Shown here: piece by piece, positions 1 to 64,000 of the stretch
Layout: every line of letters starts with the position of its first letter
Numbering within the stretch: position 1 is the first letter of the stretch
Assembly (NCBI GenBank): GCA_041489255.1
Contig: JBGPQV010000007.1
Coordinates: 4,006-68,005 of the forward strand
Direction: 5' to 3'
Length of the DNA stretch: 64,000 nt
From: Thermoplasmata archaeon
GTDB taxonomy: Archaea; Thermoplasmatota; Thermoplasmata; RBG-16-68-12; JAFNFQ01
Made by a program: the position numbers and the translations under genes
Notes under the pieces: model-generated
What the model saw: only the letters and a program-made list of their open reading frames with translations
Told to the model about the DNA's origin: nothing
Database searches by the model: none

Positions 1-9214: not shown

Positions 9215-9687
9215 TTCGCGACCCCTTTCCTCAGGGGGCTCGGCCCGAGCCTCCTCACCTTCTCTGTCATGTCCGCGATCATCTCGGCGAACTTGCTTGC
9301 CATGGCGGACGAGAGGTTGTACATCTCGACCCGCTCAGGCTCGATGCCGACCTCCTCAAGCAGCTTCTTTGCGGCGGCGACCCTCTTCTTCGCCCTGAAG
9401 TTGCCGTTCATGAAGTGACAGTCGCCATCGAGGCAGCCCATGACCATGACGCCGTCCGCGCCGTCCTCGATTGCCCTGAGCAGGTAGAGTATCTCGATCT
9501 TCCCGGAGCACGGGAGCCTGATGACCCTCGCGTTCGGCGGGTAGTTCAGCCTCATCGAGCCCGCAAGGTCCGCGGCGGCGTATGCGCAGAAGTTGCAGCA
9601 GAAAGCGACTATCCTCGGCTGGAACGACGCGTTCGCCTCAATCCCCTTCTTCACCGCCGCCACCGCCTCAGCCGCCATTCGTCGCAC
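9211..9687 (-). CDS. mvhD: MvhD-like (methyl-viologen-reducing hydrogenase delta subunit) [2Fe-2S] protein
   Basis: IVAFCCNFCAYAAADLAG...RLPCSGKIE...MGCLDGDCHF motifs typical of MvhD. Confidence 0.85.
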   Translation of the reverse strand: MRRMAAEAVAAVKKGIEANASFQPRIVAFCCNFCAYAAADLAGSMRLNYPPNARVIRLPCSGKIEILYLLRAIEDGADGVMVMGCLDGDCHFMNGNFRAKKRVAAAKKLLEEVGIEPERVEMYNLSSAMASKFAEMIADMTEKVRRLGPSPLRKGVAK

Positions 9688-12600
9688 CTCCGATGAGGGC
9701 GTCCACCATCGGGATTATTTGATCGTCCTCGTAGCTCTTCAGCACTATCGCCTTGGCGGGACACTCCGCCGTGCATATGCCGCACCCGCGACACTTCGCC
9801 ATGTTCACTTCGGCGAGACCCTCCTTGTCGATAAATATGGCGTCGTATGGGCATATTCTCAGGCATGTCATGCAGCTGGAGCATTTCTCGGGCAGGACAT
9901 GCGCCACCACGCCTCCGACCTCGATGAACTCGCGCGAGATGATCGCCATGCCCCTCGCGGCCGCCGCACATCCCTGGGCAACAGAGTCGCCCACGTCCCT
10001 CGGGAACTGCGCACCGCCAGCGATGAATATCCCGCTGTTCGTCGCGTCCACTGGCGCGAGCTTCACGTGTGCTTCCTGGATGAAACCCTCGGGCGAGGAG
10101 CTGATCCTCAGGGCCCTCGTGAGCTCCTCGGAACCCCGGGAGGGAATCCCGCCGACGGACAATATGAGGAGGTCGAGCGTGAGATCGAGAGTCGACCTCA
10201 TGAGCGGGTCCTTGACGACGATTCTCGGCTTTTCGGCTATCGAAACTTTCGGCATCTCATCGAATGAATAGGCCACGAACCTGACGCCGAGGTTCTGAAC
10301 CTCCTCATAGAGCAGTTCCTGCGTCCAGGTCGTCCGCATGCTCTCATAGAGGACGTACACGTTCGCCTTCGGATATCTCCGCTTCAGCTCCCGCGCGGAT
10401 TTCAGGCCGCTCGCGCAGCAGAACCGCGAGCAGTAGCCGTTGCGGCCCCACCTCATGTCCGCGCACAGGAGGACGGCGATGTTCTTCGGATCCGCGACAA
10501 AGCTGTCCAGCTTTCCTCTCGTCGGCCCGGTCTTGGAGATGAGCCTCTCCAGTTCGGCGGTGGTCAGCACGGCCTTCGACTTCCTGTGGCCCCAGCGTTT
10601 CAGCTCTTCCCTGTCCCCCGCCTCGAACCCCGTCGCCACGACGATTGCGCCGAACTCAAGTTCGAAGTCCTTGGAGCTCAGGTCGATCGCGCCCGGCTTG
10701 CAGACCTTGACGCACTCTCCGCACTTCGTGCACGCCTCCGCGTCGATGTAGTACCTTGGCGGGTAGGTATCCTTCCTGTAGATTGCCCTCCTCGAGAACA
10801 GCCCCTCCTCGAATTCGTCCGGCACCTTGACCGGGCAGACCTTCGCGCACTCGCCGCAAAGGCTGCATTTATCGGAGACGAACTCGTTCGAAGTGGCGGT
10901 AAGTGTGAAATTGCCGACGTACCCCCCGACATCGTCGATCGTCGTCGACGTGTGCAGATGGAACTTGTCAGACTCTGAGAGTTCGCGGGTAATCTCGGAT
11001 ATCAGCTCCCCGCCAGGAATCTCCTGGGGATAGACCGCGCTGAACTTCGCGACATTCCCGCCCACGTATGGTCTCCTCTCGATGAGGTGCGTCTCGAACC
11101 CGTTCGAGACGAACTCCCTTGCCGCGGACAGCCCGGCGATGCCGCCGCCGATCACCACCGCCCTCGGCACGACGCCGACAGTCGTCACGTCGAGCGCCGA
11201 GAGGTTCGCCGCCCTCGCCGCTGACATCATGACTAGGTCCTTCGCCTTCGACAGTGCGGCGGGCCCATCAGGGTGGACCCATGAGCACTGGTTCCTGATG
11301 TTCGCCATGTCGAGGAGGAACGGGTTCAGCCCCGCCTCCCGCAGCGCCTCCTGGAAAGTCGCCTCGTGAGTTCTTGGGGTGCAGGCCGCCACGACGACCC
11401 TCGTCAGCCCCTTCTCCCTGATGTTCTTCACCATGTTCTTCTGCCCCTCCTCGGAGCAGGAGAACATGTTCTCCTCGACGTAGACGACGCCTGGCAGCTC
11501 CTTTGAATACTCCAGGAGCTCTTTGATGTCGACCACGGAAGCGATGTTCTTGCCGCAGTGACAGATGAAGATCCCCGTGCGTATCTCGTCTGTGGACAGC
11601 GCGGGATAGATTGGCGGCTCCGGGAACGACCTGTCCCCTTCCGTCTCCCCCGCCGCCCTCGCGGCCGCGCCGATGCCGCGGTAGGTCGAGTCGGTGATGT
11701 CCATCGGGCCGGCCACCATGCCCGCCAGATAGAGCCCGCCGCCAGTGCTGTCAAGCGGACCGCCGCTCGCGCGCGGCGCCTTCAGGAAGCCCCACTTGTC
11801 CGTCTCCAGGCCGAGCATCCTCGCGAGTTCACCCGTGTCGTCCCTCGGTACGAGCGCGACGTTGAGCACGACCATGTCGAACGTCTTCGCCTTGATCTTC
11901 CCCTCGTTGGTGTCCTCGTAGGTGACAGTCAGGCTCCCGTCGTCGTTCTCCGCGATCTCGGCGGGCCTGCCCCTGATGAACTCCGCGACCTTGTCCTCGT
12001 ACCTTATCCTCCTGTAGAACTCCTCGTAGCCCTTCCCCGGGGCCCTGATGTCTATGTAGAAGATCGTGACCTCGGTGGACGGGTCGTGCTCCTTGACGAG
12101 CAGCGCGTCCTTCATCCCGTACATGCAGCATACCTTCGAGCAGTACTCCTGCCCGGACTTGTGGTCCCGCGAGCCCACGCAGTTGATGAACGCGACGCGC
12201 TTGGGTTCCTCCATATCCGACATGCGCACGAGGCGCCCCCGAGTCGGTCCGGCGGCGTTGATGAGCCTCTCCAGCTCCATCGTCGTCACGACGTTCGGAT
12301 ACTTCCTGTAGCCGAACTCCTCGAGGGCGGTCGGGTCGAACGTCGTCGCCCCCGTGGCCACAACTATCGCGCCGACCTCGAGACGGACGGTCTCATCCGT
12401 CATCGAGAAGTCCACGCTCTTCGCGCCGCACGCTTCCGAGCACCTCTCGCACGCGATGAGATGCCCCTTGTTCAGGCACAGGTCCTTGTCGATCACGTAT
12501 GCCTGCGGCACGGCCTGCGGGAACGGCTGGTAGATTGCTTTCCTCGTCGAAAGCCCCAGGTCGAACTCGTTCGGGGCGGCGACCGGGCACGCCTTTGTGC

Positions 12601-12927
12601 AGTCGCCGCAGGCGGTGCAGTCGTCCCTGACCATACGGGCTTTCTGGAGTACTTCGACGGTGAAGTTGCCGGCTTCGCCCGAGACGCGCTTGACCTCCGC
12701 GTTGGTCATTATCGTGACCATGGGGTGCCGGGCCACCTCGAGCATCCTCGGTGCGAGTATGCACATCGAGCAGTCCATGGTGGGGAAGGTCTTGTCGAGG
12801 CGGGGCATGTTGCCGCCGATGCTCGGGCTTTTCTCGACGACGGTGACATGCACGCCCTGGTTCGCGATGTTGATGGCGGCCTGCATGCCGGCGATCCCGC
12901 CGCCAATTACAATCGCCCCGCGGGTCA
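9668..12927 (-). CDS. hdrA: heterodisulfide reductase subunit A, tandem-duplicated (two FAD/CCxxC modules, ~1086 aa)
   Basis: two GxGxxG FAD sites (AIVIGGGIAGMQAA; AVVIGGGIAGLSAA), two HdrA Cys clusters (EYCSKVCCMYGMKD; GYCSRFCCASGLKS), several 4Fe-4S ferredoxin motifs; ORF-track N-terminal 139 aa is out-of-frame overlap with hdrB, true ATG at 12927. Confidence 0.85.
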
Positions 12928-13746
12928 TTTCCTTCCTCCCGCCAGGGCGGCCATGATCGGACGGGTTGACACCACGTTCATGTCGAGCGCCGCCTCGGCT
13001 CCGAGCCCGAAGGCGAGCGCCATCAGCTGAGTGAAATAGACCACGGGAATCTGACCGTCCTTTCGGCCAGCCAAGGCTTCTTTCTGGTAGAGGTCGAGCA
13101 TCATCCCGCACATCGGGCAGAGAGTCACGACCGCGTGAGCGTCCGTCGCCTTGGCGGTTTTGAGGATCATCCCGCCCATCTCCACCGCCCGCGAGTGCTT
13201 CGAGAGCGTTATCGGCCCGCCGCAGCACTTCATCTTGGCGGCGAACCTGACCGGCTCCCCGCCGAGCGCCCTCGTCAGCTCGTCGAGCTTCTTCGGGTCC
13301 TCCGCGCTGTCGAACGTGGGGTCGACGCGCGTCAGGAGACACCCGTAGTACGAGGCGACCTTGAGCCCCTTGAGCGGCGCACTCACCTTTTCCCTCACCG
13401 CCGCCAGCCCGACGTCATCGTACACGAGCTGAAACAGGTGCTGCACCTTCGGCGGCCTCGCATTCTGCTTCGCGAGGTGCTCCTCCGCGCCCTTGAGGTT
13501 CTTGAAGCACGCGGAGCAGGGCGTGACGAGCGATCCTCCTTTCACCATCCCGAGGTTCCTTGTCCCGAGGCCGAGGGAGATGTCGTAGCTGTAGGAAGCG
13601 GTCGGCGTGGCCCCGCAGCAGACCCAGTCGGGCATCTCCTCGAGGAGAACGCCGAGGGCCTTGCAGACCGCGATCGCGGAGTCGCCGTATTCCACGGCGG
13701 TGGAGTGGACCGAGCAGCCGGGGAAGTAGGGGTAGGACCTCGCCAG
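12925..13746 (-). CDS. hdrB: heterodisulfide reductase subunit B (CCG domains); start apparently non-canonical (CTG) or upstream of first GTG
   Basis: two CCG-type Cys motifs; conserved N-terminal SYPYFPGCS is encoded upstream of first GTG (13695) with AGGAGG 9 nt before an in-frame CTG (13746). Confidence 0.75.
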   Translation of the reverse strand: MARSYPYFPGCSVHSTAVEYGDSAIAVCKALGVLLEEMPDWVCCGATPTASYSYDISLGLGTRNLGMVKGGSLVTPCSACFKNLKGAEEHLAKQNARPPKVQHLFQLVYDDVGLAAVREKVSAPLKGLKVASYYGCLLTRVDPTFDSAEDPKKLDELTRALGGEPVRFAAKMKCCGGPITLSKHSRAVEMGGMILKTAKATDAHAVVTLCPMCGMMLDLYQKEALAGRKDGQIPVVYFTQLMALAFGLGAEAALDMNVVSTRPIMAALAGGRK

Positions 13747-13747
13747 C

Positions 13748-14311
13748 TCAACCGCCCTCCTTGAACTTCTTCTTCAGGTCATTCAGGTCCGTCATGCTCT
13801 TGGCGGGCAGACCGAGCTTGCCGTGCTTGAACAGGGAGAGGGCGGCGCCTCGCATGGACAGCAACGAGAGCGGCGAGGTGCGCATGGCGTAGCGGATCAT
13901 CATCTCGGGCTCGTAGACCCGCCCCCTCTTGAGCACGTTCCTGACGAACTCCTCCGCCGAGGCCCTGTCCTCGAGATCCGCGATGCCGGCGGCTATGGAC
14001 ATGTTGCGCAGCTTCATCATCAGGTCCGCGACGGGGATTCCCTTGGGGCATCTCGTCGTGCATGCGAGGCAGTTCGTGCATAGGAAGATCATCTTCGACT
14101 TCAGCGCCGCCTCGATGTCTCCTCGGGCGACGAGGTTCACGATCATCCGGGGAGTGTAGTCCGCGAGGGGCGCGACACCGCAGGAACCCGAGCAGGTGCC
14201 GCACTGCATGCATCTCCTGAGCAGCTTCAGGTCCTTGAAAGCGAGAAGTCTCGACTCCCACGCAGAGTCACGAGATGCCTGTGCGCTGACCTGCTTGGCG
14301 AACTCGGCCAT
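13748..14311 (-). CDS. hdrC: heterodisulfide reductase subunit C (2x[4Fe-4S])
   Basis: CMQCGTCSGSC and CTNCLACTTRC ferredoxin motifs; ATG at 14311; ORF-track upstream extension overlaps tRNA region and is not coding. Confidence 0.8.
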   Translation of the reverse strand: MAEFAKQVSAQASRDSAWESRLLAFKDLKLLRRCMQCGTCSGSCGVAPLADYTPRMIVNLVARGDIEAALKSKMIFLCTNCLACTTRCPKGIPVADLMMKLRNMSIAAGIADLEDRASAEEFVRNVLKRGRVYEPEMMIRYAMRTSPLSLLSMRGAALSLFKHGKLGLPAKSMTDLNDLKKKFKEGG

Positions 14312-14484
14312 GGTGCAACCTGCTTCGCTGTCTCGAATGTCCAGAACTAGTGAGTCCTGAGACAGTGGTGCGAAATGGGTGATGGCTATTAAGCGATTCC
14401 GAATTACCGAAGGTATCCATCCATACGGAGCGGAGAACGCCGCGGGGCATGTCGGGGCCGTCGCTGAAGGGCGGCGGGAATGCG

Positions 14485-14491
14485 TTATATA
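14485..14491 (+). promoter_or_regulatory. archaeal TATA box for tRNA-Gln
   Basis: TTATATA centred ~26 nt upstream of tRNA 5' end. Confidence 0.55.
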
Positions 14492-14513
14492 GAGCCTGAG
14501 GTTCTTTGGACGC

Positions 14514-14586
14514 AGCCCCGTGGTGTAGTGGCCTAGCATACGGGCCTTTGGAGCCTGTGACGGCAGTTCAAATCTGCCCGGGGCTG
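14514..14586 (+). tRNA. tRNA-Gln (anticodon UUG)
   Basis: hand-folded cloverleaf: acceptor AGCCCCG/CGGGGCU, anticodon stem CGGGC/GCCUG with loop CU-UUG-GA, T-arm GGCAG-UUCAAAU-CUGCC, discriminator G. Confidence 0.8.
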
Positions 14587-14695
14587 TTTCTAGGGGTCGA
14601 TCCATCGCGCCTTTCTGGCTGTCAGGTACGCCATCGCGACGGCGAAAAGGATGGATATCGTGAGAGAACGACGACGGGCGCGCAGTTCGGCTGAA

Positions 14696-14887
14696 CTATT
14701 CTTCAGCCCTTCTTGCCCATTTCGCAGCCATGACGAGCAGCACTATCCAGATTATCGAGGCAGGGTAGATGAAAATGAGCTGCTCCGGAGATGTGAAGAG
14801 GCTTATCAGCGCGATCGAGACCAAGGTCACGATGAAACCGATTGCCACTCCATACAGCACCGCACCCCTGTGGAACTTGATGCGCAT
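14696..14887 (-). CDS. small two-TM membrane protein
   Basis: immediately downstream of nitroreductase gene; hydrophobic segments AVLYGVAIGFIVTLVSIALISLF and IYPASIIWIVLLVMAA. Confidence 0.4.
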   Translation of the reverse strand: MRIKFHRGAVLYGVAIGFIVTLVSIALISLFTSPEQLIFIYPASIIWIVLLVMAAKWARRAEE

Positions 14888-14890
14888 CAA

Positions 14891-15409
14891 TCACCACTCT
14901 TCGAGGTGGATGAATTCCTCCAGGCGGAGGTGCATGCGTGGTTCCGGATGTTCAGCGGGATAACCGATAGGGAGGATTGCGACGGGTCTCGCATGGGCCG
15001 GGAGTCCGAGGACCCGCCTAGCCTTCTTCTCGTCGAACGAGCCCACCCACACCGTGCCAAGCCCCCTCTCGTGCAGCGCGAGCATGAGGTTCTGGACGGC
15101 CGCCGCTGAATCCTGGACGGCGTACAGCTCCTTCCCCCTGTCGCCGTATTCCGCCACGCGCTCGAGGTTTGCGATCGCGACGATGACCGCCGGCGCCTGC
15201 GCGATGAACTCCTGGCCGAGCGCGGTGACGACAAGGTCGTCCTTTGTCTGCTGGTTCCTTATGACGATGAAGTCCCTCGACTGGAGGTTCCCGGCAGAAG
15301 GCGCCCAGCTCGCGAGCTCCAGAGACTCGTCGATCAGTATCTGAGGGACATCCTTCGATGTGTAGGACCTGATGCTCCGCCTGCTCCGAATCGCTGTGTC
15401 GAGTTCCAT
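14891..15409 (-). CDS. nitroreductase-family flavoprotein
   Basis: RRSIRSY...NLQSRDFIVI...GLGTVWVG motifs of NADH nitroreductase fold; ATG at 15409. Confidence 0.75.
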   Translation of the reverse strand: MELDTAIRSRRSIRSYTSKDVPQILIDESLELASWAPSAGNLQSRDFIVIRNQQTKDDLVVTALGQEFIAQAPAVIVAIANLERVAEYGDRGKELYAVQDSAAAVQNLMLALHERGLGTVWVGSFDEKKARRVLGLPAHARPVAILPIGYPAEHPEPRMHLRLEEFIHLEEW

Positions 15410-15435
15410 GGGATGCCTTCCGTTCCGGCAGACGG

Positions 15436-16095
15436 TCACACCGGCTTTAAGAGTTGCGGAAGCCCCGTCCAGCCGCGCTCATATGAGCGCTTCATCTCAG
15501 CTTCGAAGCGGAAGCGCTCCTGCTTGCGCTTGACGAATACCCAGGCCTCTCGGAGCTCCCCCGGGCTCGGCCCATCGTATCGTTCCGTCTTCACCTTGAT
15601 GACCTTGTCTCCGATGAAGGTCATCGAACAGTTGAAGGAAGGGAGCGGCGTGATATGGTCGTACCCTGTGGTGGTGAAGTGAGAACCGTGGTAACGGTAG
15701 GTATGGACTTCTGTTTTTCCGAAGTCCTCGAGCTTCGGGGGAGGGAGTATCTCGAACACAACGCTCGCGAGATTGTTCCAGATGATAGTTTTCCTGAACA
15801 GCGTTCGCCGGTAGCTCACTCCGGTGCTGTCGAGCTGGAACCGCATCGGCCACCAGCCCACGAAGGCGACGACGAGAATACATGCGACCAGCAGCAGAGC
15901 CACGGGGACGGCACCTTCCAGGGGAATATAGACGAGAACGATGAACAGAGCGACGGTGATCATGATCATCGCGAGGAACGTGTGCCAAACGGGCGTGCGC
16001 AGCATGTCGATCCTGTTCATATCTGGGCCAGCGCGCATCACCTCTTCAGTACCGGACACGCCGTAAACCTCTGCATATGATGCAACGATACGCAC
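15436..16095 (-). CDS. hypothetical membrane protein (2 N-terminal TM + soluble domain)
   Basis: TM segments FLAMIMITVALFIVLVYI / VALLLVACILVVAFVGWW; no recognisable catalytic motif. Confidence 0.45.
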   Translation of the reverse strand: MRIVASYAEVYGVSGTEEVMRAGPDMNRIDMLRTPVWHTFLAMIMITVALFIVLVYIPLEGAVPVALLLVACILVVAFVGWWPMRFQLDSTGVSYRRTLFRKTIIWNNLASVVFEILPPPKLEDFGKTEVHTYRYHGSHFTTTGYDHITPLPSFNCSMTFIGDKVIKVKTERYDGPSPGELREAWVFVKRKQERFRFEAEMKRSYERGWTGLPQLLKPV

Positions 16096-16126
16096 CTTAA
16101 TAGTTCCTCAGGCAATCCGCCCCAGC

Positions 16127-16417
16127 GTGGAAGTCCGCTGCCGTCTCGAGCTCAACTACGCAGATCCGCAAGAAGCCGAGAACGTTCTGAAGGCCGTCGC
16201 GGTCGACAACGAGGGCTTCGTCGCTGCAAGGAGAGAAGGAAGTTCGATAATCTCGGAAATCTCTTCCGGGAACATCCTGAGCCTCGTCCAGACGATCGAG
16301 GACTACCTCGCGTGCGTATCAATCGCTGAGAAGACGATCAAGGCGGCGGGGGAACGCCCTCGCGCACGTGAACCGCCACGCCCTTCTCGAAAGCGAGCAT
16401 CTCGCCGCGGGTCATGA
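16127..16417 (+). CDS. pcc1: KEOPS complex subunit Pcc1-like
   Basis: ~80-aa core RLELNYADPQEAENVLKAV...ILSLVQTIEDYLACVSIAEKTI resembles archaeal Pcc1; 3' tail overlaps tgtA on opposite strand. Confidence 0.45.
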   Translation: MEVRCRLELNYADPQEAENVLKAVAVDNEGFVAARREGSSIISEISSGNILSLVQTIEDYLACVSIAEKTIKAAGERPRAREPPRPSRKRASRRGS

Positions 16418-18275
16418 AGAGCCTGCCCACCGCCGCGAGCTCGTCCTTCTGGTCGACGACTAAGCACTCATCGCCCGGTCTGAGCTCCGAGTCGCAGTCG
16501 AGGACGAACTTCGCGAACACGTTCTTGCCCTGGCGGTTGAACTCCGCCGTTTCCGTCTCGACGACGACGCGCAGCGCGGGTGCGGGGAACGCGCGATGCA
16601 GCAGCCTGCCGCCATCGACCTTAAGGGAGAACATGCCATCGTGAGCCCTCATGGAGAGGATGTGCTTCCCGTCACGGATCACGTTCCTGATTCGGTCGGT
16701 GTTCGGGGATTTGACGAACTCGATCTTCCCGCCAAGGAGCGCGTCGGCTGAACCCCGCCCGAACTGGACATCCGCAACAGCCCTGACGCGCATCATGTCC
16801 CAGTCCGGTTTACCGCCATCGCCCGCCTTCGGGAGCTGATTCAATGTGTCCGGCCCCGACCACGTGAAACCTTGCGTGTATCCATGAGCCCTGACGTACT
16901 GCTGCGCGAAGACCTCGGACGCTTCGAGAGCCTCGATGTCAAGCTCCTCCGGCACAATCGACTGGGAGAAGGGATAGAGCTCGTCGAGCTCGATCGGGAC
17001 GGGCCCCAGTGCAGACTTCACGATCATGTGGGCGCCGCAGCGGTGGCTGATCGCCTCGATCTCCCACTCCCGCCGGCGAGCGTACGGCTTCGGACCCTCG
17101 GGGAATATCACCAGGGTGGCCTTGCTTGGCGGGGAGTAGCGCGTCTGCAACAGCTTCCTGAGCCTCTGGAGTCCGGGGCGGTGCACCGATTCCGGTCCTA
17201 CGTACAGGAACGCGCTCGGCCGGCTGGCGGGCTCGAATTCCTGGAGGAAATCGACGTGGAGCCTCAGCTCCCGCAGAGCATCGAGGAGAGTCGGATGGCT
17301 CCTGCATCTTCTCTCCACCAATTCCCAAAGTTCACCGGTCTTGATCGCGTTGCGAACTGTCTTCAACTCGCTGAAGCTCGCGAAAAGATTGTGGCGGGCG
17401 AGCAACTTGACGTCTTGGCGAAAATCCTCGACACTGTGAGTCGAGCAGGCGGGGCAGTCGCAGGGCAGCGACTCCATCTCCTCCAGGTGGCGGGTGCCGT
17501 CGGCGAACATCATCCTTCCCGCCCTCGCGTACTTGTCGTAGGATGACGAATCGAACAGGTCGCAGCCGAGGAGCACCGCGAGAGCGAAGATCATCGGGTG
17601 TCCGGCTCCGAAGAGGTGCACGGGCCTCTCCGGTCCAAGCCCTCGTTTCGCGGCGATGATGACCCTCACGAGGTCACGGAACCGGTAGGACTCCATCAGG
17701 GGCACCACGCCGCCGATCGCATGAATCGCGACATCGATGCGCGAAAGTTCGCGAGCGCATTTCTCCCTCAGGTCGGGGAAAACCCCGCCTTGGACCGCCC
17801 CGATGAGGTTCATCTCCCCCCGGAGACCCGCCGCTTCCCGAGCCCGGTCAAGCGTCTCTCCCATGTCGGCCTCGACGCGGTAACGGTTGTGCTCGGGCTC
17901 CGAGAAGATGTCGAGGACCGCGCCGAAGTCGGAGCCGATGTCCCGCTGGAACGTCACTATCTCCTGGTTCGTCACGTCCGCCCCACCATAGACATGTGAC
18001 TGGAAAGCGCCCGAATCGGTCATGACGGGCCCGTCGAAGTCGATGAGGCCGTGCAGACCATGCTCGAGCGCCCGCTGCCTGGATTCGGACCGCCAGATCG
18101 TGTATGAGTTCGTCATCACAATCTCCGCGCCGAACCTGTCCTTCATCTCCCTGGCGGTGATGTCCTGGGCGATGGGGTGCAGGACCGGCGCGAGGTTCGG
18201 AGTTGTGACCTTGCCCCGCTTCGTCTCAATCGTCCCGAGGCGGGCGAGGCCATCCCTGTCCCTGAGCTCGAACAC
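16338..18275 (-). CDS. tgtA: archaeosine tRNA-guanine transglycosylase (with C-terminal PUA domain)
   Basis: 645 aa; TIM-barrel TGT motifs (MTNSYTIW, LHGLIDFDGPVMTDSGAFQ), Zn site CDCPAC, C-terminal PUA-like region. Confidence 0.9.
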   Translation of the reverse strand: MFELRDRDGLARLGTIETKRGKVTTPNLAPVLHPIAQDITAREMKDRFGAEIVMTNSYTIWRSESRQRALEHGLHGLIDFDGPVMTDSGAFQSHVYGGADVTNQEIVTFQRDIGSDFGAVLDIFSEPEHNRYRVEADMGETLDRAREAAGLRGEMNLIGAVQGGVFPDLREKCARELSRIDVAIHAIGGVVPLMESYRFRDLVRVIIAAKRGLGPERPVHLFGAGHPMIFALAVLLGCDLFDSSSYDKYARAGRMMFADGTRHLEEMESLPCDCPACSTHSVEDFRQDVKLLARHNLFASFSELKTVRNAIKTGELWELVERRCRSHPTLLDALRELRLHVDFLQEFEPASRPSAFLYVGPESVHRPGLQRLRKLLQTRYSPPSKATLVIFPEGPKPYARRREWEIEAISHRCGAHMIVKSALGPVPIELDELYPFSQSIVPEELDIEALEASEVFAQQYVRAHGYTQGFTWSGPDTLNQLPKAGDGGKPDWDMMRVRAVADVQFGRGSADALLGGKIEFVKSPNTDRIRNVIRDGKHILSMRAHDGMFSLKVDGGRLLHRAFPAPALRVVVETETAEFNRQGKNVFAKFVLDCDSELRPGDECLVVDQKDELAAVGRLFMTRGEMLAFEKGVAVHVREGVPPPP

Positions 18276-18422
18276 GATGACCGTATCGGCACTCGCTCTT
18301 TACGCTTTGTTGCTGGACGGACATGTCATTCGTACCTTCGCTACTTATTTATATCAAACAAGGGCCTGAGATGTCGCAGACGCGAGCATCGGATGTGAGC
18401 GATCCGGTGCGACACCCCTCTA

Positions 18423-21400
18423 ATGACAGGGGAATCTACGAAGGAGGAGCGGAGCATGGAAGCGCCAGCCCTTCGCGGCAGGTCGCGATATCTTCGTGGA
18501 CTAGCGATCGCGGTAGTCGTTCTTTCGTCGGTCCTGGCGTTGTTGCCCGAGCTGTCGCGCAATGGCGGGGCCGCGCAGCCGGTGTTCAGCCGGCCGAACG
18601 TCCGGATCGATACCGCCGCACTCGCGGCGGAGGCCTCGATGGTGGGCGGCCCGACGATTGCGGTGGACGCCGCAGGCATCCTCCACGCGGTCTGGGCTGA
18701 CACACTCACGGTCACTGACAAGGGCATATTCTATGCGAGGTCGCTCGATGACGGCACGACATGGACAGGCGGGCTCAGGATAGATCAGTCCCCCGGACCA
18801 GTCAACATCGCGCCCTCAATCACGGTGGACGCCACTGGAGGAATGCACGACGGCAACATCTATGTCGTTTGGCAACGCGGCGAGACGACGAACGTCGAGT
18901 CGCTATTCGTCGAGTCGCTCGATGGCGGGACGAGCTGGGTCAACCTGCGCACGATCGACACGGCCCCGTCCGGTTCAACGGGCATGTATCCGCGCGTTGC
19001 GGTGGACAGCGCCGGCACGGTGTATGTGGCCTACATGGCGGGCAGCGTGGGGAGATACTCGATCTCCGAGGCGATGTCTGCCGACGGCGGCGTCACTTGG
19101 TCCTTCGGTTCCATCCTCCCGCCGAGCGTGAGCTTCCAGGGATACCAGAGCATCGCCGCGAGAGGCGGGCTGGTGTGCGTGGCCTGGGAGGAGAGCACCG
19201 CGCTGAGCGACGGCCTCTGGATCTCTGCGTCGATAGACAAAGGCTTCACATGGAGCAAGAACTCGATCATCGCGTTCGGCTCAGGGATGCAGGACGCCTC
19301 GTGGGTCTCCGTGGCCGTGGACGACAGCAGCGTGATCCATGCGGCGTGGGTGGCCGCTGACGAAATGGGGAGCTCCTCGGTGGCCTACTCCAATTCGAAG
19401 GATCGCGGCTTGACGTGGACTGCCCCGGTGAAGGTCAGCGACTCCCCGTCCTCGGTCACATACTCCGCCCACAGCGTGACCGTGCTCGCTTCCTCGGGCC
19501 CCCTGTATGTTGTCTGGTCAGACAACAGGCACGGGGACTACGATGTCTACGCATCATGGTCCGCGGACCACGGCGCAACGTGGGGCGATGGCGTGCCTGA
19601 CAACGATGTGAGGGTCGACGACACGGACGAGAACGGCGTCACCCTGGACGACGCTTCATTCCAGGCCGCCTCCTCGGCAGTCAAGGACCACGACGGTGTC
19701 TACGCGATATGGTCAGACAACAGGGACGTTTCGACCTTCAACGTGTACTTCTCCGCGTTCGACCTCTCCGACGTGATGATAACCGAGATAAGAGACAGCC
19801 CCGATGGCATGGAGGAAGTCGAGATCTACAACGCTGTCAAGGATAACGTGGACTTGACGGGATGGATTCTGGAGGTCGACGGGATGCAGATATCGTTGTC
19901 GCCCCTCGGCTTGATCGGGCCGAACACCTATTGGACGATCGGCGATCCCGTTTCGTCCGGCATCCCGCGCGACATCACGCTTGGTGATGAGGGGGGCATC
20001 GTCAGGCTCCTGGATTCGACCGGGGCGGAGATTGACAGTGTGGCCTACGGCCAGCTCGGCCCCGCGCCTGACCCGATCGATGGCGAATCGGTCGCCCGAG
20101 TCCTCGTCGGGGCATCGTACCGTCAGGCTTGGACCAGGGCGCAGATCCCCACATTCGGTTCAATGAACAAAGTGCTTGCGCCGAACTCGGGCAAAGATCT
20201 CGTGCTCAACGAGGTCTTCTTCAGCGCGGCGAACCCGGATGACAGGTTCATCGAGGTCCATCTCAACGGCGTGCGGGCGCTGGACATCGGCGGATATGTC
20301 ATAGCAGGCGACGCAGCCCACGCGCTCCCATCGGTCATCCTCACGGACACCGACAGGGAGTTCGCGTTCCGCCCCTCGGACGCCCCCGCGCTCTTCAACC
20401 TGATGGACGCATCGGGCGACAATCTCTACCTGTACGACCCCTCGGGGGCTCTAGTGGACATGGTCGGGTGGAGCTCGGCACATCCGCAGGGAACGAGCAT
20501 GTCGCGCGTTCCGGACGGCTTCGGGAGCTCGAGCGGCTATGACGACGCGAGTTCCATTGCGGCGGGCTGGATGTTCGATCGTAATCCATCGTTGCCTTTC
20601 GTGTCGGTCGGCCCCGACCAGATAGGCTATGCGAATCCTGGCGACCGCGTCTATTATGCCTTGTACGCGAAGAACAAGGAATCAACCGACGCGTACGTGA
20701 ACGTCGAGGCATTCCCGAGCGGGGAGGGTTGGGTGGCGGCTCTGCTCAAGAGCGGTGATTTGACGCCCCTGGCCGATTCCCCGGGCGACCCTGACAACAC
20801 CCCCGACCTCGGACTGCTGGCGCCAGGCGCGTCAGCAGTCTTCCTCGTCGCGGTCAATGTTCCGACGATCCGCCCCGGCAACGAGTCAGAGACGACTCGC
20901 GTGATGGTTTCGATCGCGTCGGACCCGTTGGCGAGGTCGACCGCCACCCTGAAGACCATGCTCTATCCTTACGAGTCGCCGACGGCCGCCGCCAGCCCGT
21001 CCACAATATGGATCACCAGTGCCCCTCCTGCCTGTCAGCCGAAGGAATCCGTGATGCAGCTGAAGGTGTCGGGGATGGGAACGCCGGTCTACGGCGGCAA
21101 CGTCCAGGACACGATCATGGTGATGGACAGCTCCGGGAGCATGTACGACAGCGATCCGACCGACCTGAGACTGGAGGCAGCGAAGCACTATGTGGATCTC
21201 ATGAAAGCCCCGGACAGGGCCGCTGTCGTGCGCTTCGCAGACACCGCGACCCTCGTCAACGGAGATTATCTGAGCTCGGACTACGCGCGAGTCAAGGCGA
21301 ACATCGACACGATCACCACTTCGGGGGGCACGGACATCTACGACGCGATCCGCATCTCGACTGACGAGCTCATCACGTATGGAGACGACAATCACGTTTG

Positions 21401-23840
21401 GATTCAGGTATTGCTGACGGACGGCGTGGAGACGATGGGTCACACGCGCGACATGATACTCGGAGAGGCACAGCGAGCCGCATCAAGCAATATCAAGATC
21501 TTCACCATCGGGCTCGGGAATTTCGCTGACGAGAGTCTGCTGATGGCGATCGCGGACATGACGGGGGCATTGTACGTGAAAGCCAATGCAGCGGAGGATC
21601 TGGACCAGATCTACCTGATGATTGGGAATGTCACCAAGGCGATTGCGGGCTACGACGACGACGTGACCGACGACATCCCGATGATCAACGTCTACCTTCC
21701 CGATTTCATCAACTACGTCCCCGGGAGCGCAATCCCCCCGCCGGGGTATGTGGGTGAGTACGCGGGGATGACGAACCTTCAATGGAATATATCTCAACTG
21801 AAGGTGGCGCAGAGCTGGACCGCCACTTTCAGGATCACGTCCGACCTCGAGGGGTACGGGGAGAGGGCGCTCTACTATCCGCTGAGCAGGGTCACGTACC
21901 TCCGCCACGACGACCTGCGCGTGAACGTGCCGTTCCCGGTGACGCTCATCGACGTCCTCGGCGTCCCCGTCTTCCCCGACCTGAGCGTGTCGTCCTCGGA
22001 CATTGTGTTGTCCTCGCCACCGCCGTTCGTCGAGGGCGACGTGGTGTCCGTCACCGCAACGATCCACAACACGGGCCAGGCACCCTCGGGACAGACGATG
22101 GCCACCTTCCACGATGGCTTGCCGCCAGCGCCGCAGATTGGCCCGAGCCAGCCGCTGAACCAAATGGACCCGGGACTCACGCAGGACGTCTCCATCCTGT
22201 GGACCGCGCTCGGCCCGGGGCCACATACGATATGCGTCTTCGCCGACCCCGGTGATCTTGTCGTCGAGGAGAGCGAGTTGAACAACATCGCATGCGTGAA
22301 CGTGGATGTGCTGCCGCTGCCGCCGACGATGCCCGATTACGTCCCGTACCTGCCTGAGCCAAGATCGCATATGAAGGCGGCTCTGTCCGCCACCGTGACG
22401 CTCTCTATCCTGGTGGCGAATGTAGGGAATGCATCTGCCTCGACGAGCTCCACGCTCGCGATCGGGAATCTCACGGGCCCGCCTTTCGCACAGTCCACGC
22501 TGCCGCCTCTGCCTGAATCCGGGACGTCCGCTCGGCTCTACGCCACATGGACGGCTCCATCCGTCCCCGGGTCCTACACCGTCAGAGCGCGCGCGGACTA
22601 TTTCGATGAGGTCGCAGAGTGGGACGAGTCCAACAACGAATACACTTGGACGATCGAGGTAGTGCCGGCCCCAATCACGTCGCTCGTTGTCGGCGACCCG
22701 CACCATGAAGCCGCACGCTCCTACGTCACCTCCTCGACCCCCATTGACCTCTCTGTTGATGACCGAGGAGGAACGGGCATCCTGTTCACGGATTATCGGG
22801 TGGACGACGCCGGCTGGGTGAACTACACGGCGGAGGGGCGTTTCTTCCTGCATGGTGATGGCGCGCACAGCGTCGACTGGTATTCCGCGGACCGCGTGGG
22901 AAACAGGGAGGCGATGGAATCCGCCGTCATCGTTGTCGACAATACCCCTCCCGCAACGACCTTGCTCATCGGCGATCCGAAGTATGCCCCGGAAAGTTGT
23001 TACGTCACCTCGCGGACGCCGCTGTCCCTGGAGGCCGAGGATGGCGGTGCGATGCCCGTGGGACTGGAAGGGACATCGTTCCGGGTCTGGGACGGAGCGT
23101 GGTCACAGTGGTCGCCCTTCGATTCTCAGTTCATGCTGGAGGGACCAGACGGCGTCAGGTACGTCGAATTCCGGTCCACTGACCTGCTGGGCAACTCGGA
23201 GGCAGTCGCCAACATGACCGTCATCGTTGACGACACGGCGCCTGCGATGACGCTGGATCCCGAGGACTCGCTAATCGCTGCCGACACCGCCTTCACGTTG
23301 GCCGCTGACGATGGCGAGGGGAGCGGGGTGAGGCTTCTCTGGATCAGCATCGACAGCGGATTGATTGGCCCTTACAGCGGCCCCTTCACCTTGCAGGGCG
23401 GCACGCACAGGATCGCCTACATGTCCGCCGACAATCTCGGCAACACCGGGCAGCAGGAGAGGATTGTGCAGGTGGTCCAGGGGGATGTGGCGCCGGTCGT
23501 CGTGAGGTTCAACTACAAGCCGACGATCGCGTTCCTGTTCTCGCTGTTGCTTATCGGGGCCGCGGCATTGTCGGCGAGGAAGAGGACGCTGCGCTGGTGC
23601 AAGGTCCCGTGGAGGAAGTTCCTGGTGTCATGGGCACTGCTCGCGATGCCGTTCGTCCTCGCGGAGGCCGTGACCGGTTTCATCTCCGTTTACTTCGAGC
23701 CGATGAGGATCCCGCCGCTCATCGGGTGGGGCATGGTGGTGGACACGCTCGTGCTTGGCGTTGGGACATCTGTGGTGCTGGGGCGGTTGCTGTGGCTAGG
23801 AGGAAGAAAGGGACGCAAGCCCGAGTCTGGGAAAACGTGA
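18423..23840 (+). CDS. giant surface protein: BNR/Asp-box beta-propeller + 2 lamin-tail domains + vWA + CARDB-like + Ig-like repeats + C-terminal 3-TM anchor
   Basis: signal peptide; six S-x-D-x-G-x-T-W Asp-boxes; LTD-like segments (ITEIRDSPDGMEEVEIYN / LVLNEVFFSAANPDDRFIEVHLN); vWA MIDAS (IMVMDSSGSMYD...TSGGTDIY...LLTDGVE); C-terminal hydrophobic helices; alternative ATG 18456 with better SD. Confidence 0.8.
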   Translation: MTGESTKEERSMEAPALRGRSRYLRGLAIAVVVLSSVLALLPELSRNGGAAQPVFSRPNVRIDTAALAAEASMVGGPTIAVDAAGILHAVWADTLTVTDKGIFYARSLDDGTTWTGGLRIDQSPGPVNIAPSITVDATGGMHDGNIYVVWQRGETTNVESLFVESLDGGTSWVNLRTIDTAPSGSTGMYPRVAVDSAGTVYVAYMAGSVGRYSISEAMSADGGVTWSFGSILPPSVSFQGYQSIAARGGLVCVAWEESTALSDGLWISASIDKGFTWSKNSIIAFGSGMQDASWVSVAVDDSSVIHAAWVAADEMGSSSVAYSNSKDRGLTWTAPVKVSDSPSSVTYSAHSVTVLASSGPLYVVWSDNRHGDYDVYASWSADHGATWGDGVPDNDVRVDDTDENGVTLDDASFQAASSAVKDHDGVYAIWSDNRDVSTFNVYFSAFDLSDVMITEIRDSPDGMEEVEIYNAVKDNVDLTGWILEVDGMQISLSPLGLIGPNTYWTIGDPVSSGIPRDITLGDEGGIVRLLDSTGAEIDSVAYGQLGPAPDPIDGESVARVLVGASYRQAWTRAQIPTFGSMNKVLAPNSGKDLVLNEVFFSAANPDDRFIEVHLNGVRALDIGGYVIAGDAAHALPSVILTDTDREFAFRPSDAPALFNLMDASGDNLYLYDPSGALVDMVGWSSAHPQGTSMSRVPDGFGSSSGYDDASSIAAGWMFDRNPSLPFVSVGPDQIGYANPGDRVYYALYAKNKESTDAYVNVEAFPSGEGWVAALLKSGDLTPLADSPGDPDNTPDLGLLAPGASAVFLVAVNVPTIRPGNESETTRVMVSIASDPLARSTATLKTMLYPYESPTAAASPSTIWITSAPPACQPKESVMQLKVSGMGTPVYGGNVQDTIMVMDSSGSMYDSDPTDLRLEAAKHYVDLMKAPDRAAVVRFADTATLVNGDYLSSDYARVKANIDTITTSGGTDIYDAIRISTDELITYGDDNHVWIQVLLTDGVETMGHTRDMILGEAQRAASSNIKIFTIGLGNFADESLLMAIADMTGALYVKANAAEDLDQIYLMIGNVTKAIAGYDDDVTDDIPMINVYLPDFINYVPGSAIPPPGYVGEYAGMTNLQWNISQLKVAQSWTATFRITSDLEGYGERALYYPLSRVTYLRHDDLRVNVPFPVTLIDVLGVPVFPDLSVSSSDIVLSSPPPFVEGDVVSVTATIHNTGQAPSGQTMATFHDGLPPAPQIGPSQPLNQMDPGLTQDVSILWTALGPGPHTICVFADPGDLVVEESELNNIACVNVDVLPLPPTMPDYVPYLPEPRSHMKAALSATVTLSILVANVGNASASTSSTLAIGNLTGPPFAQSTLPPLPESGTSARLYATWTAPSVPGSYTVRARADYFDEVAEWDESNNEYTWTIEVVPAPITSLVVGDPHHEAARSYVTSSTPIDLSVDDRGGTGILFTDYRVDDAGWVNYTAEGRFFLHGDGAHSVDWYSADRVGNREAMESAVIVVDNTPPATTLLIGDPKYAPESCYVTSRTPLSLEAEDGGAMPVGLEGTSFRVWDGAWSQWSPFDSQFMLEGPDGVRYVEFRSTDLLGNSEAVANMTVIVDDTAPAMTLDPEDSLIAADTAFTLAADDGEGSGVRLLWISIDSGLIGPYSGPFTLQGGTHRIAYMSADNLGNTGQQERIVQVVQGDVAPVVVRFNYKPTIAFLFSLLLIGAAALSARKRTLRWCKVPWRKFLVSWALLAMPFVLAEAVTGFISVYFEPMRIPPLIGWGMVVDTLVLGVGTSVVLGRLLWLGGRKGRKPESGKT

Positions 23841-23904
23841 CGAAACCTCCGGACACCGCAGAACTGACGCTCACCTGCTCGAAATCGTCTTATACTGGCC
23901 GCCC

Positions 23905-24735
23905 GTGAATAAGGAATCGAGGACGGCGGGAGTCACGCTTCGCAACACCTTTGTGCACATCCCCGGCGTGGGTTACTCGACCGAGCGTCATCTCTGGGAA
24001 AAGGGTGTGCAGACCTGGGACGACTTCCGCGAGGAGCAAGGGACGCTCGACTTGCGTTCCGACGTCCTGGCGGCGATCTCGGGCGGCCTCGATATCTCCG
24101 AGGACTCGTTGAAACGCCTCGACCACGTCTACTTCGCCAACGCCCTGCCTAGCCGGGAGTACTGGCGGGCGTATCCGGACTTCAAGCACGAGACGGCGTT
24201 CTTGGACATCGAGACGACCGGCCTGAGCCCCGAGGACAGCGTCGTGACGGTCATTGGCCTGTTCGACGGTCACAAGATGAGCTCGTTCGTGAGGGGGGAT
24301 AACATCAGCGAGTTCCCGTCGGAGATGCGGCGCTACAAGCAGATAGTGACGTACAATGGGGCGAGGTTCGACCTCCCGTTCCTGCAGCAGGCCTTCAAGG
24401 GGATCCGCTTCGAGCAGATACACATCGACCTGCGCTATCCTCTGCGCCGCCTCGGCTTCGCCGGCGGGCTGAAGGCGATCGAGAGGCGGCTCGGCATAGG
24501 CCGGAGCGGCGAGACGAGGGACCTGACCGGCCTTGACGCGGTGAGGCTCTGGCACGCCTACGAACAGGGGGACGACCATGCTCTGGACATCCTCTTGGAG
24601 TACAACGCAGAGGACGTGAGGAACCTCGAGGCGCTCATGGACCTCTCGTACTGCAGTCTGAAGAACGTCTACCTGCGCCACGGCTTCGCTTCGGGCGACG
24701 AATGGCGGGCGGACCTGAAGGTCAGCATTCCTTGA
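23905..24735 (+). CDS. RNase H-like 3'-5' exonuclease (DEDD/YprB-like)
   Basis: Exo motifs FLDIETTGL, YNGARFDLPFL, EYNAEDV. Confidence 0.65.
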   Translation: MNKESRTAGVTLRNTFVHIPGVGYSTERHLWEKGVQTWDDFREEQGTLDLRSDVLAAISGGLDISEDSLKRLDHVYFANALPSREYWRAYPDFKHETAFLDIETTGLSPEDSVVTVIGLFDGHKMSSFVRGDNISEFPSEMRRYKQIVTYNGARFDLPFLQQAFKGIRFEQIHIDLRYPLRRLGFAGGLKAIERRLGIGRSGETRDLTGLDAVRLWHAYEQGDDHALDILLEYNAEDVRNLEALMDLSYCSLKNVYLRHGFASGDEWRADLKVSIP

Positions 24736-24738
24736 ACA

Positions 24739-25083
24739 TCAGCCCAAGCGGGCAACGCCGCGGTACTCGTTGGCGGGATATTTCCTCTCGTTCTTGCGGA
24801 CTTTCTCCTTGACAGCGTCGGAGAGGTCCCAGCCCTGTGCGTTCGCGAGGCTGAGGCAGTAGATCATGACGTCGGCGAGTTCGTCCTTCGCCTTCTCCGC
24901 CAGCCTCTCTTCCATGGCGCCGCCTTCGTCCTGCTCCCAGAGGAAGAGCTCGAGCAGCTCCGCCGCCTCGATGCTGAGCGCCATCGCGAGGTCCTTCGGC
25001 CTGTGGTACTTCTCCCAGTCCCTCTCGCCGACGAACTTGGCGACGATCTCCCGCAGCTCGCCGACGGTCGCATCGGAGTCCAT
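24739..25083 (-). CDS. MazG-like nucleotide pyrophosphohydrolase
   Basis: EAAELLELFLW....ELADVMIYCLSLA all-alpha NTP-PPase signature; ATG at 25083 (MDSD…). Confidence 0.65.
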   Translation of the reverse strand: MDSDATVGELREIVAKFVGERDWEKYHRPKDLAMALSIEAAELLELFLWEQDEGGAMEERLAEKAKDELADVMIYCLSLANAQGWDLSDAVKEKVRKNERKYPANEYRGVARLG

Positions 25084-25273
25084 GCCCGGGGATTGGGGGA
25101 TGGGGTTATGGTCGTTGCGCATCGGAGGATTGACTCGCGTGTCGATGGCAATTCGCAGTGATCGACTGGACGGTTCGTTGGCAAAACGACTTCTGGCCGG
25201 ATGCCCCTGGGAGCCGGAGCAGTTCCCGACCGAGCCGAAACATTAAATAGGATCACTTCTGCTAAATCGCCTC

Positions 25274-25864
25274 GTGATAGAGCAGATAATCGGCTTCCTT
25301 CTACTCTTCTTCATCACCGGCATCACCTTCATCTACGCGCTCTTCCCGCGGAAGGGCGAGATGGACCCCCAGTACGACCTCCTCTACCGCCTCACCTTCG
25401 GCGTCGTCATGAGCCTGGTGATACTCATCCTGTTCAGCTTCTCCCTGAATGCTCTTGGGACCGACACGTCAGGCTTCGGCTACGTCACCGGCCTGAACCT
25501 CTGGATCGGTCTCACCGTGCTCTCGGTCATGTTCTTCTGGATCGGGTGGTGGCGCGGGGCGTATCCGTGGATGGGCAAGCTGCACAAGAGCCTCCTCAGG
25601 TTCCCCCGGAGCCCGACATATTCGGTCCTCGCCGAGCTGAACGACGACAAGGAGACGTTCGCGAGGTTCAATGAACTGGCGGGTAAGCGTGAGAAGCTCA
25701 GGAGGGAGCTGAAGGACATCGAGAGGAGGGTCAAGCTGCAGACCGGTGGCCTGAAGGAGCACTATGAGAAGAAGAGGACCGAGGTGCAGGAGAGACTGAA
25801 GAAGGTGGACGACGACCTGCGCGAGCTCGAGAGGAAGAGGTCGGAAGCGCTCTACATCAAATGA
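25274..25864 (+). CDS. membrane protein (3-4 TM) with C-terminal coiled coil
   Basis: TM segments IIGFLLLFFITGITFIYALF etc.; C-terminal heptad-rich KREKLRRELKDIERRVKLQ…. Confidence 0.5.
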   Translation: MIEQIIGFLLLFFITGITFIYALFPRKGEMDPQYDLLYRLTFGVVMSLVILILFSFSLNALGTDTSGFGYVTGLNLWIGLTVLSVMFFWIGWWRGAYPWMGKLHKSLLRFPRSPTYSVLAELNDDKETFARFNELAGKREKLRRELKDIERRVKLQTGGLKEHYEKKRTEVQERLKKVDDDLRELERKRSEALYIK

Positions 25865-25877
25865 CCGAGGCGGGGAC

Positions 25878-26252
25878 ATGAAGAGGGTGGCGAGTCCGTT
25901 CGCATACAAGCTTGTCATCGCGGTGAGGGAGGACATCGAGTTCTCTCCCGGGAAGATGGCGGCGCAGGTCGCTCACGCGGCGGTGATGGCCTCTCTGGAG
26001 GCGAAGGCGAAGACGACCAAGTGGTTCTCCGAATGGATCAGGGAGGGCCAGAAGAAGGTCGTGGTGAGGGCGGAAAGCCTGGGCGAGCTGAAGGCGCTCG
26101 AGGCGGCGGCGAGGAGGCTGAAGCTGCCCACGGCGCTGGTCCAGGACGCCGGGATGACCGAACTCCCCCCAGGGACTGTGACATGCCTCGGGGTCGGCCC
26201 AGGTCCGGACAACATAGTCGACCAGGTCACGGGCAACCTGCCGCTGTGGTGA
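25878..26252 (+). CDS. pth2: peptidyl-tRNA hydrolase, archaeal type (Pth2)
   Basis: KLVIAVREDIEFSPGKMAAQVAHAAV…GVGPGP; ~120 aa. Confidence 0.85.
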   Translation: MKRVASPFAYKLVIAVREDIEFSPGKMAAQVAHAAVMASLEAKAKTTKWFSEWIREGQKKVVVRAESLGELKALEAAARRLKLPTALVQDAGMTELPPGTVTCLGVGPGPDNIVDQVTGNLPLW

Positions 26253-26255
26253 GCA

Positions 26256-26827
26256 TGAAGCCGCAGTCGCGGGTCCTGGGGATCGACGACGCTCCATTCC
26301 ATTTCGGCGACGAGAGCACCGCGGTCGTGTGCGCCGCCGTGAGGCTGCCACAATATCTGGAGGGGGTGATGGTCGGTAGCGTGGCGGTGGACGGGACAGA
26401 TGCGAACGACGTGCTGCTCCGCATTCTGCAAGAGTCGAGGTACGCTGAGGGCCTGTCACTCATCTTGATCGACGGGGTCGCGCTCGGCGGGTTCAATGTC
26501 GTCGATATCGACCTGCTCAACCGTGACCTCGGCATCCCGATCGTCACGGTCACGAGGGACGAGCCGGACATTCCCGCGATGGTCCAGGCATTACAGAAGA
26601 AGTTCGGGGACTGGGAGAGGCGGGCGGAGATCATAGGGAGGAAGAAGCTGCAGCGCATCTCAACGCGTCACAAGCCGATATTCGTGACATCTGCCGGCAT
26701 CGCTGCCTCTGAACTGAGGGTAGCAATCGAGATGTCGACAGTCAGAGGAGTCCTGCCGGAGCCGATCAGGATCGCTCACCTCATCGCAACAGCGATCGCG
26801 AAGGGGGAAAGCCACGGTAGGGCCTAG
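26256..26827 (+). CDS. DUF99/UPF0215-family protein (RNase H-like / EndoV-like fold)
   Basis: VLGIDDAPF…VVCAAVRL…LIDGVALGGFNVVD pattern typical of archaeal DUF99; ATG 4 nt after pth2 stop. Confidence 0.5.
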
Positions 26828-27858
26828 CCGATCTTGAACCTCAGGAATGCCCCGATTCCGCCGAGTGCCTCGAGTTTCTTGCCAGCCTCGTGATGTCCGC
26901 TGATGACCACGACCTTGCCGTTCTGTCTCTCCACCCTGCGCAAGAGTTCCTCCGTATCCCTGCTGCGCAGCCTGTCCTCGAGGACGAGGAGGGTGGCGAC
27001 GGCGCCAGAGGATATGGCGTCCTCGACCTCAGCAGGGCCGTACGCGTAGAGCCCGTCCTTCCCGATCTCCTCGAGGAGATGCTCGACGACCTTGGTCTCC
27101 TGGCCGACGCGCGTCTCCTCGAATATCTTCGCGCCGAGCCCGCTCTTGAGCGACTCGTTGATGCCTTGCATCCCGGCGTGGCTGGTGCCATAGCCCCTGG
27201 TCTTCTTGGCGATGGCGGGGTCTTTCGAGTTGAGGAACTTGATGAACTCCTCGCGCGCGAAGCCCGGTCCGAGCACCACTAGGGTCTCCGCGAGCTGAGA
27301 CTGCCTCAACTTCTCCAGGATTTCCTCGAAATACGTCTGCTTGCCATCGGTTGTCGGGAACATCTTGCCGTGGCCCGGAGCGTGGATTGTCGCGATTTCC
27401 TTGAGGCCGTACTGCCTGAGCTGGGCGATCGTCGCATCGTCGTCGTCGAGGCTCAGGAGGGAGATGAGGGGCTTCTGAGCCGCCGCGACGGCCTCCTCGA
27501 TGCGCTGCATCTCGCTCTCCCGCCATTGCTTCACGATCGTGAGGTCGTCCATGAGCGTGAGGTTCAGCGTGTGGTGCGCGCCGTGGTCCTGCGGCCCCTC
27601 CTCGATGACCCCGGAGATCCGCAGGTAGTCCGCGAACTCGTGGAACTCGACCTTCTCCACGCGGATGCCCAGCAGCATCTTCGTCTTGTCCATCCGATCG
27701 GGGCGGAGCTTGTCGCCCTTGTCCTCCTGGCGCCTCGCGGTCATCGCCCGGACCAGATCGCCCGGCTGCACGAGGTTGTCGAGGTGCCAGAGGTCGTCCA
27801 GGTTCTGTATCTGGAGCCTGATCTCTCCATGACGAATGTCCCTATGGATCACGCGCAT
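26824..27858 (-). CDS. pelA: mRNA surveillance protein Pelota (Dom34 homologue)
   Basis: MRVIHRDIRHGEIRLQ N-terminus, eRF1-like domains 2/3 (GPGFAREEF, ISGHHEAGKKLEALGGIGAFLRF). Confidence 0.85.
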   Translation of the reverse strand: MRVIHRDIRHGEIRLQIQNLDDLWHLDNLVQPGDLVRAMTARRQEDKGDKLRPDRMDKTKMLLGIRVEKVEFHEFADYLRISGVIEEGPQDHGAHHTLNLTLMDDLTIVKQWRESEMQRIEEAVAAAQKPLISLLSLDDDDATIAQLRQYGLKEIATIHAPGHGKMFPTTDGKQTYFEEILEKLRQSQLAETLVVLGPGFAREEFIKFLNSKDPAIAKKTRGYGTSHAGMQGINESLKSGLGAKIFEETRVGQETKVVEHLLEEIGKDGLYAYGPAEVEDAISSGAVATLLVLEDRLRSRDTEELLRRVERQNGKVVVISGHHEAGKKLEALGGIGAFLRFKIG

Positions 27859-28431
27859 TGCAATGCTGACCAAGGGCTGCAGGCATTTTATTCTATCGCA
27901 GGATGGCGACTAGAACAGGAAAAATGAAAGGGAGAGACGGGCAGGCAATCCCCGGGTCGCGGGGTGGATCCTGACGCGCGCCGCTCCAAAGAACAGAGTT
28001 CTTGAGCACCTCGGAGCAGAGTGCGGGAGAGAGCGGACTTACCGCTACCCGTCTCTTGAGTGATATATTGTCCGTGGAGCGTAATAAAAGGTGTCAGGCC
28101 AGAATCAGTTCTTGTTCTCAGTAACTGTAGCTTGGAAGGCGGGCAGATTCCACGCAACGCCAGATTTCACCAGTCGCACCTCCCGCCACGAAGCAGTCCG
28201 CTGCATGCGGTCGCAAGGGTTAAAGAGGCCCCCGCCAACTCACCGGCGTGCGGGACGAAGGCATCGGCGTCCTCTACTGCTGCGGCAAAAGGCTTTCCTG
28301 GGAGCCGCAGGAGGGGACGAGCGTCATGGAGGTCACCTGCCCCAAATGCGGGACAGTCTACGCCATGGACAGGGGCGATGATACCGAAGAAGTGAAGAAG
28401 TGACCCCATCGCAAATGATGTGATGGATTGA

Positions 28432-29664
28432 CTACTTCAGCACGCCGTGCCCGATCAGCCGCCATTTACCGCCGATCCGCCTGCTTATCGCGAGTCTCTG
28501 ACCCGGCTCGGCGGCGACGGGTATCTTGAGGTTCATCTCCGCGACATTGCCGCGGGCCGACGTGACCATGCCCACCGTCGTGGCGGTTCCGATGCTCAGC
28601 ATCAGTGGCTCGTTCGTCTTGACGCCCTCGACCTTGATGTCCTCGGTCGCTCCGACGACTTTGTCGAGCAGCTCGACATCGGCCATCATCTTGTGCATCG
28701 GTTCGGGCAGCGTCCCAGGCGGCCCGACCAACCGCCCGACAAGCGAGTCGGACTTCGTGAATGCGGGGTCGAGGAACGTGCCTATCGCGACCAGCCCGCC
28801 AGGAACGACCTCCTTGCGGGTGCTCCCGCCAGAGTGAAGCGATCGCACCTTGCTCGTCAGCTTCTGCCACTCTGCGTTCGCCCCGCTGCCCACCTGCCTC
28901 CCCGGGCTGATTTCGATCTCCTCTCCGACCTTGAGCCTCCCCCGGGTCAGGGTGCCTCCGATGACCCCGCCGACGAACTTGTCAGGCCCTGCGCCGGGGC
29001 GGTTGACGTCGAAGCTCCTCGCGGCGTGCATCCTCGCCGGCGCCTTCTCGTCGAAGCTGGAGGTGGGGATGAGCTGCTCGATCGCCATGAAAATCGCGTC
29101 GATGTTGACGTCGTGGTGCGCCGAGACCGGGATGATTGGCGCCTTCTCCGCGATCGTTCCCCTGACGAAATCCTCTATCTCCTTGTAGTGCGCCCTCGCC
29201 TCCGCCTCGGACACGATGTCCACCTTGTTCTGGACGATGATTATCTTGTCGACCCCTATGATGCTGAGCGCCATGAGGTGCTCCTTGGTCTGGGGCTGGG
29301 GGCACTTCTCGTTCGCGGCAATGAGGAGGAGGGCGCCGTTCATTATCGCGGCCCCGCTCAGCATCGTGGCCATCAGGGTCTCGTGACCAGGGGAGTCGAC
29401 GAAGCTGATCGCCCTCAGGAACTCGGTCTTCCCGCTGCAGTGCTTGCACGTCTCGCTCGTGCCGAAGCATTGGGGCGTCTCGCAGGTCGGGCACTTGTAG
29501 ACCGCCGCGTCGGCGTAACCGAGGCGTATCGAGATCCCCCGCTTGACCTCCTCGGAGTGGCGGTCGGTGCTCTCGCCCGTCATCGCCCTCACCAGCGCGG
29601 TCTTCCCGTGGTCGACGTGCCCTACGACGCCGACGTTGACGACGGGCTGGATCGGCACCTTCAT
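28432..29664 (-). CDS. eif2g: translation initiation factor 2 subunit gamma (aIF2-gamma)
   Basis: VNVGVVGHVDHGKTAL G1, Zn-ribbon CPTCETPQC…CKHCSG, EF-Tu-like domains. Confidence 0.9.
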   Translation of the reverse strand: MKVPIQPVVNVGVVGHVDHGKTALVRAMTGESTDRHSEEVKRGISIRLGYADAAVYKCPTCETPQCFGTSETCKHCSGKTEFLRAISFVDSPGHETLMATMLSGAAIMNGALLLIAANEKCPQPQTKEHLMALSIIGVDKIIIVQNKVDIVSEAEARAHYKEIEDFVRGTIAEKAPIIPVSAHHDVNIDAIFMAIEQLIPTSSFDEKAPARMHAARSFDVNRPGAGPDKFVGGVIGGTLTRGRLKVGEEIEISPGRQVGSGANAEWQKLTSKVRSLHSGGSTRKEVVPGGLVAIGTFLDPAFTKSDSLVGRLVGPPGTLPEPMHKMMADVELLDKVVGATEDIKVEGVKTNEPLMLSIGTATTVGMVTSARGNVAEMNLKIPVAAEPGQRLAISRRIGGKWRLIGHGVLK

Positions 29665-30050
29665 TGAGACTTCTCCTTGAAGGCGTCCTCTATTGACTTA
29701 GGACCCCTCTGAGAGATCTTGAGGTTGAGCTGGAGGATGTCGCCGCTTATCGTGTTGCCGCGGAGGTTCTTCCTCTTGCGGAGGCCTCTCCTATCAGGAT
29801 GGAACCCGGTGCCGCCGGAGACCAGGACTGGGCGCCTCCTCGGGCCGGCGAGGTCCCTCCTCATGGGGAAGCCGTCCTTGTCGCTCCCGCCCGTGATCTT
29901 GAGCTTGTAGCCGGGGAGGCTCACGAACAGGCCGTCCACATCGTCGCCTATCTTCTTGCCGATGAGGGCGGAGGCATAGTGCCCCGCGATCGTCCTGTTG
30001 TACGTCTTCCCGCTCTTCGGGTCGCCGATTACGGCCTTGAACTCCACCAT
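29661..30050 (-). CDS. rps6e: 30S ribosomal protein S6e
   Basis: MVEFKAVIGDPKSGKTY…GGSDKDGFPM signature; conserved S6e-aIF2gamma neighbourhood. Confidence 0.85.
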   Translation of the reverse strand: MVEFKAVIGDPKSGKTYNRTIAGHYASALIGKKIGDDVDGLFVSLPGYKLKITGGSDKDGFPMRRDLAGPRRRPVLVSGGTGFHPDRRGLRKRKNLRGNTISGDILQLNLKISQRGPKSIEDAFKEKSQ

Positions 30051-30360
30051 TGTTCACACCGAGGTGGGCGACTAAAGAAGGGGGCGGATAAAAACCTACT
30101 GCTTGCGGTTGGTGGGAGAGATGCGTCCGCTTGCAGGTGGCGGGTCTCGGAAAAGCGGTCGCGACCGAGGGACTGCACCGACTGAGACGGATGTGGGCGA
30201 TGGCGGCTGTTCCGTTCCAGCGAACGCCCTCTATTCCTCGGTCAGTTTCAAGGACTATGAATTGTCCGAGCCGTGGAGAGAAAGAGTGTGAGCGTGCCGC
30301 GATGTGCTCGATGGCGCACCCTGGCACGCTCAGTTGCAGATTCCTGGTGCCTTGGTCCGC

Positions 30361-31213
30361 CTATGACGGGTAGAAGACCGCGACCATGGTCCCGCGTACA
30401 TAGCGGTCCACCGCGTCTTGACCCGCCGCCATGTAACCGGCCATGTAGTAGGTGTACGTGCCCGCCGTGACGGTCTCGATCCATTGGCTCGACTGTGTCG
30501 AACCATAGACTGCCGTGGACGCCCCGGACTCGATGTAATAGACTCCCAGTTGATCGTCTATGGCGTCGCAGGTCGCCACGTCCGTCGTGATCTTGAACCA
30601 GTAGGCGTCTGTCTGGCCGCTCGTGTGACTGAGCAGATCGTACTGCCATGCGCTTATCACTATCTGGCCGTCTGCCGGGACGGTGATGGTCAGCTGCATG
30701 AAGGCTTGGCACGAGGCCGTGATGGTCGTGACCGTGCCGAAGACTGTGGAAACCATGAGTGTGCCCGGGCCCGGCGGACCCTGCAGGCCCTGCGGACCTT
30801 GCGCGCCCGCGCAGTCGAGCACGTCCACGACGAGATCGCCGTTTATGTCTTCGGTCGCCAGGTCCCCCACGCGATTGCCATTCAGGTCCCAGCAAGCAAG
30901 GCCAGTCAGGCCCGTGTTCCCGGGCAATCCCTGATTTCCCTGCAATCCCTGGTCTCCCTGAACTCCCTGGATTCCTTGGTCTCCCTTCGGCCCCGCGGGC
31001 CCCGGGAACATTACCATGCCGACCAGCGCAAGCGCCAGACCGGCGGCACCAAGTGCCAGAGCCACGCCAGCCAGCGCGTTCCCCTTGCGAGGAGGGGAGA
31101 TCGGCTCCGGCGCGGGACTCGGCGGCGGTGGCATCATCTGCGGCTGAGGCGGCGGCATTCCTGCACCTGTCGTCTGTCCTGAACTCCAACCTGACATGAT
31201 TGATTTCTCCTTT
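30361..31213 (-). CDS. collagen-like (GXX triple-helix repeat) membrane-anchored protein
   Basis: Pro-rich N-terminus, TM (ALAGVALALGAAGLALALVGMVMF), runs GPAGPKGDQGIQGVQGDQGLQGNQGLPGNTGLTGL and GAQGPQGLQGPPGPG, C-terminal beta-rich domain; ORF-track 5' extension is out-of-frame overlap. Confidence 0.6.
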
Positions 31214-31322
31214 GTGTCCATCACGGATGGACTGCGGTGAATCTGCATCGCCGATATCAAAGTTCTTCTCAGTCTCTGAGTTTTGATAAGCATCGAAGAG
31301 GCGGCGGGAAGGGGCGCACCGA

Positions 31323-31697
31323 TCAAGGGTGGCGGTGCCGCTCGTATGGCCGCCGCCATGCCCTGCCATCCAGGAACATCCCCCACCTGAAGATGGCGAA
31401 TATCATCGCCCCGATGATGAGCAGGACCAGGCCGATGCAGCAGGTCCCGAAGTACTGGAACCCGCCGAAGAAGATCTCGATGATGTTCCTGTCGTCGCAG
31501 TGCAGGCCGCAGTCGATGATGCCCGTGAACGCAACCCACGCGAAGATCGCGAAGAAGATGAGGCCGACGATGAGGCATGTGAACCCTATGATCCACCAGT
31601 AGACACGCTCCGCATAGGCTTCGGGGTTCTGGATCGGTCCACGGATGAGTCCGCCGAACATCGCGGGGAGTCGCAGTGCGGCCCGATACCTAAGCAT
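31323..31697 (-). CDS. small Cys-containing membrane protein
   Basis: 3 hydrophobic helices (WWIIGFTCLIVGLIFFAIFAWVAF; CCIGLVLLIIGAMIFAIF); directly upstream of collagen-like gene. Confidence 0.4.
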   Translation of the reverse strand: MLRYRAALRLPAMFGGLIRGPIQNPEAYAERVYWWIIGFTCLIVGLIFFAIFAWVAFTGIIDCGLHCDDRNIIEIFFGGFQYFGTCCIGLVLLIIGAMIFAIFRWGMFLDGRAWRRPYERHRHP

Positions 31698-31730
31698 TGC
31701 CCCCTGATTCTCAGGCGGGGATGGTGGGTG

Positions 31731-32939
31731 CTACTTCGCCCCGAACAGGCCGAGGACCTTCCCGATGTCGTCGAACACGGCGGCGATCTGCGCACCCTCC
31801 TCCTTGGAGAGGCTGTCCATCTCGTGCACCGCCTCGACGAACTGGAGCATGACGTGAACCGCGTCTGCGGTGTCGAAGTCGTCGTCCATAGCCTTGAAGA
31901 ACCTTGCCTTGGTGGATCTGACGACCGCATCGGCCTTCCCCCCGCTCGGCGTGCCTTCCGCGCGCTTCGCCTTCTCTATCGCCTCGTGCACGTGCGCCAG
32001 CTCCTCCTCCGTCCTCTTGAAGCAGTCGCGGTCGTACTCCACGTTCTTCCTGTAGTGCTCCTTGAGGAGGCAGAGGCGTATGGCTTCAGGGTTGTAATTG
32101 CTGAGCAGGTCCCTGAGGATGACGAAGTTGCCGAGGGACTTGGACATCTTCTCCTGCTCGATCGTGATGAATGCGTTGTGCAGCCAGAAGTCGCACCAGT
32201 TCTCCACGAACGCCTCGCTGATCATCAGCTCGCTCTCGTGGTGGGGGAAGACCAGGTCGGTGCCGCCGCAGTGCACGTCGATGGCGGGGCCGAGGTACCT
32301 GTTCGACATCGCGAAGCACTCGACGTGCCAGCCAGGTCGCCCCTTGCCCCATGGGCTGTCCCAGGAAGGCTGGCCCTCATCCGACTTCCGCCAGAGGGCG
32401 AAATCGAGCGGGTTCTCCCTGCCGCCGGTCGTCTGGGCCGCGTCAACCATCATCGTCCTGATGTCACGGTGGCTGAGGGTGCCGAGGGATTTCGCCTTGT
32501 CCACCCTGAAGAATACGCTGCCGTCAGCCGCATAGGCATACCCCTTGTCGATCAAACCCTTGACCGTCGCGACTATCTCCGGTATATGCTCCGTGACCCT
32601 GGGATACACCTCAGCGCGCCTCACGTTCAAGCGGTCCATGTCATCGAGGAAAGCTCGGATGTTCATCTCCGCGAGCTCGGACGGCTTGATGCCGTGCTGA
32701 CCGGCGGTGCGGATGATGCTGTCCTCTATATCGGTGAAGTTCTGCACGAGGCGGACCCTGTGCCCGAGAAAATCGAGGTATCGCCGCACGACATCGAAGG
32801 CGACGTAGGAGCGCGCGTGGCCGAGGTGGGCGGGCGCGTAGACCGTCGGCCCGCAGACGTACATCAAAACCCCGGAGGGCGTCCTCGGGGCGAACTCCCG
32901 CTTGCCGCGGGTCCTTGTGTCATATACCATCAAAGGCAT
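31731..32939 (-). CDS. cysS: cysteinyl-tRNA synthetase
   Basis: HIGH-type motif PAHLGHARSY, KMSKS, Zn-site GWHVECFAMS. Confidence 0.9.
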   Translation of the reverse strand: MPLMVYDTRTRGKREFAPRTPSGVLMYVCGPTVYAPAHLGHARSYVAFDVVRRYLDFLGHRVRLVQNFTDIEDSIIRTAGQHGIKPSELAEMNIRAFLDDMDRLNVRRAEVYPRVTEHIPEIVATVKGLIDKGYAYAADGSVFFRVDKAKSLGTLSHRDIRTMMVDAAQTTGGRENPLDFALWRKSDEGQPSWDSPWGKGRPGWHVECFAMSNRYLGPAIDVHCGGTDLVFPHHESELMISEAFVENWCDFWLHNAFITIEQEKMSKSLGNFVILRDLLSNYNPEAIRLCLLKEHYRKNVEYDRDCFKRTEEELAHVHEAIEKAKRAEGTPSGGKADAVVRSTKARFFKAMDDDFDTADAVHVMLQFVEAVHEMDSLSKEEGAQIAAVFDDIGKVLGLFGAK

Positions 32940-33000
32940 GAGACGGCCCGACCCACTAGCAGAGGCCGGTTGGACTTAAGGGTTTTCCCCTCGTGAGGGG

Positions 33001-33390
33001 TCAGTCCTGGACCAGCTCAAGGAGGACCCCACCCGTGGATTTGGGGTGGATGAACGCTATCTTGCGGCCATGGGCCCCAATCCTCGGGGTCTCGTTGACC
33101 AGCTGCAGCCCCCTCTCCTTGGCGAGCCTCATCGATTCCTCGATGTTCTCGACACGCAACGCGATGTGGTGGACCCCTTCGCCTCTCTTCTCGATGGACT
33201 TCGCGATGGAGCTTTCAGGCGCGATCGGCTCGAGCAACTCCAGTCTGGTGTCTCCGACTGGAAGGAACGCGACCTTCACTCCCTCGCTCGCGACCGTGTC
33301 CGTGGAGGAGACCTTGAGCCCGAGCGCCTCGTAGGCCTTGATCGCCGCCTCCATGCTCCTCACCGCGATTCCCACATGATCGATATTCAT
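33001..33390 (-). CDS. mce: methylmalonyl-CoA epimerase (VOC/glyoxalase fold)
   Basis: IDHVGIAV…GEGVHHIALRVENIEE…; adjacent to mutase. Confidence 0.8.
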   Translation of the reverse strand: MNIDHVGIAVRSMEAAIKAYEALGLKVSSTDTVASEGVKVAFLPVGDTRLELLEPIAPESSIAKSIEKRGEGVHHIALRVENIEESMRLAKERGLQLVNETPRIGAHGRKIAFIHPKSTGGVLLELVQD

Positions 33391-33394
33391 GTCC

Positions 33395-35047
33395 TCACAG
33401 CTCCTGCTTCGCCCTGTAAGTCCCGAAGGCGTCGCGCAAGACGTCGCTTATCTCGCCGATGGTAGCGCCGGACTTGACGCAATCCAACACGTAGGGTACG
33501 AGATTATCCTTGCCCGCCGCCGCTTCGTTCAACTGTTCGAGCCCCCTCAGCACCGAGTAGCTCTCGCGGCGTTTCCTGAAGTCCGCGAGGCGGGCCACCT
33601 GCCTCTGCTCTATCTTTGGGTCGAGCTTCAGCGTTTCCACCGGCGCGCTCTCCTCGTCCTCGTAGCTGTTGACGCCGACGATGATTCTTCTCTTCTTCTC
33701 CACGTCGAGTTGGAAGCGGTATGCGCTCTCAGCGATCTCCCGCTGCACCCACCCTTTCTCGATCGCCGCCATCATCCCGCCCATCTTGTCGATCCGCTCG
33801 ATGTACCTCTTCGCCACCTCGGCGATCGTCTGCGTGAGCTCCTCGACGTAGTAGCTCCCTGCGAGCGGGTCGATAGTGTTCACCGCCCCGCTCTCGTGCG
33901 CAATTATCTGCTGTGTCCTGAGGGCGATGCGGACAGCCTTCTCGCTCGGTATCATCAGGGCCTCGTCCATGGAGTTGGTATGGAGGGACTGAGTACCGCC
34001 GAGCACGCCCGCCAGCGCCTGGTAAGCGACGCGGACGACGTTGTTGTAAGGCTGCTGGCGGGTGAGGGAGACGCCCGCGGTCTGAGTGTGGAACCTGAGC
34101 ATCATCGAGGCGGGGTTCTTCGCACCGAACCTCTCCTTCATGATCCTGGCCCAGAGCATCCTCGCGGCCCTGAACTTCGCGACCTCCTCGAGTAGATCGC
34201 TCTGCGCGTTGAAGAAGAAGCTGAGCTGAGGTCCGAACGCATCCACCGCCATGCCGCGCTTGATCGCCGCGTCGACGTAGGCGATGGCGTCAGCCAGGGT
34301 GAAAGCGACCTCTTGGATTGCGGTCGCCCCCGCCTCGCGGATGTGGTAGCCTGAAATCGAGATTGCGTTCCACCTCGGCATCTCCCTCGCACAGTAGTCG
34401 ATGAGGTCGACCGCCAGGCGCATGCTCTCTCGCGGCGGGTAGATGTAGGTACCCCGGGCGATGTACTCCTTTAGGATGTCGTTCTGGATAGTGCCGCGCA
34501 GCTCCTTAGCGGGGACTCCTTGCTTCTCGGCAACGGCGACATAGAACGCGAGAAGGACCATTGCAGTCGAGTTGATCGTCATCGAGGTGCTGACCTTCCC
34601 GAGAGCGATGCCGTCGAACAGGGTCGACATGTCAGCGAGGGAGCAGATTGCGACGCCGACCTTGCCGACCTCTCCCCTCGCCATCTCGTTGTCCGAGTCG
34701 TAGCCTATCTGCGTCGGCAGGTCGAAGGCGACGCTCAGGCCGGTGTTACCTTGTGAGAGGAGGTACTTGTAGCGCTTGTTCGACTCCTCCGCCGTGCCGA
34801 AGCCGGCGTACTGCCTCATCGTCCACAGGCGGCCGCGATACATCGTCGGGTAGATGCCGCGCGTGAAGGGGGACTCGCCGGGAAAGGAGATGTCGCGTTC
34901 GTAGTCGACCTTGACCATGACCTCCGGGCCGTAGAGCCTTCGCACATCCATTCCCGACAAGGTGACGGCTTGTGAGGGCTGCAGATCAGCCGTGGCCGAG
35001 CGTTGCGTCCGACGTGCCCTCGATGAATTCACAGTCTTCTTTGCCAA
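33395..35047 (-). CDS. mcmA: methylmalonyl-CoA mutase, catalytic (N-terminal) subunit
   Basis: [53 protein letters not shown] hallmark block. Confidence 0.9.
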
Positions 35048-35249
35048 GAATCGCGCACCTTGGCGGTGAACCGGCGATGGCTTGAAAAGGCTTTCCCACG
35101 TCGGCCTGCGATGGGAAGCCTGAAAGCTCTGCGGGCTCCGTTTTCATGTCGCTCGGGAGTTCGCCGCGGGACAAGGGTCGGAAATCGCTTCTTGATCTCT
35201 CCCGGATTGTGAATGCGGCCACCAGATACCGTTATATCCTCAAAGCGGG

Positions 35250-36566
35250 ATGATATTCTCACGAAAAAGATTGGGTGTGAGGGGAATGAGCCTGCCTTCC
35301 GCTTCTGAGAATCCGCCTGCGTATCAGCCGATATCAGAGCCGCTTCCGCGGTCGAAACGTCCGCGACCGAAATGGATCGCGCCAGCCGTAATTGGCGTCG
35401 CAGCATTGCTCGTGGTCGTTGCCCTGATGGCAGGCTTCCTCATGATGAATGCGGGAGACAGAACGCCCCCTGCCGCGGTTTCCAATCTTGCAGCAGCACA
35501 AAATCCGGCAGGCAATTCTGTAGAATTGTATTGGAGGGCGCCCGGTGATGATGGCGATGCAGGAATGGCGTCGCAATACGATATCAGATACTCATCGTCT
35601 CTCATAGACAACGACGAGAAGTATGCAGCCGCGACACCTTGCGTCGGCGAGCCGGCTCCAGCTGCCCCGGGCACAGTGCAGGCCCTTGAAGTGACGGGCC
35701 TGGCACCCGCCGCAACGTATTATTTCGCCCTCAAGACCGCAGACGAGGTGCCGAACTGGTCGCCGCTGTCCAACTCGCCGTATGTCACGCTCGAAAGCCC
35801 AGACACGGTCCCCCCCGCCAAGGTCACGGACCTGAGACCATCGTTCCCGACGAACTCCTCCGTGGAGTTGCGCTGGACAGCGCCAGGAGACGACGGCACC
35901 GTGGGGACTGCGTCGCAATATGACATCAGATTCGCAACCAGCGAGATAGACACAGAAGCGGATTTCGCTGCCGCGACGCCCTGCGTAGGAGAGCCCGCCC
36001 CCGCCGTCGCAGGCACCGTCCAAACATTCAATGTGACAAGCCTGGCGAACGGTGCGATTCACTACTTCGCGCTGAAAACGGCAGACGAGGTTCCCAACTG
36101 GTCGCCGCTGTCCAATTCGACAAGCATACTGCCCAACTTCGCCCTCAATGACACGACTGGTTCGCTTTGGAACCTATATGATCGCATTCTAATTGGCAAG
36201 CCGATTCTCTTGGAATTCATGCATCCCCAATGCTCAGCCTGCATTGATGTCGTCTCGTCGCTCTTGGGGATATACGCCAACTATGGCGCAAGTCTGGAGC
36301 TGGTGAGTGTGGCAGTCACGATGGAGATCACTGGATTCGACAATCCGCCGAACGCCACCATGGTCAATGAATTCAGGACTCAATATGGCGCGGTCTGGAC
36401 TCATCTTGTTGAGACATCCGGGACGCAGGTCCGGGACATGTACGGCATTGACGGGGTGCCGACATTCTTCTTGGTGGGAAAGGATGGGCGGCTCGTATCC
36501 AAGCATGTTGGATCAGGATCAACGGGCGTTTTGATTAGCGAGATAGAGGCGGAACTGTCGTCATGA
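35250..36566 (+). CDS. membrane-anchored extracytoplasmic protein: 2 FN3-like domains + TlpA-like thioredoxin domain (CSAC)
   Basis: N-terminal TM; two repeats (…WRAPGDDGD.G.ASQYDIR(Y/F)…YYFALKTADEVPNWSPLSNS); C-terminal thioredoxin fold with CxxC = HPQCSAC. Confidence 0.7.
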   Translation: MIFSRKRLGVRGMSLPSASENPPAYQPISEPLPRSKRPRPKWIAPAVIGVAALLVVVALMAGFLMMNAGDRTPPAAVSNLAAAQNPAGNSVELYWRAPGDDGDAGMASQYDIRYSSSLIDNDEKYAAATPCVGEPAPAAPGTVQALEVTGLAPAATYYFALKTADEVPNWSPLSNSPYVTLESPDTVPPAKVTDLRPSFPTNSSVELRWTAPGDDGTVGTASQYDIRFATSEIDTEADFAAATPCVGEPAPAVAGTVQTFNVTSLANGAIHYFALKTADEVPNWSPLSNSTSILPNFALNDTTGSLWNLYDRILIGKPILLEFMHPQCSACIDVVSSLLGIYANYGASLELVSVAVTMEITGFDNPPNATMVNEFRTQYGAVWTHLVETSGTQVRDMYGIDGVPTFFLVGKDGRLVSKHVGSGSTGVLISEIEAELSS

Positions 36567-36648
36567 AAATGGATTGAAACAGCAAGCACTTGGAGACCTG
36601 TCGTTCGGAGCTTCGGGTATTGCCAGCCACCATCTCTCCTGACTTCGA

Positions 36649-37122
36649 CTATGACCGGTAGACCGGAACCAAGTCCGTCTTGGCGGGGTATCCGCTGGCG
36701 GTGACTTCCACATTGAGTTCAGAGGTGGAAACTCCAGGCGGCAGGATGACCACCACGCTGTTGAACTTCACGCAACCGTCCTCGTTGCCATCCGCATCGG
36801 TACCCTTGCCGTCCGTGGCGGTCCTGTCGACGCCGACGCCTGAGAGGTGCACGGTGATCCCCTTGATCCTCGTGTCGCCCTGATCGAACGCGCAGACTGT
36901 GACGTCAACTGTCTTCTTCGCCTGAACGTTGATGCCGGGGTTCGACGTGGTTATCGGGTTCGGCTCGATCGATATCGTCTTGATGTTCTTCACCGGCGTC
37001 CCGCTCAGGCCAGAGAACCATCCGACCACCACGACTAGGGCGAGACCAGCCACAACTGCCATAATCAGGAGCTGGAGGGGCAGGCCCTCCAGGCCATCCC
37101 TGTCATCTCGAATATGCTTCAT
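36649..37122 (-). CDS. secreted/anchored protein with N-terminal TM or class-III-like signal; beta-rich (Ig-like?)
   Basis: MKHIRDDRDGLEGLPLQLLIMAVVAGLALVVVVGW then Thr/Val-rich beta domain; ATG at 37122. Confidence 0.45.
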   Translation of the reverse strand: MKHIRDDRDGLEGLPLQLLIMAVVAGLALVVVVGWFSGLSGTPVKNIKTISIEPNPITTSNPGINVQAKKTVDVTVCAFDQGDTRIKGITVHLSGVGVDRTATDGKGTDADGNEDGCVKFNSVVVILPPGVSTSELNVEVTASGYPAKTDLVPVYRS

Positions 37123-37558
37123 CTTGAATCCCAGATATGAATGCGTCTGTTTATGAAATGAATCTCTCCCGCGGGCGTATCTTGGCAATCTCGTACCTCC
37201 TTAATCATCGAGTAAGATTCGCGGCCTCGGTTCTGACTCACAGATAGCGTGGAATATAGCTCAGAAGTCTGCTCTGGGGCGCGCATTGTTTTCTTGCCCT
37301 CACTATTTCTCGAAATCGGTCCTTGATACGGCGACTCGATTCGATTCGGAGCGTCTCGTTGGACTGTCCGCGCGATTCTTGCCCCAAACGTCGCGTCATT
37401 CCGCCGAACGCACGCGATGCTTCTTCCAGTGAAGATTCAGAGTCCATCGAGAATCGCGCGACTGGGACTGACTTGGTCGCCGTCCGGCAAAGCTCGCAGC
37501 CGCATCTCCTCCGCCGGAGGCGACCTTGTTGCCATCCGCATCAATGCCACTCCATACG

Positions 37559-38000
37559 GAACGCCTTTCATCCCAATCGGAATGGATTCCATCCCAATCT
37601 GAATCCTCTTGGGACAACTGTCCCAGACATGGGGGACAATTGCCCCCAGGTTCGTCCCGGTTGCCCCAGGCTCCATCCCGATTGCCCCGAGACCGCTCCC
37701 TGTTGTTCCGACTTCCATCCTAAAGATAGTATATGCAAGAATGTTCATCCGAATGAATGTCCCCATTGTCCCGAGTCCCGGGACAATCGTTCTCAAACCT
37801 ATCCCAGTTGTCCCCGGACCGATTTCAGTTGCCCCGGAGTCCGTCCCGGTTGTCCCCGGCTCTGGAGTAATTGCCCCCGAGTCCATCCCAATTGTCCGAG
37901 GCATCGGGGGACTGTTTTCGGGTCATCAGCTGTTGTCCGCGATTCAATTCCAATTGCCCCGAGACCTTTCCCGATTGTCCCCGCAGCCGTCCCAATCGTC
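37559..38000. repeat. tandem array of ~21 degenerate 21-bp units (consensus ~ catcccgaTTGyCCCgagac), strict phase
   Basis: TTG(T/C)CCC cores at 37609,37630,37651,37672,37693,37756,37798,37819,37840,37861,37882,37924,37944,37965 (steps of 21); one unit inverted (gggacaatcg 37771); one AT-rich unit (taaagatagtatatgc). Confidence 0.8.
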
Positions 38001-38125
38001 CCAGATGGAGGGCAAATGAAGCGGATTCCACGCGATTTCCGCGCTTCCAAGTCGCTCAGATTCCTTGCAGGGCACGTTTCGCGGCAATAGGAAATCCTTA
38101 TGACGGGAATCGAGTTCGTCATCGC

Positions 38126-39058
38126 GTGGAACCCCTCGTCATCGAGAGCCTCTCGAAGGACTACGACGGCTTCAGGGCGCTGGACAGCCTCAATCTGAAG
38201 GTCGAGGCGAAGTCCTGCACTGGTTTCCTGGGGCCGAACGGCGCCGGCAAGACCACCACGATCAAGATCCTCACGAGCATGCTCAGGGCGACCGGCGGCC
38301 GCGCCTTCCTCAACGGTGTCGACGTGACGACCGATCCCAAGGAGGCCCTCGCCAGGGTCGGCGCAGTCGTGGAGACGCCGGAGTTCTACCCCGAGCTGAC
38401 GCCGATCGAGACTCTCGACTACTTCGCCAGGCTCAGGGGCATCCCCTCCGACCGCGCGAAGTCGCGGGTGATGCAGGTCATCGACCAGGTGAAAATGGGA
38501 GAGTGGAAGGACCAGAGGATAGGCAAGTTCTCCAAGGGCATGAAGCAGAGGATTGCGATCGCCCAGGCCCTGCTCCATGAGCCCGACCTCCTTGTCCTCG
38601 ACGAGCCGACCGCAGGCCTAGACCCGAGGGGCATGGCCGAGGTAAGGGACATCATCAAGGCATTGCGCCTGCAGGGCTACACCGTCTTCATGAGCAGCCA
38701 CCTGCTATTCGAGGTGCAGCAGCTCTGCGACAAGGTCGCCGTCGTCGACAAGGGCAAGCTCCTCATCTACGACACCGTGCAGAACCTCAGCACGAAGAGG
38801 CACGTCCTGAAGCTGGAGGTCGACCTCGTCGGCAAGATCGACACGGAGACCTACACCAAGGTCTGCGCGCTCGACAAGGTCAAAGGCGCGCAGTGCCCGA
38901 CGGCCACCAAGATGCTCATAGACTTCGACGGAGACACTGCCGACAGGAGGACGCTGCTCGAATCCCTGCAGAAACTTGGGCTCCAGGTGTACTCATTCGC
39001 CGACGCGGGCGTGGCGCTGGAAGAATTCTACCTGGACCTGATCAAGGAGTCGAGATAG
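38126..39058 (+). CDS. ABC transporter ATP-binding protein (ABC-2 type)
   Basis: Walker A GPNGAGKTTT, signature MSSHLL region, Walker B LLVLDEPT; GTG start at 38126 chosen because upstream in-frame ATG lies inside the repeat array. Confidence 0.8.
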   Translation: MEPLVIESLSKDYDGFRALDSLNLKVEAKSCTGFLGPNGAGKTTTIKILTSMLRATGGRAFLNGVDVTTDPKEALARVGAVVETPEFYPELTPIETLDYFARLRGIPSDRAKSRVMQVIDQVKMGEWKDQRIGKFSKGMKQRIAIAQALLHEPDLLVLDEPTAGLDPRGMAEVRDIIKALRLQGYTVFMSSHLLFEVQQLCDKVAVVDKGKLLIYDTVQNLSTKRHVLKLEVDLVGKIDTETYTKVCALDKVKGAQCPTATKMLIDFDGDTADRRTLLESLQKLGLQVYSFADAGVALEEFYLDLIKESR

Positions 39059-39059
39059 C

Positions 39060-39935
39060 ATGGCGGTAACGAACGCGGAAGCAGGGAAGTATGTCCTCCC
39101 CTCCGACTTCGACCAGATAATCACGGTGACCCGCGTCGAGTTCCTGAGGAACCTGCGGAGGAAGCGCCTCCTGATATTCGCGATAATCATCGCCCTGGTG
39201 TCCGCCCTGATACTCGCGGTCCCTCCATTCTTCGGAGGGTACCCGAGCGATCCGATACTGGGCCCTTACAGTTTCGCGCAGAACTTCACGTCCACGATCG
39301 ACTTCTTGATCATCCTGCTCGCGGTCTTCTACGGCGGCGACGCGCTCGTCTCAGAGTTCTCCAACAAGACGGGCTACGCGATATTCCCCAATCCTATCCG
39401 CCGCTCGTCGCTGTTCATGGGCAAGCTGCTCTCGAGCCTGCTTGCGTGCGTCCTGGTTCTCGGCGCGTACTACGTCATAATCGCGGCATCGATGATCGCC
39501 GTGTATGGCACGCTCGTGATCGAGCTCCTTTATTCATTCCTTTACGCAGTGCTCTACATGTCCGCTTGCCTCGGCGTCGCCTTCGCCATCAGCGCCCTCA
39601 TGAAGTCGACGGTGTCCGCGCTCGTCCTGACCTTCGTGCTCTTCCTCTTCGTCCTGAGCATGCTGTCGGTCGTACTCATGATCGCGAAGGTGAGGGCAGA
39701 GCCCCTGCTGACATTCCAAGCTGGGGTAATCAGCGGCTTTCTGAACGGCCCCTACCCCGGTTTCTTCCCGCCAACGGAACAGAGGTTCAACCCCGGAGGC
39801 GGCAACGCGACCGGGTTCGACTTCGTGCTCTACAACCCGACCGTCACGAACGGGATGATCGTCTGCACCGTCTGGCTGGTCGTGTCGCTATTGCTTGCAT
39901 ACGCGGTGTTCCGCCGGCGAGAGATGCTCGGTTAA
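39060..39935 (+). CDS. ABC-2 family transporter permease
   Basis: 6 predicted TM helices; immediately follows ATPase. Confidence 0.65.
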   Translation: MAVTNAEAGKYVLPSDFDQIITVTRVEFLRNLRRKRLLIFAIIIALVSALILAVPPFFGGYPSDPILGPYSFAQNFTSTIDFLIILLAVFYGGDALVSEFSNKTGYAIFPNPIRRSSLFMGKLLSSLLACVLVLGAYYVIIAASMIAVYGTLVIELLYSFLYAVLYMSACLGVAFAISALMKSTVSALVLTFVLFLFVLSMLSVVLMIAKVRAEPLLTFQAGVISGFLNGPYPGFFPPTEQRFNPGGGNATGFDFVLYNPTVTNGMIVCTVWLVVSLLLAYAVFRRREMLG

Positions 39936-39959
39936 GGGACCTTGGCTGTGGTTACTGGG

Positions 39960-40727
39960 TTACCGAGTGACTCCGTCTCCCCATACCTGCCTGCAAATTC
40001 GTTTGAACCCGAGTCCCTCGCTCATCGCGAGCGATGCCTGGTTGTCCGCGTAGATGTGGCAAAGCGGGGTCCTGCCTGCCGCAAGCACCTGCCTCGCGAC
40101 ATCGATCGTCACCGATTCCGCATACCCCTTCCCCCTGTGACTAGGCAGCACGACCAGCATGCCCATCGCGCTCACCTTGTCCGTCTCGAAATGCGTGAGG
40201 TTCCACGCCACGAGATCTCCATCTATGAAGACTCCGGCACTGGGTCCGTTCTCTATCCTCGCCTTGACGTACTCTGTGGCGTCCCAGTCGTACGCCCAGG
40301 CTCTAGCGATCTTGGATGCCCAGCTAGGATCTAACCGCTTGGTCTCGCGCTTCTGCCCGCCCCTGAGGTCCCCTGGCGAGAGTGCAAGCAGCCAGGCGCT
40401 TGAGCACCATCCTATCCTCATCCTTCGCCGCACGATCCTCAGGTTGTCTTCGTTCACCAGGTGAAACCAGTACTTCCCCGCCGGGAGGTCATCGATGACT
40501 TTCCCCGCCGCTTCCTCGTCGCTGGCCTGAATCGCGATCGCTGCCGCGTCAGACTCGTCCGCGGGCTTCTCGATCGCGGCAAGTGCCCGCACATCGTCTG
40601 CGTCGTCGACGAGGTACCTCGTCTCCCGCCGCGGATAGAAAACCCTCTGCGAGATGATGGCATTCCTGACGATATCGGAGTAGACGAATGCCCTGAGCCT
40701 CTCGCGATCCGTGACCCACTCGGTCAT
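39960..40727 (-). CDS. GNAT-family N-acetyltransferase (C-terminal domain)
   Basis: VLPSHRGKGYAESV…IYADNQASLAMSEGLGF acetyl-CoA binding motifs. Confidence 0.65.
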   Translation of the reverse strand: MTEWVTDRERLRAFVYSDIVRNAIISQRVFYPRRETRYLVDDADDVRALAAIEKPADESDAAAIAIQASDEEAAGKVIDDLPAGKYWFHLVNEDNLRIVRRRMRIGWCSSAWLLALSPGDLRGGQKRETKRLDPSWASKIARAWAYDWDATEYVKARIENGPSAGVFIDGDLVAWNLTHFETDKVSAMGMLVVLPSHRGKGYAESVTIDVARQVLAAGRTPLCHIYADNQASLAMSEGLGFKRICRQVWGDGVTR

Positions 40728-40773
40728 GCCTCCGACCGGAATGTGGCCCTCCTTGAAAGGCTATCGCTCCACG

Positions 40774-42906
40774 TCAGTACATGCCCGGCTGCGCGTTCAT
40801 GTGGACAGGCCTGCCGTATCTATCCAGCCTGACGACGATGATATTCCCTGTCGCGACGTCCATCAGGGCCATCTGCATGCCGTCAGCCACAGGCATGACC
40901 TCGACCGTCCTAAGCCTAGACGGATCTATCCCGTAGACGCCCCGCAGCCAATCCGCCACGTTCTGCGGTATCTGACCCGGGGGTGCGGACCGCGCCCTCG
41001 TCCTCTTCCTGCCCGCGGCGAACGCCACGATCAAGACGAGGAACACGCCCGCGAATATGATCAATATCGCGAGGAGCGACATGGCCGACAGGCTCCCGTT
41101 GTTCGCCGGACCGGAGCCCGGCGTCCAGAGGAGGAGGGGCACGACCGTCGTCCTGTGCGCCTCTACAGTCACATTGAGGTACGTCTCCTCGTAGCCGACC
41201 CGCGACCCCACGATCATGCGGGTGCCTGCCGGCACGCCCGATATGCTGAAGACGCCCTTGTCGTCCGCGGAGAGCGTTATGCGGCCTCCGGGCAGGGAGA
41301 TCGACGCGAACGCAATCCTCTCGTAGCTGTGAGCGTCCATCACAACCCCGGAGATGTTCCCGCCGTCCACCGCCAACGCGAAAAGCTGCGCGCTGCCGGC
41401 CGAGTATGCGTACGACGCGTCCCCTGTGAAGGTCACGCGGAGAAGGTGCTGTCCCCAGACCGAGGTCATCGGGTACGTGAGGTTCGCCCGGCCGCTCTGG
41501 TCGGTGAATGCGGAGCCGACGGCGTCCGAGTCGACGCGGTAACTGAGCGGTTTTCCAGGAACTGCCGTGCCGTTCGGCGCGCGCATCATGGCGGTGAGCG
41601 TCACGCTCGATCCGGCCACCCCTTTCACGACAGGCACATCGATGATCGACGCGTTCAGGCCGCCTGGAAGTGCTGCGCGCACGGCGTCGTACGCGTTGAC
41701 GAGCCCGTGACCGTATTCGTTGTCCCAGCCCGGATCTCCCAGGTCCGTTGCGGTCGAGTTCATGATCGCCCTGACCTCTGAGTTCGTGAGTGAAGGATTG
41801 CGCGAGAGGACGAGGGCCGCCACGCCGGCGACCTGGGGCGCGGCCTGCGAGGTCCCCGTGTGCGACTGATAGTACGGCTGGGTCCTCATCGTCGATGTGA
41901 TGTCCTCTCCAGGCGCCACGAGTTCCATCTGGCTGCCGTAGTTGCTGAAGGACGAGCGGACGAGACTTCGACCGACCGATCCGACCGCCACGATGGTCGG
42001 GTATGCGGCTGGATACGAGACACCGCCACCGTCGTTGCCTGACGCGGCCACGAGGAGCACGCCCTTGTTCCAGGCGTACTGCGCGGCGTTCTTGAGCGTG
42101 GCGGAGGCGATGCCGCCGAGGCTGAGCGTGATCACGTCCGCGCCGTTGTCTGCCGCGTACCTGATTCCGAGAGAAATATCAGAGATGTACCCGAGGCCGC
42201 AGTCGTCCAGGACCTTCACCGCCATGAGCCTGACCTGGGCGAGGCCCGCAATGCCCCTGGAGTTGTTGGTCACCGCGCCGACGATGCCGGCCACGTGCGT
42301 CCCATGGTAGATCGGGTCGATCTGACAGATGCCGAATGAATCCTGGAGGCGGTTCTGGTCGTCCATCGGATCGTTGTCGTTGTTCACGAAGTCGTACCCG
42401 TAATGGCCGCCCGCGTCCGTCCACATGTTTGCGGCGAGGTCCTCGTGGTTGTAGTCCACGCCCGTGTCGACCACCGCCACGACGATGTCCTTGCTGCCGA
42501 GCGTGAGATCCCAGGCGAACGGGGCGTACATCTCCTGGAGCGCCCACTGGTCTCCGTAATACGGATCGTCAGGTGTGAAGGCGATCCGGGCAGCCCTGAG
42601 ATCGTCCTCCACGTAGGAAAGGGGAGCCACGCCGGAGAGGAGGGCCTGGACTTCCTCCGCGCTGCCAAGGCCCGCGACCGTGATGAACCGCAATCCGCCG
42701 TCGACGCTGACGACCCTCCCGCCGAACCGTTCCACGGCGGAGAGCAGGCCCGCGAGGTCCGCCCCCGACCCGTAGCCGATCATCACTCGCGCACTCTGGC
42801 CATCGCCGGATGCACGAGCGCTCGAGAGAGCGGCAAGAGGCAGCGAGGTCGCCAGCGCCACCGCGACGGCGAACGGCAACAGTCCCCGAGGGGCCTTCAG
42901 CGACAT
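40774..42906 (-). CDS. secreted subtilisin-like serine protease (S8) with C-terminal TM anchor
   Basis: signal peptide MSLKAPRGLLPFAVAVALATSLPLAALSSA; catalytic D (VAVVDTGV), H (HGTHVAGI), S (GTSQAAPQVAG); C-terminal hydrophobic helix + basic tail. Confidence 0.85.
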   Translation of the reverse strand: MSLKAPRGLLPFAVAVALATSLPLAALSSARASGDGQSARVMIGYGSGADLAGLLSAVERFGGRVVSVDGGLRFITVAGLGSAEEVQALLSGVAPLSYVEDDLRAARIAFTPDDPYYGDQWALQEMYAPFAWDLTLGSKDIVVAVVDTGVDYNHEDLAANMWTDAGGHYGYDFVNNDNDPMDDQNRLQDSFGICQIDPIYHGTHVAGIVGAVTNNSRGIAGLAQVRLMAVKVLDDCGLGYISDISLGIRYAADNGADVITLSLGGIASATLKNAAQYAWNKGVLLVAASGNDGGGVSYPAAYPTIVAVGSVGRSLVRSSFSNYGSQMELVAPGEDITSTMRTQPYYQSHTGTSQAAPQVAGVAALVLSRNPSLTNSEVRAIMNSTATDLGDPGWDNEYGHGLVNAYDAVRAALPGGLNASIIDVPVVKGVAGSSVTLTAMMRAPNGTAVPGKPLSYRVDSDAVGSAFTDQSGRANLTYPMTSVWGQHLLRVTFTGDASYAYSAGSAQLFALAVDGGNISGVVMDAHSYERIAFASISLPGGRITLSADDKGVFSISGVPAGTRMIVGSRVGYEETYLNVTVEAHRTTVVPLLLWTPGSGPANNGSLSAMSLLAILIIFAGVFLVLIVAFAAGRKRTRARSAPPGQIPQNVADWLRGVYGIDPSRLRTVEVMPVADGMQMALMDVATGNIIVVRLDRYGRPVHMNAQPGMY

Positions 42907-42944
42907 CGTCACGTGTCCCGGAGATTGTCTACGCGCTCGCCGAC

Positions 42945-42951
42945 ATATAAG
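42945..42951 (-). promoter_or_regulatory. TATA-like element upstream of S8 protease
   Basis: minus-strand TTATATG ~40 nt upstream of ATG 42906. Confidence 0.35.
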
Positions 42952-42983
42952 GGTTTTTCGTGGATTATCGAGGGTGCGGTCGC

Positions 42984-44279
42984 TCAGAGCTTCAGCACGT
43001 CCGCGAAGCCCTCCATGTCCATGAAACCGTGCCCGCTGATGTTGAAGGCGATCGTCTTCTTCTCCTTCGTCTCCTTGCACTTGATCGCCTCGTCCATCGC
43101 GCAGCAGATGCTGTAAGCGGACTCAGGGGCCGGCAGGAAGCCCTCAGTCTGGATGAACGTCCTCGCCCTGTCGAAGACGTACTTCTCGTTTGCGGGGTAG
43201 GCGATCGTGTCGATGTAGCCCTCGTTCCTTAGCAGGCTGAGCAGGGGAGCGGCTGCGTGGTACCTCAACCCGTCCCCCCTGATCGGCTTCATGCTCTTCT
43301 GGTGCCCGAGCGTGTACATCATCAGCTGGGGTGTCATCTCCGCGTGGTCCGCGAAGTCATACTTGTACTCGCCCTGCAGGTTCGGGGCGACTTGGCTCTG
43401 CGCCGCGATGAACTTGATGTCCTTGCCCTTCACAGCCTCGCCGAGGAAAGGCAGCGTGAAACCGCCGAAGTTGCTCCCGCCGCCGACGCACGAAGTCATG
43501 ATGTCGGGGTAGTCGCCGAAGTGCTCGAACTGCTTCTGCGTCTCGAGGCCGATGATGGTCTGGTGCAGCAGGACGTGGTTCAGGACCGAGCCGAGGCAGT
43601 ATATCGCCTTGTCGTCGCTCTCCGCGTCCTGCAGACCTTCCGAGACCGCGATGCCCAGGGAGCCCGGGTGGTGCTTGTCCTTCTTGAGGAGGGCGCGTCC
43701 CGCTTTCGTCTTGTTGCTCGGGGAGGCGAAGACCTCCGCGCCGTACAGCTTCATGAAGAGGCGGCGCTGCGTCTTCCAGTCGTGGACGGCGCGCACCCAG
43801 TAGATCGTCGTCTTGAGGCCCGCGAGGCTGGCGGCGTACGCTAGGGCTGTGCCCCACTGGCCCGCGCCGGTCTCCGTGGTGAGGCGCTCGTAGCCCTCCT
43901 GCTTTGCGTACCATGCCTGCGCCAGGGCGGTATTGACCTTGTGGCTGCCCGTCGGGCTGTAGAACTCCGCCTTGTAGTAGAGCCTGGCGGGAGTGTTGAG
44001 TTTCTTCTCTAATCTCCTTGCGCGGAACAGCGGCCTCGGTCTGCCCGCCTGGGCGTAGAGCTGGAGAATCTCTTCGGGAATCGGTATCCACCTCTCCGTC
44101 GAGAACTCCTGCTTCAGGCACTCTGCGAGGAGGACATTCGGAAGCCTCTTGATCCTCGGCTCGCCTTTCTCGTCGTCGCGCGGGGGCGGGAGAGGCTTCG
44201 GCAGGTCGGGCTGGATGTTGTACCACTTCGTCGGCAGCTCTTCTTCCTTCAGAATGACGACCGATTTGTTCGACTGCAT
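42984..44279 (-). CDS. trpB2: tryptophan synthase beta-like protein (TrpB2 type)
   Basis: PLP-lysine motif SPTGSHKVN, TrpB2-specific N-terminal extension, GGGSNFGG loop. Confidence 0.85.
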   Translation of the reverse strand: MQSNKSVVILKEEELPTKWYNIQPDLPKPLPPPRDDEKGEPRIKRLPNVLLAECLKQEFSTERWIPIPEEILQLYAQAGRPRPLFRARRLEKKLNTPARLYYKAEFYSPTGSHKVNTALAQAWYAKQEGYERLTTETGAGQWGTALAYAASLAGLKTTIYWVRAVHDWKTQRRLFMKLYGAEVFASPSNKTKAGRALLKKDKHHPGSLGIAVSEGLQDAESDDKAIYCLGSVLNHVLLHQTIIGLETQKQFEHFGDYPDIMTSCVGGGSNFGGFTLPFLGEAVKGKDIKFIAAQSQVAPNLQGEYKYDFADHAEMTPQLMMYTLGHQKSMKPIRGDGLRYHAAAPLLSLLRNEGYIDTIAYPANEKYVFDRARTFIQTEGFLPAPESAYSICCAMDEAIKCKETKEKKTIAFNISGHGFMDMEGFADVLKL

Positions 44280-44386
44280 GGTTTTCCCTCTGGACCGGCT
44301 TGGCGGGGAATCGGGTGGGCGTTATTATTGTTTTGCAACGGGACGCCTTTCCTCCTGAAGGGCTCGATTCTTGCCGCGAATCAGTC

Positions 44387-46909
44387 TCAGCCCGGGACAT
44401 TCCACGAGACCGATGACGGAACGAAAATCCAGTAGCCCTCCCCCGCCATCATCGTGTATGAGTCAGGCACCCGCCGCAGGTAGTACGGCGCCGCCGTCGC
44501 GTCGAAGGCCTCGACGGAGACCGAGGGCATCCCCAGGGCGGCTTTAAGATCCGCAATCGCATAGCTCGCATTCATCGAGGGAAAACCGACCATGTTCCAG
44601 CCGGCATGGAGTTGAATGGTGGTCGTGTCGGGCCTCACGCCTATGACCGTGAGGTCGCATGCGGCCGTGACATTGATCCAGAACCCCATGCCGTTGTCGA
44701 GCCGCAGCAGGCTGTTCGGATTCCTTCCCGGCATGAACACCTTCCATGGGCTGACCGGATCCAACCCAGCATAGTACCGCACGTAGTCGAAGCAGCCCGC
44801 CACCGATGAGAGGACGCTCTCGATGCTCTCGTTGGCGGGAAGGAGAGGGAAGGACAAGAACCGGTGGCCCGGCGTCAGGTGGATGGTGTAGGTGGTGACG
44901 ACGCCGATCCTGCTGCACGCGACGTTGTTCGATTCGTCGAGCTCGTAGAACTCGTCGGGCGAGTCGGCGAAGACGCAGATGTCGTACCAGCCGTTCAGGC
45001 CAGTGGTGTCGAACTGGATGGAGGTCATTGTTAATGAGTCGTCATTCACCGTCGAGACGCCGCTGCTCAGCAATGTCCCGCCAAGGCGGGGGTCGCCAAG
45101 GTAGAACGAGACGGTCGCGTTCACCGCCGGGAAGTGGCCGACGTTGTGCACCGCCGCGTCCACGTCGATGGTCTCCCCCGGATTCGGGCGGGGGTTTGAG
45201 AAAATAATATCGTCAGGGGACAGGGTGAGGTCCGGGAGATAGCTCCTGTTGTACGGAGCGAGCTTCGGGTCGCCCATGATCGCGTCCATCCAGCTCAGGC
45301 CTATCTGGGATGCCATCATGTAGCTCTCGGCCAACGTGTATCCCCGGGTGTAGGCGTCGTAGAGGATGTCGGAGTGGGCTATCGCGCTTAGGTAGGGTTC
45401 GTAGACGTAGCCCTTCACACCGGTGACCCCGTCTCTGATGAGGTCCGCGACGAGAGACTGCCCATAACCGGTCCCATACACGAAGCTCCTCGCGCCGGTG
45501 GACACCGCCGTCTCCGCGAGGGAGCCTGGTATCCAGGTGTTGTGCGGTCTGATCTCGATCATCCGAATGTTATCGACGAACGCGGTGCCGTTCGCTTGGG
45601 CGAACACGACCGAGACCCTGAGCTTCATCGCTCCGGGAACCGGTTCGTAGATGACCTGAGGGAAGCCCCGCCATTTCGAGGTCCCCGACACGGCCGAACC
45701 GTTCACCACCGCCAGGACGTTGTCGTAGGAGTCGAGCGCCTTGATCTGGAGGAACAGCCCGCGCCCGGCCACGCCGGTGTAGTTCGCGCTGCCTGTGAGG
45801 AAGTACCTGCTCCCAACCACGGCGGAGAAGTTCTCGGAGACCGCGGTGTAGTTGCCATCGGCGAATGGCCTCTCGATCCTCAGAGACCAGAAGCCCGATT
45901 CGAACACGCTCGAGTTCCTCGACACGCTGGCCGTCCCCGCCGGATCGTCGTAGAACCATCCATCCGGGACGCCGTTCGAGTCCGCGTCACTCTCAAGGCC
46001 TGAGTTCGAATTCATGGCGGTGTACCATGTGCCGTCGTTGCTGCCCCAGCTGGAGTATCCCGCCACGTTGGAGTCGTTCGTGAGGAAAGCGTAGGTCTCA
46101 TCCAGCGTAACGTCGAAACCTCTGGCGGTGAGGATGGGGGCGGCGTCCCTCATCCAGTCGTTACCGACCTGGTAGGCGCCTCCATCTTTCCCCGGATCGA
46201 CATCAAGAACGAACTTACCTCGGCGACCGATCGCCTCCGTTGCCTTGTCGACCAGGCCGAGCGCCTCGGGGACGGTGAACGCGGTCAGGCGGGTGACTAT
46301 GTAGAACCCCCACCTCGCGCGGGTGAAAGGCGCGAACTTGTCATAGTATGGGTTATTGAACCATCGGTTGCGGCCGATTTGACTTTCATAAGGACCGCCA
46401 ACGAGTGCCAGCTCTGAGTCCACCGACGATGAGTTCTCCCAAGGAGACCGCCAAGTCCCCAGCGGTACGCCCTTCGTCGTCACGAGGAAGTTGATCGCCG
46501 TGCTCGGCGGGATGGCGTTCAAGCAGGTCTTGACCTGGTTCGCGAGGGCGGTGAATGTAGCCCCGTCGATTTGTTCGTTAGGGGAGGTCGTGACGTTGCA
46601 GACATGTGCCCAGCTGATGTTTCGCTGAGTTGTGAAGTAGTCCGCGATGGTCATCGAATCTGCCGAGTTCAGGTTGCGGATCACGAGGACATCCGAGTAG
46701 TTCACCAGGGAAGCGTAGCGCTTCGAAGGGACAGCGTCGGTCTGGAAGCCGCCGCCAGCCGTCTCTCTTCCTCCCGATGCGTTCGATTCGCGGCTGCCCG
46801 CACTGCTGGCTGGCGGGGCAGACGCTGAAATCGAGAGAAGAATCGCGAGCGCCAAGATGAGCGCGGAGGCCGCCGACAATGTCGATGAGAAACCGTCGCG
46901 GCTGTGCAT
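44387..46909 (-). CDS. large secreted protein with CARDB-like domain and the same conserved ~160-aa C-terminal domain as CDS 752..3772
   Basis: signal peptide; C-terminal 160 aa ~50% identical to C-terminus of 752..3772 (…GCFDYVRYYAGLDPVSPWK…GWNMVGFPS…APYYLRRV…GEGYWIFVP…). Confidence 0.75.
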   Translation of the reverse strand: MHSRDGFSSTLSAASALILALAILLSISASAPPASSAGSRESNASGGRETAGGGFQTDAVPSKRYASLVNYSDVLVIRNLNSADSMTIADYFTTQRNISWAHVCNVTTSPNEQIDGATFTALANQVKTCLNAIPPSTAINFLVTTKGVPLGTWRSPWENSSSVDSELALVGGPYESQIGRNRWFNNPYYDKFAPFTRARWGFYIVTRLTAFTVPEALGLVDKATEAIGRRGKFVLDVDPGKDGGAYQVGNDWMRDAAPILTARGFDVTLDETYAFLTNDSNVAGYSSWGSNDGTWYTAMNSNSGLESDADSNGVPDGWFYDDPAGTASVSRNSSVFESGFWSLRIERPFADGNYTAVSENFSAVVGSRYFLTGSANYTGVAGRGLFLQIKALDSYDNVLAVVNGSAVSGTSKWRGFPQVIYEPVPGAMKLRVSVVFAQANGTAFVDNIRMIEIRPHNTWIPGSLAETAVSTGARSFVYGTGYGQSLVADLIRDGVTGVKGYVYEPYLSAIAHSDILYDAYTRGYTLAESYMMASQIGLSWMDAIMGDPKLAPYNRSYLPDLTLSPDDIIFSNPRPNPGETIDVDAAVHNVGHFPAVNATVSFYLGDPRLGGTLLSSGVSTVNDDSLTMTSIQFDTTGLNGWYDICVFADSPDEFYELDESNNVACSRIGVVTTYTIHLTPGHRFLSFPLLPANESIESVLSSVAGCFDYVRYYAGLDPVSPWKVFMPGRNPNSLLRLDNGMGFWINVTAACDLTVIGVRPDTTTIQLHAGWNMVGFPSMNASYAIADLKAALGMPSVSVEAFDATAAPYYLRRVPDSYTMMAGEGYWIFVPSSVSWNVPG

Positions 46910-47075
46910 TCGATTTCCTGTGCATTCACGGCAGCGGCATTCATCAACATAATCCTTCTGGCCGTACCCCCACGCCAGAAACCATCATATATCTGCAAAA
47001 GAATGTTCATTCTGGAGGAAGGGGGCAGGGCGTGGCCGACGGATTTCCATTGCGAGGGCCAGGAATCTCCAGCAC

Positions 47076-48978
47076 TGTGAAGATTTTTTCTCTATCCCTA
47101 TTGGCCGTGCTGCTTCTCAACATGCCTGCCGTTTGTCGGCCCAATGAACAGACTGACGAGATTCCAATCGTAAGTGATGCTCTGCAGACAGAACCAGTCG
47201 GTCTATCATCGCCCGCGGGATACTTCATAGAGAACCGCGGCCAGGTTGCGGACGGCATCAGGTACTACTCGATTGGCAACCCCGCCATCGCATTCAGGGA
47301 TGACGGGATCATGTACTTGCTGAGCGACGTTCGACGAGAAGAGAGCAGGGACGCAGGAGCCCGCGGCATCTCGATTCCTCCCGACCGCCAAGCAGGTGAT
47401 CAGTCGACGACCATGTCGCATGCTTATTTCATCCATTTCCGTGGCGCCAATCCCACGAGACCGGTTGCGATGGAGAGACTGTCGTCTCTCAGCAACTACT
47501 TCCTCGGAAATGATCCGAGCAGGTGGAGGACGAACGTGCCGGAGTTCGGAACGGTGGTCTACCGGATCCTCTATGACGGGATTGACCTCACATATTCCTC
47601 CGGCGCGGACGGCATCAAGTACGAGTTCGCTGTGCATCCCGGAATCGACCCTGCGGCAATCGAGATCGAAGTCGACGGGCTCGAGTCTCTGTTGCTCGAT
47701 GAAGGGACCTTGGTTGCCAGGACCGCCGCAGGGGATGTGCGCGACTCTCCGCCCATATCCTTCGATTCCGCGGGCGCCGAGGTGGATTGCCGCTTCGCGC
47801 TTCATGAGACAGACTCATACGGCTTCGATTGCGGTGACCGTGATGAATCCAAGACGCTGATTATCGACCCGCTGATTTATTCGACGTTCCTCGGCGGAGG
47901 GAATTGGGACGGCGCCAACGCGGTCGCGGTCGATTCCTCCGGGAACGCGTTCGTGACGGGCTGGACCCGCTCTGTCGATTTCCCGATTACGGCGGGGGCG
48001 TTCCGCGTCAACAACAACGGCTGGGAGGATGTCTTCGTGGTCAAGATGAACGACACGGGCAGCGGCCCTCTCTATTCGACCTACCTCGGCGGCACCTCCG
48101 CGGACATCGGGCTCTCGATCACCGTCGATGCTTCGGGCAAAGCGTATGTCGCGGGCAAGACCATGTCCAGGGATTTCCCCGTGACCCCCGGCGCCTACGA
48201 CCAGGGCTTCAACAATCCTGACTACGAATATGATGCCTTCGTGGCGAAGATCGGGGCCGCTGGAAACTCGCTCGTGTATTCCACTTTCCTCGGAGGCAAC
48301 CACAGCGACATCGCCAGGTCCATCGTCATCGACGGCAGCGGGAGCGCATTCGTGGCCGGAGAGACCGTGTCGCCGACCTTCCCCGTGACGCCCGGTGCAT
48401 ACGACAAGTCGTACGACAACGGCGACGCCTTCGTTACCAAGTTCAACCCATCCGGAAGCGCCCTCGTCTACTCGACCTTGCTCGGCGGAAACGAGTCGGA
48501 CCACGCGTGCGCCATCAAGATCGACGCCGCAGGCAACTCCTTCGTCGCCGGATGGACGACTTCCCCGAATTTCCCCGTGACCTTGGGCGCATTTCAGAAG
48601 TTTCGGCGGGGGACGGAGGACGCATTCGTGACAAAGCTCAGGGCTGATGGCGCGGCACTTCTCTATTCCACATTCCTCGGAGGAGACGACAACGATCGTG
48701 CGTGGGGGATTGCGGCAGACTCGGCGGGCAGCGCGTACATCACGGGCGAGACCTATTCGCCCGGCTTTCCCACCACGCGAGGGGCAATCGACAGAACATA
48801 CGATGGGGCCGACGACGTCTTTGTCACGAAGATGAACGCCACGGGCACTGGCCTGATCTATTCGACGTTCTTGGGCGGCACCGGGGGAGAGGTGGGCTAC
48901 TCCATCGCGGTGGACGCGCTGGGGAACGCTTATGTGACGGGCGAGACAGGCTCCCCCGAGTTCCCTACGACGCCGTGA
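47076..48978 (+). CDS. SBBP beta-propeller repeat surface protein, N-terminal part (terminated by in-frame TGA)
   Basis: signal peptide (VKIFSLSLLAVLLLNMPAVC), N-domain paralogous to 752..3772 (YFIENRGQVADGIRYYSIGNPAIAF), ~9 SBBP repeats; GTG start 47076 inferred. Confidence 0.7.
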
Positions 48979-51477
48979 GCGTTTGACCGGACACACAACG
49001 GTCTCCCGGATGTGTTCGTCGTGAATATCACTGCGAACGGGAGCTGGCTCGGCTATTCCACTTTCATCGGCGGCGGCAGCTGGGATTGCGGGTTCGGCAT
49101 CACGCTGGACGAATCGCGGCTGACCTATGTCGCAGGTGAGGCATGGTCCGTTGACTTCCCCGTGACTCCCGGCGCTTTCGATTCGAACCTCAGCGGCTAC
49201 CGCGAGGGATTTGTCACGAAGCTCGTGACCAGGGCGAACACGCCTCCGGTCATTGTCTCGTTCACGGTGACTCCTCAGCCGCAGGCCGAGGGGAGCACGG
49301 TGACTTTCGATGTCGTAGCGAAAGACGCAGAGGGAGACAAGCTCACGTACGAATTCGATTTTGAGTCCGACGGCGTGTTCGAGAAGCAGGGAAGCGATGC
49401 GAGGGTGACCCATGTCTATGGAGACGACTTCCACGGGACAGCCGCTGTCCGCGTCAGCGACGCGAGCGACAGCGTGAATGCGAACGCACCGGTGACGATC
49501 ACCAATGTGGCACCCGCGATTTCCTTCACCTCAGCACCTTCGGGAGACGAAGCCGACATCCTGAATTTCAGTGTCCACATCACAGATCCGGGCAGCGACG
49601 ACATCACGGTGGGATGGTCTGGCTCATGCACCGGCTGGTCGTCGCCGACGGTTTATCCGAACGACCCCGCGAGGTATCCGGACCCGCATCCTAGCACCGC
49701 GGTCAATCCGCGCGATGTGACCAACGGGCAACGCGTCGTGTGCGGAGACAATGGAGTCTTCACATGGGCGGTGAGAGCGGAGGACGACGACGGAGGAGTC
49801 ACGAGGCTCTCCGGACGCTTCACGGTCGCGAACCTGCCGCCTTCGCTCGATGTCACACCGCCTCAGCAAGCGAGCATAGACGAAGGGCAGTCCGTCTCAT
49901 TCACCGCCACCGCAACAGACCCGGGCAGCGACGACCTGACGTTCAGCTGGTCGTGGGGGGAGGGCTCGAGCGAGAGCAGGACATGCTTCGACAACGGAAT
50001 CGGGCCAGATCCTCCGGATAGTCCGAACGGCACTTATCCATTCACCGCCACCGACACCGCCAACCACACCTATGGCGACGACGGGCTCTACAACGTCATG
50101 CTGACGGTGAACGATGACGATGGCGGTTCGACATCGTGGCAGGGGCAGGTCTCGGTTGCCAACATCGCGCCAGAGATCGAACCGTTCGGGCCGTTCTCTG
50201 CTGCCGAGGGGCAGTCATTGTCAATCATCGCCAACTCGACGGATCCCGGAAGCGACGATTTGACGTTCACTTGGACATTCGAGCTCGGCCCGACCGTCTC
50301 CATCACACATTTCAACGACGGAATCGGCCCTGACCCGCCCCAGAGCCCAGGTGGTATCTTCCCATTCGCCGCCGCCTGTCTGGTCAACCACACCTACGGC
50401 GACAACGGGCTCTTCACACTGACCCTCACAGTCACCGATGACGACGGTGGTTCAGCGACTTGGCAAACGGAAATCGAAGACTTGAATCTCCCGCCATCAA
50501 TAACTCCGTTCGGTCTGTTCGACCTGGACGAGGCGGAACAGATTTCCGTCACCGCACACGCCCTCGACCCCGGCAGCGATGACCTGACCTTCGTCTGGTC
50601 GTTCGAGTTCGGCCCGACCGTCAGCCACATATTCTTCAACGACGGAACGGGACCGGATCCGGCGAAGAGCCCGGGCGGCGTGTTCCCGTTCAGCTCCGAC
50701 GACGTTGCGACACATACATACGGAGACAACGGCATGTTCAGAATCTCTCTCACCGTTCAGGACGACGACGGCGGTTCTTCTTCCTATGAGACGCTGGTGA
50801 CAGTCCGAAATCTTCCTCCGACCATCTTGGACGCCAAGGTCTTCATGCTCGCGAATGTGACCCTGCGCGTAGCGGGCGAGAAATGGCACGATGTCATCCT
50901 CGACCTTTATGAGGGTCCCGAGGAGGTCGGCGAAATCCGAGTGGTCAGGTCTCCCGGGAGCCCGAACGACCAGACGGCGACAATCCGTCAGGCCGAGGTC
51001 ACTCTCAGCAGGCCGTTCTCTGCGGTCGCCCGTTACACGCCCGACGACGATCCCGTCAACGGTCAGCCGAATGGGGCTGACTCCGCGTGGCTCATTATCG
51101 ATTGGGAGGACGGCGACACCACGGTCTTTCATCATACATTCAACGTTCAGCATACCGATACATACGTCTGGACCGTCAACAACCTCAGTGCCTACGCGGT
51201 CAATCAGATTGTCCATCTGAAAGCCACGGCCATGGATCCCGGCAGTGACGATCTTTCGTTCCTGTGGGACTCTGGAGACGGGAGGACGTTCGCCGCCATC
51301 TATTACAATGACGGAATCGGACCAGACCGATACCCGAGCCCAGACGTGAATCCGATTACCGCCACCAACGAGGCGATCCTTGTGTACGGTGCCACTGGAA
51401 CGTACGCGATAAGACTGATTGTGACCGACGACGACGGAGGTTCGGTCGACCTCCTCCTGCCGATTTCCATAGGTTGA
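48979..51477 (+). pseudogene. continuation of the same reading frame after TGA: 1 more SBBP repeat + ~9 PKD-like domains (possible pseudogene/readthrough)
   Basis: same frame as upstream CDS; repeat pattern runs seamlessly across the stop (…EFPTTP*AFDRTHNGLPDVFVVNITANGSWLGYSTFIGGG); PKD-like repeats (DPGSDDLTF.WS…). Confidence 0.7.
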
Positions 51478-51612
51478 GAACGACAAGCGGAATTCTGGCG
51501 GGCATTCTCGGGCAGCATGAGGAATAGCGCACCGGGGCTGGGAAACTTCCACCTCCCGCCAAAGATTTAGGTAAGCGGAAATGTCAAATACCCCCGTTGT
51601 CGTCGGTGCGAC

Positions 51613-52377
51613 GTGGCGGATACGGTCACACTGCTTCTGATTGCCGCAGCCGGCATGTCCACGGCCCTCGGTGGCATCTTGATCGTCGCGATTCGCCGCC
51701 TGACGCACCGCATGCACGACACGATTCTGGGCCTCGGCGCCGGCATCATGCTCGGAGTCTCCGTCTTCGATCTCCTCCTCCAGCTGGGCGAGCACCGGAG
51801 TGAGGACTGGCTCCTCATCGCCGCCGGGATCGTCGGCGGAACGGCAGTGGTCGCCGTCCTAATCGGAGTGTTCCGCAAGATGCCCCTCCCGATGCCCTTC
51901 GTCAAGAACTCCGCGCCCGACACGACGGGAGCCGCGTTCCTGCTCGTCATCGCCCTGATGATCCACAATCTGCCGGAAGGACTGGCCACGGGCATAGGCT
52001 ACGGACACGGTCCGACCACCTTGGGCAACAGCATCGCTGCTTCAATCGCGTTCCAGAACATCCCCGAAGGGCTGCTCGTTGCGGTGGCGGTGCTCGCCGA
52101 GACTGGTTCGAAGCGCGCGGGCTTCAGCTACGCGGTGCTCAGCGGCGCCGTCGAGCCCGTTGCGGGATATGTCGCGTACTTCGCCCTGTCAGTCTCCCCC
52201 GCAACCGTCGGAGTCGTTTCGGGCTTCGCGGCGGGTGCGATGCTCGCAGTCGTCTTCTTCCAGATGATACCGGAGAGTCACAGGCACGGCTACAGAGTGC
52301 CTGCGACTGCAGCTCTCGCAGCCGGGGTCCTGCTGGTCGTGGCGGTGAACCTAGCGCTCGGGCAGATCAGATTATGA
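51613..52377 (+). CDS. ZIP-family metal (Zn/Fe) transporter
   Basis: HNLPEGLATG and FQNIPEGL motifs, 8 TM. Confidence 0.8.
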   Translation: MADTVTLLLIAAAGMSTALGGILIVAIRRLTHRMHDTILGLGAGIMLGVSVFDLLLQLGEHRSEDWLLIAAGIVGGTAVVAVLIGVFRKMPLPMPFVKNSAPDTTGAAFLLVIALMIHNLPEGLATGIGYGHGPTTLGNSIAASIAFQNIPEGLLVAVAVLAETGSKRAGFSYAVLSGAVEPVAGYVAYFALSVSPATVGVVSGFAAGAMLAVVFFQMIPESHRHGYRVPATAALAAGVLLVVAVNLALGQIRL

Positions 52378-52593
52378 GCGTTAGCCACCGACTATCTGCG
52401 CACTCTTTTGGCCGATCACAGAGAAAGGAGATCAAGTCGGGGAATCTCTGTCTTATGATATTACATAAATGCGACGGTTCAATCTGAAGTCTCATGTCGA
52501 CCTCGGGCGCACGCCTTGGGTCGCCGTCCGCAGGCACGCCAATCACGTCAGGTTGATGAAGAGCGAGTCCCATATGATAATACGGAGTCAAAC

Positions 52594-53034
52594 ATGTCAA
52601 TAGACGAGAGCGAGAGCGCATGGGAGCTGATGGGGAAACGGTATATCGTTACCCCGGAGCGACGGGCCTCCGATGCAGGACCGGACGAGGACCAGCCCTG
52701 GCCAAAAGGGATCGCCGAAGACCTCGCGAGCGACAGTAGCCTCATCGCCAGGAACGAGGACCGCATGATATTCGCTGAGAAGCAGAGCGCGGAAATATGG
52801 CGGAAGCGCATGAACCGTGAGGCGCTCGCCTCGGCGGAGAATTGGGACGTCAGAGAAGTGAGGATAATCAGGAGGGACGGGGCGCTGGCGAAGGCGATCG
52901 AGGAAGCTGGCGTCACACCCATATCATGCGAGGACTACTATGTCCTGGACACGGACTTCCTCGAGCGCGGCCTCGCCCTGGAACTGGTCATGGCGCTCAG
53001 GAAGAGGATCGAGTCCTTGGAGCGATCCGAGTAG
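52594..53034 (+). CDS. hypothetical acidic protein
   Basis: ORF with internal ATG 52594 (MSIDESESAW…); no recognisable motif. Confidence 0.35.
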   Translation: MSIDESESAWELMGKRYIVTPERRASDAGPDEDQPWPKGIAEDLASDSSLIARNEDRMIFAEKQSAEIWRKRMNREALASAENWDVREVRIIRRDGALAKAIEEAGVTPISCEDYYVLDTDFLERGLALELVMALRKRIESLERSE

Positions 53035-53067
53035 CGATTTCCCTGAACTAGTCACGCGAAGGGCTCA

Positions 53068-53454
53068 ATGGCGAAGACTAACCTCCCTCTAGAGGTGATA
53101 TCGACGCCAGTGTTCTACGTCGTGGACTACTATTCGAAATATGACCGGACGGGAGAGTTCATAGCCATCGTCAAGTCGGACAAGGGCCGCAGACTGATCC
53201 AGGACGTCGAGAAGGAGACGGGAGCGGAGTTCCGCGGGACATACTTCCCGCTCATGGGGTTCAGCGAGTACACCGCCGAGGACTGGCGGGAGCTCCCGGA
53301 CTACGGGGCGCTGAGCAAGTTCCGGGATTCGCAGGCGTGGAACAAGGCGCTCCAGGAGTTCAACCAGTTCTACGACAACGCCCACCCGTTCAAGGCAAGA
53401 TTATTGGGGTCCATCAGCGACGTTAAGGCGACCGGGCTGCGCGAGACGAAGTAA
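53068..53454 (+). CDS. hypothetical protein
   Basis: 128-aa ORF between two ZIP genes; no recognisable motif. Confidence 0.4.
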   Translation: MAKTNLPLEVISTPVFYVVDYYSKYDRTGEFIAIVKSDKGRRLIQDVEKETGAEFRGTYFPLMGFSEYTAEDWRELPDYGALSKFRDSQAWNKALQEFNQFYDNAHPFKARLLGSISDVKATGLRETK

Positions 53455-53477
53455 GGGTGGAAGACCCCATCACAATC

Positions 53478-54239
53478 TCAGACAGAGAGAAGCAGTCCAG
53501 TGAAGTACATCAGCAGGATGCCAAGGGCGATTCCCGCAAACATGCTCCTCGGGGAGGTCGACAGTCTCAGGAGTTCGACCGCGACGAACAGCAAGGCACC
53601 TCCCGCCACAGAGAAGAAGAGGACGCCCAGGAGTTCTGAGTATGCCAGGGAGCCTATCACGCTCCCTATGATCGTCGGGAACCCCGCGATGAAACCCATG
53701 GCCAGAGGCTGTCTCAGCCGCATCGGCGTGTCGGACACCGGCCCAGCAATCCCGAGCCCCTCGGTCCCGTTGTGGAGCGCGAACCCGACAACGAGGGCGG
53801 TTGTCAGTGCGAACTGACCCGCCCCATAAGCGGCACCGAGGGCGAGCCCTTCGCCGAAGTTGTGCAGTCCGATTCCTAAGGCCATCATGTAGGCGGTGAG
53901 CAGCTTGGAGTCGCTTCCCGCCAAAGCGGAAGACCCGGGCGAGGTCGGTGCAACGATGCTCCCTCGCCGATGATGGAATAACAATGCGGGACCTACGAGC
54001 CCCAAGGTCAGACCGATGACGAAAAGGAGCGGACCGACTGGGGACACCTTGGCCATTTCCACGGATTCGCCCGTGACGTCAGCGAAGAGGAACATGAGTA
54101 TTCCGGTGGAAAAGCTGAGGAGCAGGCTTCTCCAATGTGGAGGGAGCCTCCTAAAGAGTGGTATTGGCATGAGCCCCAGGTAGACTGGTACCAAACCGGC
54201 GAGGATCCCGATCAGGATGGGGTTTGCGATGTCCGCCAT
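53478..54239 (-). CDS. ZIP-family metal transporter (second paralogue)
   Basis: HNFGEGLALG, HNGTEGLG motifs. Confidence 0.8.
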   Translation of the reverse strand: MADIANPILIGILAGLVPVYLGLMPIPLFRRLPPHWRSLLLSFSTGILMFLFADVTGESVEMAKVSPVGPLLFVIGLTLGLVGPALLFHHRRGSIVAPTSPGSSALAGSDSKLLTAYMMALGIGLHNFGEGLALGAAYGAGQFALTTALVVGFALHNGTEGLGIAGPVSDTPMRLRQPLAMGFIAGFPTIIGSVIGSLAYSELLGVLFFSVAGGALLFVAVELLRLSTSPRSMFAGIALGILLMYFTGLLLSV

Positions 54240-54308
54240 TGAGACAGTTGCTTACTGCATCTGCCTACTTCAAGTCTTGCGGTTTAGAGCTACCTAATTC
54301 TCTGCGCC

Positions 54309-54440
54309 TCAGGATTCTCGAATCCCGTCCACAGCCCGCTCCGCTTCCTTCTTCGGCTCCCTAGCCTCGGATAGCGCCCGACAATCGCGCAGTCCGCCCC
54401 TGCCATGATCGCATCCGAAGCGCATCAGTCGGGCGGCGAC
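54309..54440 (-). pseudogene. degenerate duplicate of pyrF 3' end (…CRALSEAREPKKEAERAVDGIRES*)
   Basis: ~85% nt identity with 1-nt indel to 55752..55860 (pyrF C-terminus …GRAIYEAKEPRKEAEQVIEGIR…). Confidence 0.65.
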
Positions 54441-55180
54441 ATACACTCTCTCCATGATGTGGGATCCTCGGACAACTGTGGGACATCCGGGGACAATCGC
54501 ATGAGATCCACGAGCAGTTCGATGCAACTTTCAGAAATCCGTCATGAACCCTCCAACGCTCCGCGCGCAACCCCAAACAATCGGAAGGACTCCCCCAACG
54601 AACCGCGCGGGATTCAAGACAATCGATAGATATCTCCGGATGGCCAAAACCCACTTCCAGACGATTGTCCGGGACTTCCAGACAACCCTCTGGGACCTCC
54701 AGAAGGATCTCTCGCGGTCCCAGACGACCATTTTGGACCATCAGAGGTCCGAATGGGGGTCCGGACGACCCGAACCACCCGCCAGACGACTCTCTGATAC
54801 CTCCAGAGGATCGTTCGGGACCTCCAGAAGACCGTCTGGCGGTCGCGGAGGGCTGAAGGAGGGGGGTTAGAGCCTTCTGACACTTCCAGACGACTGTCTG
54901 GGACTAGCTTCGGACCGTCTGACGGTTCCTCCGGACTTTCTGGCGTTGTCAGAAGACCGTCTGGCGGTTCCAGACGACTGTCTGGGACTCGCCTTGAATC
55001 CGCTGGATAAGGGATTGGATCGGCTGAAGATGCGTTCGCGTGCTCTCGCGGTCCGTCAGGACCCGCTTGATATTGGATTGAGTCGGCTGGAGGTGTGTCG
55101 GAGTGTTCTCAAGGTCCGCGAGGGTCGTCCGGGATTGGACGCGGATCGTCGAGAGGTGGGATCCAATCGGCTGATGGACG
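54440..55180. repeat. tandem array of ~35 degenerate 21-bp units (cores ggacaatcg / ccagacgactgtctggga), strict phase; related to array 37559..38000
   Basis: caatcg at 54494, 54578, 54620 (multiples of 21); units at 54654, 54675, 54717, 54780, 54801, 54822, 54885, 54948, 54969 … all in phase. Confidence 0.8.
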
Positions 55181-55261
55181 CTCTTCCGTGTCTGTTGCAA
55201 TCCTGCACACAGACCGGTCTTGTTCGCGGCGGGAAAGAATCAACAGAGGCTTTCCTCGAAT

Positions 55262-55302
55262 GAAGAGGAAAAGAAAAAAATGCCCCCCTTTTGGCGGGGG
55301 GC
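55262..55302 (-). terminator. GC hairpin + T-tract (minus-strand), candidate pyrF terminator
   Basis: gcccccc-ttttggc-ggggggc stem-loop; minus strand continues attttttttcttttcc. Confidence 0.35.
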
Positions 55303-55714
55303 TTGGGAAACGCGGGTTCGCAACCGCCAATGGACGCTACTTCATCGCTTCCTGGACCGGGACCGGCAGCGGCTCCGCAGCCGTCTGATCCCCCGCCTGC
55401 CTGACCTTGCTCCGGAGGCGCTGGAAGACCTTCGCCGACTCGCTGTTCTTCTCCACCGCCGCCATCATCATGTCGATCGTGCCCGATGTGACGACGTACG
55501 CGCGGTGCATTGTCGTGGGATTCTGTACCTCGCCGCTGTCAAAAGCCGACTACGAGTCAGCCAACGGGTGGATGAGGAATCTTGCGAATGTCGCAGGCAT
55601 TCGTTTCCGAGATGTTGTCTATTTCGAGGGCCAACCATCGGTATTCGACAATGACTCTAGAAACGCTGGGCCACCAGCAAGACGGAATCGTGTGCATAAC
55701 GGAAAGTGGATATC

Positions 55715-56362
55715 CTAAGATCGGAAAGTTACGCGAATGCCTTCAATGACCTGTTCCGCTTCCTTCCTCGGCTCCTTCGCCTCGTATATCGCCCGCCCCA
55801 CGATCACGTAATCCGCCCCTGCTCTGATTGCGTCGGCAGCGCTCCCGCCCTGCGCACCGACTCCAGGCGTCGCGATGCGGAGACTCCCGACAATCTCCCT
55901 CATCCTCCTAATCCTTTCCGGCCTCGTGGCGGGAGCGATGATGCCAGTTGCCCCGACCTTCACCGCCATCCTCGCGATCTCCTCCGCTATCGGCGCGCTG
56001 AACCTCTCAGCCCCGGGGTGGCTCATCTCCGTCACAACGAACACGTCGCCCTTGGCGGCATCCACGCACGCTTTCACCGAGTCCTCGCCTGGGAAGCCGT
56101 GGACGATCACGCCCGATGCCCCGCGGCGGAAAGCCTCCTGCACGATGAGGCGGTTGGTGTTCGGGATGTCGGCGACCTTGAAGTCGCAGAGCACGTCCGA
56201 CTCCTTCGCGAGCTTTGTGATGATTTCGGGTCCGACCCCTAGGATGATCGGCCAGTTGACCTTGATGGCGTCAACGAGGTTTTTCACTTCGCCCGCGATT
56301 TTGAGCGCCCTCTTTTCCTCCACGACATCGAGCGCCAGAATCAGATGAGAGTCGAGCTTCAT
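55715..56362 (-). CDS. pyrF: orotidine 5'-phosphate decarboxylase
   Basis: LALDV…, DFKVADIPNT, catalytic K/D pattern, GVGAQGG phosphate-binding end. Confidence 0.85.
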   Translation of the reverse strand: MKLDSHLILALDVVEEKRALKIAGEVKNLVDAIKVNWPIILGVGPEIITKLAKESDVLCDFKVADIPNTNRLIVQEAFRRGASGVIVHGFPGEDSVKACVDAAKGDVFVVTEMSHPGAERFSAPIAEEIARMAVKVGATGIIAPATRPERIRRMREIVGSLRIATPGVGAQGGSAADAIRAGADYVIVGRAIYEAKEPRKEAEQVIEGIRVTFRS

Positions 56363-56386
56363 CGCCCGCCGTCTAGGTGCACGCGC

Positions 56387-56393
56387 GATATAA
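56387..56393 (-). promoter_or_regulatory. TATA box for pyrF
   Basis: minus-strand CTTATAT 25-31 nt upstream of ATG 56362. Confidence 0.45.
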
Positions 56394-56406
56394 GCGTTTT
56401 TCCGGG

Positions 56407-56541
56407 CTAGCGGGCAAACCTTCTCTCCTCACCGAGGGGCTTCGTCGGCGCCTGCTTGCAGCACGCCGAGCAGTCCCGGCACCGCCAGTCCGCCGCGCAC
56501 AGCACTGCGACCGTGGTGCCGCATGACGGACAGTCTATCAT
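56407..56541 (-). CDS. candidate 44-aa zinc-ribbon protein (MIDCPSCGTTVAVLCAADWRCRDCSACCKQ…)
   Basis: CPxC…CRDC…CC pattern; could be a GC-rich chance ORF. Confidence 0.25.
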   Translation of the reverse strand: MIDCPSCGTTVAVLCAADWRCRDCSACCKQAPTKPLGEERRFAR

Positions 56542-56654
56542 GTTGCCCTTACGGCATGCCTAGAATGTATACCTTGGCGATTCCACGAGGATTTTTGGGG
56601 CGGAGCAACTATTAAGTAAGATGCCTACAATCCTTCTCGCGAGTTCCAAGAGCC

Positions 56655-57209
56655 ATGCCCGAAAACCGCCACGTGAAATCGAAGGTCTGCCTCGTCGGCG
56701 AGGCAGCGGTCGGCAAGACCTCCCTCGTCCGCCGCTACGTCGTGGACGAGTTCGACGACAAGTACATCACCACCCTGGGGGCGAAGGTCTCCAAGAAGGA
56801 GATGGAGTACGACTACCCGGAGAAGGACATCCACGTGGACATGGACATGACCATTTGGGACATCATGGGCGAGAAGGGGTTCAGGGATCTCCTCAGCGAC
56901 GCTTACTTCCAGGGAGCGAAAGGGGTGATCGCGGTCTGCGATATCACCCGCATATCGACCGTGAAGGAGCTCGACGACTGGATCAAGTCTGTCTTCGAGG
57001 TGGTCGGCGAGGTCCCCGTGGTCTACGCGGTGAACAAGAACGACCTGCGGGACGAGGTCATGCTGATGTTCACGGAGAAAGACCTGAAGCAGTGGACGCG
57101 TGCCTTCGACGCGCAGTACTTCTACACCTCGGCGAAGACGGGGGAGAACGTGGAGAAGGCGTTCAAGGCGCTCGGGGCCGCGATCGTGGCGAAATCTGGC
57201 GTGTTATAG
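56655..57209 (+). CDS. Ras/Rab-like small GTPase
   Basis: G1 GEAAVGKTS, G3 WDIMGEKG, G4 NKND, G5 SAK. Confidence 0.8.
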   Translation: MPENRHVKSKVCLVGEAAVGKTSLVRRYVVDEFDDKYITTLGAKVSKKEMEYDYPEKDIHVDMDMTIWDIMGEKGFRDLLSDAYFQGAKGVIAVCDITRISTVKELDDWIKSVFEVVGEVPVVYAVNKNDLRDEVMLMFTEKDLKQWTRAFDAQYFYTSAKTGENVEKAFKALGAAIVAKSGVL

Positions 57210-57298
57210 GCTCTGAGAATCACGGCGGAGAATCTAAATAGCCTCCTTTTAGCTGGCTTGACGCTTCTGCAGTCAGGGGGCCCGCGGGAACGAGCACT

Positions 57299-57841
57299 GT
57301 CGTCAAGGAACTGAAGAGCAAGATATGCCTTGTCGGTGAGAAGAGCGTCGGCAAGACATCCCTCATACGACGCTTCGTCCTCGACACATTCGACGACAAG
57401 TACGTGGTGACCGTCGGCACAAAGATCACGAAGAAGGAGGTCAACGTCTTCAAGCCGGAGCTTGAGGGCGAGGTCCGCGTCGACATGACGATCTGGGACA
57501 TCATGGGCGAGAAGGGGTTCAGGGAGCTCCTCAAGGACGCTTACTTCTACGGGGCGAACGGCGTCCTTGCTGTGGCCGACCTGACGAGGAAGAAATCGCT
57601 CAACGACCTGGACGACTGGATCGACGGCGTCGAGAAGATAGCCGGCAAGGTGCCTATATTCATCGCGGTGAACAAGTGCGACCTGATCGATCAGGCGCAG
57701 TTCTCGCTAAAGGAGGTCTCGCAGATGGCGAAGGCCTTCGATTCCGAATTCCTTCACACTTCGGCGAAGACGGGAGAGGGGGTCGAGCAGTGCTTCAAGA
57801 AGCTAGGGGATTTGGTGGTCGAGCATCAGCTTGGCATGTAG
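57299..57841 (+). CDS. Ras/Rab-like small GTPase (paralogue); no canonical start codon upstream of G1 in frame
   Basis: G1 GEKSVGKTS, G3 WDIMGEKG, G4 NKCD, G5 SAK; frame open from stop at 57239 but no ATG/GTG/TTG before the P-loop. Confidence 0.65.
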   Translation, partial: VVKELKSKICLVGEKSVGKTSLIRRFVLDTFDDKYVVTVGTKITKKEVNVFKPELEGEVRVDMTIWDIMGEKGFRELLKDAYFYGANGVLAVADLTRKKSLNDLDDWIDGVEKIAGKVPIFIAVNKCDLIDQAQFSLKEVSQMAKAFDSEFLHTSAKTGEGVEQCFKKLGDLVVEHQLGM

Positions 57842-57992
57842 GCATTGTTAGATGCGCCGCTCCGACATACTTAAATATGCGGAGGTGGATGAAAAGCCCC
57901 CTCGGCGCAGGCGCGGGATTGCCCGGCATATGGAAGCTCTTTGGTCATTGTGTGGGGGCTTCTGACCCGGGAAGCGAGAAGGGAAGGCGATC

Positions 57993-60900
57993 ATGAGGCG
58001 AGACACGGAAAGACGATGGTCGGGCATTGCCATCCTCCTAGTCCTGACTCTGCCGGGAGGCTTCATCGGTTCTTTCGCGCCGATGGCGGGTGGAGTGCCG
58101 TCTGTCAAGAACCTGGAGACGGGGAACAAGACGGTGAGCTGGAACTTCACTGATCCTGCGGACTACTCTTTCACGAATGTCACTTTGGCGGGTCGACTTG
58201 ACCAGACCAGCGACGTGCTGACGCAGGACGCGACTCAAGATCTAGTGGCTAATGGTACGTGGGATAACACAAACCTCACGATATCTGGCGGATCAATTGC
58301 TAGTCGCGAGTTCAGAAAGGAATTGGTCATAAACGGGACATTTGACGCGTCACCACCATGGAGGTACGCAAATGGAACGGGCGGCAATCTGTCCGCTGAA
58401 TGGAGTGCAGCTAATCGGACAGCGAGCTACGTCCATAGTCGAGGGGCGTCAGCCGCTGTACAGTTCGATGAGATGGATGCCGTAGCAGGATGGACTTACT
58501 CCTCCACAGGCACTCCCTCCCCGCTGGGAGGCATATCACTGGACAATGTTTATTTCAAAGAGCCAACAGCGTCGATTCTCCTAGATGTGAGATTTAGGGG
58601 GGATCCGACCGGCTGGGCCGCTGCGAGACGGCTTGGCCTCTGGGATTGGTCATCCTACAATATGCTATCCGTGTGGCTGAATACAACATACATAGCTCCA
58701 GAAGTTCCGCTCGCCTTTGTCAATTTGGTCGCCGGCGGATCGCCCTGTGATTCGGCTCTTGCTTGGATGAAACCCGGCTGGTCAAGGTATTATTTTGATA
58801 TCTCAGGATGCTCAGGCCTGACGGCCGTGACGGATGTTGATTTCCGTTTCACTAATGTGACTGGTAACTCATGGGAGCAGATATGGGTCGATGATGTCTG
58901 GCTCTATCATTTCGACAACATCACTCAATCGGCTAGCATCTCTCAGGACATTCTGAAGATGAACTTCACTGCCCCTAATCCAATGACGCTCCTTCTGAGT
59001 TTCGACTACAAGGTTGATTCCGCGGCTAATCTCACCGACGCGAACCTCACCGCCTGGATCAACGGCGCTCTTCTGTCAATCCCGCCAATCCCCGCTAACG
59101 CGCCGATCGGTTGGACGCACGCGAGCTACGACATCAGCGTCGCCCTGACCGGGAAAGGGCTTTTCAATCTATCATTCATCGCAAGCCTATCACTGTTTAC
59201 TCCTTATGCCACATCAATGAAAGTGGAGATAGACAACACTTCTGTGACCGTCCCCGACTACCATGGGGGCATCTACGAATCCGTTCCGTTCAATCTTGGC
59301 CACGCCGTGCGCTTCGACAACATCTCGTTCGCATCGTCTAGCCACCCGGACACGAACGTCACGGTCGAGGTCCGCGGCGGTTGGTCGAACCAGACGGACG
59401 ACGGCTCATGGACTCCATGGGAGCAGCACTTCAATTCGTCAGAGATTCTTCTGAACAATTCCAGCGCCAGTTTCCTTCAGTATCGCGTGATCCTGAACAC
59501 CACGAACGCCAGCGCGGCGGTCTCCTTCGACTGGATCAAGTTCGAATTCCACAGATACGTCGATGGCGGCAGCGTGCAGACGGTCGACTGGTCTCCGCCA
59601 GAGACTCTGATCGGTTGGAGGCGGTTCGGGGCGAACTACACCGTTCCGCCGTTCACCTCAGTTGATTTCTACATCTCCAACGACACAGGTTCCATCTGGT
59701 ATCCGGTCATGCCTGGCGATTCCCTCGATACGCTTGGCGGCAACACGATCAGCATCAAGGCGGAATTCGAGACCCTCAACACGACATTCACGCCCGAGTT
59801 GTTCGAGCTCAACGTGACCTATGAGTTCCTCGGGCCGCTGGACAAGATCACCGTGAGCCCGGCGACATGGTCAGGCACCGCGGACGATCAGATATCATTC
59901 ACCGCCAAGGCGAACGACCAATGGGGCCACCTGATCACGCTATTCACCCCGATTTGGACCGATGATGATCCTGCCGGCAGCGTCAATCCCAGCGGCCTGT
60001 ATCAGGCTGGTACAGAAGGGAACTGGCACGTATGTGCCTCTTCTCTGGGAATCGTTGACTGCGCCAACGTGACCGTCACTCACGGAAGGTTGGTCCGCAT
60101 CGATATCAGCCCGACCTCTGCCTTCGTGATGGCGAAGACCACCCGCCTTTTCAGCGCTTCGGGCTTCGACGTCTTCGGCAACGACGTCCCCCTCACGGAC
60201 ACTTCATGGACCACCGATGTCGGCAACTTCAGCAGCCTCACGCCGGCAAACGCCATTTTCATGGCTATCGGAGTGCCCGGTGTGGGCAGTGTCTGGGCCA
60301 AACACAATTCCGCGTCAGGCCTCCTCGTGGCGCGGGCGGACGTGACAGTGACCGCATCGAACACGGTGGTCATCCAGGGCCTCGTGCCGAACCAGAGTAA
60401 GCCCGAGGACTCCCCGCCGTGGCAGCTGAATCTGACGCCCTACCTGCCGCCGGGCCCGAGTCCAGACGACCTGATGTGGTACCTCGAGGACAAGAACGAG
60501 GCGCTCTACACGGTCCTCGGCGAGAGACGCTTCGGCCAGCACGTCCTCACGTTCTATCCCAAGCAGGACGCGTTCGGCGACAATGACGTGACCCTCTGGC
60601 TGGAGGACCGTCTCGGCGCGAGAGACTCTCAGCCCCTCCTTGTCTCCCTGACGCCCGTGAACGACCCTCCGGTGTTCTATGACGTCCCACGCTTGCAGAT
60701 CAAGGCTGGGGTCTCCTACGTATTCGACTACTCGCCTTATGTCTACGACGTCGACACCCCCAAGGACATGCTCATCCTCAGCACCGACGACCAGACGCAC
60801 ACGAAGACCGTCGGGCTCACCGTCAATTACACCTACGATTCGAGCTACGCAGGACAGACGGTCATGGTCCGCTTGAGAATATCTGACGGCTCAAGTTCAT

Positions 60901-62630
60901 CCTCCACGATCCAGCTCATCGACATAGTCGGCGGCGACAACGCCTGCCCGCACGTGCTGAAGCCCCTGCCCCCTGTCTCGATGTTCGAGGACGTGCCGAT
61001 TACGGATGCTTTCCCCGACATCCTCCAGAACTACTTCGGCGACGCGGATGGGGATCCACTCACCTACAGCTTCGGCCACCCGCAACACATGACGATCAGC
61101 ACATGGACCACGCCACCGAACTACATACACGTGAACATCACCTCGGAGCTCGACTGGTACGGCATTGAGTACCTCACCGCAAGAGCGACCGACCCCTCAG
61201 GCTGCTTCGCGGAGCAGACAGTGCGCGTCACCGTCGTCCCCGTGAACGACCCGCCCGTGCTCGATTGGCACGACGACATATACATCAAGCGCGACATGCC
61301 CTACAACCTCGACTTGACGGACTTCGTGAGCGACGTGGACAACCCGATGTCTGAGCTCACCCTGGACACGAACAACACAATCCTCGCGACTGTCGAGTTC
61401 TTCAACATCCACCTCCTCGCGACCTACCAGATAGGGCTGGTCACGTCACTGCACCTATCCCTCTCGCTCACGGACGGACAGGCCACCGTCTGGTCCAACG
61501 TAACAGTGCGCATAGGGACTAACGAGCCGCCGATGCTCAGGCCGGGGACGAGCCTCCCTGACGTCACTTTCAACGAGGACACGCAGGCCGTCATGGTGTT
61601 CGACATGGACAGCTACTTCGCCGACGCTGACGGCCCGCAGCCGCTGACATACTCGGTCCTGACAGAGACGGTAATCGCCCAGGTCGACAACAGTTACAAC
61701 TACGTGAACTTCAGCGCCCCGCCGAACTGGAACGGCCAGGAGGTCGTCCACGTCAGGGCGTCTGACGGGCTCGGCTTCGTGATCGGCAGGCTCACTGTCA
61801 GGGTCATCCCGGTGAACGACGCGCCTGTCATAGACCCGATGCCTGACTGGGACTTCGGAGACGGCGGCATCGTGGCGATCGACCTGAGGCAGTACGTGCA
61901 TGACGTGGACAACAATATCACCGAGCTCAGGTTCAACACGAACACCCCGCACGCGACGACGGTCGGGTACATCCTGATCCTCGATTACCAGGACGGCGCC
62001 GCGTCGGAGATTGTGGCGCTCACGGTGAACGACACGATGCTGAACGCGTCGAGGTCGTTCACGGTGACGACGAAGGGGACGTTGCCGGACAACCCTCCGC
62101 CGCTCTGGGCGCAGATACTCTGGCCGTGGTCTATCATCATCCTCGTGATCCTGGCGGCGATAGGCGCCGTGGCTTACAACAGGGTGCTCGACAGGCGCTA
62201 CACCATGGAGGACGCCTTCCTCGTCGGCAAGGAGGGTCGGCTGATAATGCACACCACCCGCCACCTGATGGCCGACAGGGACGAGGACATCCTGGCGGGG
62301 ATGCTGACCGCGATCCAGATGTTCATCAAGGATTCGTTCAAGGAAGAGGGCGGGGACCTGAGGAACTTCCAGTTCGGCGATAACCAAGTCCTGGTCGACA
62401 GAGGCGAGCGCTTCTACTTCGCAGCGATGTACTCAGGCGAACCGCCAGAGACCGCTGCGGACAGCATGACCGCCTTCACGGCTGACATCGAGGCATCCTT
62501 CGGACCGATTTTAGAACGCTGGTCGGGCGACGCGGACGAGTTGAAGGGGCTGAGGTCCCTCATGGACGCGTTCACGGCGCACCGCAGGTACAGGCAGGGC
62601 GATTTCAAGAAGTTCGTCAAGAAGGCCTAG
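57993..62630 (+). CDS. 1545-aa transmembrane giant protein: extracellular cadherin-like repeats, single TM, cytoplasmic Roadblock/LC7-like domain
   Basis: signal/TM at N-terminus; >=5 modules ending (V/I)(P/T)VNDxPV with DADGD-type Ca sites; TM LWAQILWPWSIIILVILAAIGAVAYN; C-terminal ~150 aa with beta-alpha-beta-beta pattern (AFLVGKEGRLIMHT…ILAGMLTAIQMFIKDSF…LRNFQFGDNQVLVDRGERFYFAAMYSGE). Confidence 0.75.
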   Translation: MRRDTERRWSGIAILLVLTLPGGFIGSFAPMAGGVPSVKNLETGNKTVSWNFTDPADYSFTNVTLAGRLDQTSDVLTQDATQDLVANGTWDNTNLTISGGSIASREFRKELVINGTFDASPPWRYANGTGGNLSAEWSAANRTASYVHSRGASAAVQFDEMDAVAGWTYSSTGTPSPLGGISLDNVYFKEPTASILLDVRFRGDPTGWAAARRLGLWDWSSYNMLSVWLNTTYIAPEVPLAFVNLVAGGSPCDSALAWMKPGWSRYYFDISGCSGLTAVTDVDFRFTNVTGNSWEQIWVDDVWLYHFDNITQSASISQDILKMNFTAPNPMTLLLSFDYKVDSAANLTDANLTAWINGALLSIPPIPANAPIGWTHASYDISVALTGKGLFNLSFIASLSLFTPYATSMKVEIDNTSVTVPDYHGGIYESVPFNLGHAVRFDNISFASSSHPDTNVTVEVRGGWSNQTDDGSWTPWEQHFNSSEILLNNSSASFLQYRVILNTTNASAAVSFDWIKFEFHRYVDGGSVQTVDWSPPETLIGWRRFGANYTVPPFTSVDFYISNDTGSIWYPVMPGDSLDTLGGNTISIKAEFETLNTTFTPELFELNVTYEFLGPLDKITVSPATWSGTADDQISFTAKANDQWGHLITLFTPIWTDDDPAGSVNPSGLYQAGTEGNWHVCASSLGIVDCANVTVTHGRLVRIDISPTSAFVMAKTTRLFSASGFDVFGNDVPLTDTSWTTDVGNFSSLTPANAIFMAIGVPGVGSVWAKHNSASGLLVARADVTVTASNTVVIQGLVPNQSKPEDSPPWQLNLTPYLPPGPSPDDLMWYLEDKNEALYTVLGERRFGQHVLTFYPKQDAFGDNDVTLWLEDRLGARDSQPLLVSLTPVNDPPVFYDVPRLQIKAGVSYVFDYSPYVYDVDTPKDMLILSTDDQTHTKTVGLTVNYTYDSSYAGQTVMVRLRISDGSSSSSTIQLIDIVGGDNACPHVLKPLPPVSMFEDVPITDAFPDILQNYFGDADGDPLTYSFGHPQHMTISTWTTPPNYIHVNITSELDWYGIEYLTARATDPSGCFAEQTVRVTVVPVNDPPVLDWHDDIYIKRDMPYNLDLTDFVSDVDNPMSELTLDTNNTILATVEFFNIHLLATYQIGLVTSLHLSLSLTDGQATVWSNVTVRIGTNEPPMLRPGTSLPDVTFNEDTQAVMVFDMDSYFADADGPQPLTYSVLTETVIAQVDNSYNYVNFSAPPNWNGQEVVHVRASDGLGFVIGRLTVRVIPVNDAPVIDPMPDWDFGDGGIVAIDLRQYVHDVDNNITELRFNTNTPHATTVGYILILDYQDGAASEIVALTVNDTMLNASRSFTVTTKGTLPDNPPPLWAQILWPWSIIILVILAAIGAVAYNRVLDRRYTMEDAFLVGKEGRLIMHTTRHLMADRDEDILAGMLTAIQMFIKDSFKEEGGDLRNFQFGDNQVLVDRGERFYFAAMYSGEPPETAADSMTAFTADIEASFGPILERWSGDADELKGLRSLMDAFTAHRRYRQGDFKKFVKKA

Positions 62631-63543
62631 GCGGCCCGGCAGAATCGCCATCGCCCTCCCGCTTCCTGTAGATCCTCCCGACGTACTTCCTGTAGTCGTG
62701 GTTCGGTCCCTTCCGCCAAGGCAGCTCGAACAGGCCGTTGATGTTCACGTACAATTCGGGCAAGAGCCAGAAGCAAAAGACCAGGAGCATGACGAGGACC
62801 AGCACCGCCAGCCCCTTCCCCCAGTACCCGTGCGCCAGCTCGAATTCGACGTGCTGCACGTCGAATGAATAGATCACCACGAAGTTCCTCACCAGGTTCA
62901 TGAAGTAGGTCACCGGGATGACGACGGCGGCTGCCAGGAGCTTCCTCTTTGGCGGCTCCTTCACGCCGAGGATCATCGCGACCGCGATGGCGATGCCCTG
63001 GATTGCGGTGCACGCGAGGATGATGTGGACGACCGGCCTGCCGACGGAGTTGAGCAGGGGCGCGTAGATATCCTCCCCGTTGACGCGGTAGAATGGCGGG
63101 TTGCCCACGAGCGTGGCGGGTCCCGCGGTGTATGAGACGTTCGCGGCGCCGAGCAGGGCGGCCGTCTGCTGGGTCACCGCCTCGATGAGCCATGCGGAGA
63201 GCTGGGGGATCCTGTCCACGACGAAGTAGATTGTCGACGCGATGAAGGCGGCACCCGCCAGGAACCTCAGCGGCTCGTACTCATCGTTCCACTGGTACGA
63301 GAGTCGCTCGTGATATGCGAAGAAGAGGAAGGCGATGAACGCCCCGATGCTCCCGAGCACGTTCAGCAGGTCGAGGGAGAAAGCGTATGATGGGGCCTGG
63401 GCCAGCCAGAATATCGCGAAGATGGCCCATCCGGCCGCGCGGAACTGGTGACACCTCCTCTTCTTCCAGAGGAACCCTATTCCCAAGGCCACCAGCCCCG
63501 AGAACAGGAGAATGTCGTTGAGGATCCTGAGTTCGCCCGCCAT
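62617..63543 (-). CDS. polytopic membrane protein, exosortase/archaeosortase-family-like
   Basis: ~8 TM; candidate active-site Cys in PVVHIILACTAIQGIA (cf. exosortase P..V…ACSGI.S) and NLVRN Arg motif. Confidence 0.45.
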   Translation of the reverse strand: MAGELRILNDILLFSGLVALGIGFLWKKRRCHQFRAAGWAIFAIFWLAQAPSYAFSLDLLNVLGSIGAFIAFLFFAYHERLSYQWNDEYEPLRFLAGAAFIASTIYFVVDRIPQLSAWLIEAVTQQTAALLGAANVSYTAGPATLVGNPPFYRVNGEDIYAPLLNSVGRPVVHIILACTAIQGIAIAVAMILGVKEPPKRKLLAAAVVIPVTYFMNLVRNFVVIYSFDVQHVEFELAHGYWGKGLAVLVLVMLLVFCFWLLPELYVNINGLFELPWRKGPNHDYRKYVGRIYRKREGDGDSAGPPRPS

Positions 63544-63610
63544 ATCTGCCGCATCGAAGATGCGGATGCTTTCTTAACCTTTGTTCAACCGCCGGGCGGG
63601 AATGCCCCGA

Positions 63611-63742
63611 TCAAGTAAGCACCAGATAGAATATGACTGCGAATCCGAACAGCATGAAGCCCGTGGAGACGATCCACAGCCACCACACCAGCCTCGCCCG
63701 CCTCGCGGGGTCGGAGTACCTCTCCATCATCCTATCGAGCAT
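63611..63742 (-). CDS. small (43 aa) hydrophobic protein, ATGA-coupled to atpD stop
   Basis: MLDRMMERYSDPARRARLVWWLWIVSTGFMLFGFAVIFYLVLT; start codon overlaps atpD TGA. Confidence 0.35.
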   Translation of the reverse strand: MLDRMMERYSDPARRARLVWWLWIVSTGFMLFGFAVIFYLVLT

Positions 63743-64000
63743 CACGCACCCTTGAACCGCTTGAGGCGCAGGAAGTTGTCCCTCTCCATCTCCTCGAGCC
63801 TGAACCTGATGAACCTCTCGGTGTCCTGGAGGTCCGGGATGACGCGGTTCTCCAGCGCATTGACCCGCCTCTTCACCTTCTCTATCTCCTCGATCAGCCT
63901 GCGCATCGTCGTCTCTATCTCTGCGGCGCGGATGATGTCCTCCACGAGGTCCTCGTACGCCTCCGCCGCCTCGTCGATCATCGGCGTCGTCTCGATGACG
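63742..64000 (-). CDS. atpD: A/V-type ATP synthase subunit D (C-terminal part; gene runs off window)
   Basis: …RVNALENRVIPDLQDTERFIRFRLEEMERDNFLRLKRFKGA C-terminal signature. Confidence 0.7.
   Translation of the reverse strand, partial: VIETTPMIDEAAEAYEDLVEDIIRAAEIETTMRRLIEEIEKVKRRVNALENRVIPDLQDTERFIRFRLEEMERDNFLRLKRFKGA

Follow-up and report, generated by a model that had tools for sequence, protein, structure and literature searches.

A degenerate, 21-bp-phased repeat element upstream of an ABC transporter operon in an uncultured archaeon

The two arrays and their neighboring genes

In the stretch of DNA analyzed here (64,000 nucleotides, hereafter the window), an operon for an ABC-2 type transporter is preceded by an intergenic region of 1003 bp (37123..38125), the right ~460 bp of which are occupied by a tandem repeat referred to as array 1. 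The left part of this region is not repetitive, i.e., the array does not fill the intergenic space as had originally been described. The features of this locus are as follows:

37123..37547, no strand assigned: non-repetitive left intergenic part, ~430 bp, outside the dispersed element
37548..38005, plus strand: array 1, whole element, composed of a head and ~22 degenerate 21-bp units; the strand given is C-rich and co-oriented with the downstream ABC operon
37548..37600, plus strand: non-repeat conserved head, CCACTCCATACGGAAC..TCCCAATCGGAAT
37574..37661, no strand assigned: stretch of dyad symmetry that holds inverted cores (GGGACAACTGTCCC and GGGGGACAATTGCCCCC; inverted TTGYCCC at 37611 and 37633)
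37706..37756, plus strand: irregular AT-rich units, with AGTATAT at 37729..37735, then TCCGAATGA at 37748..37756; the AT-rich irregular part proper is 37706..37747
38096..38101, plus strand: CCTTAT box, ~25-30 nt upstream of the ATPase start codon and 3' of array 1
38126..39935, plus strand: ABC-2 type transporter operon, i.e., ATPase (38126..39058, GTG start) and permease (39060..39935); Pfam ABC_tran and ABC2_membrane

The boundaries of array 1 were set by three-way alignments with copies of the element on two contigs from other metagenome-assembled genomes (MAGs), L243 and L246, together with an nhmmer family model. The tandem period of 21 bp, proposed earlier, was borne out: the autocorrelation at lag 21 is 0.468 against a background of 0.26 (37559..38000), with harmonics at 42, 63, 84, 105 and 126, and the value observed for 37548..38005 was reached by none of 2000 shuffles, even when the best of lags 5-69 was taken from each. 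A sliding scan of the whole 64-kb window found the 21/42/63 period at two places only, 37451..38010 and 54451..55210, while TRF detects only the best-preserved stretches of the arrays. The sharing of a TTGYCCC core also holds, with 14 copies within 37611..37981 where ~14.5 would be expected over the entire 64 kb; three cores in succession at 21-bp spacing are found in array 1 alone within the window. Core anchors are spaced by 21 bp or multiples thereof with a single -1 slip, between 37890 and 37931, in agreement with the view that indels are essentially absent. Three cores are inverted (37611, 37633 and 37780) rather than the one unit reported at first, and the AT-rich unit noted then is present, but as an irregular stretch (37706..37747). 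Units are on average ~47% identical to each other and the GC skew of the C-rich strand is -0.16.

The head is 89% identical over 37 nt to that of L246 and is also found in L243; leftward of the head (37548) no homology was found in comparisons with these two copies. The family HMM hits stretches of the 37574..37661 type on both strands in copies from the clade of the window and in L246, and weakly in L243/L244. The AGTATAT motif and TCCGAATGA are kept in the collinear copy L243 and are missing from L246; the likeness of AGTATAT to a TATA box is, on its letters, only a resemblance. The non-repetitive left part differs pairwise between strains by 0.2-3.2%, with 3.7% variable columns against 7.4% in array 1, and showed no homology to L243, L246 or a contig of a relative, L127.

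The CCTTAT box is found at an equal distance from the ATPase in L127 and in a second relative, L249, both of which lack array 1, and is probably the core promoter of the operon itself. In L127 (ATPase 88% and permease 78% identical at the amino-acid level) the same two genes are separated by ~270 bp without an array, and L249 (ATPase 93.5%) carries a different insert upstream of the ATPase. Because relatives with 88-94% identical ATPases differ upstream yet retain the CCTTAT box, array 1 is not, as judged from these comparisons, a fixed or ancestral part of the transporter promoter. The earlier description of the array as lying in the promoter region of an ABC transporter is thus not supported, also because the element precedes unrelated genes elsewhere: the association is with a dispersed element, not with transporters. 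A sigma-70 promoter and terminator scan returned nothing; the model is bacterial and the host archaeal.

The second array, array 2, lies between a ZIP transporter gene and pyrF:

54452..55200, minus strand: array 2, ~36 units with a 21-bp period; read in its C-rich orientation, it precedes the ZIP transporter gene (53478..54239) and points the same way
54452..54640, minus strand: part A, units of the GGGACAA/CAATCG type with an AT-rich unit (GATAGATATC, 54625..54634); the sole part that resembles array 1
54657..54997, no strand assigned: part B, ~17 units of CCAGA-N6-TCTGG-N5
54998..55200, no strand assigned: part C, a higher-order 63-bp repeat of three 21-bp units (TRF: 55000..55118, period 63)
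54310..54432, minus strand: pyrF relic, a frameshifted copy (~120 nt) of the last ~40 codons of pyrF

Its autocorrelation at lag 21 is 0.465, again reached by 0 of 2000 shuffles. The original statement that a related array exists here is right with respect to the period, but the likeness in sequence is weak: the units are mostly unlike those of array 1 (CCAGA-N6-TCTGG), the family model matches only 54462..54519, in part A at the ZIP-proximal end of the array and on the opposite strand (E = 0.013), and a direct comparison of the two intergenic regions yielded only short matches at the level of motifs. The pyrF relic and the 3' end of the real pyrF (55715..) bracket an insert of ~1.3 kb that holds array 2. 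In a relative, L132, pyrF and ZIP are separated by 59 bp without an insert. The homologues of the ZIP protein at 57-58% identity bear Bathyarchaeia names; this is the sole basis on which an affiliation of the array family, which is found in a group of uncultured archaea, with Bathyarchaeia is hinted at.

Coding and RNA readings of the arrays

Because a 21-bp unit is divisible by three, a tandem array of such units may encode a heptad-repeat protein, and this option was raised in the original prediction on the basis of two open plus-strand frames. Both frames are indeed open, as is a third on the minus strand:

37323..38090, plus strand: ORF255, Cys/Pro-rich frame of 255 amino acids, called by the gene caller in the source MAG; not a gene
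37609..38019, plus strand: open frame +1 with Pro/Val heptads; not a gene
37437..37904, minus strand: open frame with Gly/Thr heptads; not a gene by the same mod-3 tests, and frameshifted in strain L126

In the flanking genes ~80% of the changes between strains fall at third codon positions (2/1/21 substitutions by codon position in the ATPase; 13/5/49 and 6/5/41 in further genes). The corresponding counts are 6/6/5 in ORF255, and the 33 substitutions that separate four strains within array 1 are distributed as 14/12/7 (12/7/14 in the frame of 37609..38019). Likewise, array 1 gives 8/5/6 against L247 and 33/35/37 mismatches against the distant copy L243 at 62% identity, so that codon-position bias is absent in all frames, both among five related strains and in the distant copy. 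ORF255 is moreover disrupted in sister strains, by a stop codon in L123 (37431 G>T) and by a 1-bp deletion in L126 (37631), and its database matches beyond the sister strains are other arrays only. The tblastx scores of array 1 are similar across several frames and on both strands, a called protein from another array (P0126) switches frame mid-array, and the array 1 ORFs have no match in Pfam. A heptad-repeat protein, whether ORF255 or the Pro/Val-rich frame, is rejected on account of the flat codon-position counts and of the stop codon and frameshift in sister strains. The long open frames, the gene-caller call and a conserved ATG 3' of the AT-rich unit speak in its favor, but it is exceedingly improbable. 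From these patterns of substitution array 1 is considered to be non-coding. No open frame spans array 2 either (longest overlapping ORF 126 amino acids; mod-3 counts 55/42/40), and small ORFs next to it (55337..55510 and others) were rejected as genes, with codon counts of 17/15/13 and no bias.

An alternative is that the arrays act as RNA, i.e., that the C-rich repeats are part of a non-coding RNA or of a long 5' leader, which would serve as a protein sponge or as a regulatory leader, with transcription that might start in the AT-rich unit or yield the leader of the co-oriented gene. The orientation of the C-rich strand, which matches that of the following gene in all four contexts, would fit this reading, as would the fact that the window and L243 both retain AGTATAT and TCCGAATGA, at a distance from each other that would suit a promoter and a start site. 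The AT-rich unit is, however, absent from L246, and the promoter-like box of the operon lies downstream of array 1. Single-sequence folding gave z-scores of -2.0 to -3.5, which were not borne out in comparison: RNAalifold covariation terms were -2.2 and +0.25, covariation support is absent on either strand, and about one third of the predicted pairs are broken in L243. In array 2, pairing within hairpins was no better than with shuffled partners and covariation beyond the consensus was not found. Rfam at gathering thresholds matched only a tRNA at 14514 in the window and left the array unmatched, while a permissive scan gave one sub-threshold match to the left of array 1 (AS1726, 23 bits against a 50-bit cut-off, E = 0.38). 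Taken with the points in its favor, an RNA function is unlikely. A G-quadruplex as a conserved feature was also considered and rejected, because L246 has one G-run per 21 nt, which makes the loops too long.

A dispersed family of related elements

The original prediction suggested a search for the same family of 21-mers upstream of transporter genes in related genomes. The element is found on contigs of other MAGs (L243/L244, L246 and L245), but in unrelated gene contexts and not linked to transporters. When the whole window was compared with the L243, L244 and L245 contigs by tblastx, only the array matched. Copies of the family are ~0.45-0.6 kb long; each has a short conserved head, CCACTCCATAYGGA, and behind it 16-24 degenerate units of 21 bp that share the core CRATTGYCCCCG. 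The neighbors of the scanned copies include a pilin-like ORF, the ABC transporter, ZIP, pyrF, a Zn-ribbon protein, a CARDB protein and ORFs without a family match, and in each of the four independent contexts on which this rule is based, the C-rich strand runs in the direction of the next gene downstream. L243 is found in a run of such family-less ORFs, beside other iteron-like repeats. It adjoins seven direct repeats of 11 bp and a weak match to a winged-helix protein, and scans of its neighbors against PHROGs and Pfam gave sub-threshold hints only. L245 is a nearly perfect array of mixed 20- and 21-bp units and is young. For the copies whose neighbors were scanned, these turned up neither rep or orc1/cdc6 nor parA or parB, and no DNA-binding gene consistently adjoins the arrays.

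The copies in the window and in L243 are collinear unit by unit, and the only indels in their alignment are one of 21 bp and three of 1 bp. Over an ungapped stretch of 255 nt they are 62.4% identical in register and 48-49% identical when shifted by one unit. Spacings between anchors are 21 bp or multiples, with only -1 slips, in four of four copies, and the mean period is 20.7-20.9 bp. Mismatches between the window and L243 are fewer in the core than outside it (41/154 vs 81/167, p = 5.7e-5). A similar pattern is seen in part B of array 2, where substitutions between the window and its counterpart in L129 amount to 3/83 in CCAGA, 37/98 in the spacer, 9/80 in TCTGG and 13/80 in the linker (chi-square p = 1e-8; half-sites against spacer 12/163 vs 37/98, p = 2e-9), with one exact 21-bp unit indel. 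Within the compared copies, then, the elements change almost wholly by substitutions, by indels of whole 21-bp units and by rare -1 slips; collinearity unit by unit at 62% identity between genomes marks the element as old, and motif positions have changed less than those in between. Conversion between units may in part yield this conservation of motifs, which for this reason is not clean evidence of purifying selection. Among close strains the core of array 1 shows no deficit of substitutions; the divergence of array 1 is 0.3-1.0 times the rate at third codon positions of the ATPase, and that of array 2 is 16-24% as compared to 14.6% at third positions of ZIP.

A search of genome contigs for three TTGYCCC cores at 21-bp spacing gave at least 120 loci, which among the matches listed were bacterial except for one Methanosarcina MAG and included no relatives of the window. 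The bacterial loci are presumably coding repeats. In viral contigs the same pattern gave 108 unspecific matches and the array 2 pattern none. A literature search found no description of such arrays.

Candidate functions and known systems

From the above discussion we consider it very probable that the arrays are, jointly, non-coding, members of a dispersed and conserved family, and borne by insertions. A mechanism that relies on DNA binding is proposed tentatively. The element, which was very probably inserted at a variable intergenic position immediately 5' of the probable core promoter of the ABC operon, would here act as double-stranded DNA. The repeated cores of array 1, and the palindromic CCAGA-N6-TCTGG of array 2, are putative sites for a DNA-binding protein; because 21 bp corresponds to two turns of the helix, all bound copies would be located on one face, where they could form a cooperative nucleoprotein array. 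Such an array may resemble iterons or a centromere, or may be a regulatory scaffold that lies upstream of the co-oriented gene it serves. The idea of phased binding sites that function at the DNA level, put forward originally, is compatible with the non-coding nature of the array, the 21-bp spacing kept at 38% divergence, the conservation of motifs and the lack of evidence for RNA structure. Relatives that lack the arrays seem to run the same genes unaided, which counts against this model.

It is also conceivable that the arrays are a selfish or neutral dispersed satellite, i.e., non-autonomous repeats or remnants of integrated extrachromosomal elements without a function for the host, which would enter permissive intergenic sites by insertion or recombination and decay there. 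In that case the 21-bp phase would persist solely because most changes are substitutions, unit-sized slippage and conversion between units. Presence or absence indeed varies between close lineages, copies are found in unrelated contexts, the divergence between strains is near neutral, and L243 lies amid family-less ORFs beside other iteron-like repeats. The young L245 array with its mixed unit lengths points in the same direction, as does concerted evolution in L129, where four units have been homogenized to one CAACTT spacer. On the other hand, two indels accompany ~54 substitutions among four strains, so that several indels are predicted over the distance between the window and L243, and yet an indel-free stretch of 255 nt is seen at 38% divergence, with 1-bp indels infrequent elsewhere. 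Nor would decaying DNA be expected to keep a conserved head and conserved special units (AGTATAT, TCCGAATGA and CAATTGTCCGAGG). At array 1 no terminal inverted repeats or target-site duplications, as in a MITE-like transposable element, were seen: alignments of the ends showed no inverted termini, and the empty sites in L127 and L249 cannot be aligned across the junction. The insert of array 2 is flanked by the ~120-nt duplicated 3' end of pyrF, which speaks for a satellite, rather than by a short duplication. On balance a satellite is a possibility of some weight, albeit a doubtful one.

A more specific version of the DNA-binding model is that the arrays are a replication origin (iterons) or a partition centromere from an integrated plasmid or virus remnant. 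Tandem 21-bp direct repeats, an AT-rich unit (20-40 bp) in two of the three copies examined (window and L243; not L246), the palindromic sites of array 2 and the setting of L243, i.e., family-less ORFs next to the weak winged-helix protein and the seven 11-bp repeats, are in line with this idea. However, the scanned neighbors are without rep, orc1/cdc6, parA or parB, the number of units (20-36) is far above that of typical iteron sets, and the inserts in the window (0.9-1.3 kb) carry no genes, which renders an origin or centromere quite improbable.

Several known systems resemble the arrays in part. Plasmid iterons comprise 3-9 units on a replicon, adjacent to rep and to an AT-rich element for unwinding; the R6K gamma origin, for example, has seven 22-bp repeats. 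The arrays have in common with iterons the head-to-tail direct repeats of ~20 bp, near two helical turns, a degenerate consensus and a proposed protein-binding role at the DNA level, but consist of 16-36 units in chromosomal intergenic inserts with no rep gene among the scanned neighbors. Partition centromeres are exemplified by parC of R1 (10 x 11 bp) and sopC of F (12 x 43 bp, with an inverted repeat in each unit). Many phased repeats and a cooperative nucleoprotein model are common to these and to the arrays, and the units of array 2 each contain an inverted repeat as in sopC; in contrast, no genes of the parA/parB or parM/parR type were found among the scanned neighbors of the arrays, and the unit sequences are unrelated. 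Archaeal origins harbor a few ORB elements, inverted around an unwinding element and beside orc1/cdc6. The likeness is limited to repeated short elements around an AT-rich stretch, as the ORB number, the inverted flanking arrangement and the linkage to orc1/cdc6 are not seen here. As in CRISPR loci, a conserved head that resembles a leader precedes a long series of short repeats with a common orientation, but the units are degenerate, all related and abut each other, for which reason there are no unique spacers, and no cas genes were seen in the neighborhood; that the array is not CRISPR-like had been stated correctly. In Borgs, the extrachromosomal elements of Methanoperedens, tandem repeats are A-rich and perfect, formed recently, evolve fast and are only very seldom found in more than one genome; they are often intergenic and head-to-tail, some with units of 20-21 nt, and a regulatory role has been suggested (PMC9879509). 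The arrays described here are equally archaeal, intergenic and head-to-tail with units of 21 bp, but their C-rich units are degenerate (~47% identical to each other) and line up collinearly in genomes that are 62% identical over the element.

Gene callers render the arrays as “hypothetical proteins” (ORF255, P0122, P0124 and P0126), so that recognition of the family would allow spurious proteins to be removed from the annotations of archaeal MAGs. The pattern of presence and absence together with the duplicated 3' end of pyrF marks insertion hot-spots, which is useful for tracing mobile DNA in these archaea. A degenerate non-coding repeat that stays in register and collinear at 62% identity is unusual and suggests selection on the geometry of the DNA. 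If a binding protein exists, the arrays would offer a tractable, large, phased nucleoprotein array in a lineage without a genetic system and with little known regulation. More speculatively, and rather on the unlikely side, the arrays may represent an undescribed class of conserved, insertion-borne DNA elements of uncultured, possibly Bathyarchaeia-like archaea, in which a leader-like head and ~20 putative protein-binding units, held to two helical turns, would form a one-sided nucleoprotein filament. Upstream of genes for membrane and surface proteins, the elements would then serve as portable cassettes for regulation, insulation or segregation.

Architecture of array 1 and the coding question

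In the 1003-bp intergenic gap between a small minus-strand gene and the GTG start (38126) of an ABC-2 transporter ATPase gene, a tandem array with a period of 21 bp is found (array 1), while a second array (array 2) is located near a gene for a ZIP transporter. The features discussed are:

36649..37122 (minus): small gene, 157 aa
37323..38090 (plus): ORF255, an open Cys/Pro-rich frame across array 1
37548..38005: array 1, including the conserved non-repeat head (37548..37600)
37611, 37633, 37780: inverted cores
37706..37747: irregular AT-rich units
38126..39058: transporter ATPase gene
39060..39935: transporter permease gene
54452..55200: array 2, some 36 in-register units (two -1 slips), upstream of the ZIP gene

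The units of array 1 align in 21-base rows with the recurring pattern ...TCCC-RR-TTG-YCCCC-GRG.... The autocorrelation of 37559..38000 peaks at lag 21 (0.468, background 0.26) with harmonics at 42, 63, 84, 105 and 126, and none of 2000 shuffles of 37548..38005 rose above 0.349 at its best lag (range 5-69), compared to the observed 0.474, which bears out the period given in the original prediction. A sliding scan of all 64 kb revealed the 21/42/63 period only at 37451..38010 and 54451..55210; triple TTGYCCC cores at exact 21-bp spacing are, within the window, restricted to array 1. Core anchors are separated by 21, 42 or 63 bp with a single exception of 41 bp, i.e., one -1 register slip near 37890-37931, so that the description "essentially no indels" is accurate. 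Small corrections apply to other details of this otherwise confirmed observation: three cores are inverted rather than one, the AT-rich stretch consists of the irregular units at 37706..37747, and array 1 takes up some 460 bp of the gap instead of filling it (the left 430 bp are non-repetitive).

ORF255 had previously been annotated by a gene caller, and its only match among 5.8 billion proteins is the copy in a sister strain. A heptad-repeat protein in either plus frame had been proposed as one explanation of the array. The sister strains used for comparison (loci L002, L123, L126 and L247/L129) display permease nucleotide identities of 90-93%; L127 and L249 are more distant relatives.

Substitutions at codon positions 1/2/3, window versus L002
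ATPase: 2/1/21
Permease: 13/5/49
Small upstream gene: 7/6/54
ORF255: 6/6/5

Among four strains, the 33 substitutions in array 1 are distributed 14/12/7 modulo 3, without coding-like behavior in any frame on either strand, and the comparison with L247 yields 8/5/6 for array 1 and 6/5/41 for the ATPase. Furthermore, a stop codon (37431 G>T) truncates ORF255 in L123, and L126 carries a 1-bp deletion in it (37631). Against the copy on contig L243 (62.6% identity), mismatches number 33, 35 and 37 per codon-position class (about 89-90 sites each), which argues against a protein because at such a distance third positions would be saturated in a real one; tblastx scores are also alike in several frames on both strands. 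The heptad-repeat protein was therefore rejected, and the likelihood that the array is translated is close to nil. Array 1 is a real feature and not ordinary coding sequence. A separate 9/18/27-bp periodicity at 30766..30986 falls within a gene for a product that weakly matches Pfam Collagen in the source MAG; it is an ordinary coding repeat with no relation to the 21-bp arrays.

Dispersal of a discrete non-coding element

In a full HMMER search with ORF255, the further "proteins" were translations of similar arrays, and a profile search added one. Contigs L243/L244 (GCA_017885655.1 and a JGI sample) carry an array collinear with 37510..38017 at 62% identity, differing by one 21-bp and three 1-bp indels and retaining both the AT-rich unit (AGTATAT ... 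TCCGAATGA) and special units such as CAATTGTCCGAGG. L246 contains a very regular 24-unit array (CAATTGTCCCCG-N6-TTC) flanked by genes for a Zn-ribbon protein and a CARDB surface protein, and L245 a young, nearly perfect array of 16 units. In-register identity between the window and L243 is 62.4% over 255 ungapped bases, compared to 48-49% upon a shift by one unit, i.e., the units are individually orthologous. When the whole window was compared with the L243, L244 and L245 contigs (tblastx), the array alone matched; the flanks of these copies are unrelated.

All three long copies open with the head CCACTCCATAYGGA...TCCCRATCKGAA, which is 89% identical between the window and L246 over 37 nt, and homology ends at about 38005. 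Anchor spacings are 21 bp or multiples in every copy, with -1 slips only (mean period 20.7-20.9 bp). Between the window and L243, 27% of motif positions and 49% of other positions are mismatched (p = 5.7e-5), and in all four independent contexts the gene that follows downstream has the same orientation as the C-rich strand. The non-coding element is accordingly discrete: it measures 0.45-0.6 kb, begins with a conserved head, is scattered over unrelated sites and differs in presence between close lineages. It changes through substitutions, indels of whole units and, rarely, -1 slips, and remains collinear across 38% divergence.

Two observations concern the surroundings of related loci. About 800 bp upstream of the L243 array, among ORFs without a family match, seven tandem 11-bp direct repeats (TGAATTAACCG-like; 3794..3870) have a coiled-coil ORF on one side and, on the other, an ORF with a weak, sub-threshold winged-helix (PadR-like) match; this region may be a replication or partition module of a mobile element. 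In L247, an 85-aa integrase-core fragment (Pfam rve_3; 4602..4859) between genes for a large fn3 protein and a glyoxalase is a sign of mobile-element activity in the neighborhood.

The transporter and pyrF/ZIP loci

The array had been assigned to the promoter region of the ABC transporter. In L127 (ATPase 88%, permease 78% identical in amino acids) the array is absent, the two genes that flank the gap are back to back about 270 bp apart, and homology to the window ends at both start codons. L249 (ATPase protein 93.5% identical) harbors a different upstream insert with a 103-aa minus-strand ORF (60..425), flanked on each side by the palindrome TTGTAACGTTACA. In all three, the GTG start is preceded at about 25-30 nt by a CCTTAT box, so that the putative core promoter of the operon is probably located downstream of array 1. 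The site just upstream of this box is variable, array 1 being one of several alternative inserts, and an ancestral role as part of the transporter promoter was rejected. The ATPase gene belongs to MAG GCA_041481165.1, where its neighbors eIF2-gamma and ribosomal protein S6e on the contig identify the source as an archaeon.

The non-repetitive left half of the gap (37123..37547) differs by 0.2-3.2% between strain pairs, compared to 4-10% at ATPase third positions, and L127, L243 and L246 lack a homologue of it; five substitutions at 37325..37376 favor one codon-position class 4:1, too few to call a small gene. The gene at 36649..37122 encodes a hydrophobic N-terminal segment and has no Pfam match. 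Its third positions differ by 26-34% in five of six strain pairs and by 5% in the sixth (ATPase 4-10% in the same pairs), which points to mosaic recombination or to rapid evolution of a surface protein.

Array 2 has no frame open across it (longest overlapping ORF, 126 aa). Its 21-bp period is as predicted, but its sequence resembles that of array 1 only at the ZIP-proximal end, and there weakly. It is retained in L129 (same lineage as L002) with one exact 21-bp indel in the alignment. In L132 (ZIP 86% identical), pyrF and ZIP are separated by 59 bp. Next to the ZIP promoter, the window retains the last ~40 pyrF codons as a frameshifted relic (about 54310..54432, minus), some 1.3 kb away from the 3' end of the real pyrF (55715..), so that a ~1.3-kb insert is bracketed by the duplicated pyrF 3' end. 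The relic looks like a footprint of integration into, or duplication of, this end.

Substitutions in the middle part of array 2 (54657..54997; units CCAGA-N6-TCTGG-N5), window versus L129
CCAGA half-site: 3/83 (3.6%)
6-nt spacer: 37/98 (38%)
TCTGG half-site: 9/80 (11%)
5-nt linker: 13/80 (16%)

These rates differ (chi-square p = 1e-8; ZIP third positions, 14.6%). The spacer CAACTT is identical in four non-adjacent L129 units, and inter-unit conversion accounts for part of the pattern; the low half-site rate is consequently suggestive of selection rather than proof. Half-sites pair no better within units than between shuffled units, so that a hairpin RNA is not indicated.

Also at this locus, about 60 nt before the ZIP start (AATTAGGTAGCTCTAAACCGCAAGACTTGAAGTAGGC...; window 54240..54300, L132 4643..4701, L133 about 2340..2402) show high conservation in relatives with protein identities as low as 75%; they could represent a promoter or operator, or else a leader element for the zinc transporter. 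A G+C-rich hairpin (GCCCCCC-TTTTGG-CGGGGGGC; 55284..55302), preceded by an A-rich run, lies in a ~229-bp segment missing from L129. Distant ZIP homologues (57-58% identity) are labeled Bathyarchaeia, which is only a hint of affiliation.

Possible roles of the phased arrays

Of the proposed DNA-level role, the non-coding nature and the preserved 21-bp register stand, while protein binding is inferred. In this phased DNA-binding model, which we favor tentatively, the spacing would be under constraint and the repeated cores would be putative protein-binding sites placed on one helix face. Within the intergenic region of four strains, 2 single-base indels are found against about 54 substitutions; given this ratio, the roughly 95 differences in the 255 nt aligned with L243 predict several indels, and none is seen. 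A strong functional claim is weakened by a close-strain divergence near the synonymous rate, by core positions that are not spared among the closest strains, by inter-unit conversion, which confounds tests of motif conservation, and by relatives without arrays. In view of these points, a selfish or neutral dispersed satellite is only somewhat less likely.

A role as RNA, possibly an unstructured transcript or leader, appears unlikely. Single-sequence folds are somewhat stabler than shuffles (z-scores -2.0 to -3.5), as expected from the inverted units. Array 1 contains no Rfam family at curated thresholds, and to its left the only match is sub-threshold (AS1726, 23 bits against a 50-bit cut-off, E = 0.38). 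In RNAalifold (window clade and L243), covariation contributed -2.2 and +0.25 kcal/mol, and roughly one in three pairs is broken in L243. Still less probable is an origin or centromere of a decayed mobile element, which overlaps with the DNA-binding model: the architecture is like that of iterons and tandem-repeat centromeres, which are defined by linkage to rep or par genes, and no such genes were found among the scanned neighbors.

CRISPR arrays differ in having spacers, which are absent here, as originally noted. Borg tandem repeats behave oppositely: their units are perfect and A-rich, evolve fast and very rarely recur in other genomes (PMC9879509). In the literature searched, no description of arrays like array 1 and array 2 was found, and they are best filed among intergenic tandem-repeat or iteron-like DNA arrays, a broad class within which their in-register conservation across genomes, combined with dispersal as a unit, is unusual.

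Follow-up and report, generated by a model that had tools for sequence, protein, structure and literature searches.

We found that a gene encoding a large surface protein of a Thermoplasmata archaeon is split by a single in-frame TGA codon (context CCG TGA GCG, + strand) in the window, the 64,000-nt stretch of DNA analyzed here. This codon probably arose through a very recent, strain-private GGA to TGA nonsense substitution, which would make the gene a nascent pseudogene. The two ORFs annotated on either side of the stop belong to a single gene that has been disrupted or else mis-called, and there is no evidence for unusual decoding. The window also encodes archaeal aIF2-gamma, ribosomal protein S6e, a Pelota-like protein, the archaeosine transglycosylase (TGT) and PTH2; the best named relatives of its aIF2-gamma belong to Thermoplasmata/Thermoplasmatota metagenome-assembled genomes (~70% identity), and the aIF2-gamma loci of other strains are found at 97% identity.

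The ORFs flanking the stop, 46879..48978 and 49012..51477, are both encoded on the + strand and are offset by 2133 nt (711 x 3), so that they share one reading frame, as the first-pass annotation had stated. Translation of positions 46879-51477 encounters one internal stop, at codon 700, in addition to the terminal one, and both halves align to single proteins of 1,451-1,511 aa, placing homology to one continuous protein on either side of the premature stop. The size claimed for the split gene, above 1,460 codons, agrees with the fused frame of 1,466-1,481 codons and with the length of the intact orthologs. The start implied by the longer upstream ORF (ATG 46879) fared less well: the candidate start codons and the intact orthologs favor GTG 47077 or GTG 47032 as the probable start, ahead of a hydrophobic N-terminal leader (KIFSLSLLAVLLLN), with ATG 47122 as a further alternative. 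The downstream ORF as annotated begins at GTG 49012 and would carry no signal peptide. The features of the gene are listed in Table 1.

Table 1. Features of the interrupted SBBP/PKD gene, in window coordinates.
Feature	Position	Strand	Description
Whole interrupted gene	47077..51477	+	~1,466 codons; signal peptide, DUF7948, 7-repeat SBBP beta-propeller, 5 PKD, C-terminal region
Upstream part (would-be truncated product)	47077..48975	+	leader, DUF7948, SBBP repeats 1-5, first three strands of repeat 6
DUF7948	about 47224-47874	+	Pfam, E 2.6e-51
SBBP beta-propeller region	47881..49227	+	seven repeats, 28 predicted strands, four per repeat
In-frame TGA	48976..48978	+	single G>T at 48976 relative to GGA (Gly) in all seven related loci
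Downstream part	48979..51477	+	last strand of repeat 6, repeat 7, five PKD, C-terminal region

Upstream of the stop, Pfam profiles detected DUF7948 and six stretches of SBBP (E 2.3e-33), the latter at 114.3 bits against a Pfam cut-off of 20.5, which places the protein among the repeat beta-propeller proteins of PF06739; downstream of it they detected five stretches of PKD-type domains (PKD_4, E 1e-36; PKD, E 8e-33). Hundreds of proteins from bacteria and archaea have the same domain order of DUF7948, seven SBBP repeats and PKD. Scores against the NCBIfam LipL53 and M36-peptidase models fell far under the cut-offs, and no obvious C-terminal sorting signal was seen in the protein. The propeller consists of seven repeats of ~65 aa carrying the motif FP[ITV]T.GA[FYI], and this pattern continues without a break across the stop, as previously noted, with the TGA of the sixth repeat occupying the position of the motif glycine. 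The other six repeats were said to have Gly encoded by GGA or GGC at this position. Glycine is indeed present in all six, but none of them uses GGA (GGG at 47995, GGC at 48190, GGT at 48394, GGC at 48586, GGG at 48781 and GGC at 49171). Likewise, the description of the site as a conserved glycine holds for these six repeats and for all seven orthologous loci but only for 12 of 19 more distant homologs, which otherwise have Asp, Asn or Ser in the homologous column; as judged from these alignments, the position is conserved, though not invariant.

An AlphaFold2 model covering residues 59-744 of P0001, an ortholog with 96% identity, has a mean pLDDT of 87.4, with most of the propeller above 90, and arranges 28 high-pLDDT strands in seven sets of four. 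In this model, the glycine (residue 591) lies within a long loop of repeat 6, between strand 3 (AYVTGET) and strand 4 (DVFVVNI), and five of the 28 propeller strands are positioned downstream of it. No solved structure was detectable by sequence search. By fold comparison, the best match in the PDB was the CylK chain (7fh6, 7ron; E 3.7e-24, TM about 0.51-0.54, 22% identity); the CylK propeller is thus the nearest solved fold, and nothing indicates a CylK-like catalysis in the SBBP/PKD protein.

Searching with the fused protein returned P0001 (1,481 aa), at 96% identity over 100% of the query, as well as full-length homologs of ~1,470 aa with 50-53% identity. Among the seven members of the 90% cluster of P0001, five are intact (1,451-1,511 aa), and the remaining two are the window's own halves, both from one NCBI contig (98,361 nt): P0122, which has 618 aa, begins at ATG 47122 and ends ...SPEFPTTP, and P0126, which has 821 aa and begins MFVVNITANGS. 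Split products in this cluster therefore come only from the contig of the window itself. Because both halves are already stored in the public protein collection, we rejected a planted or synthetic mutation as the origin of the TGA. We also sought fragments ending in ...EFPTTP in other samples with a 301-aa query spanning the junction, which returned only multi-repeat SBBP proteins of about 40-56% identity, and a protein scan of genome contigs found only distant homologs (<=42% identity).

At the DNA level, seven syntenic loci were recovered (L001-L007), from JGI metagenomes 3300052989 and 3300032118, NCBI assembly GCA_041481165.1, three ENA assemblies and one Logan assembly, all with the same neighbors: a divergently transcribed CARDB protein gene upstream and a ZIP transporter gene downstream. 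The gene is intact in each of the seven (1,451-1,511 aa), and the codon is GGA in all of them within an identical 33-nt context, so that the TGA allele is confined to one of eight assemblies, the window's own. When JGI metagenome contigs were scanned with this DNA pattern, with N at the variable base, the sole match (Ga0315277_10000266) again carried GGA; the same pattern had no match among GTDB species representatives.

The closest of these loci, contig Ga0534152_0000023 of JGI 3300052989 (L002), differs from window positions 37077-61477 at one base in 24,401 nt, with no gaps, and is identical to it throughout the downstream half of the gene; the one mismatch is position 48976, T in the window and G in the JGI contig. 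Extended over 21731-61477 (L002 together with L021), the JGI contig shows three SNPs and no indels in 39,747 nt. Besides 48976, these are 25252 and 25264, which are 12 nt apart in an intergenic AT-rich spacer separating a MazG-like gene from a 196-aa ORF, and the JGI alleles at both positions recur in a Logan assembly (SRR29605724; L022). An alignment of 24,356 nt with the NCBI assembly GCA_041481165.1 (L006) contains six differences, with 48976 among them. Judging from these alignments, the window is a slightly distinct genotype that was cleanly assembled. The first-pass proposal of a recent nonsense mutation or a sequencing error is supported by these data, as all seven related loci have GGA and the near-identical contig differs at this base alone over 24.4 kb. 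Since GGA occurs in all related loci and only a single base differs over that length, the change is either very recent or artefactual. We found no second lesion in the window copy of the gene, by which the change would likewise be extremely recent or not real.

In this lineage, the full-length gene is maintained by selection. Compared with strains 92-97% identical, dN/dS was 0.23-0.24 for the part of the gene before the stop and 0.135-0.21 for the part after it. Values of 0.14-0.24 in both halves point to purifying selection on the whole gene as read from the alignments, and thus to maintenance of the full-length protein in the lineage. Coding constraint downstream of the stop is, on the same comparisons, accounted for by the intact GGA allele.

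A real nonsense mutation and an error in the base call both fit this pattern, and we consider the former probable. GGA, the ancestral codon, is the sole glycine codon that a single substitution can convert into a stop, the other six repeats have GGG, GGC or GGT at this position, and GGA to TGA is what an ordinary random event would look like. Given an otherwise clean assembly and a slightly distinct genotype, private SNPs are expected. Against a real mutation, a nonsense allele under purifying selection should be rare and short-lived, the allele is present in only one assembly, and a consensus error fits the data equally well. The T at 48976 could be an error of sequencing, assembly or consensus calling, or a variant present in a minority of reads and picked by the assembler, in an organism that has GGA and an intact gene, which we regard as a possible but less favored explanation. 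The T is the only difference from the JGI contig in 24.4 kb and one of six from GCA_041481165.1; it is missing from the seven other assemblies and from the match of the JGI metagenome scan; it creates a nonsense codon in a gene with a dN/dS of about 0.2; and the window copy shows no accompanying decay. In addition, G>T changes typically result from oxidative damage when libraries are prepared. Weighing against an error, the window has no indels and three substitutions in 39.7 kb relative to an independent assembly and thus looks very accurate, and a consensus base normally requires a majority of the reads. Moreover, the alleles at 25252 and 25264 are consistent in two other assemblies, indicating real microdiversity on the order of 1e-4, under which a private SNP would be expected.

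The alternative in which the TGA is decoded, by programmed read-through, as selenocysteine or as glycine, such that the full-length protein is made, is highly improbable in our assessment. In its favor, the TGA is placed exactly at a glycine position and the reading frame downstream is fully intact. Reading of UGA as glycine is known only from genetic code 25, which operates genome-wide in the bacterial Gracilibacteria (BD1-5) and Absconditabacteria (SR1), whose genomes contain many in-frame TGAs and never use TGA as a stop (PMC4032931, PMC3812714). The window resembles these genomes in that its TGA occupies a position that is Gly in the paralogous repeats and in the orthologs, but it differs from them in having a single such site, in deriving from an archaeon of ~60% G+C in which TGA ends about half of the genes of the window, and in having a near-identical strain with GGA at the site.

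Indeed, TGA terminates 26 of 47 heuristically called genes in the window, where it is the commonest stop, and several of these genes end where their Pfam profiles end: FlpD (profile positions 1-123 of 123), S6e (1-124 of 125), methylmalonyl-CoA mutase (2-512 of 512), PTH2 (1-114 of 115) and the archaeosine TGT, whose PUA domain matches 2-73 of 74. A glyoxalase gene, with a Pfam match reaching the C-terminus, ends on TGA as well. The first-pass annotation had cited hdrC, pth2 and atpD as genes with a genuine TGA stop. PTH2 bears this out by its profile end, and the HdrC-like ferredoxin gene does end on TGA, although its 4Fe-4S matches finish at about residue 190 of 285 and give no such profile-end pattern; the gene called atpD was not found. 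A scan for interrupted genes (stops with 360 nt of open, GC3-rich frame on each side) detected no further case in the window in which both sides of a stop show coding signal and homology. TGA thus serves as a terminator in the window, and in-frame TGAs in many genes were not observed there.

Neither was there a sign of a dedicated recoding signal. The stop is conserved in none of the seven orthologous loci, all of which have GGA, and the sequences flanking it are the same as in the GGA allele, which leaves no room for a dedicated signal to have evolved around it. The 100 nt following the stop are predicted to fold at -30.3 kcal/mol, compared with a mean of -31.0 for shuffled sequences (z +0.22), indicating no downstream structure. 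At the gathering threshold, Rfam matched only a tRNA-Gln in the whole window, and a permissive scan of 46500-52500 gave one chance match (E 4.5); neither scan detected a SECIS or another relevant element. ARAGORN, too, found tRNA-Gln(UUG) as the sole tRNA of the 64-kb window. Archaeal selenocysteine recoding would share with this gene an in-frame UGA inside a long ORF, but it differs in other respects: no SECIS-like match was found, the position is occupied in homologs by Gly, Asp, Asn or Ser and in none by Cys or Sec, orthologs do not keep the stop, and the protein is a repeat-rich surface protein rather than a redox enzyme. As far as the archaeal cases treated in two published sources extend (PMC8037382, PMC8211752), the only established instances of archaeal recoding are Sec, Pyl and a single -1 frameshift. 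Programmed read-through, which the first-pass annotation had listed among the options, is therefore poorly compatible with the stop being found in no ortholog, with flanks shared with the GGA allele and with the absence of a structural signal.

In a softer variant, the TGA allele would be real and ribosomes would read through it part of the time, owing to near-cognate decoding or a suppressor tRNA, giving a reduced dose of the full-length protein together with the fragment; we give this the same slight chance as dedicated decoding. If true, a Thermoplasmata archaeon would offer a natural example of leaky UGA termination that has a phenotype.

Phase variation had also been raised. A contingency switch of this kind, by which expression of the surface protein would alternate reversibly between off and on, is the least credible of the explanations considered. 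The protein is large and secreted or surface-located, a class that is often phase-variable, and its gene is mosaic between strains. Against a switch, we found no homopolymer, short tandem repeat or other simple-sequence repeat, and no inverted (invertible) repeat, at or near 48976, where only weak short repeats at chance level occur; the two short tandem repeats of the gene, at 48083 and 50043, are far from the TGA. A single base substitution, furthermore, does not revert at high frequency, and the OFF state is seen in only one of eight assemblies. Taken jointly, read-through, recoding and phase variation are very unlikely to explain the TGA.

If the nonsense substitution is real, its consequences can be outlined from the gene's domain layout. 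A G>T transversion at 48976 would have turned the GGA glycine codon into TGA and, because TGA is the main stop codon of this organism, ribosomes would be expected to terminate at 48976-48978. Termination would yield a leader-bearing fragment of ~630 aa, comprising DUF7948 and an incomplete propeller; going by the ortholog model, this propeller would be missing five of its 28 strands, with all of repeat 7 among the losses. The propeller ring could then not close, and the fragment would also lack the C-terminal region and all five PKD domains. Re-initiation at GTG 49012, if it takes place at all, would produce a leaderless cytoplasmic fragment. The net effect would most likely be a loss of function, which may be tolerated owing to an intact DUF7948-SBBP paralog encoded in the same window (752-3805, - strand). 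More speculatively, the loss could be favored if the protein were a target of viruses or grazers.

A nascent pseudogene formed by a single nonsense substitution matches the gene in all of these features: one in-frame stop in an otherwise intact homologous frame, intact relatives, no secondary decay and an ancestral GGA one step from a stop. We see no difference in kind from ordinary strain-level gene inactivation in prokaryotes. If the base is real, one genotype of an uncultured Thermoplasmata population has newly acquired a loss-of-function allele of a single large surface protein, which adds modestly to what is recorded of cell-surface gene turnover. If it is instead an error, the outcome is an annotation problem, and the public ORFs (618 aa and 821 aa) should be merged into one gene of ~1,466 aa. 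Strain-level nonsense substitution is in any case a well-known kind of event, and the finding matters little in itself.

Several further observations concern the same gene and its relatives in the window. Over 47122-51474, divergence between strains is uneven: relative to L001 and L007, dS was ~0.18 in the N-terminal part and 0.043 in the C-terminal part, whereas relative to L003 it was 0.093 and 0.110, respectively. This mosaic pattern suggests recombination within the gene. The intact paralog at 752-3805 encodes 1,017 aa with DUF7948 (E 1.1e-48), SBBP and CARDB, ends on TGA, and is located in a stretch of lower G+C content (51-54% over positions 1-4000, vs about 62% elsewhere).

Other large or repetitive proteins are encoded nearby. 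A gene with a weak Pfam Collagen match (~30361-31248, - strand) is 295 aa long in the genotype of the window (L021, 11692-12579) and 278 aa long in strains 97% identical (L019, 7043-7879), which suggests variation in repeat number. A Big_9/cadherin-like protein of 1,545 aa is encoded at 57993-62630 (+), directly downstream of two adjacent genes for small GTPases of the Arf/Ras/Roc type (56655-57209 and 57404-57841, +); four of the six SNPs relative to GCA_041481165.1 (L006) cluster inside the Big_9/cadherin-like gene, at 61199-61236.

The strongest other match of the interrupted-gene scan was TAG 31731 (- strand), the normal end of the CysRS gene, which is followed 33 nt later, in the same frame, by a 124-aa ORF with a strong coding signal (in L021, CysRS occupies 10001-11209 and the following ORF 11243-11617). 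The site is of note because TAG can encode pyrrolysine in relatives of Methanomassiliicoccales. Here a DALR_2 match extends up to the CysRS C-terminus, by which the two are most likely chance neighbors in the same frame.

On the - strand, the cluster at 7629-14605 encodes MTHFR, a MetV-like protein (DUF5981), MvhD/FlpD, a 1,224-aa HdrA-like flavoprotein with many 4Fe-4S domains and the HdrC-like ferredoxin, an arrangement of the MetFV-Hdr-Mvh type in a Thermoplasmata genome. At the other end of the window, a 308-aa membrane protein (62617-63543, -) that adjoins the genes for large surface proteins has a sub-threshold match to Exosortase_EpsH (E 9e-5; 22.4 bits, against a cut-off of 25.7) and, on the strength of this similarity, may be an archaeosortase.

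Follow-up and report, generated by a model that had tools for sequence, protein, structure and literature searches.

A diverged duplicate of the pyrF 3′ end flanks a non-coding insert with a phased repeat array in an uncultured archaeon

Results

Two copies of the pyrF 3′ end bracket an insert

The window examined here is a 64,000-nt stretch of a Thermoplasmata archaeon contig. Near one end lie an intact pyrF and, downstream on the same strand, a ZIP-family metal transporter gene (ZIPa), separated by an insert (insert X) and by a second, degenerate version of the pyrF 3′ end (Table 1). We refer to the duplicated segment within the working gene as copy A, and to the degenerate version next to the ZIP gene as copy B. 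A blastn search of the window with the pyrF 3′ end aligns 54319–54423 (copy B) to 55734–55842 (copy A) with 82 of 109 positions identical (75%, or 78% over ungapped columns; E 3e-16) and one 4-nt gap. No other non-self match within the whole window is significant (runner-up E 0.12), which rules out chance similarity. A repeat search of the window recovers the same pair (families D15 and D11), offset by 4 nt. A sequence-only reading of this DNA had described a duplicate of ~110 bp (54329–54440 against 55752–55860) at ~85% identity with a 1-nt indel. The duplicate is real and its similarity significant on pairwise alignment, but the best alignment lies ~10–17 nt further left, and identity is 75–78% with a 4-nt deletion.

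That deletion removes one GGGC unit of GGGCGGGC from copy B and shifts the frame. Copy B is translated in two frames as ASDAIMAGADCAIVGR and ALSEAREPKKEAERAVDGIRES, the latter ending in a stop, where the PyrF counterpart reads SAADAIRAGADYVIVGRAIYEAKEPRKEAEQVIEGIRVTFRS followed by its stop. A weaker extension of ~30 nt with an 8-nt indel may carry copy B to ~54452 and copy A to ~55868. Copy B thus consists of a secure core (54319–54423), a probable extension to ~54452, and an old tail running to a premature TGA (54310–54312); it holds about 35–45 pyrF codons plus the old tail and stop region. Identical runs between the two copies are today only 11–13 nt long.

An NCBI MAG contig and a JGI contig agree in this arrangement, and both junctions are also covered, with 100% identity, by Logan contigs of three other sequencing runs (55481–56887 and 49908–54716). 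The source samples are JGI 3300052989, SRR35962388, SRR35961412 and SRR29605724. Two Logan contigs stop at 55466–55481, which is also the point of divergence of L183. Five independent assemblies, together with carriers in other lineages, rule out an assembly artefact.

Table 1 Features of the pyrF–ZIP region (window coordinates)
Feature	Coordinates	Strand	Description and basis
ZIPa, ZIP-family metal transporter gene	53478..54239	-	Pfam Zip, E 3e-11
Ancestral pyrF–ZIP intergenic region	54240..54309	-	Directly follows the pyrF stop codon in L186, L178 and L173
Copy B, displaced original pyrF 3′ end, pseudogene fragment	54310..54452	-	blastn and multiple alignment
Insert X	54424..55733	.	1310 nt between the copies; absent from L186, L178 and L173, present in L183 and L170
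Spacer array-remnant	54453..54643	.	GGGACAAT-type motifs
21-bp-phased array	54644..55005	.	Alternating CCAGA / TCTGG half-sites; repeat search
63-bp repeats	55000..55180	.	About 2–3 units, motif CAGCCGA..CAATCC; TRF period 63, score 140
Terminator-like hairpin	55282..55302	-	GCCCCCC-GCCAAAA-GGGGGGC plus T-run; 7-bp G:C stem, pyrF direction
57-codon ORF, annotated as a gene	55337..55510	-	C-terminal fragment of an uncharacterised protein family of ~123–143 aa
AT-rich segment	55591..55732	.	142 nt, window lineage only; 47% G+C versus 60.5%
Copy A, duplicated segment in the working pyrF	55734..55842	-	Covers roughly the last 40 codons, up to ~6 codons short of the stop
pyrF, orotidine-5′-phosphate decarboxylase	55715..56362	-	Intact, 215 aa; Pfam OMPdecase, E 1e-48

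Empty and occupied sites among relatives

Three relatives (L186, L178 and L173, at ~95%, ~92% and ~89% nucleotide identity to the window) have empty sites, in which the ZIP gene follows pyrF after 54–59 nt and no duplicate is present. ZIPa adjoins pyrF in all three and is the original downstream neighbor. Each has one pyrF end, to which both copies in the window align. In two further relatives, L183 and L170, both the insert and the remnant are found again, the latter with its 4-nt deletion. From these empty sites and carriers it therefore follows that the downstream copy is the original pyrF end, now pseudogenised. The comparison of pyrF–ZIP synteny bears out the earlier description of an insert flanked by a gene-end duplicate, and the occupied arrangement without a duplicate, named beforehand as contrary evidence, was not seen in either carrier.

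A nine-sequence alignment places the copy B tail and the DNA that follows it collinear with the empty-site tail and intergenic region. The 4-nt deletion and ~12 substitutions are common to copy B of the window, L183 and L170, and the shared substitutions are spread 2/4/5 over the codon positions. The changes hit residues invariant in every functional PyrF sequence examined; Y>C, V>A and Y>S, for instance, fall within the GADYVIVGRAIY motif, which does not vary otherwise. Judged by this alignment, copy B is a decayed pseudogene. Shared changes counted by eye fall at 12/85 in its left part and 4/55 in its right part, a difference that is not significant; a foreign origin of the left half was rejected on these counts, and because the changes resemble decay.

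PyrF orthologues in relatives share 85–95% protein identity. The left part of copy A is 86–93% identical to the relatives' copy A or single pyrF end, and its last ~25 nt (the tail) are only ~50% identical to the relatives' ends. Five different tails occur among PyrF proteins 89–95% identical to that of the window, differing sharply even between relatives 93–95% identical overall. The divergence of the copy A tail could reflect relaxed constraint, and not necessarily foreign origin. Tails also vary among the empty sites.

Four-fold-site divergence from the window is 0.13–0.20 for close relatives and 0.33 for L173, and copies A and B are now 22–25% apart. These figures indicate that the insertion event is old. 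Occupied and empty sites are intermixed across the population, which is mosaic and recombining. Even against L173, at a four-fold-site divergence of 0.33, the intergenic region keeps ~90% identity, and it is a probable ZIP promoter or leader. The GTDB species representatives were uninformative, since their PyrF identity does not exceed 65% and in no case does a ZIP gene lie close to pyrF. A first comparison with L085 had made the ZIP gene seem part of the insert. This was rejected: the L085 contig ends inside h128, and the L174–L177 branch shows the order pyrF, h128, ZIP.

The insert is a relic with no element genes

Insert X has no match among phage records, plasmid records or a viral contig collection, and no Rfam covariance model matches 52000–58000 at E up to 1. 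None of its ORFs is under coding constraint. Pfam finds no integrase or transposase in insert X, in the L183 and L170 versions, or among ~45 window ORFs; the termini share only short, chance-level inverted repeats; and neither the window nor the fetched relatives' loci contain a second copy. We found no donor genome with X beside pyrF in another context, and no circular X. A transposable element of the IS or MITE kind finds no counterpart in these data, which lack inverted repeats, transposase and further copies of X and show a duplication of at least 105 nt.

A tandem segmental duplication reaching from the pyrF 3′ end into the ZIP gene, with the inner copy diverged beyond recognition into X, would put a second pyrF 3′ fragment directly before the ZIP gene, as is seen. 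However, X has no similarity to the ZIP gene or its neighbors at the nucleotide or protein level and contains a fragment of an unrelated gene family, and since copies A and B retain 75% identity, a ZIP copy of the same age should be recognisable. We regard this origin as very improbable.

The pyrF-proximal junction holds a different cassette in the window, L170 and L183. In the window it is the AT-rich segment, which is flanked by a 7-nt direct repeat (CATTCGC, 55584–55590 and 55733–55739) and from which the present pyrF takes its final five codons and its stop. This segment is absent from L170, and has no second copy and no terminal inverted repeats. In L183, 55467–55745 are replaced by 455 nt with a nucleotidyltransferase gene. 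Besides the one long remnant, a second short tail remnant is possible at ~55585–55613, although doubtful.

The 57-codon ORF gives 18 phmmer matches (best E 1.6e-10) and aligns to residues ~73–128 of full-length family members. Between the window and L170 it shows 4 synonymous versus 23 non-synonymous codon changes, with differences distributed 12/8/15 over the codon positions. On this pattern it is probably a decaying fragment of a longer gene. We rejected both this ORF and that at 55407–55718 as genes, for at 74% nucleotide identity all six frames give ~55% amino acid identity, and codon-position bias is absent. The predicted secondary structure of the 57-codon product is compatible with a ribbon-helix-helix fold, and its structural model is a helical hairpin. 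The idea that it binds the array as a ribbon-helix-helix protein was set aside as unsupported, since it has no Pfam match and no significant solved-fold match, and the part that would form the strand is missing in L183. Alignment of a full-length member along L183 proved spurious outside the C-terminal part. Full-length members of this 128-aa family were found only on short contigs, of 0.9–3.8 kb, and none in the viral contig collection. The family alignment is too diverse for a pattern scan.

The terminator-like hairpin is kept with changes in L183 and lies inside a 228-nt stretch missing from L170. Outside the array half-sites, insert X evolves at about the neutral rate. A replication origin was considered and dismissed, as the window has no G+C-skew turning point and the ORFs scanned include no Orc1/Cdc6. 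Insert X is a relic comprising the truncated 3′ half of a small gene, a terminator and two kinds of repeat. The 21-bp array and hairpin terminator that the sequence-only reading had placed between the copies are both there; its further statement that the cargo is the repeat array itself stands for the presence and conservation of the array, but leaves out the truncated gene fragment and the terminator.

A phased array with conserved half-sites

The array contains 15 exact half-sites in the window and 21 in L170, at spacings of 10, 11, 21 and multiples. They lie on one helix face, about one per turn, with alternating orientation. The half-sites, the only part of insert X tested for conservation, differ at 0–6% of their columns versus 11–29% for the other columns in 12/12 pairwise tests (Fisher p down to 1.6e-9 in comparisons with L170). 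Unit number changes via in-phase indels of 21 and 42 nt. Many half-sites have no palindromic partner 11 nt away, and changes are uncompensated, which points to sequence recognition and not to hairpin structure. Selection clearly appears to keep the half-sites intact, as judged from these alignments, and the array is most likely a multi-site binding array for a putative dimeric DNA-binding protein. A search of 2.1 Mb of related DNA gave no further occurrence of the motif, and no gene for a binding protein (Rep, ParA/ParM, or ParR/ParB-type) lies beside the array.

As to the cargo alone, the array might instead be a neutral minisatellite or a series of structured RNA hairpins. Indels of one and two units resemble slippage, the insert overall diverges at an approximately neutral rate, and each full unit is able to form a 6-bp hairpin. 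A neutral array, however, would not show half-sites ~2- to 24-fold better conserved than the intervening bases in all pairwise tests, nor would whole-unit homogenisation yield conservation specific to half-sites. The partnerless half-sites and uncompensated changes speak against RNA hairpins, as do the absence of an Rfam match and the retention of both motif orientations, which fits recognition of double-stranded DNA. We consider a neutral or RNA array unlikely.

Two further regions adjoin the array. The 63-bp repeats have a detected core at 55000–55118 and are 83–95% identical to those of L170, L183 and L184. The motifs of the spacer also build the other 21-bp array of the window (37600–38000), with which the spacer shares 22 ten-mers (expected 8.4 ± 4.5). 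Recombination between the two 21-bp arrays was examined as the cause of the L184 variant and rejected, since the downstream genes of L184 (TBP and others) are absent from the window.

Similar duplicates at other loci

The sequence-only reading had counted the pyrF locus as the third insert in the window with a gene-end duplicate. This holds for pantoate kinase, whose 3′ end is duplicated at 6055–6132 and 7147–7224 (75.6% over 78 nt), but at coaBC the duplicated segment is the gene start and promoter and not a gene end (403–522 and 4033–4152, 87.5% over 120 nt). At coaBC, window positions 1–517 are 99.4% identical to L189 and 4033–6132 only 89.5%, and the remnant end is therefore a junction between the DNA of two lineages. 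L189 has remnants of its own at the coaBC and pantoate kinase genes, around different cargo, and at coaBC the end points of two independent events lie no more than 7 nt apart. Gene-end duplicates in the lineage are about 73–135 nt long and enclose different cargo. Five such sites occur in ~85 kb of the clade versus two in ~1.8 Mb of other fetched DNA.

Discussion

Origin of the insert

The arrangement at pyrF is probably the product of 3′-end displacement by recombination, and not of transposition or integrase action, as far as sequence comparison can tell. What the sequences show is that, in an ancestor of the lineage, pyrF stood ~55 nt ahead of the ZIP transporter gene, and that roughly 1 kb of foreign-context DNA (X) was joined into it about eight codons short of the stop, leaving two copies of the preceding ~105–135 nt. 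The upstream copy remained in the working pyrF, whose new C-terminal tail is now encoded by the insert. The downstream copy, still joined to the intergenic region and the ZIP gene, is the old end, which lost its function and decayed.

Two versions of this process can be envisaged. In the first, termed homology-facilitated illegitimate recombination, DNA from a related genome would anchor on the conserved body of pyrF while its far end is joined illegitimately inside the resident gene; a process of this type that moves the 3′ end of a resident gene downstream has a precedent (PMC5361080). In the second, a circular intermediate with a pyrF fragment and X would enter through a single crossover, as in the circular-intermediate model for displacement of Rhs C-terminal regions (PMC2935791). 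Later events of the same kind at the pyrF junction would have trimmed or replaced pyrF-proximal X, which is now lineage-specific. A sequence of 105 nt would not separate the two versions from each other, nor from a long staggered-break duplication. Illegitimate end-joining alone does not predict the clustering of sizes at ~80–135 nt or the near-coincident coaBC ends.

That last possibility would make the duplicate a long target-site duplication, produced by staggered breaks ~105–135 nt apart or by a replication template switch, for example on the lagging strand: fill-in synthesis would have made identical copies, and the unused one decayed. Archaeal Okazaki fragments are ~100 nt long. Both copies indeed trace to the same stretch of the empty-site pyrF end, the changes in copy B resemble pure decay, the A–B divergence fits a single old event followed by neutral decay, and the duplicate sizes at five or six independent events lie close together, at 73–120 nt and possibly up to 135. 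We know of no prokaryotic insertion mechanism that gives target duplications of 100 nt, however, and count this against it. The tails also run opposite to its expectation, that of copy A being ~50% identical to empty-site tails versus ~64% for the decaying copy B tail, by our own counts over ~22 nt and hence in a small sample. In addition, the remnant end at coaBC coincides with the switch from 99.4% to 89.5% identity to L189, where two lineages meet. A target-site duplication is accordingly given little credence.

Displacement by recombination must also be weighed against site-specific integration, in which X would be what remains of an integrative element whose attachment site mimicked the pyrF 3′ end. 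A tyrosine integrase would have crossed over in a short core, the element would have supplied the tail, and the integrase, with most of the element, would later have been deleted. This would account for an intact gene with a replaced tail and the displaced end at the far side of the insert. A 21-nt block, GGAGCCGAGGAAGGAAGCGGA, a possible former core, is present in all six A and B copies, singleton changes aside, and in 2/3 empty sites, L173 differing by three bases. The greater number of stem changes in the left than the right part of copy B would fit as well, as would X being a trimmed relic with a truncated gene, and the small contigs that hold the full-length relatives of that gene could be small elements. 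Against this, the integrase is absent from X, from its L183 and L170 versions and from the window ORFs scanned, and nothing like X or the 128-aa family was found in the viral contig collection or in the phage and plasmid records. The changes in the left part of copy B include invariant residues and a frameshift, as in plain decay. Moreover, the duplicates at the coaBC start and the pantoate kinase end have unrelated cargo and slightly different ends, so that homology-driven events fit better than one site-specific recombinase. We judge an integrative element unlikely.

A bolder joint reading holds that a lineage-specific, strongly enriched and possibly dedicated terminus-insertion process leaves duplicates of about Okazaki length, and that X is a portable, non-coding protein-binding array retained by the host in a role of its own. 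In its array part, X may be centromere- or iteron-like and derive from small, hard-to-assemble elements encoding the ~128-aa family. Taken as a whole, we hold this reading to be improbable.

Comparison with known systems

The closest parallel to the favored displacement by recombination is found at the Rhs, CDI and T6SS effector-immunity loci of bacteria, where, as here, an intact gene is followed by a dissociated conserved fragment with the old tip (Jackson et al. 2009, PMC2935791; Kirchberger et al. 2017, PMC5361080). At both, close relatives share a conserved gene body but differ in the tip of the working gene, there are possible signs of successive events at one junction, and a dedicated recombinase is absent. 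The mechanisms proposed for those loci, a homologous anchor with an illegitimate junction or a circle with one crossover, are the ones favored here. Unlike those loci, pyrF is a housekeeping enzyme gene in an archaeal host and not a polymorphic toxin gene, it is followed by one long remnant instead of a string of orphan tips, and in place of a toxin tip and immunity gene, the inserted DNA consists of non-coding repeats plus a gene relic. With no toxin tip in the cargo, diversifying selection on tips is not the driver at pyrF. The locus thus belongs to the same class of mechanism as Rhs and T6SS displacement, without belonging to those gene families.

Replacement of a gene 3′ end by integrative elements is known from e14 and phage 21 at icd of E. 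coli and from archaeal elements at tRNA genes. The pyrF locus resembles these in having an insert in the 3′ end of a functional gene, a diverged copy of that end beyond it, and empty sites. In contrast to them, no integrase or other element genes were found, and the insert is 1.3 kb and non-coding. Identical att cores are not seen today, the longest identical runs between the copies being 11–13 nt, but a common block of 21 nt can be reconstructed for the ancestor. In insertion-duplication (pop-in), well known from pneumococcal and archaeal genetics, a circle with a short homologous fragment enters by a single crossover. The targeting fragment then lies on both sides, as at pyrF, and a pop-in insert can be lost by recombination between the copies. 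Unlike a laboratory pop-in, the pyrF event is natural and old, with copies 22–25% apart, and a circular form was not observed.

Many short sites phased at one or two helical turns (10.5 or 21 bp) also make up iteron arrays and the repeat-type centromeres of plasmids, parC of R1 being an example. The array shares with them its helical phasing, a predicted line-up of bound proteins on one face, and variation by whole units. It differs in being chromosomal, in the alternating orientation of its half-sites, and in having no Rep, ParA/ParM or centromere-binding gene beside it.

Implications

As a scar of displacement, the pyrF locus is of an ordinary, familiar kind. Displaced ends are well described at bacterial polymorphic toxin loci, and here one is seen on a housekeeping, essential gene of an uncultured archaeon. 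A diverged gene-end duplicate of ~100 nt is a simple signature by which insertions and recombination junctions may be recognized in metagenome-assembled genomes. For annotation, the 57-aa "gene" of the public record calls for correction, as it most likely represents part of a longer gene that is decaying. The scar recurs at several other genes of the lineage, around cargo that differs between strains; if this is genome-wide, it would show how DNA enters these genomes without disrupting the recipient gene. The 1.3-kb non-coding cargo has persisted for ~0.2 neutral substitutions per site with its phased half-sites intact, and the array is a concrete candidate for a DNA-binding system in a group without genetic tools.

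A duplicate of the pyrF 3′ end

The 3′ end of pyrF has a single non-self match in the window (blastn; runner-up E 0.12), located beside a gene for a ZIP-family transporter, and a repeat finder recovers the same pair as families D15 and D11. These copies, A within working pyrF and B as a downstream remnant, bracket an insert of 1310 nt (54424-55733). Translated in two frames, copy B reads ...DAIMAGADCAIVGR / ALSEAREPKKEAERAVDGIRES followed by a stop, which is plainly the PyrF C terminus. A sequence-only reading had claimed this duplicate at ~85% identity with a 1-nt indel, bracketing a 21-bp array and a hairpin. The duplicate is confirmed and both features lie between the copies, but measured identity is only 75-78% and the indel is instead a loss of 4 nt (one GGGC unit) and so remains a frameshift. 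That reading had also proposed checking the junctions and the pyrF-ZIP synteny of relatives. The arrangement is identical in an NCBI MAG contig (GCA_041481165.1) and a JGI contig, and Logan contigs from three other sequencing runs span both junctions at 100% identity, which rules out an assembly artefact.

Features of the pyrF insert, its surroundings and related duplicates (window positions unless a relative's locus is named)
Feature	Position	Strand	Description
pyrF	55715-56362	minus	Pfam OMPdecase, E 1e-48
ZIPa, ZIP-family transporter gene	53478-54239	minus	
Copies B / A of the pyrF 3′ end	54319-54423 / 55734-55842		82/109 identical, one 4-nt gap, E 3e-16
21-bp array	54644-55005		between copies
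63-bp repeat	55000-55118, possibly to 55180		between copies
Strong hairpin and T-run	55302-55282	pyrF strand	between copies
57-codon ORF	55337-55510		
Old pyrF-ZIP intergenic region	54240-54309		
h128	53068-53454; L174 1842-2198; L085 2458-2592		hypothetical 128-aa gene
Small GTPase genes	56655-57209 and 57404-57841		68% nt identity
Other 21-bp array	37600-38000		
coaBC-start duplicate	403-522 / 4033-4152		120 nt, 87.5%; insert 523-4032
Pantoate kinase 3′-end duplicate	6055-6132 / 7147-7224		78 nt, 75.6%
coaBC-start remnant in L189	L189 7074-7189		116 nt, 90%
Pantoate kinase end remnant in L189	L189 10745-10861 / 11549-11665		117 nt, 82%
pyrF-proximal replacement in L183	L183 9618-10072		455 nt
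Variant region in L184	L184 ~10940-11400		
Distant repeat pairs	L163 452-561 / 1800-1907; L079 19688-19760 / 20468-20540		copies 0.7-1.2 kb apart

Relatives with and without the insert

GTDB species representatives are too distant for comparison, with a best PyrF identity of 65% and no ZIP gene near pyrF. Protein searches from ZIP and PyrF, followed by retrieval of the matching contigs, yielded a graded identity series. The loci L186/L187 (GCA_017885655.1; ~95% nucleotide identity to the window), L178 (~92%) and L173 (~89%) are empty sites, in which pyrF is followed after 54-59 nt by the ZIP gene. The lone pyrF end of the empty sites matches both window 55842-55750 and window 54423 onward. L183 (~95%) and L170-172 (~90-92%) carry the window's insert and remnant, the 4-nt deletion included. 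The insert-with-duplicate reading is thus supported by the synteny of L186, L178 and L173, all of which lack the insert. More distant loci (L174-177 and L085, ~84-86%) have no long duplicate and carry h128 between pyrF and the ZIP gene, which explains why a first comparison with L085, in which the ZIP gene seemed part of the insert, was misleading. The position of h128 is not fixed across lineages; in the window, L186, L183 and L178 it comes after the ZIP gene, in L170 it is partial, and L173 lacks it.

A nine-sequence alignment settles which copy is original. From its tail (GATTCGAGAATCC...) onward, copy B is collinear with what the empty sites have there, the tail, stop region and intergenic region, and is therefore the original pyrF end. 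Copy A is functional up to a 21-nt block (GGAGCCGAGGAAGGAAGCGGA) common to the copies; past this block its tail is ~50% identical to empty-site tails (~22 nt, counted manually on the alignment), and the last codons and stop of working pyrF come from inserted DNA. All three B copies share ~12 substitutions and the 4-nt deletion. The shared changes are distributed 2/4/5 over codon positions; among them, Y>C, V>A and Y>S fall in GADYVIVGRAIY, a motif unvaried across all the functional PyrF sequences examined. They represent decay of a dead fragment, predating the split of the three carrier lineages.

Copies A and B differ by 22-25%, which dates the event to roughly the depth of the L173 split. 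Four-fold-site divergence from the window is 0.13 for L186, 0.14 for L183, 0.20 for both L178 and L170, and 0.33 for L173. Despite the age of the event, carriers (window, L183, L170) are interleaved with empty sites (L186, L178). Identity along the region is also strongly mosaic (window versus L183, 0.99 in GTPase 1 and 0.91 in the pyrF body). Together, these patterns show that the insert is an old polymorphism, present in some and absent from others of a group of lineages that recombine.

The two neighbouring GTPase genes are tandem and Ras/Roc-like. The second, called at 145 aa, starts at profile position 31 without the P-loop region; similarity to the first at the DNA level nevertheless extends to 84 nt upstream of the called start, and relatives call it at 144-195 aa.

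Contents of the insert

No gene in the insert is under coding constraint in the comparison with L170, where identity is 74% for nucleotides but ~55% for amino acids whichever of the six frames is read, and codon positions show no bias. The 57-codon ORF, a gene in public records, has 4 synonymous versus 23 non-synonymous codon differences from L170. By exhaustive profile search it matches residues ~73-128, the C-terminal part, of an uncharacterised 123-143-aa family (18 matches, best E 1.6e-10) with no Pfam or PHROG match. The C-terminal-only match and the codon changes indicate a truncated gene relic followed by its own terminator. Full-length members of this mostly helical family (proteins P0363-P0378) were found solely on contigs of 0.9-3.8 kb, with truncated versions on long contigs; the short contigs could be small elements or assembly-breaking regions.

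Within the 21-bp array, CCAGA half-sites alternate with TCTGG half-sites at a spacing of 10-11 bp, strictly phased at 21 bp, and unit number varies by in-phase indels of 21 or 42 nt. For each ordered pair of window, L183, L184 and L170, half-sites called in the first genome were scored in the second. Mismatch is 0-6% at half-sites versus 11-29% in other array columns, in 12 of 12 pairs (Fisher p down to 1.6e-9 versus L170, with several pairs among the three closest relatives above 0.05). Many half-sites have no palindromic partner, changes are uncompensated and no Rfam family matches, which argues for selection on half-site sequence in double-stranded DNA. A putative phased binding array for a dimeric protein best explains these features. 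The motif array has no other occurrence in the window or 2.1 Mb of fetched relatives, and is absent from the viral contig collection.

The L184 contig is 99.35% identical to L183 over 10.9 kb, yet its repeat array differs noticeably, and ~100 nt past the 21-bp array it departs from the shared sequence and reaches a TBP gene in place of the remnant and ZIP gene. Either the array was the site of a genuine rearrangement, or the assembly jumped via a second copy of it. The other 21-bp array of the window, made of ATTG(T/C)CCC / GGGACAAT motifs, sits within a ~900-nt intergenic stretch ahead of the gene for an ABC-transporter ATPase and has 22 10-mers in common with the insert (mainly 54466-54499) versus 8.4 +/- 4.5 by chance.

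Junctions and other gene-end duplicates

Each lineage has its own version of the pyrF-proximal insert sequence. At the window junction, a 142-nt AT-rich piece between 7-nt direct repeats (CATTCGC) provides the present stop codon; L170 lacks this piece and also 228 nt including the terminator. The L183 segment replaces the pyrF-proximal 279 nt, is joined to the rest of the insert at window 55466, and encodes a 108-aa MNT-type nucleotidyltransferase (Pfam NTP_transf_2) on the minus strand, convergent with pyrF, which has yet another tail (AAEKAINQIREALDM). Logan contigs from two different runs both stop at 55481, 15 nt from this divergence point, hinting at coexisting junction variants in those samples. 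The pyrF junction has clearly been rebuilt at least twice, and every rebuild removed some of the older insert at its pyrF end.

The sequence-only reading had counted two other inserts flanked by gene-end duplicates in the window. This holds for the pantoate kinase 3′ end, whose copy lies beyond a 317-aa membrane-protein gene and retains its reading frame and stop codon, but the coaBC duplicate is of a promoter and gene start (first ~25 codons) and sits upstream of its insert. That insert (3.6 kb, low G+C of 51-54%) carries a 1017-aa adhesin-like gene and is missing from the relative L189. The window is 99.4% identical to L189 over 1-517, coaBC-start remnant included, versus only 89.5% over 4033-6132, a switch which shows that DNA of two lineages meets at the remnant end. 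L189 has its own remnants at both genes around different cargo; its cargo at the pantoate kinase end is a 182-aa gene of opposite strand. All these duplicates have their outer edge at a natural gene end (stop codon or TATA-like promoter) and their inner edge 80-135 nt within the gene. Duplicates of ~100 nt occur at five sites in ~85 kb of the clade versus two in ~1.8 Mb of other fetched DNA, an apparent enrichment in the window's lineage that is rough, the regions sampled not being equivalent. The two in the ~1.8 Mb of distant loci, those of L163 and L079, are the only other isolated, diverged direct repeats of ~70-110 nt there.

Discussion

Nothing at the pyrF insert points to a dedicated mobile-element mechanism. 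Neither an integrase nor a transposase is encoded in it or among ~45 window ORFs, which are housekeeping genes; convincing terminal inverted repeats are absent, and the duplication is far longer than known transposon target duplications. Tandem duplication is excluded, because the insert has no relationship to the ZIP region. Two rivals are unlikely, an element whose integrase and other genes were lost after insertion and, slightly less probable, a long duplication by staggered breaks or template switching.

The window duplicates show the same pattern as Rhs and T6SS loci, where it is described as C-terminal or effector displacement. In one proposed mechanism, homology anchors the DNA at one end and the far junction is illegitimate (PMC5361080); in another, a circular intermediate with a conserved-gene fragment enters by one crossover (PMC2935791). 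We favour such recombination-driven displacement, with some reserve, as the best explanation of the pyrF scar: incoming DNA would either anchor by homology and then join illegitimately at its far end, or enter by single crossover from a circle bearing a gene fragment. Simple illegitimate joining does not explain the narrow size range of the duplicates, nor two independent coaBC events ending 7 nt apart.

PyrF would remain intact with a new, poorly constrained tail; tails differ sharply among PyrF proteins 89-95% identical to that of the window. Transcription of pyrF probably ends at the hairpin in the window and L183, and the ZIP gene would retain its own conserved upstream region. The old intergenic region, unusually well conserved (~90% identical to L173 despite the four-fold-site divergence of 0.33, and partly kept in L174), contains a palindrome (ACTTGAAGT) and is probably a ZIP promoter or operator.

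Scars like that at pyrF are a commonplace result of recombination; unusual here are the housekeeping gene, the archaeal host and the non-coding cargo. The interest of this one rests on the phased array, maintained by selection, and on an apparent excess of ~100-nt gene-end duplicates in the lineage.

Follow-up and report, generated by a model that had tools for sequence, protein, structure and literature searches.

A Dispersed Satellite-like Array of 21-bp Units with a Conserved Pentamer in Uncultured Thermoplasmata-like Archaea

The 64,000-nucleotide stretch of archaeal DNA that was analyzed here (the window) contains a 21-bp periodic array upstream of a ZIP-family metal transporter gene. This array, array 2, belongs to a family of non-coding elements that are satellite-like and dispersed in a group of uncultured Thermoplasmata-like archaea; each element spans about 0.75 kb and contains around 35 degenerate 21-bp units. 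In the lineage of the window, a member of this family inserted between pyrF and ZIP, accompanied by a duplicated pyrF 3' end. Comparisons of copies indicate purifying selection on the pentamers CCAGA and TCTGG and drift at the neutral rate over the remaining array positions. With middling confidence, we consider the element most likely to be a protein landing pad, that is, a putative array of binding sites on double-stranded DNA, rather than a switch for the ZIP gene.

Architecture and insertion site of the array

A preliminary description had reported 21-bp phasing over about 740 bp (approximately 35 units) upstream of the ZIP gene, and this phasing proved to be real and not a product of chance. 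Between 54440 and 55180, self-identity at lag 21 reaches 0.465 (z 4.2), whereas the mean for lags 1–90 is 0.263; further peaks occur at lags 42, 63, and 84. A sliding scan bounds the excess periodicity to 54428–55209; the only comparable region in the window is array 1 at 37446–38047. Segmentation of array 2 yields about 36 degenerate units with a minus-strand sequence of roughly TCGTCTGGAAGTCCCAGACAG, a unit-to-unit identity of about 47%, and a G+C content of 58%. A single 22-bp unit is offset by one of 20 bp, which preserves the net phase. TRF picks up no more than three short pieces (54653–54703, 54939–54985, and 55000–55118, the last with a period of 63), a consequence of the degeneracy of the units. 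A 63-bp super-period runs along the minus strand from 55210 to 54990.

The cores first quoted for this array are present: GGACAA lies at 54470 and 54491, CGATTGTCC around 54661–54669, and CCAGACGACTGTCTGG at 54886 and 54970. The dominant core, however, is CCAGA/TCTGG and not GGACAAT. Array 2 holds 15 exact CCAGA/TCTGG sites, which corresponds to about 21 per kb versus 2.3 per kb in the remaining window. Cores of the GGACAA/GGGACA type are confined to the ZIP-proximal edge.

All features of the locus are assigned to the minus strand. The ZIP gene (53478..54239), the downstream neighbor, is followed by the native pyrF–ZIP spacer with the ZIP upstream region (54240..54318), which was compared with L085, L086, and L007 and is conserved with or without the insert. 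A frameshifted relic of a duplicated pyrF 3' end (54319..54423) corresponds to the original end of that gene, being collinear with the empty site of L085. The edge units with GGGACA/TTGTCC cores (54424..54517) are not part of the dispersed block: they are common only to copies of the same insertion (L004 and L087). The core block (54518..55229) matches positions 1–747 of a profile built from five copies. It is accompanied in most copies by a G+C-rich hairpin and a T-run (GCCCCCCGCCAAAAGGGGGGC ATTTTTTT, 55282..55302) that resembles a terminator on the minus strand. A 57-codon pseudo-ORF (55337..55510) is the relic of the 3' end of an uncharacterized gene, which encodes 128–166 amino acids and is intact beside the copy in L116 (5215..5715); the substitutions in this relic are unbiased with respect to codon phase (15/14/17). 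A second copy of the pyrF 3' segment (55734..55842, 75% identical to 54319–54423) now serves as the working end of pyrF (orotidine 5'-phosphate decarboxylase, 55715..56362), the upstream neighbor.

Array 2 thus sits within an insert of about 1.3 kb (54424–55733) that is bracketed by two copies of the 109-bp pyrF 3' end, and it lies 200–970 bp upstream of the ZIP start codon. Two close relatives have empty sites with an intact ZIP gene, where the pyrF–ZIP spacer measures 54 bp in the genome bin_16 (L085) and 59 bp in L007. The native region of about 80 bp upstream of ZIP remains conserved below the insert.

Dispersed copies and a distinct second array

The array block of about 750 bp recurs in full length at no fewer than seven unrelated loci, aligned unit for unit at 67–100% identity. 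The bin_16 genome carries three copies, all at loci other than pyrF–ZIP. Metagenomes contain 17 full-length copies in at least seven flank classes, and five full-length copies are found on long contigs of one metagenome. Genes next to the other copies include those for NFACT, primase, dCTP deaminase/Trm5, and AbiE-like proteins. The orthologous copy in L004, where the ZIP protein is 92% identical, aligns unit for unit with a single indel of exactly 21 bp. Identity between the window and L004 is 80.4% in the array and 78.3% at 332 four-fold degenerate sites of the ZIP, pyrF, and Ras-like genes. Among six aligned copies the indels comprise whole units of 21 or 42 bp.

Searches with Pfam and NCBIfam in the flanks of archaeal and bacterial arrays returned no conserved gene beside the copies; the winged-helix proteins near L012 and L116 (two) are not clearly related to each other. 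Direct duplications in the flanks are limited to the 109-bp pyrF piece at the window locus; at L012, L025, and L081 none was seen. BLAST searches in PLSDB and INPHARED gave no match that would indicate a plasmid or phage origin.

Array 1 (37446..38047, plus strand) carries GTCCC and TTGYCC cores, mostly in direct orientation. It had been assigned to the same repeat family as array 2, an assignment that did not survive direct comparison. The five-copy profile of array 2 (nhmmer) has no match to array 1 at E<1e-3, and the reverse search with array 1 returned nothing besides array 1 itself in all fetched loci. Local alignment of the array 2 core with array 1 scores at shuffle level (z<1.5); weak similarity is seen only at 54424–54548 (z 4.8, shuffle-controlled), and the edge units at 54424..54517 are the sole part of array 2 that resembles array 1. 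The enriched motifs also differ: GTCCC, GGACA, and TTGYCC in array 1 versus CCAGA in array 2. By these sequence measures, array 1 represents a different family. It is lineage-specific, given that L108 and L106 have gaps of 250–270 bp at its site. L105, which carries a different, non-periodic insert at this position, was rejected as an orthologue.

Selection on the pentamers and alternative readings

To compare the window copy with that in L004, the conservation of the pentamers was measured on motif columns that had been defined on an independent copy (L081 or L012). The motif columns differ at 2/80 positions (L081-defined) or 0/71 positions (L012-defined), and the remaining array at 107/454 (Fisher p = 1.4e-6 and 4e-8). 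Pentamer divergence between orthologous copies is therefore 0–2.5%, compared with 23.5% at other array positions and 21.7% at four-fold degenerate sites of the flanking genes; alignments of repeats tend to anchor on motifs, and those used here are nearly gap-free at about 80% identity. Other copy pairs behave alike within a comparison that draws on few independent lineages, many of the 18 aligned copies being near-identical orthologues. Conservation is restricted to the five positions C-C-A-G-A, which diverge by 0.085, 0.012, 0.123, 0, and 0 in this order, while flanking positions diverge by 0.15–0.48. Both orientations are equally conserved.

The distance from CCAGA to TCTGG is 11 bp (31 cases), that from TCTGG to CCAGA is 10 bp (25 cases), and sites of the same orientation are 21 bp apart (30 cases). 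The units therefore expose one word per turn, alternately oriented, on the same side of the helix. Judging from these comparisons, CCAGA in this arrangement is the only part of the element that is selectively maintained.

Among the options raised in the preliminary description, that of a mobile repeat is best backed by the evidence. The interpretation of the array as a promoter-proximal regulatory element common to metal and ABC transporters fits poorly with these observations. It would make array 2 a cis-regulatory operator that responds to metal limitation and that ZIP has in common with the ABC transporter at array 1. The location 200–970 bp upstream of the ZIP start and the helically phased palindromic units are what such an operator might look like. 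This explanation is contradicted by the empty sites, since L085 and L007 retain an intact ZIP gene behind gaps of 54–59 bp, so that the array is not co-conserved with the gene it would regulate. Moreover, the native upstream region persists below the insert, the same block is present at loci unrelated to metals, and array 1, itself also missing from relatives, differs in its motif. We regard a ZIP operator as very unlikely. Even less credible is the idea that the plus strand at 54544..55263, which has one internal stop, represents a protein-coding or recently pseudogenised heptad-repeat gene, akin to genuine QNRLWE-repeat proteins, in whose genes the same DNA motif occurs. A frame is open across 272–327 codons in L081 and L012, and its Q-x-x-L/V-W heptads are similar to real proteins in L041 and L045, two loci that were themselves rejected as family members because they contain true coding repeats (QNRLWEEVRALRE). 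Yet the ORFs with heptad-like translations (54544..54870 and 54946..55263) that had drawn attention at the outset show no codon-phase bias: array substitutions fall 51/40/39 over the three codon positions and are flat in all ten copy pairs, where ZIP gives 12/8/37. On these counts we rejected a coding heptad repeat. Other frames are nearly as open, gene callers return inconsistent ORFs or none, and the ORFs have no Pfam match.

The same palindromic units could act in a transcript. A non-coding RNA gene of tandem 21-nt hairpins (CCAGAC-loop-GUCUGG) might soak up an RNA-binding protein in the manner of a sponge or be processed into small RNAs. Each unit can pair with either neighboring arm in a 5–6 bp stem, a terminator-like hairpin stands at the block border, and a few local pairs have changed on both sides. 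Broken arms, however, are uncompensated. Among the arm pairs, 301 are Watson–Crick, 16 G-U, 18 C-A, and 20 other; for both strands, mismatched positions number 16–18 (G-U), 18–21 (C-A), and 19–20 (other), without an excess of wobble or compensatory changes; G-U pairs are about as frequent as C-A and other mismatches, and therefore neither strand is favored. The RNAalifold covariation term is unfavorable (+8.7), the arm sequence itself is conserved and not merely the ability to pair, and one tRNA is the only Rfam match in the window at the gathering threshold. With a positive covariation term and no wobble or strand asymmetry, a conserved RNA structure was rejected and an RNA gene of this kind seems improbable. 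Somewhat less improbable, though still unlikely, is a selfish satellite or mobile repeat that provides no function to the host and needs CCAGA only for its copying or moving machinery, be it a recombinase, a transposase, or a template switch during replication. Presence varies among close relatives, and the copies at seven or more loci have ragged ends with pieces of former flanks, such as the 3' end of the uncharacterized gene and as much as 250 bp of additional downstream sequence that is shared. Some flanks are chimeric (L114 and L112), and variable spots lie near genes that resemble toxin–antitoxin or abortive-infection systems (MNT nucleotidyltransferase in L087 and AbiEi in L116). On the other side, no transposase or integrase adjoins any copy, and neither terminal inverted repeats nor short target duplications were noticed in the copies. 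Each of some 30 or more internal sites per copy is conserved, whereas a mobilizing enzyme would normally need only the ends, and orthologous copies have remained at their sites for long enough to accumulate 20% divergence.

The landing-pad reading would account for the pentamers as follows. Conserved, symmetric, and helically phased, they may be double-stranded DNA sites for a sequence-specific protein that is probably dimeric and oligomerizing. Each element would then offer a high-capacity platform for chromosome organization or segregation, for a roadblock or insulator, or for protein titration, and would not be an operator specific to ZIP. Alternatively, the conservation of the motif might serve the propagation of the element, through recognition by a recombinase, or might reflect recognition of a transcript by its sequence.

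Relation to known repeats and significance

Dispersed non-coding satellites are described as rare in prokaryotes, with families known from Leptospira interrogans and Methanocella conradii (Subirana & Messeguer 2019, PMC6749651). Like these, the present element consists of non-coding head-to-tail repeats of one unit length, with related arrays at several genomic loci: three in bin_16, five contigs of one metagenome, and at least seven flank classes overall. Unlike these, its units are old and degenerate, the array of about 750 bp was copied in its entirety, each half-unit contains a 5-bp word under strong purifying selection, and a period of 21 bp corresponds to two turns of the helix.

Short words in helical phase, direct or inverted, are also found in parC/ParR, sopC/SopB, omega heptads, and lambda-type iterons. 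Such centromere-like and iteron arrays load many copies of one DNA-binding protein, and analogous loading is predicted for the element, whose sequence architecture and motif-level selection would be compatible with a partition centromere. In contrast to those systems, no partition or replication gene lies next to any copy, an AT-rich unwinding region is lacking, the family has seven copies or more, and each array holds about 70 half-sites instead of a handful to a dozen. The 21-bp period falls within the 17–22 bp of phased iterons. However, no initiator gene (rep or orc1/cdc6) lies beside array 2, whose neighbors are pyrF, ZIP, and Ras-like GTPases, or beside the other copies with their NFACT, primase, dCTP deaminase, and AbiEi neighbors, and with 58% G+C array 2 does not provide an AT-rich unwinding element. 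No operon of parA/segA with a centromere-binding protein was found within ±10 kb of the window copy. Like the element, archaeal SegB sites occur scattered over chromosomes, and they share an AGA..TCT core (PMC12284271). In the element, the SegB consensus TCTAGA-S-TCTAGA is absent, as are TCTAGA and AGA-S-TCT from 54424–55310.

REP/BIME sequences (PMC3733652) similarly consist of extragenic palindromic units that are dispersed, clustered in alternating orientation, and often located behind gene ends. The element differs in its 21-bp units with arms of 5–6 bp and in forming a few long arrays instead of hundreds of short clusters. It also lacks the GTAG or CGTC end tag, CCAGA being the sole conserved footprint, and pairing is not restored when an arm mutates, as mismatched arm positions show no pairing preference. 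A report on Borg tandem repeats (PMC9879509) describes archaeal, intergenic direct repeats that likewise gain and lose units, but these formed recently, with a separate origin for each site, and host genomes are nearly devoid of them. Relative to that account, the arrays of this family are degenerate, passed on between species, and block-copied between loci. A CRISPR array was rejected: the units abut without spacers, the variable parts measure 5–6 bp, and no cas gene is among the neighbors. TIGR (tandem interspaced guide RNA) arrays, reportedly described by Faure et al. in 2025, are built from 36-nt units that contain two spacers, and they lie beside a Tas gene with a Nop domain. With a period of 21 bp instead of 36 and no Nop-domain neighbor, this assignment was rejected as well.

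A scan for YCAGA-N6-TCTGR at a 21-bp period returned about 50 arrays of 200–800 bp in about 40 genomes, both bacterial and archaeal and spread over many phyla. In several of these genomes, 3–5 arrays have a genome-specific dyad extension in common. In a control on viral contigs, the real motif gave 2 matches versus 5 and 8 for permuted pentamers, numbers too small to judge whether CAGA-type arrays are special. It is a speculative possibility that the element represents an unrecognized class of chromosomal phased-word arrays, present in multiple copies per genome also outside this archaeal lineage, which would act as high-capacity platforms for a putative chromosome-organizing or segregation protein.

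Compact archaeal genomes seldom retain about 1 kb of non-coding DNA. Here, a dispersed non-coding satellite of a kind described as rare in prokaryotes (PMC6749651) bears a clear sign of function in the form of a 5-bp word that is about tenfold better conserved than neutral sites, some 30 or more times per copy and exactly once per helical turn. The locus also corrects a tempting misreading, in that a repeat array need not regulate the transporter gene that it precedes. The pattern predicts an abundant sequence-specific DNA-binding protein with a chromosome-level role in this uncultured Thermoplasmata-like lineage, which may lie in organization, segregation, insulation, or titration, and the element provides a concrete sequence bait for finding this predicted protein.

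Periodicity of the pyrF-ZIP array and its relation to array 1

The 1475-bp gap between pyrF (55715–56362, minus strand) and the ZIP transporter gene (53478–54239, minus strand) holds a 21-bp repeat array, here called array 2, which the preliminary description had placed at 54440–55180. Over that interval the self-identity at lag 21 is 0.465 compared to a mean of 0.263 over lags 1–90, and lags 42, 63 and 84 rank directly below. These values confirm a real 21-bp periodic repeat, and the motifs and open reading frames originally quoted for it are present in the sequence. In a sliding scan, the lag-21 signal spans 54428–55209. Only array 1 (37446–38047), beside an ABC transporter gene, gives a comparable signal in the 64-kb window; the other lag-21 signals are weak, no stronger than ordinary codon periodicity gives. 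Moderate excesses of 0.20–0.22, below both arrays, at 62680–63092, 51610–51947 and 19420–19809 are probably due to coding periodicity or repeat domains, and the tandem repeats that TRF reports at 30766–30986 (periods 9, 18 and 27 bp) presumably represent a coding low-complexity repeat.

Because its units are degenerate, TRF sees array 2 only as three short fragments. Arrangement in rows of 21 combined with profile segmentation yields about 36 units, including one of 22 bp and one of 20 bp that compensate each other. Read on the minus strand, on which pyrF and ZIP also lie, the central units are approximately TCGTCTGGAAGTCCCAGACAG, so that CCAGA alternates with its complement TCTGG. A super-period of 63 bp runs from 55210 to 54990. 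The dominant word of the array is CCAGA (about 21 per kb vs 2.3 per kb elsewhere in the window). The GGACAA core that had been put forward as the repeat motif does exist; GGACAA/GGGACA cores are, however, confined to the ZIP-proximal edge.

The proposal that both arrays belong to the same repeat family is largely unsupported. A profile of array 2 did not detect array 1 at E < 1e-3, and array 1 used as a query matched only itself. In shuffle-controlled local alignments with array 1, the core and distal parts of array 2 reached z < 1.5; the one part with a higher score (z 4.8, via a common GATTGTCCCCG word) is 54424–54548, outside the ~750-bp block (54518–55229) that recurs as dispersed copies. 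Array 1 contains 26.6 GTCCC per kb and TTGYCC at 21-bp spacing; the block contains 1.4 GGACA per kb, which is below background. Array 1, too, is lineage-specific: two related loci with ABC ATPases 88% and 81% identical (L108 and L106) have 250–270 bp at this site, and a third (L105) carries a different, non-periodic insert. The two arrays have a common 21-bp architecture and insertion status but represent separate repeat families. Several frames of array 1 are open (255, 136 and 155 codons; 37323–38090, plus strand, and 37437–37904, minus strand), and the insert in L105 includes a called, non-periodic 256-aa ORF. Pfam gave no hit for any of them.

Insertion at pyrF-ZIP and dispersed copies

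The window differs from an archaeal MAG contig (GCA_041481165.1) by 5 mismatches over 20.5 kb, and its ABC ATPase has its best named relatives in Thermoplasmata and Methanomassiliicoccales MAGs (55–59% identity). Comparison with genomes of the same gene order indicates that array 2 is part of an insertion between pyrF and ZIP. The gap is 59 bp in L007 (ZIP 86% identical) and 54 bp in bin_16 (GCA_017885655.1, site L085; ZIP in the same 90% cluster). Relative to the empty site, a 94–109 bp piece of the pyrF 3′ end occurs twice in the window, as the working end of pyrF (55734–55842) and as a frameshifted relic (54319–54423). An insert of ~1.3 kb lies between these two copies, which share 75% identity. 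Since the same duplication is found in L004 and L087, all three sites stem from one event. In L004 (ZIP protein 92% identical), the units of the orthologous gap align one to one with those of array 2, apart from a single indel of exactly 21 bp. Either insertion in a common ancestor or excision via recombination of the two pyrF copies can explain the presence/absence pattern. The stretch adjoining pyrF differs among genomes and behaves as a variable hotspot. L087, which has the same insertion as the window, carries an intact minimal nucleotidyltransferase gene (PF01909; 4334–4660, minus strand) between pyrF and the array; the window's sequence at this position is unrelated.

Bin_16 lacks an array at pyrF-ZIP, yet it contains three copies of the block at other loci, adjoining NFACT and a MarR-like gene, primase small subunit and a TPR protein, and dCTP deaminase and Trm5. 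These copies match the window at 80–86% identity, with their units in the same order throughout. When metagenome contigs were scanned with an invariant 24-base signature of the block, 17 loci were recovered; almost all of them match the profile over its full length (about 730–750 bp), and two are rearranged or split. Metagenome 3300032118 alone has five copies, on contigs of 63–250 kb. Clustering the flanks of the 17 loci and the earlier copies gave at least 7 different insertion loci; pairwise identity among 18 copies is 0.67–1.00 (median 0.81).

The copies have ragged ends. Towards pyrF, the start of homology varies among copies (window position 55469, about 55364 or about 55232). A 57-codon ORF (55337–55510) and a G+C-rich hairpin with a T-run (55302–55282, terminator-like on the minus strand) are the 3′ end of an uncharacterised gene of 128–166 aa ("gene X"), intact beside the L116 copy, together with its terminator. 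At the opposite end, similarity is gradually lost near 54550, and two loci have a further 250 bp in common beyond this edge. The L116 copy is preceded by a small winged-helix gene (4688–5071) and gene X (5215–5715), and directly followed by an AbiEi-like antitoxin gene and a 287-aa ORF (7081–9017).

Some contigs are chimeric, with the upstream flank of one insertion locus and the downstream flank of another. In L114 and L112 the flanks match two different insertion loci, a sign that dispersed copies may have recombined; in L112, part of the array is moreover inverted internally. The copies showed no transposase, integrase or terminal inverted repeat, and plasmid and phage collections contained no match to the element. 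Given the ragged ends, the chimeric flanks and the lack of mobility genes, the element seems to have spread by the copying of segments that took along parts of their former surroundings, and by recombination among the copies.

Constraint on the CCAGA pentamer and similar arrays elsewhere

Between the window and L004, the array diverges by 19.6% and four-fold degenerate sites by 21.7% (332 sites, three flanking genes): the array overall evolves at a neutral rate. The pentamers were examined by setting CCAGA/TCTGG columns on one copy and measuring divergence between two others. With columns defined on L081, 2/80 motif positions differ between the window and L004, compared to 107/454 other array columns (Fisher p 1.4e-6); with columns defined on L012, the counts are 0/71 and 109/463 (p 4e-8). 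Three other copy combinations gave 3–8% in motif columns vs 20–27% elsewhere. The protected footprint is exactly C-C-A-G-A (divergences 0.085, 0.012, 0.123, 0 and 0), and neighbouring positions diverge by 0.15–0.48. Spacer positions +6, +9 and +10 after CCAGA (window 54640–55000 and other copies) reach 0.39–0.48, about twice the four-fold-site rate, mostly by R/Y alternation (CG to TG/CA-like).

The spacing from CCAGA to TCTGG is 11 bp (31 cases), that from TCTGG to CCAGA 10 bp (25 cases), and pentamers of the same orientation lie 21 bp apart (30 cases). Indels among six aligned copies measure 21 or 42 bp. In short, the word recurs at every helical turn, is conserved to the same degree in either orientation, and is neither compensated nor wobble-tolerant when broken. 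Recognition of duplex DNA by a symmetric protein would predict this pattern; an RNA stem or a drifting satellite would not.

We also scanned 185,579 species genomes for two consecutive YCAGA-N6-TCTGR-N5 units. The scan returned 74 loci against a random expectation of roughly 10–20 by our own estimate; about 24 look like chance, and about 50 lie in 200–800 bp arrays with a 21-bp period. These arrays belong to Bacteroidota, Verrucomicrobiota, Spirochaetota, Acidobacteriota, Planctomycetota, Oscillospiraceae, Obscuribacteraceae and others; most lie between genes, and no neighbouring gene recurs among them. Several genomes contain 3–5 arrays with a common genome-specific extension of the dyad. Intergenic arrays of this size and period occur in one Oscillospiraceae MAG (L034, L040, L049, L057, L064), one Bacteroidetes MAG (L024, L029, L070, L083) and other bacterial multi-array genomes (L030, L035, L074), with dyads such as TCAGAG..CTCTGA and CAGAAA..TTTCTG. 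Two giant-virus-labelled contigs (L090:4282, L091:2041) hold a near-perfect 21-bp tandem array (lag-21 identity 0.89, unit TCAGAGTCATTTCTGGATTTA). We rejected L045:3631–4422 and L041:3997–4770 (minus strand), which encode true heptads (…NQNRLWEEVRALRE…) in Thermoproteota and Calditenuaceae proteins; such coding DNA fits CCAGA-N6-TCTGG at a 21-bp period and is a source of false positives in motif scans. Because the scan pattern itself selects for motif and period, without a matched control, the wider arrays are a lead and not evidence for one widespread family. Hits in control scans of viral contigs were too sparse to judge motif specificity.

Possible roles of the element

Several ORFs in array 2 show heptad periodicity, and a heptad-repeat protein is one rival reading. 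The codon phases contradict it: substitutions between the window and L004 are flat in the array (51/40/39) and skewed in ZIP (12/8/37). Five copies compared pairwise in the frame of the most open ORF give similarly flat counts in each of the ten pairs, and the other frames of array 2 are nearly as open. An RNA made of arrayed hairpins, which the alternating complementary pentamers could form, is disfavoured. RNAalifold on five copies returned an unfavourable covariation term (+8.7 kcal/mol), and Rfam identified only a tRNA in the window. Among CCAGA-N6-TCTGG and TCTGG-N5-CCAGA pairs in six copies, the non-Watson-Crick positions comprise 16–18 G-U, 18–21 C-A and 19–20 other mismatches. This even split, with no preference for G-U, means that pairing is unprotected on either strand.

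That array 2 is an operator of ZIP is contradicted by the empty sites in relatives that have ZIP. The ~80 bp from the pyrF relic to the ZIP start are conserved with these genomes, and therefore whatever drives ZIP in the relatives remains below the insert. The broader suggestion of a regulatory element shared by transporter genes is largely unsupported for the same reasons. The spread could plausibly be that of a purely selfish repeat in which the motif is there for the repeat's own copying, but this reading gives a poor account of the conservation of each of about 30 internal sites per copy.

Array 2 is a copy of a dispersed, non-coding, satellite-like element, inserted at pyrF-ZIP, with gain and loss of whole units, helical phasing and purifying selection specific to the pentamers. 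The nearest described kind is the "transposed non-coding satellite", which is rare in prokaryotes (PMC6749651). Closest in working principle are centromere and iteron arrays and the scattered chromosomal SegB sites of archaea (PMC12284271), whose defining features are missing here: array 2 lacks the SegB consensus and an AT-rich element, and neither a partition nor an initiator gene adjoins it. REP/BIME cluster, CRISPR array, TIGR array and Borg-type repeat were rejected on feature-by-feature tests.

What makes the element notable is its unusually clean selection signature. From this signature we infer that the pentamers are putative duplex-DNA binding sites for a protein that recognises a specific sequence and is probably dimeric and oligomerising. 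On this view each element would offer the putative binder a platform of high capacity, and binding may serve organisation or segregation, insulation behind terminators, or titration.

Follow-up and report, generated by a model that had tools for sequence, protein, structure and literature searches.

The locus described here comes from an uncultured Thermoplasmata archaeon (GCA_041489255.1, JBGPQV010000007.1:4006-68005), and by the window we mean the whole stretch of 64,000 nt that was analyzed. Four genes were verified within positions 56655-63543. Two small GTPase genes, GTPase 1 (56655-57209, 184 amino acids) and GTPase 2 (57290-57841, start approximate), lie on the plus strand and are followed on the same strand by the gene for a type-I-like surface receptor of 1545 amino acids (57993-62630), whereas the gene for archaeosortase A (ArtA; 62617-63543) lies on the minus strand and converges on the receptor gene. 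From its N terminus, the receptor consists of a signal or anchor segment, a head, a stalk of repeats, a transmembrane (TM) helix and a tail modeled as a longin domain. Both GTPases are Ras/Rab-like (Pfam Ras, 1.5e-31 and 8e-35) and carry complete G1 to G5 motifs, in agreement with a preliminary description of this DNA that had placed two such genes in tandem upstream of the 1545-residue protein.

The two GTPases are paralogues with 56% identity. Their motifs read GEAAVGKT (G1), DIMG (G3), NKND (G4) and SAK (G5) in GTPase 1, and GEKSVGKT, DIMG, NKCD and SAK in GTPase 2. The catalytic glutamine of G3 is replaced by glutamate in both (WDIMGE), as it is in all orthologues that share the layout of two GTPases and a giant receptor, and the position of Ras G12 is occupied by alanine or lysine rather than glycine. 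Because both the catalytic glutamine and the G12 glycine are missing, the nucleotide cycle of both proteins probably depends on a partner. The best solved relative of GTPase 1 is a Thorarchaeota Rab (7ezb, 1.7e-23), with Rab21, Rab22 and Rab6 next; among PDB entries the GTPases are closest to Rabs, with E-values of only 1e-23 to 1e-18. At E ≤ 1e-10 there are 2288 relatives of GTPase 1, which in Thermoplasmata metagenome-assembled genomes go by the name 'Rab family GTPase' or 'small GTP-binding protein'. Nevertheless, neither protein qualifies as a member of the Rab family by the criterion of a prenylatable C-terminal cysteine motif: the C-termini (...AKSGVL and ...EHQLGM) lack cysteine, hence there is no prenylation motif, and no lipidation motif was found in either. 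Assignment to the MglA type was likewise rejected. The MglA family is recognized by a G3 without the conserved aspartate and by coupling of the gene to mglB (PMC4316618), and MglA has an intrinsic arginine finger, whereas both window GTPases retain the aspartate (DIMG) and belong with the Ras/Rab-like proteins of 'Rup' type. No ATG, GTG or TTG codon is present 5' of the P-loop of GTPase 2, whose reading frame is open from 57242; the putative start is an ACG at 57290, where orthologues carry ATG or GTG. Compared with its 95%-identical relative at locus L002, GTPase 2 shows 24 synonymous and 4 non-synonymous codon differences, indicating purifying selection. As judged from sequence, both GTPase genes are live.

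A hydropathy scan of the receptor detects an N-terminal hydrophobic segment at residues 9-32 and a single TM helix at residues ~1372-1397 (62106-62183), after which come basic residues (NRVLDRRY) that, by the positive-inside rule, place the C-terminal side in the cytoplasm. All 41 N-glycosylation sequons fall within the ectodomain. The single TM helix and the cytoplasmic domain of about 150 residues behind it (residues 1398-1545, 62184-62627) were both anticipated in the preliminary description, which had also assigned cadherin-like repeats to the ~1370-residue extracellular part as a whole. The repeats are real, but they are confined to the membrane-proximal residues ~790-1370. This stalk (60360-62102) is composed of Ig/cadherin-like repeats of ~95 residues, as seen by Pfam Big_9 (E=1.4e-7, 32.8 against a cut-off of 23.6) and by a regular-expression search that returned three VNDxPV, one NEPPM and two DADG motifs; the repeat boundaries are marked by VNDPPV at 889 and 1084, NEPPM at 1177 and VNDAPV at 1274, with DADG at 1017 and 1211. 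Scores for Cadherin_4 (20.7, cut-off 25.1) and for the NCBIfam tandem-95 repeat (67.4, cut-off 90) are below threshold. The head (residues 29-700, 58077-60092) is a distinct, conserved, all-beta region of several beta-sandwich domains resembling carbohydrate-binding modules (CBM-like) plus Ig-like domains, and is common to many receptors of ~870 residues with the same tail, at 25-32% identity. Within it, residues ~55-446 (58155-59330) are hypervariable, with only 32-60% identity to the L002 receptor, compared to 78-100% for the remainder of the protein. Other members of the tail family carry ectodomains with CBM-like heads, FG-GAP, Big_9 or CARDB domains, and a receptor family would be expected to look like this, with one type of tail on differing ectodomains. 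The receptor is built of a variable, glycosylated ectodomain with a CBM-like head and an Ig/cadherin-like stalk, one membrane crossing, and a cytoplasmic domain of longin fold.

The Roadblock/LC7 topology is α-β-β-α-β-β-β(-α), with an N-terminal helix, and the preliminary description had likened the tail to such MglB-like domains. DSSP assignment of the AF2 model of the tail (E11-19, E24-29, H38-55, E63-68, E71-77, E81-88, H95-115, H121-136) gives instead the order β1 β2 α1 β3 β4 β5 α2 α3. The model shows a five-stranded antiparallel beta-meander with α1 on one face and α2 and α3 on the other, which is the longin arrangement, and the solved structures closest to it are longin domains. The model therefore shows the tail to be a longin fold; the resemblance holds at the level of the Roadblock/longin structural group, but a Roadblock/LC7 fold is rejected, as the model lacks a packed N-terminal helix and has two helices at its C terminus, and Pfam Robl_LC7 (PF03259), with a cut-off of 23, reaches only 14.7 bits (E=0.027). 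Sequence profiles are silent on this point: Pfam and NCBIfam returned no longin-type match for the tail, and a profile of 24 tail-family members searched against PDB sequences retrieved no longin and no Roadblock protein. The tail family comprises about 5000 sequence clusters that Pfam and NCBIfam leave undetected, found in Thermoplasmatota, cyanobacteria and one Saprospiraceae bacterium. From archaea to bacteria, the only invariant residues are LAGMLTA..F on helix α1. In known longin/Roadblock platforms, the α1 face serves GTPase binding and dimer formation (Levine 2013, PMC3747258). The invariance of the α1 motif gives indirect support to such a role for the tail.

Beyond the receptor, the 3' neighbor is archaeosortase A (TIGR04125, 4e-37; 128 bits, cut-off 75), overlapping the end of the receptor gene by 14 nt; the preliminary description had recognized a convergent exosortase/archaeosortase-like gene at this place. 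ArtA could conceivably be a functional partner that processes or lipid-anchors the receptor, making a four-gene surface-biogenesis cluster, given that it converges on and overlaps the receptor gene in the window and, in 16 related loci and also in L073, lies immediately 3' of the receptor. We consider this very improbable. The receptor has no PGF-CTERM, the defining signal of ArtA substrates, and ends in a folded cytoplasmic domain of 150 residues. In addition, no ArtA gene adjoins the receptor in L007 and L072, nor is one present at any short-form archaeal locus or any bacterial locus examined, and ArtA shares its conservation as a neighbor equally with pyrF and the A-type ATPase operon. With pyrF conserved to the same degree on the opposite side, and no such signal in the receptor, the archaeosortase is probably a syntenic bystander and not a functional part of the module.

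Absence of the adjacency between GTPase and receptor from all relatives, like a tail fold unrelated to Roadblock or longin, had been named in the preliminary description as grounds for rejecting its proposal, the core of which withstood both tests. Among 53 informative loci, meaning those with sufficient flanking sequence, a Ras-like GTPase gene is directly beside the tail-bearing gene in 40 and within 7 kb in 47, in archaea and bacteria alike. Three layouts, independent of one another and with flanking genes that are unrelated, show the linkage; they come from Thermoplasmatota, cyanobacteria and a Saprospiraceae bacterium. In the first, two GTPases lie 5' of a giant receptor (the window, L002, L005-7, L010, L014-16, L023, P0025 and P0027). 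In the second, a TM-plus-tail protein of ~200 residues has a GTPase 20-70 bp downstream and housekeeping genes on its flanks (L029-L051). The third is bacterial: a tail-TM-BON-OmpA protein, then a GTPase and a histidine kinase (L059-61, L066-67 and L069). Six loci with full flanks have no Ras-like GTPase nearby; tandem or multi-copy forms of the tail adjoin FEN1 with no GTPase near, and some copies sit inside STAND-TPR proteins. Such members would fit a tail that is a longin-like regulatory domain binding a ligand, lipid or peptide, comparable to SNARE longins or PAS/GAF-like sensors, and that makes no contact with the GTPases, their adjacency reflecting inherited order or co-regulation. In the lineage of the window the block pyrF-GTPase 1-GTPase 2-receptor-artA is syntenic as a whole, pyrF and artA as much as the rest, therefore within that lineage alone the adjacency could indeed be inherited order. 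However, the adjacency recurs in three layouts that differ in flanks, orientation and domain order and span two domains of life, which inherited gene order cannot explain. Small Ras-like GTPases are also rare in prokaryotes, with 520 in 1,611 genomes and occurrence in only 17% of genomes (PMC4316618), so that 40 of 53 loci would hardly show the adjacency by chance. A tail without GTPase contact is in our estimation improbable. Given that the pairing is conserved across many archaea and some bacteria, the receptor and GTPases probably constitute a genuine transmembrane GTPase module, one that for the most part has not been described.

The module is not entirely without precedent, although the preliminary description knew of none. 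In bacteria, the only source from which Group 1 Rup GTPases were described, the Rup gene lies beside one for a protein with a conserved domain whose function is unknown, followed by TM and OmpA; a trans-acting partner was postulated, and the domain was given no fold (Wuichet & Sogaard-Andersen 2015, PMC4316618). A hidden Markov model of the window tail matches cyanobacterial domain-TM-BON-OmpA proteins at 1e-16 to 1e-20, with LAGMLTA invariant, and the four-gene Rup layout was found again in Okeania as an unknown 199-residue protein, the domain-TM-OmpA protein, Rup and a histidine kinase. On this sequence evidence, the cyanobacterial tail homologues are the unnamed membrane partner of the Group 1 Rup neighborhood. 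Like Group 1 Rup, the window GTPases are Ras-like with canonical G1 to G5 but no G3 glutamine, and their genes adjoin one for a membrane protein that bears the same conserved domain by a TM helix. The bacterial domain, however, is N-terminal to the TM and is followed by BON/OmpA, whereas that of the window is C-terminal to the TM, after a 1370-residue ectodomain, in a receptor without OmpA. The window also has two paralogous GTPases, has no kinase, GGDEF or coiled-coil neighbors, and is flanked by pyrF and ArtA and, in relatives, by the A-ATPase operon.

We favor, with confidence somewhat above even, a reading in which GTPase 1, GTPase 2 and the receptor form a transmembrane small-GTPase module and the longin tail, tethered to the membrane, acts as a platform for recruiting or regulating both GTPases. 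The compact receptor/GTPase signaling system of the preliminary description survives in this form, with a platform domain fused to a receptor beside its GTPases as seen in fold and adjacency, but without the Roadblock identity. The tails would pair through strand β3 and helix α1, on the analogy of all solved complexes between a GTPase and a longin/Roadblock platform. Paired tails may then offer the α1 face with its invariant LAGMLTA as a membrane-tethered platform for two soluble GTPases that have no anchor of their own, bringing them to the membrane and acting as a GEF- or GAP-assisting scaffold that biases whether they hold GDP or GTP. A cytoplasmic GTPase switch would thereby be coupled to the binding of ligand by the ectodomain or to its clustering, acting outside-in or inside-out. 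We infer the tail-GTPase binding, tail dimerization, GEF or GAP activity, ligand and downstream effector of this scheme. The same physical core, a longin tail that binds a GTPase, could instead serve surface-protein deployment or polarity, the difference being only the direction of information flow. In that case, the tail would be an address tag by which the GTPases position, cluster or turn over a giant adhesin or envelope anchor, comparable to MglA/SofG placing motility and pilus machinery, and the bacterial OmpA-anchored forms would be envelope tethers. Consistent with this, the bacterial homologues terminate in BON-OmpA peptidoglycan anchors and not in sensor domains, the archaeal ectodomain, with its 41 sequons, its repeats of Ig-like type and its CBM-like domains, is adhesin- or S-layer-like, hypervariability of the distal head among strains is what an exposed adhesin would show, and near the archaeal module neither an effector nor an output gene is evident. 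Against it, the PAS-histidine kinase in the cyanobacterial neighborhood argues for signaling there, and family members of ~200 residues have scarcely any ectodomain to deploy. We regard deployment as possible but on the whole unlikely.

The proposed receptor-GTPase module can be set beside other known systems. It shares with MglA-MglB of Myxococcus and with archaeal MglAB-type operons the pairing of a small GTPase gene with one for a platform of the longin/Roadblock group, but MglB has Roadblock topology and is soluble, whereas the tail is a predicted longin domain tethered to the membrane. A similar logic is seen in the Streptomyces conservon CvnA-D, proposed to be a prokaryotic signaling unit of G-protein-coupled-like type, in which a small GTPase is combined with a sensor in the membrane and a protein of the Roadblock group (PMC4316618). 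There, the sensor is a histidine kinase, the Roadblock protein is separate and an extra DUF742 protein is present, whereas in the module here receptor and platform are one polypeptide, with no kinase. Eukaryotic and Asgard longin platforms (TRAPP C1/C4, Mon1-Ccz1, DENN, FLCN-FNIP, NPRL2/3, SRα-SRβ and Ragulator-Rag) likewise have Rab/Ras-like GTPase partners, and in Ragulator and SR the GTPase is held at the membrane via the longin/Roadblock module. No sequence relationship between these platforms and the window tail was detected by profile against PDB sequences, no accessory catalytic subunits were identified for the window module, its domain is part of the same chain as a surface receptor that crosses the membrane once, and its host is neither Asgard nor eukaryote.

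In eukaryotes, the longin fold is a docking platform for Rab/Ras switches, and longin domains are regarded as eukaryotic/Asgard signature modules, with later work placing them among Asgard-specific trafficking genes. The family reported here is a predicted longin-fold family outside Asgard archaea and eukaryotes that is genomically coupled to Ras-like GTPases. It may be, although we hold this only tentatively and consider it doubtful, that the longin-GTPase platform, as LAGMLTA longin plus Rup-type GTPases in non-Asgard archaea and bacteria, is an ancient and widespread prokaryotic transmembrane signaling device, and that the eukaryotic longin-Rab partnership descended from it or shares its ancestor, rather than arising by permutation of Roadblock in proto-eukaryotes. 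For the orphan 'Rup' GTPases, the tail family provides a concrete candidate partner and a predicted binding face, and the 'domain of unknown function' of the 2015 Rup1 neighborhood can now be named, from the model, as a longin fold. The data further suggest that many of the giant archaeal surface proteins called 'hypothetical' are receptors connected to a G-protein switch. If the binding is true, the module would provide a prokaryotic model for studying the origin of Rab-type GTPase regulation by longin platforms, with cyanobacteria as genetically tractable hosts.

All four genes that a preliminary description had placed within 56655-63543 are present, as seen in an ORF listing and by direct reading of the sequence: GTPase 1 (56655-57209), GTPase 2 (approximately 57290-57841), a 1545-aa receptor (57993-62630) and, convergent with it, an archaeosortase gene on the reverse strand (62617-63543). 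The window has a G+C content of ~60%. Its closest public relative is L002, a locus with ~95% DNA identity from a MAG labelled Methanobacteriota/Thermoplasmata archaeon, and further relatives are MAGs of Thermoplasmata and Methanomassiliicoccales. Because, read by eye, an A/T-rich TATA-like element of its own precedes each of the GTPase 1, GTPase 2 and receptor genes, these three may be separate transcripts and not one unit. No RNA genes lie near the module, the sole tRNA gene, for tRNA-Gln, being distant at 14513-14587. A role in anti-phage defence was considered and dropped, as PADLOC gave no match for any of the four proteins.

Searched alone, the cytoplasmic tail of the receptor (aa 1398-1545) gives a sub-threshold Pfam match to Robl_LC7 (E=0.027), zero matches among PDB sequences and, in word-indexed homologue searches, 7 and 18 short proteins only. 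Its family is visible only through exhaustive HMM search of cluster representatives, which, queried with seven close homologues, returned 4991 representatives at E<=1e-3, 3123 of them at E<=1e-10. The proteins span 170-2400 aa, and some carry two or three copies of the domain, which usually lies at the C-terminus, after a transmembrane (TM) helix. An AF2 model of the tail built from a diverse 24-row alignment (pLDDT 88.5, pTM 0.84) has the element order b1 b2 a1 b3 b4 b5 a2 a3, and its matches among solved structures are AP-2 sigma (13.2), AP-3 sigma (12.8), Sec22b (12.1), TRAPPC2 (11.9), VAMP7 and Ykt6 (~11), NPRL2 (10.2), a Lokiarchaeota longin (10.1), FLCN (10.0), and Ccz1 and Mon1 (~10). 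Based on this order and these matches, the modelled tail is a longin; the assignment is one of fold, without demonstrated homology, because the family profile finds neither a longin nor a Roadblock protein among PDB sequences. The preliminary description had seen a resemblance to Roadblock/LC7 domains and proposed structure prediction as the check, and the model gives a longin instead, longin and Roadblock being sister folds related by circular permutation (PMC3521125; PMC3747258). The motif LAGMLTA..F, which forms the N-terminal half of helix a1, is invariant from archaea to bacteria, and in solved longin and Roadblock complexes a1 mediates dimerisation and also supplies the "top" face to which the GTPase binds (PMC3747258).

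The remainder of the receptor consists of an N-terminal hydrophobic segment (aa 9-32), a large ectodomain and, as originally proposed, a single TM helix (~aa 1372-1397) that is followed directly by basic residues and the cytoplasmic domain. All 41 N-x-S/T sequons are N-terminal of the TM helix. The cadherin-like motifs described for the ectodomain do exist (VNDxPV three times, NEPPM once, DADG twice), but they are confined to ~aa 790-1370 and do not extend throughout it; Big_9 is the sole above-threshold Pfam match in this repeat region. Separate from the repeat stalk is a head domain (aa 29-700), which is common to dozens of ~870-aa receptors (25-32% identity) that have the same tail and no repeat stalk. 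An AF2 model of the head from a 29-row alignment is all-beta (pLDDT 89.3) with a pTM of 0.57, so that how its domains are arranged relative to one another is uncertain; at the level of fold only, the CBM-like head is suggestive of glycan binding. Compared with L002, aa ~55-446 (58155-59330) are 32-60% identical and the remainder of the protein 78-100%, so that in sequence this segment is a sharply bounded, hypervariable distal cassette, which suggests diversifying selection or recombination acting on exposed CBM-like domains.

GTPase 1 (184 aa; Pfam Ras 1.5e-31) and GTPase 2 (Pfam Ras 8e-35) are paralogues with 56% identity. Both also match Pfam Roc, and Arf weakly. Among solved structures, a Thorarchaeota Rab (7ezb, 1.7e-23) comes closest, ahead of Rab21/22/6/1 and Ran; relatives form 2288 clusters at E<=1e-10, some of them named "Rab family GTPase [Thermoplasmata archaeon]" by NCBI. 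The complete G1-G5 motifs attributed to this pair can be read in the P-loops (GEAAVGKT and GEKSVGKT for GTPases 1 and 2, respectively), G3 (DIMG in both), G4 (NKND and NKCD) and G5 (SAK in both). An MglA-type identity is ruled out for both, because they keep the G3 Asp (criterion of PMC4316618). In both proteins G3 is followed by Glu at the position of the catalytic Gln61 of Ras, and the position of Ras G12 is occupied by Ala in GTPase 1 and Lys in GTPase 2. Ras without G12 and Q61 hydrolyses GTP very slowly on its own, and by analogy the loss of both residues leads us to infer that the two GTPases would have very slow intrinsic hydrolysis and rely on a partner. Neither protein has a C-terminal Cys.

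The start of GTPase 2 is unusual. No ATG, GTG or TTG is found from the upstream stop (57239-57241) to the P-loop (within 57242-57404). Orthologues at eight other loci start 13-14 codons ahead of the P-loop, and where they have ATG or GTG, the window and L002 both have ACG (position 15, coordinate 57290). We rejected a pseudogene on the ratio of codon differences between the window and L002, 24 synonymous to 4 non-synonymous, which shows that the gene is maintained by purifying selection. The sequence suggests non-canonical initiation, or another route of expression.

In order to survey linkage between GTPase and tail genes, one genome per species was scanned, giving 68 loci, whose six-frame ORFs were searched with HMMs for the tail and both GTPases; because the loci were recovered with alignment A1, they are biased toward members with the LAGMLTA and ADRDEDI motifs. 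A Ras-like GTPase directly adjoins the tail gene in 40 of the 53 loci with enough flank and lies within 7 kb in 47, leaving six with none. The adjacency proposed from the window alone is thus kept in relatives, in three layouts. In the giant-receptor layout, seen in the window and family representatives P0025 and P0027, two GTPases precede a large receptor. In the short-form layout, a ~200-aa TM-plus-tail protein is followed 20-70 bp on by a ~275-aa GTPase, flanked by housekeeping genes (succinyl-CoA ligase, Sua5, Met-aminopeptidase); these GTPases (10432-11259 of locus L032 and ~25 similar loci) keep the catalytic Gln and have a ~95-aa helical C-terminal extension without a Pfam match. In the third layout, found in cyanobacteria, a protein composed of a low-complexity region, tail domain, TM, BON and OmpA is followed by an overlapping GTPase gene and then a PAS-HisKA-HATPase kinase, and a 199-aa protein without assigned function precedes the cluster; a shorter version occurs at a Saprospiraceae locus. 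In a further representative the ectodomain is of FG-GAP type, and a GTPase lies 700 bp off on the opposite strand. Given three layouts with unrelated flanks in two domains of life, and the scarcity of Ras-like small GTPases in prokaryotes (520 in 1,611 genomes; PMC4316618), neither chance nor inherited gene order can account for the recurrent pairing.

There are counter-examples. Tandem or multi-copy family proteins adjoin FEN1 and have no adjacent GTPase (P0033, at 266-1993 of L070; P0024, at 6001-13134 of L071; P0009). Some of these FEN1-adjacent members are ~570 aa with two tandem longin-like domains, and others are 2000-2400-aa proteins with 2-3 copies ~500 aa apart, CARDB and, at the C-terminus, DUF5915; domains in tandem may form a pseudo-dimer within one chain. 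In MAGs of Thermoplasmatota and Methanomassiliicoccales, the same longin-like domain also lies between an AAA_16 ATPase and TPR in soluble STAND-type proteins (L063 9653-12844; L065 6889-10320).

The exosortase/archaeosortase-like gene that had been noted is ArtA. It is found after the receptor in 16 related loci and in L073, but upstream pyrF and the downstream A-type ATPase operon are conserved likewise, ArtA is missing from the corresponding position in L007 and L072, and the receptor has no PGF-CTERM signal. A functional partnership was therefore judged unlikely, and we read ArtA as a syntenic neighbour. The order pyrF(-), GTPase, GTPase, receptor, artA(-), A-type ATP synthase operon(-), which in the window runs from 55715-56362 (-) to 63543, is kept in L002, L005, L010, L014-16, L023 and L073, where tails are only ~45% identical; this synteny is unusually stable for functionally unrelated genes. 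Between pyrF and a ZIP-family transporter gene, ~850 bp (54350-55200) are taken up by degenerate repeats with a 21-nt period (autocorrelation peaks at 21, 42 and 63 nt). Rfam gives no match here, and the ORFs, which occur on both strands, are all short and overlapping; the surrounding DNA aligns to L002, but the repeats do not. Elsewhere, two large secreted proteins (752-3805 and 44387-46909, both on the reverse strand) have nearly identical ~40-aa C-termini (...EAFD..AAPYYL.RV.DSY.M..GEGYWIFVP....W.V.G), which are not PGF-CTERM signals and may be a sorting or anchoring domain.

The cyanobacterial layout corresponds, feature by feature, to the four-gene Group 1 Rup neighbourhood of Wuichet and Sogaard-Andersen (2015), which includes a Rup GTPase without the G3 Gln, a coiled-coil protein and a kinase or GGDEF output protein (PMC4316618). 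The tail in the window is homologous to the unnamed domain of that neighbourhood, for which no fold was given, Group 1 having been described from bacteria only (PMC4316618). A 2016 paper noted Rab-like GTPases in Thermoplasmatales and Aciduliprofundum but did not analyse partners (PMC4915359), and elsewhere longin domains are treated as features of eukaryotes or Asgard archaea (PMC3747258 among sources). In literature of incomplete coverage, where absence is no proof, we found neither a longin fold for the tail domain nor its archaeal receptor-fused form. The suggestion that such a system had not been described needs qualifying, since the Rup1 neighbourhood is a partial precedent. Conceptual kin of the module are MglA-MglB, the Streptomyces conservon, SRalpha-SRbeta and Ragulator-Rag.

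Our model starts from a cytoplasmic tail of modelled longin fold with an invariant a1, kept constant under variable ectodomains and coupled in the genome to GTPases that have neither an anchor nor the catalytic Gln. Tails would dimerise and dock both GTPases at the membrane, where they would modulate nucleotide state. Ligand binding or clustering of the ectodomain would thereby be coupled to the GTPase switch; signalling may run outside-in or inside-out, and the tail may assist as a GEF- or a GAP-type partner. The interpretation first offered was right in essence, but the tail is longin and not Roadblock in its predicted fold, the GTPases are Rup-type and not MglA-type, and Rup1 partly anticipates the arrangement. 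The association of receptor, longin and GTPase is of real evolutionary interest.
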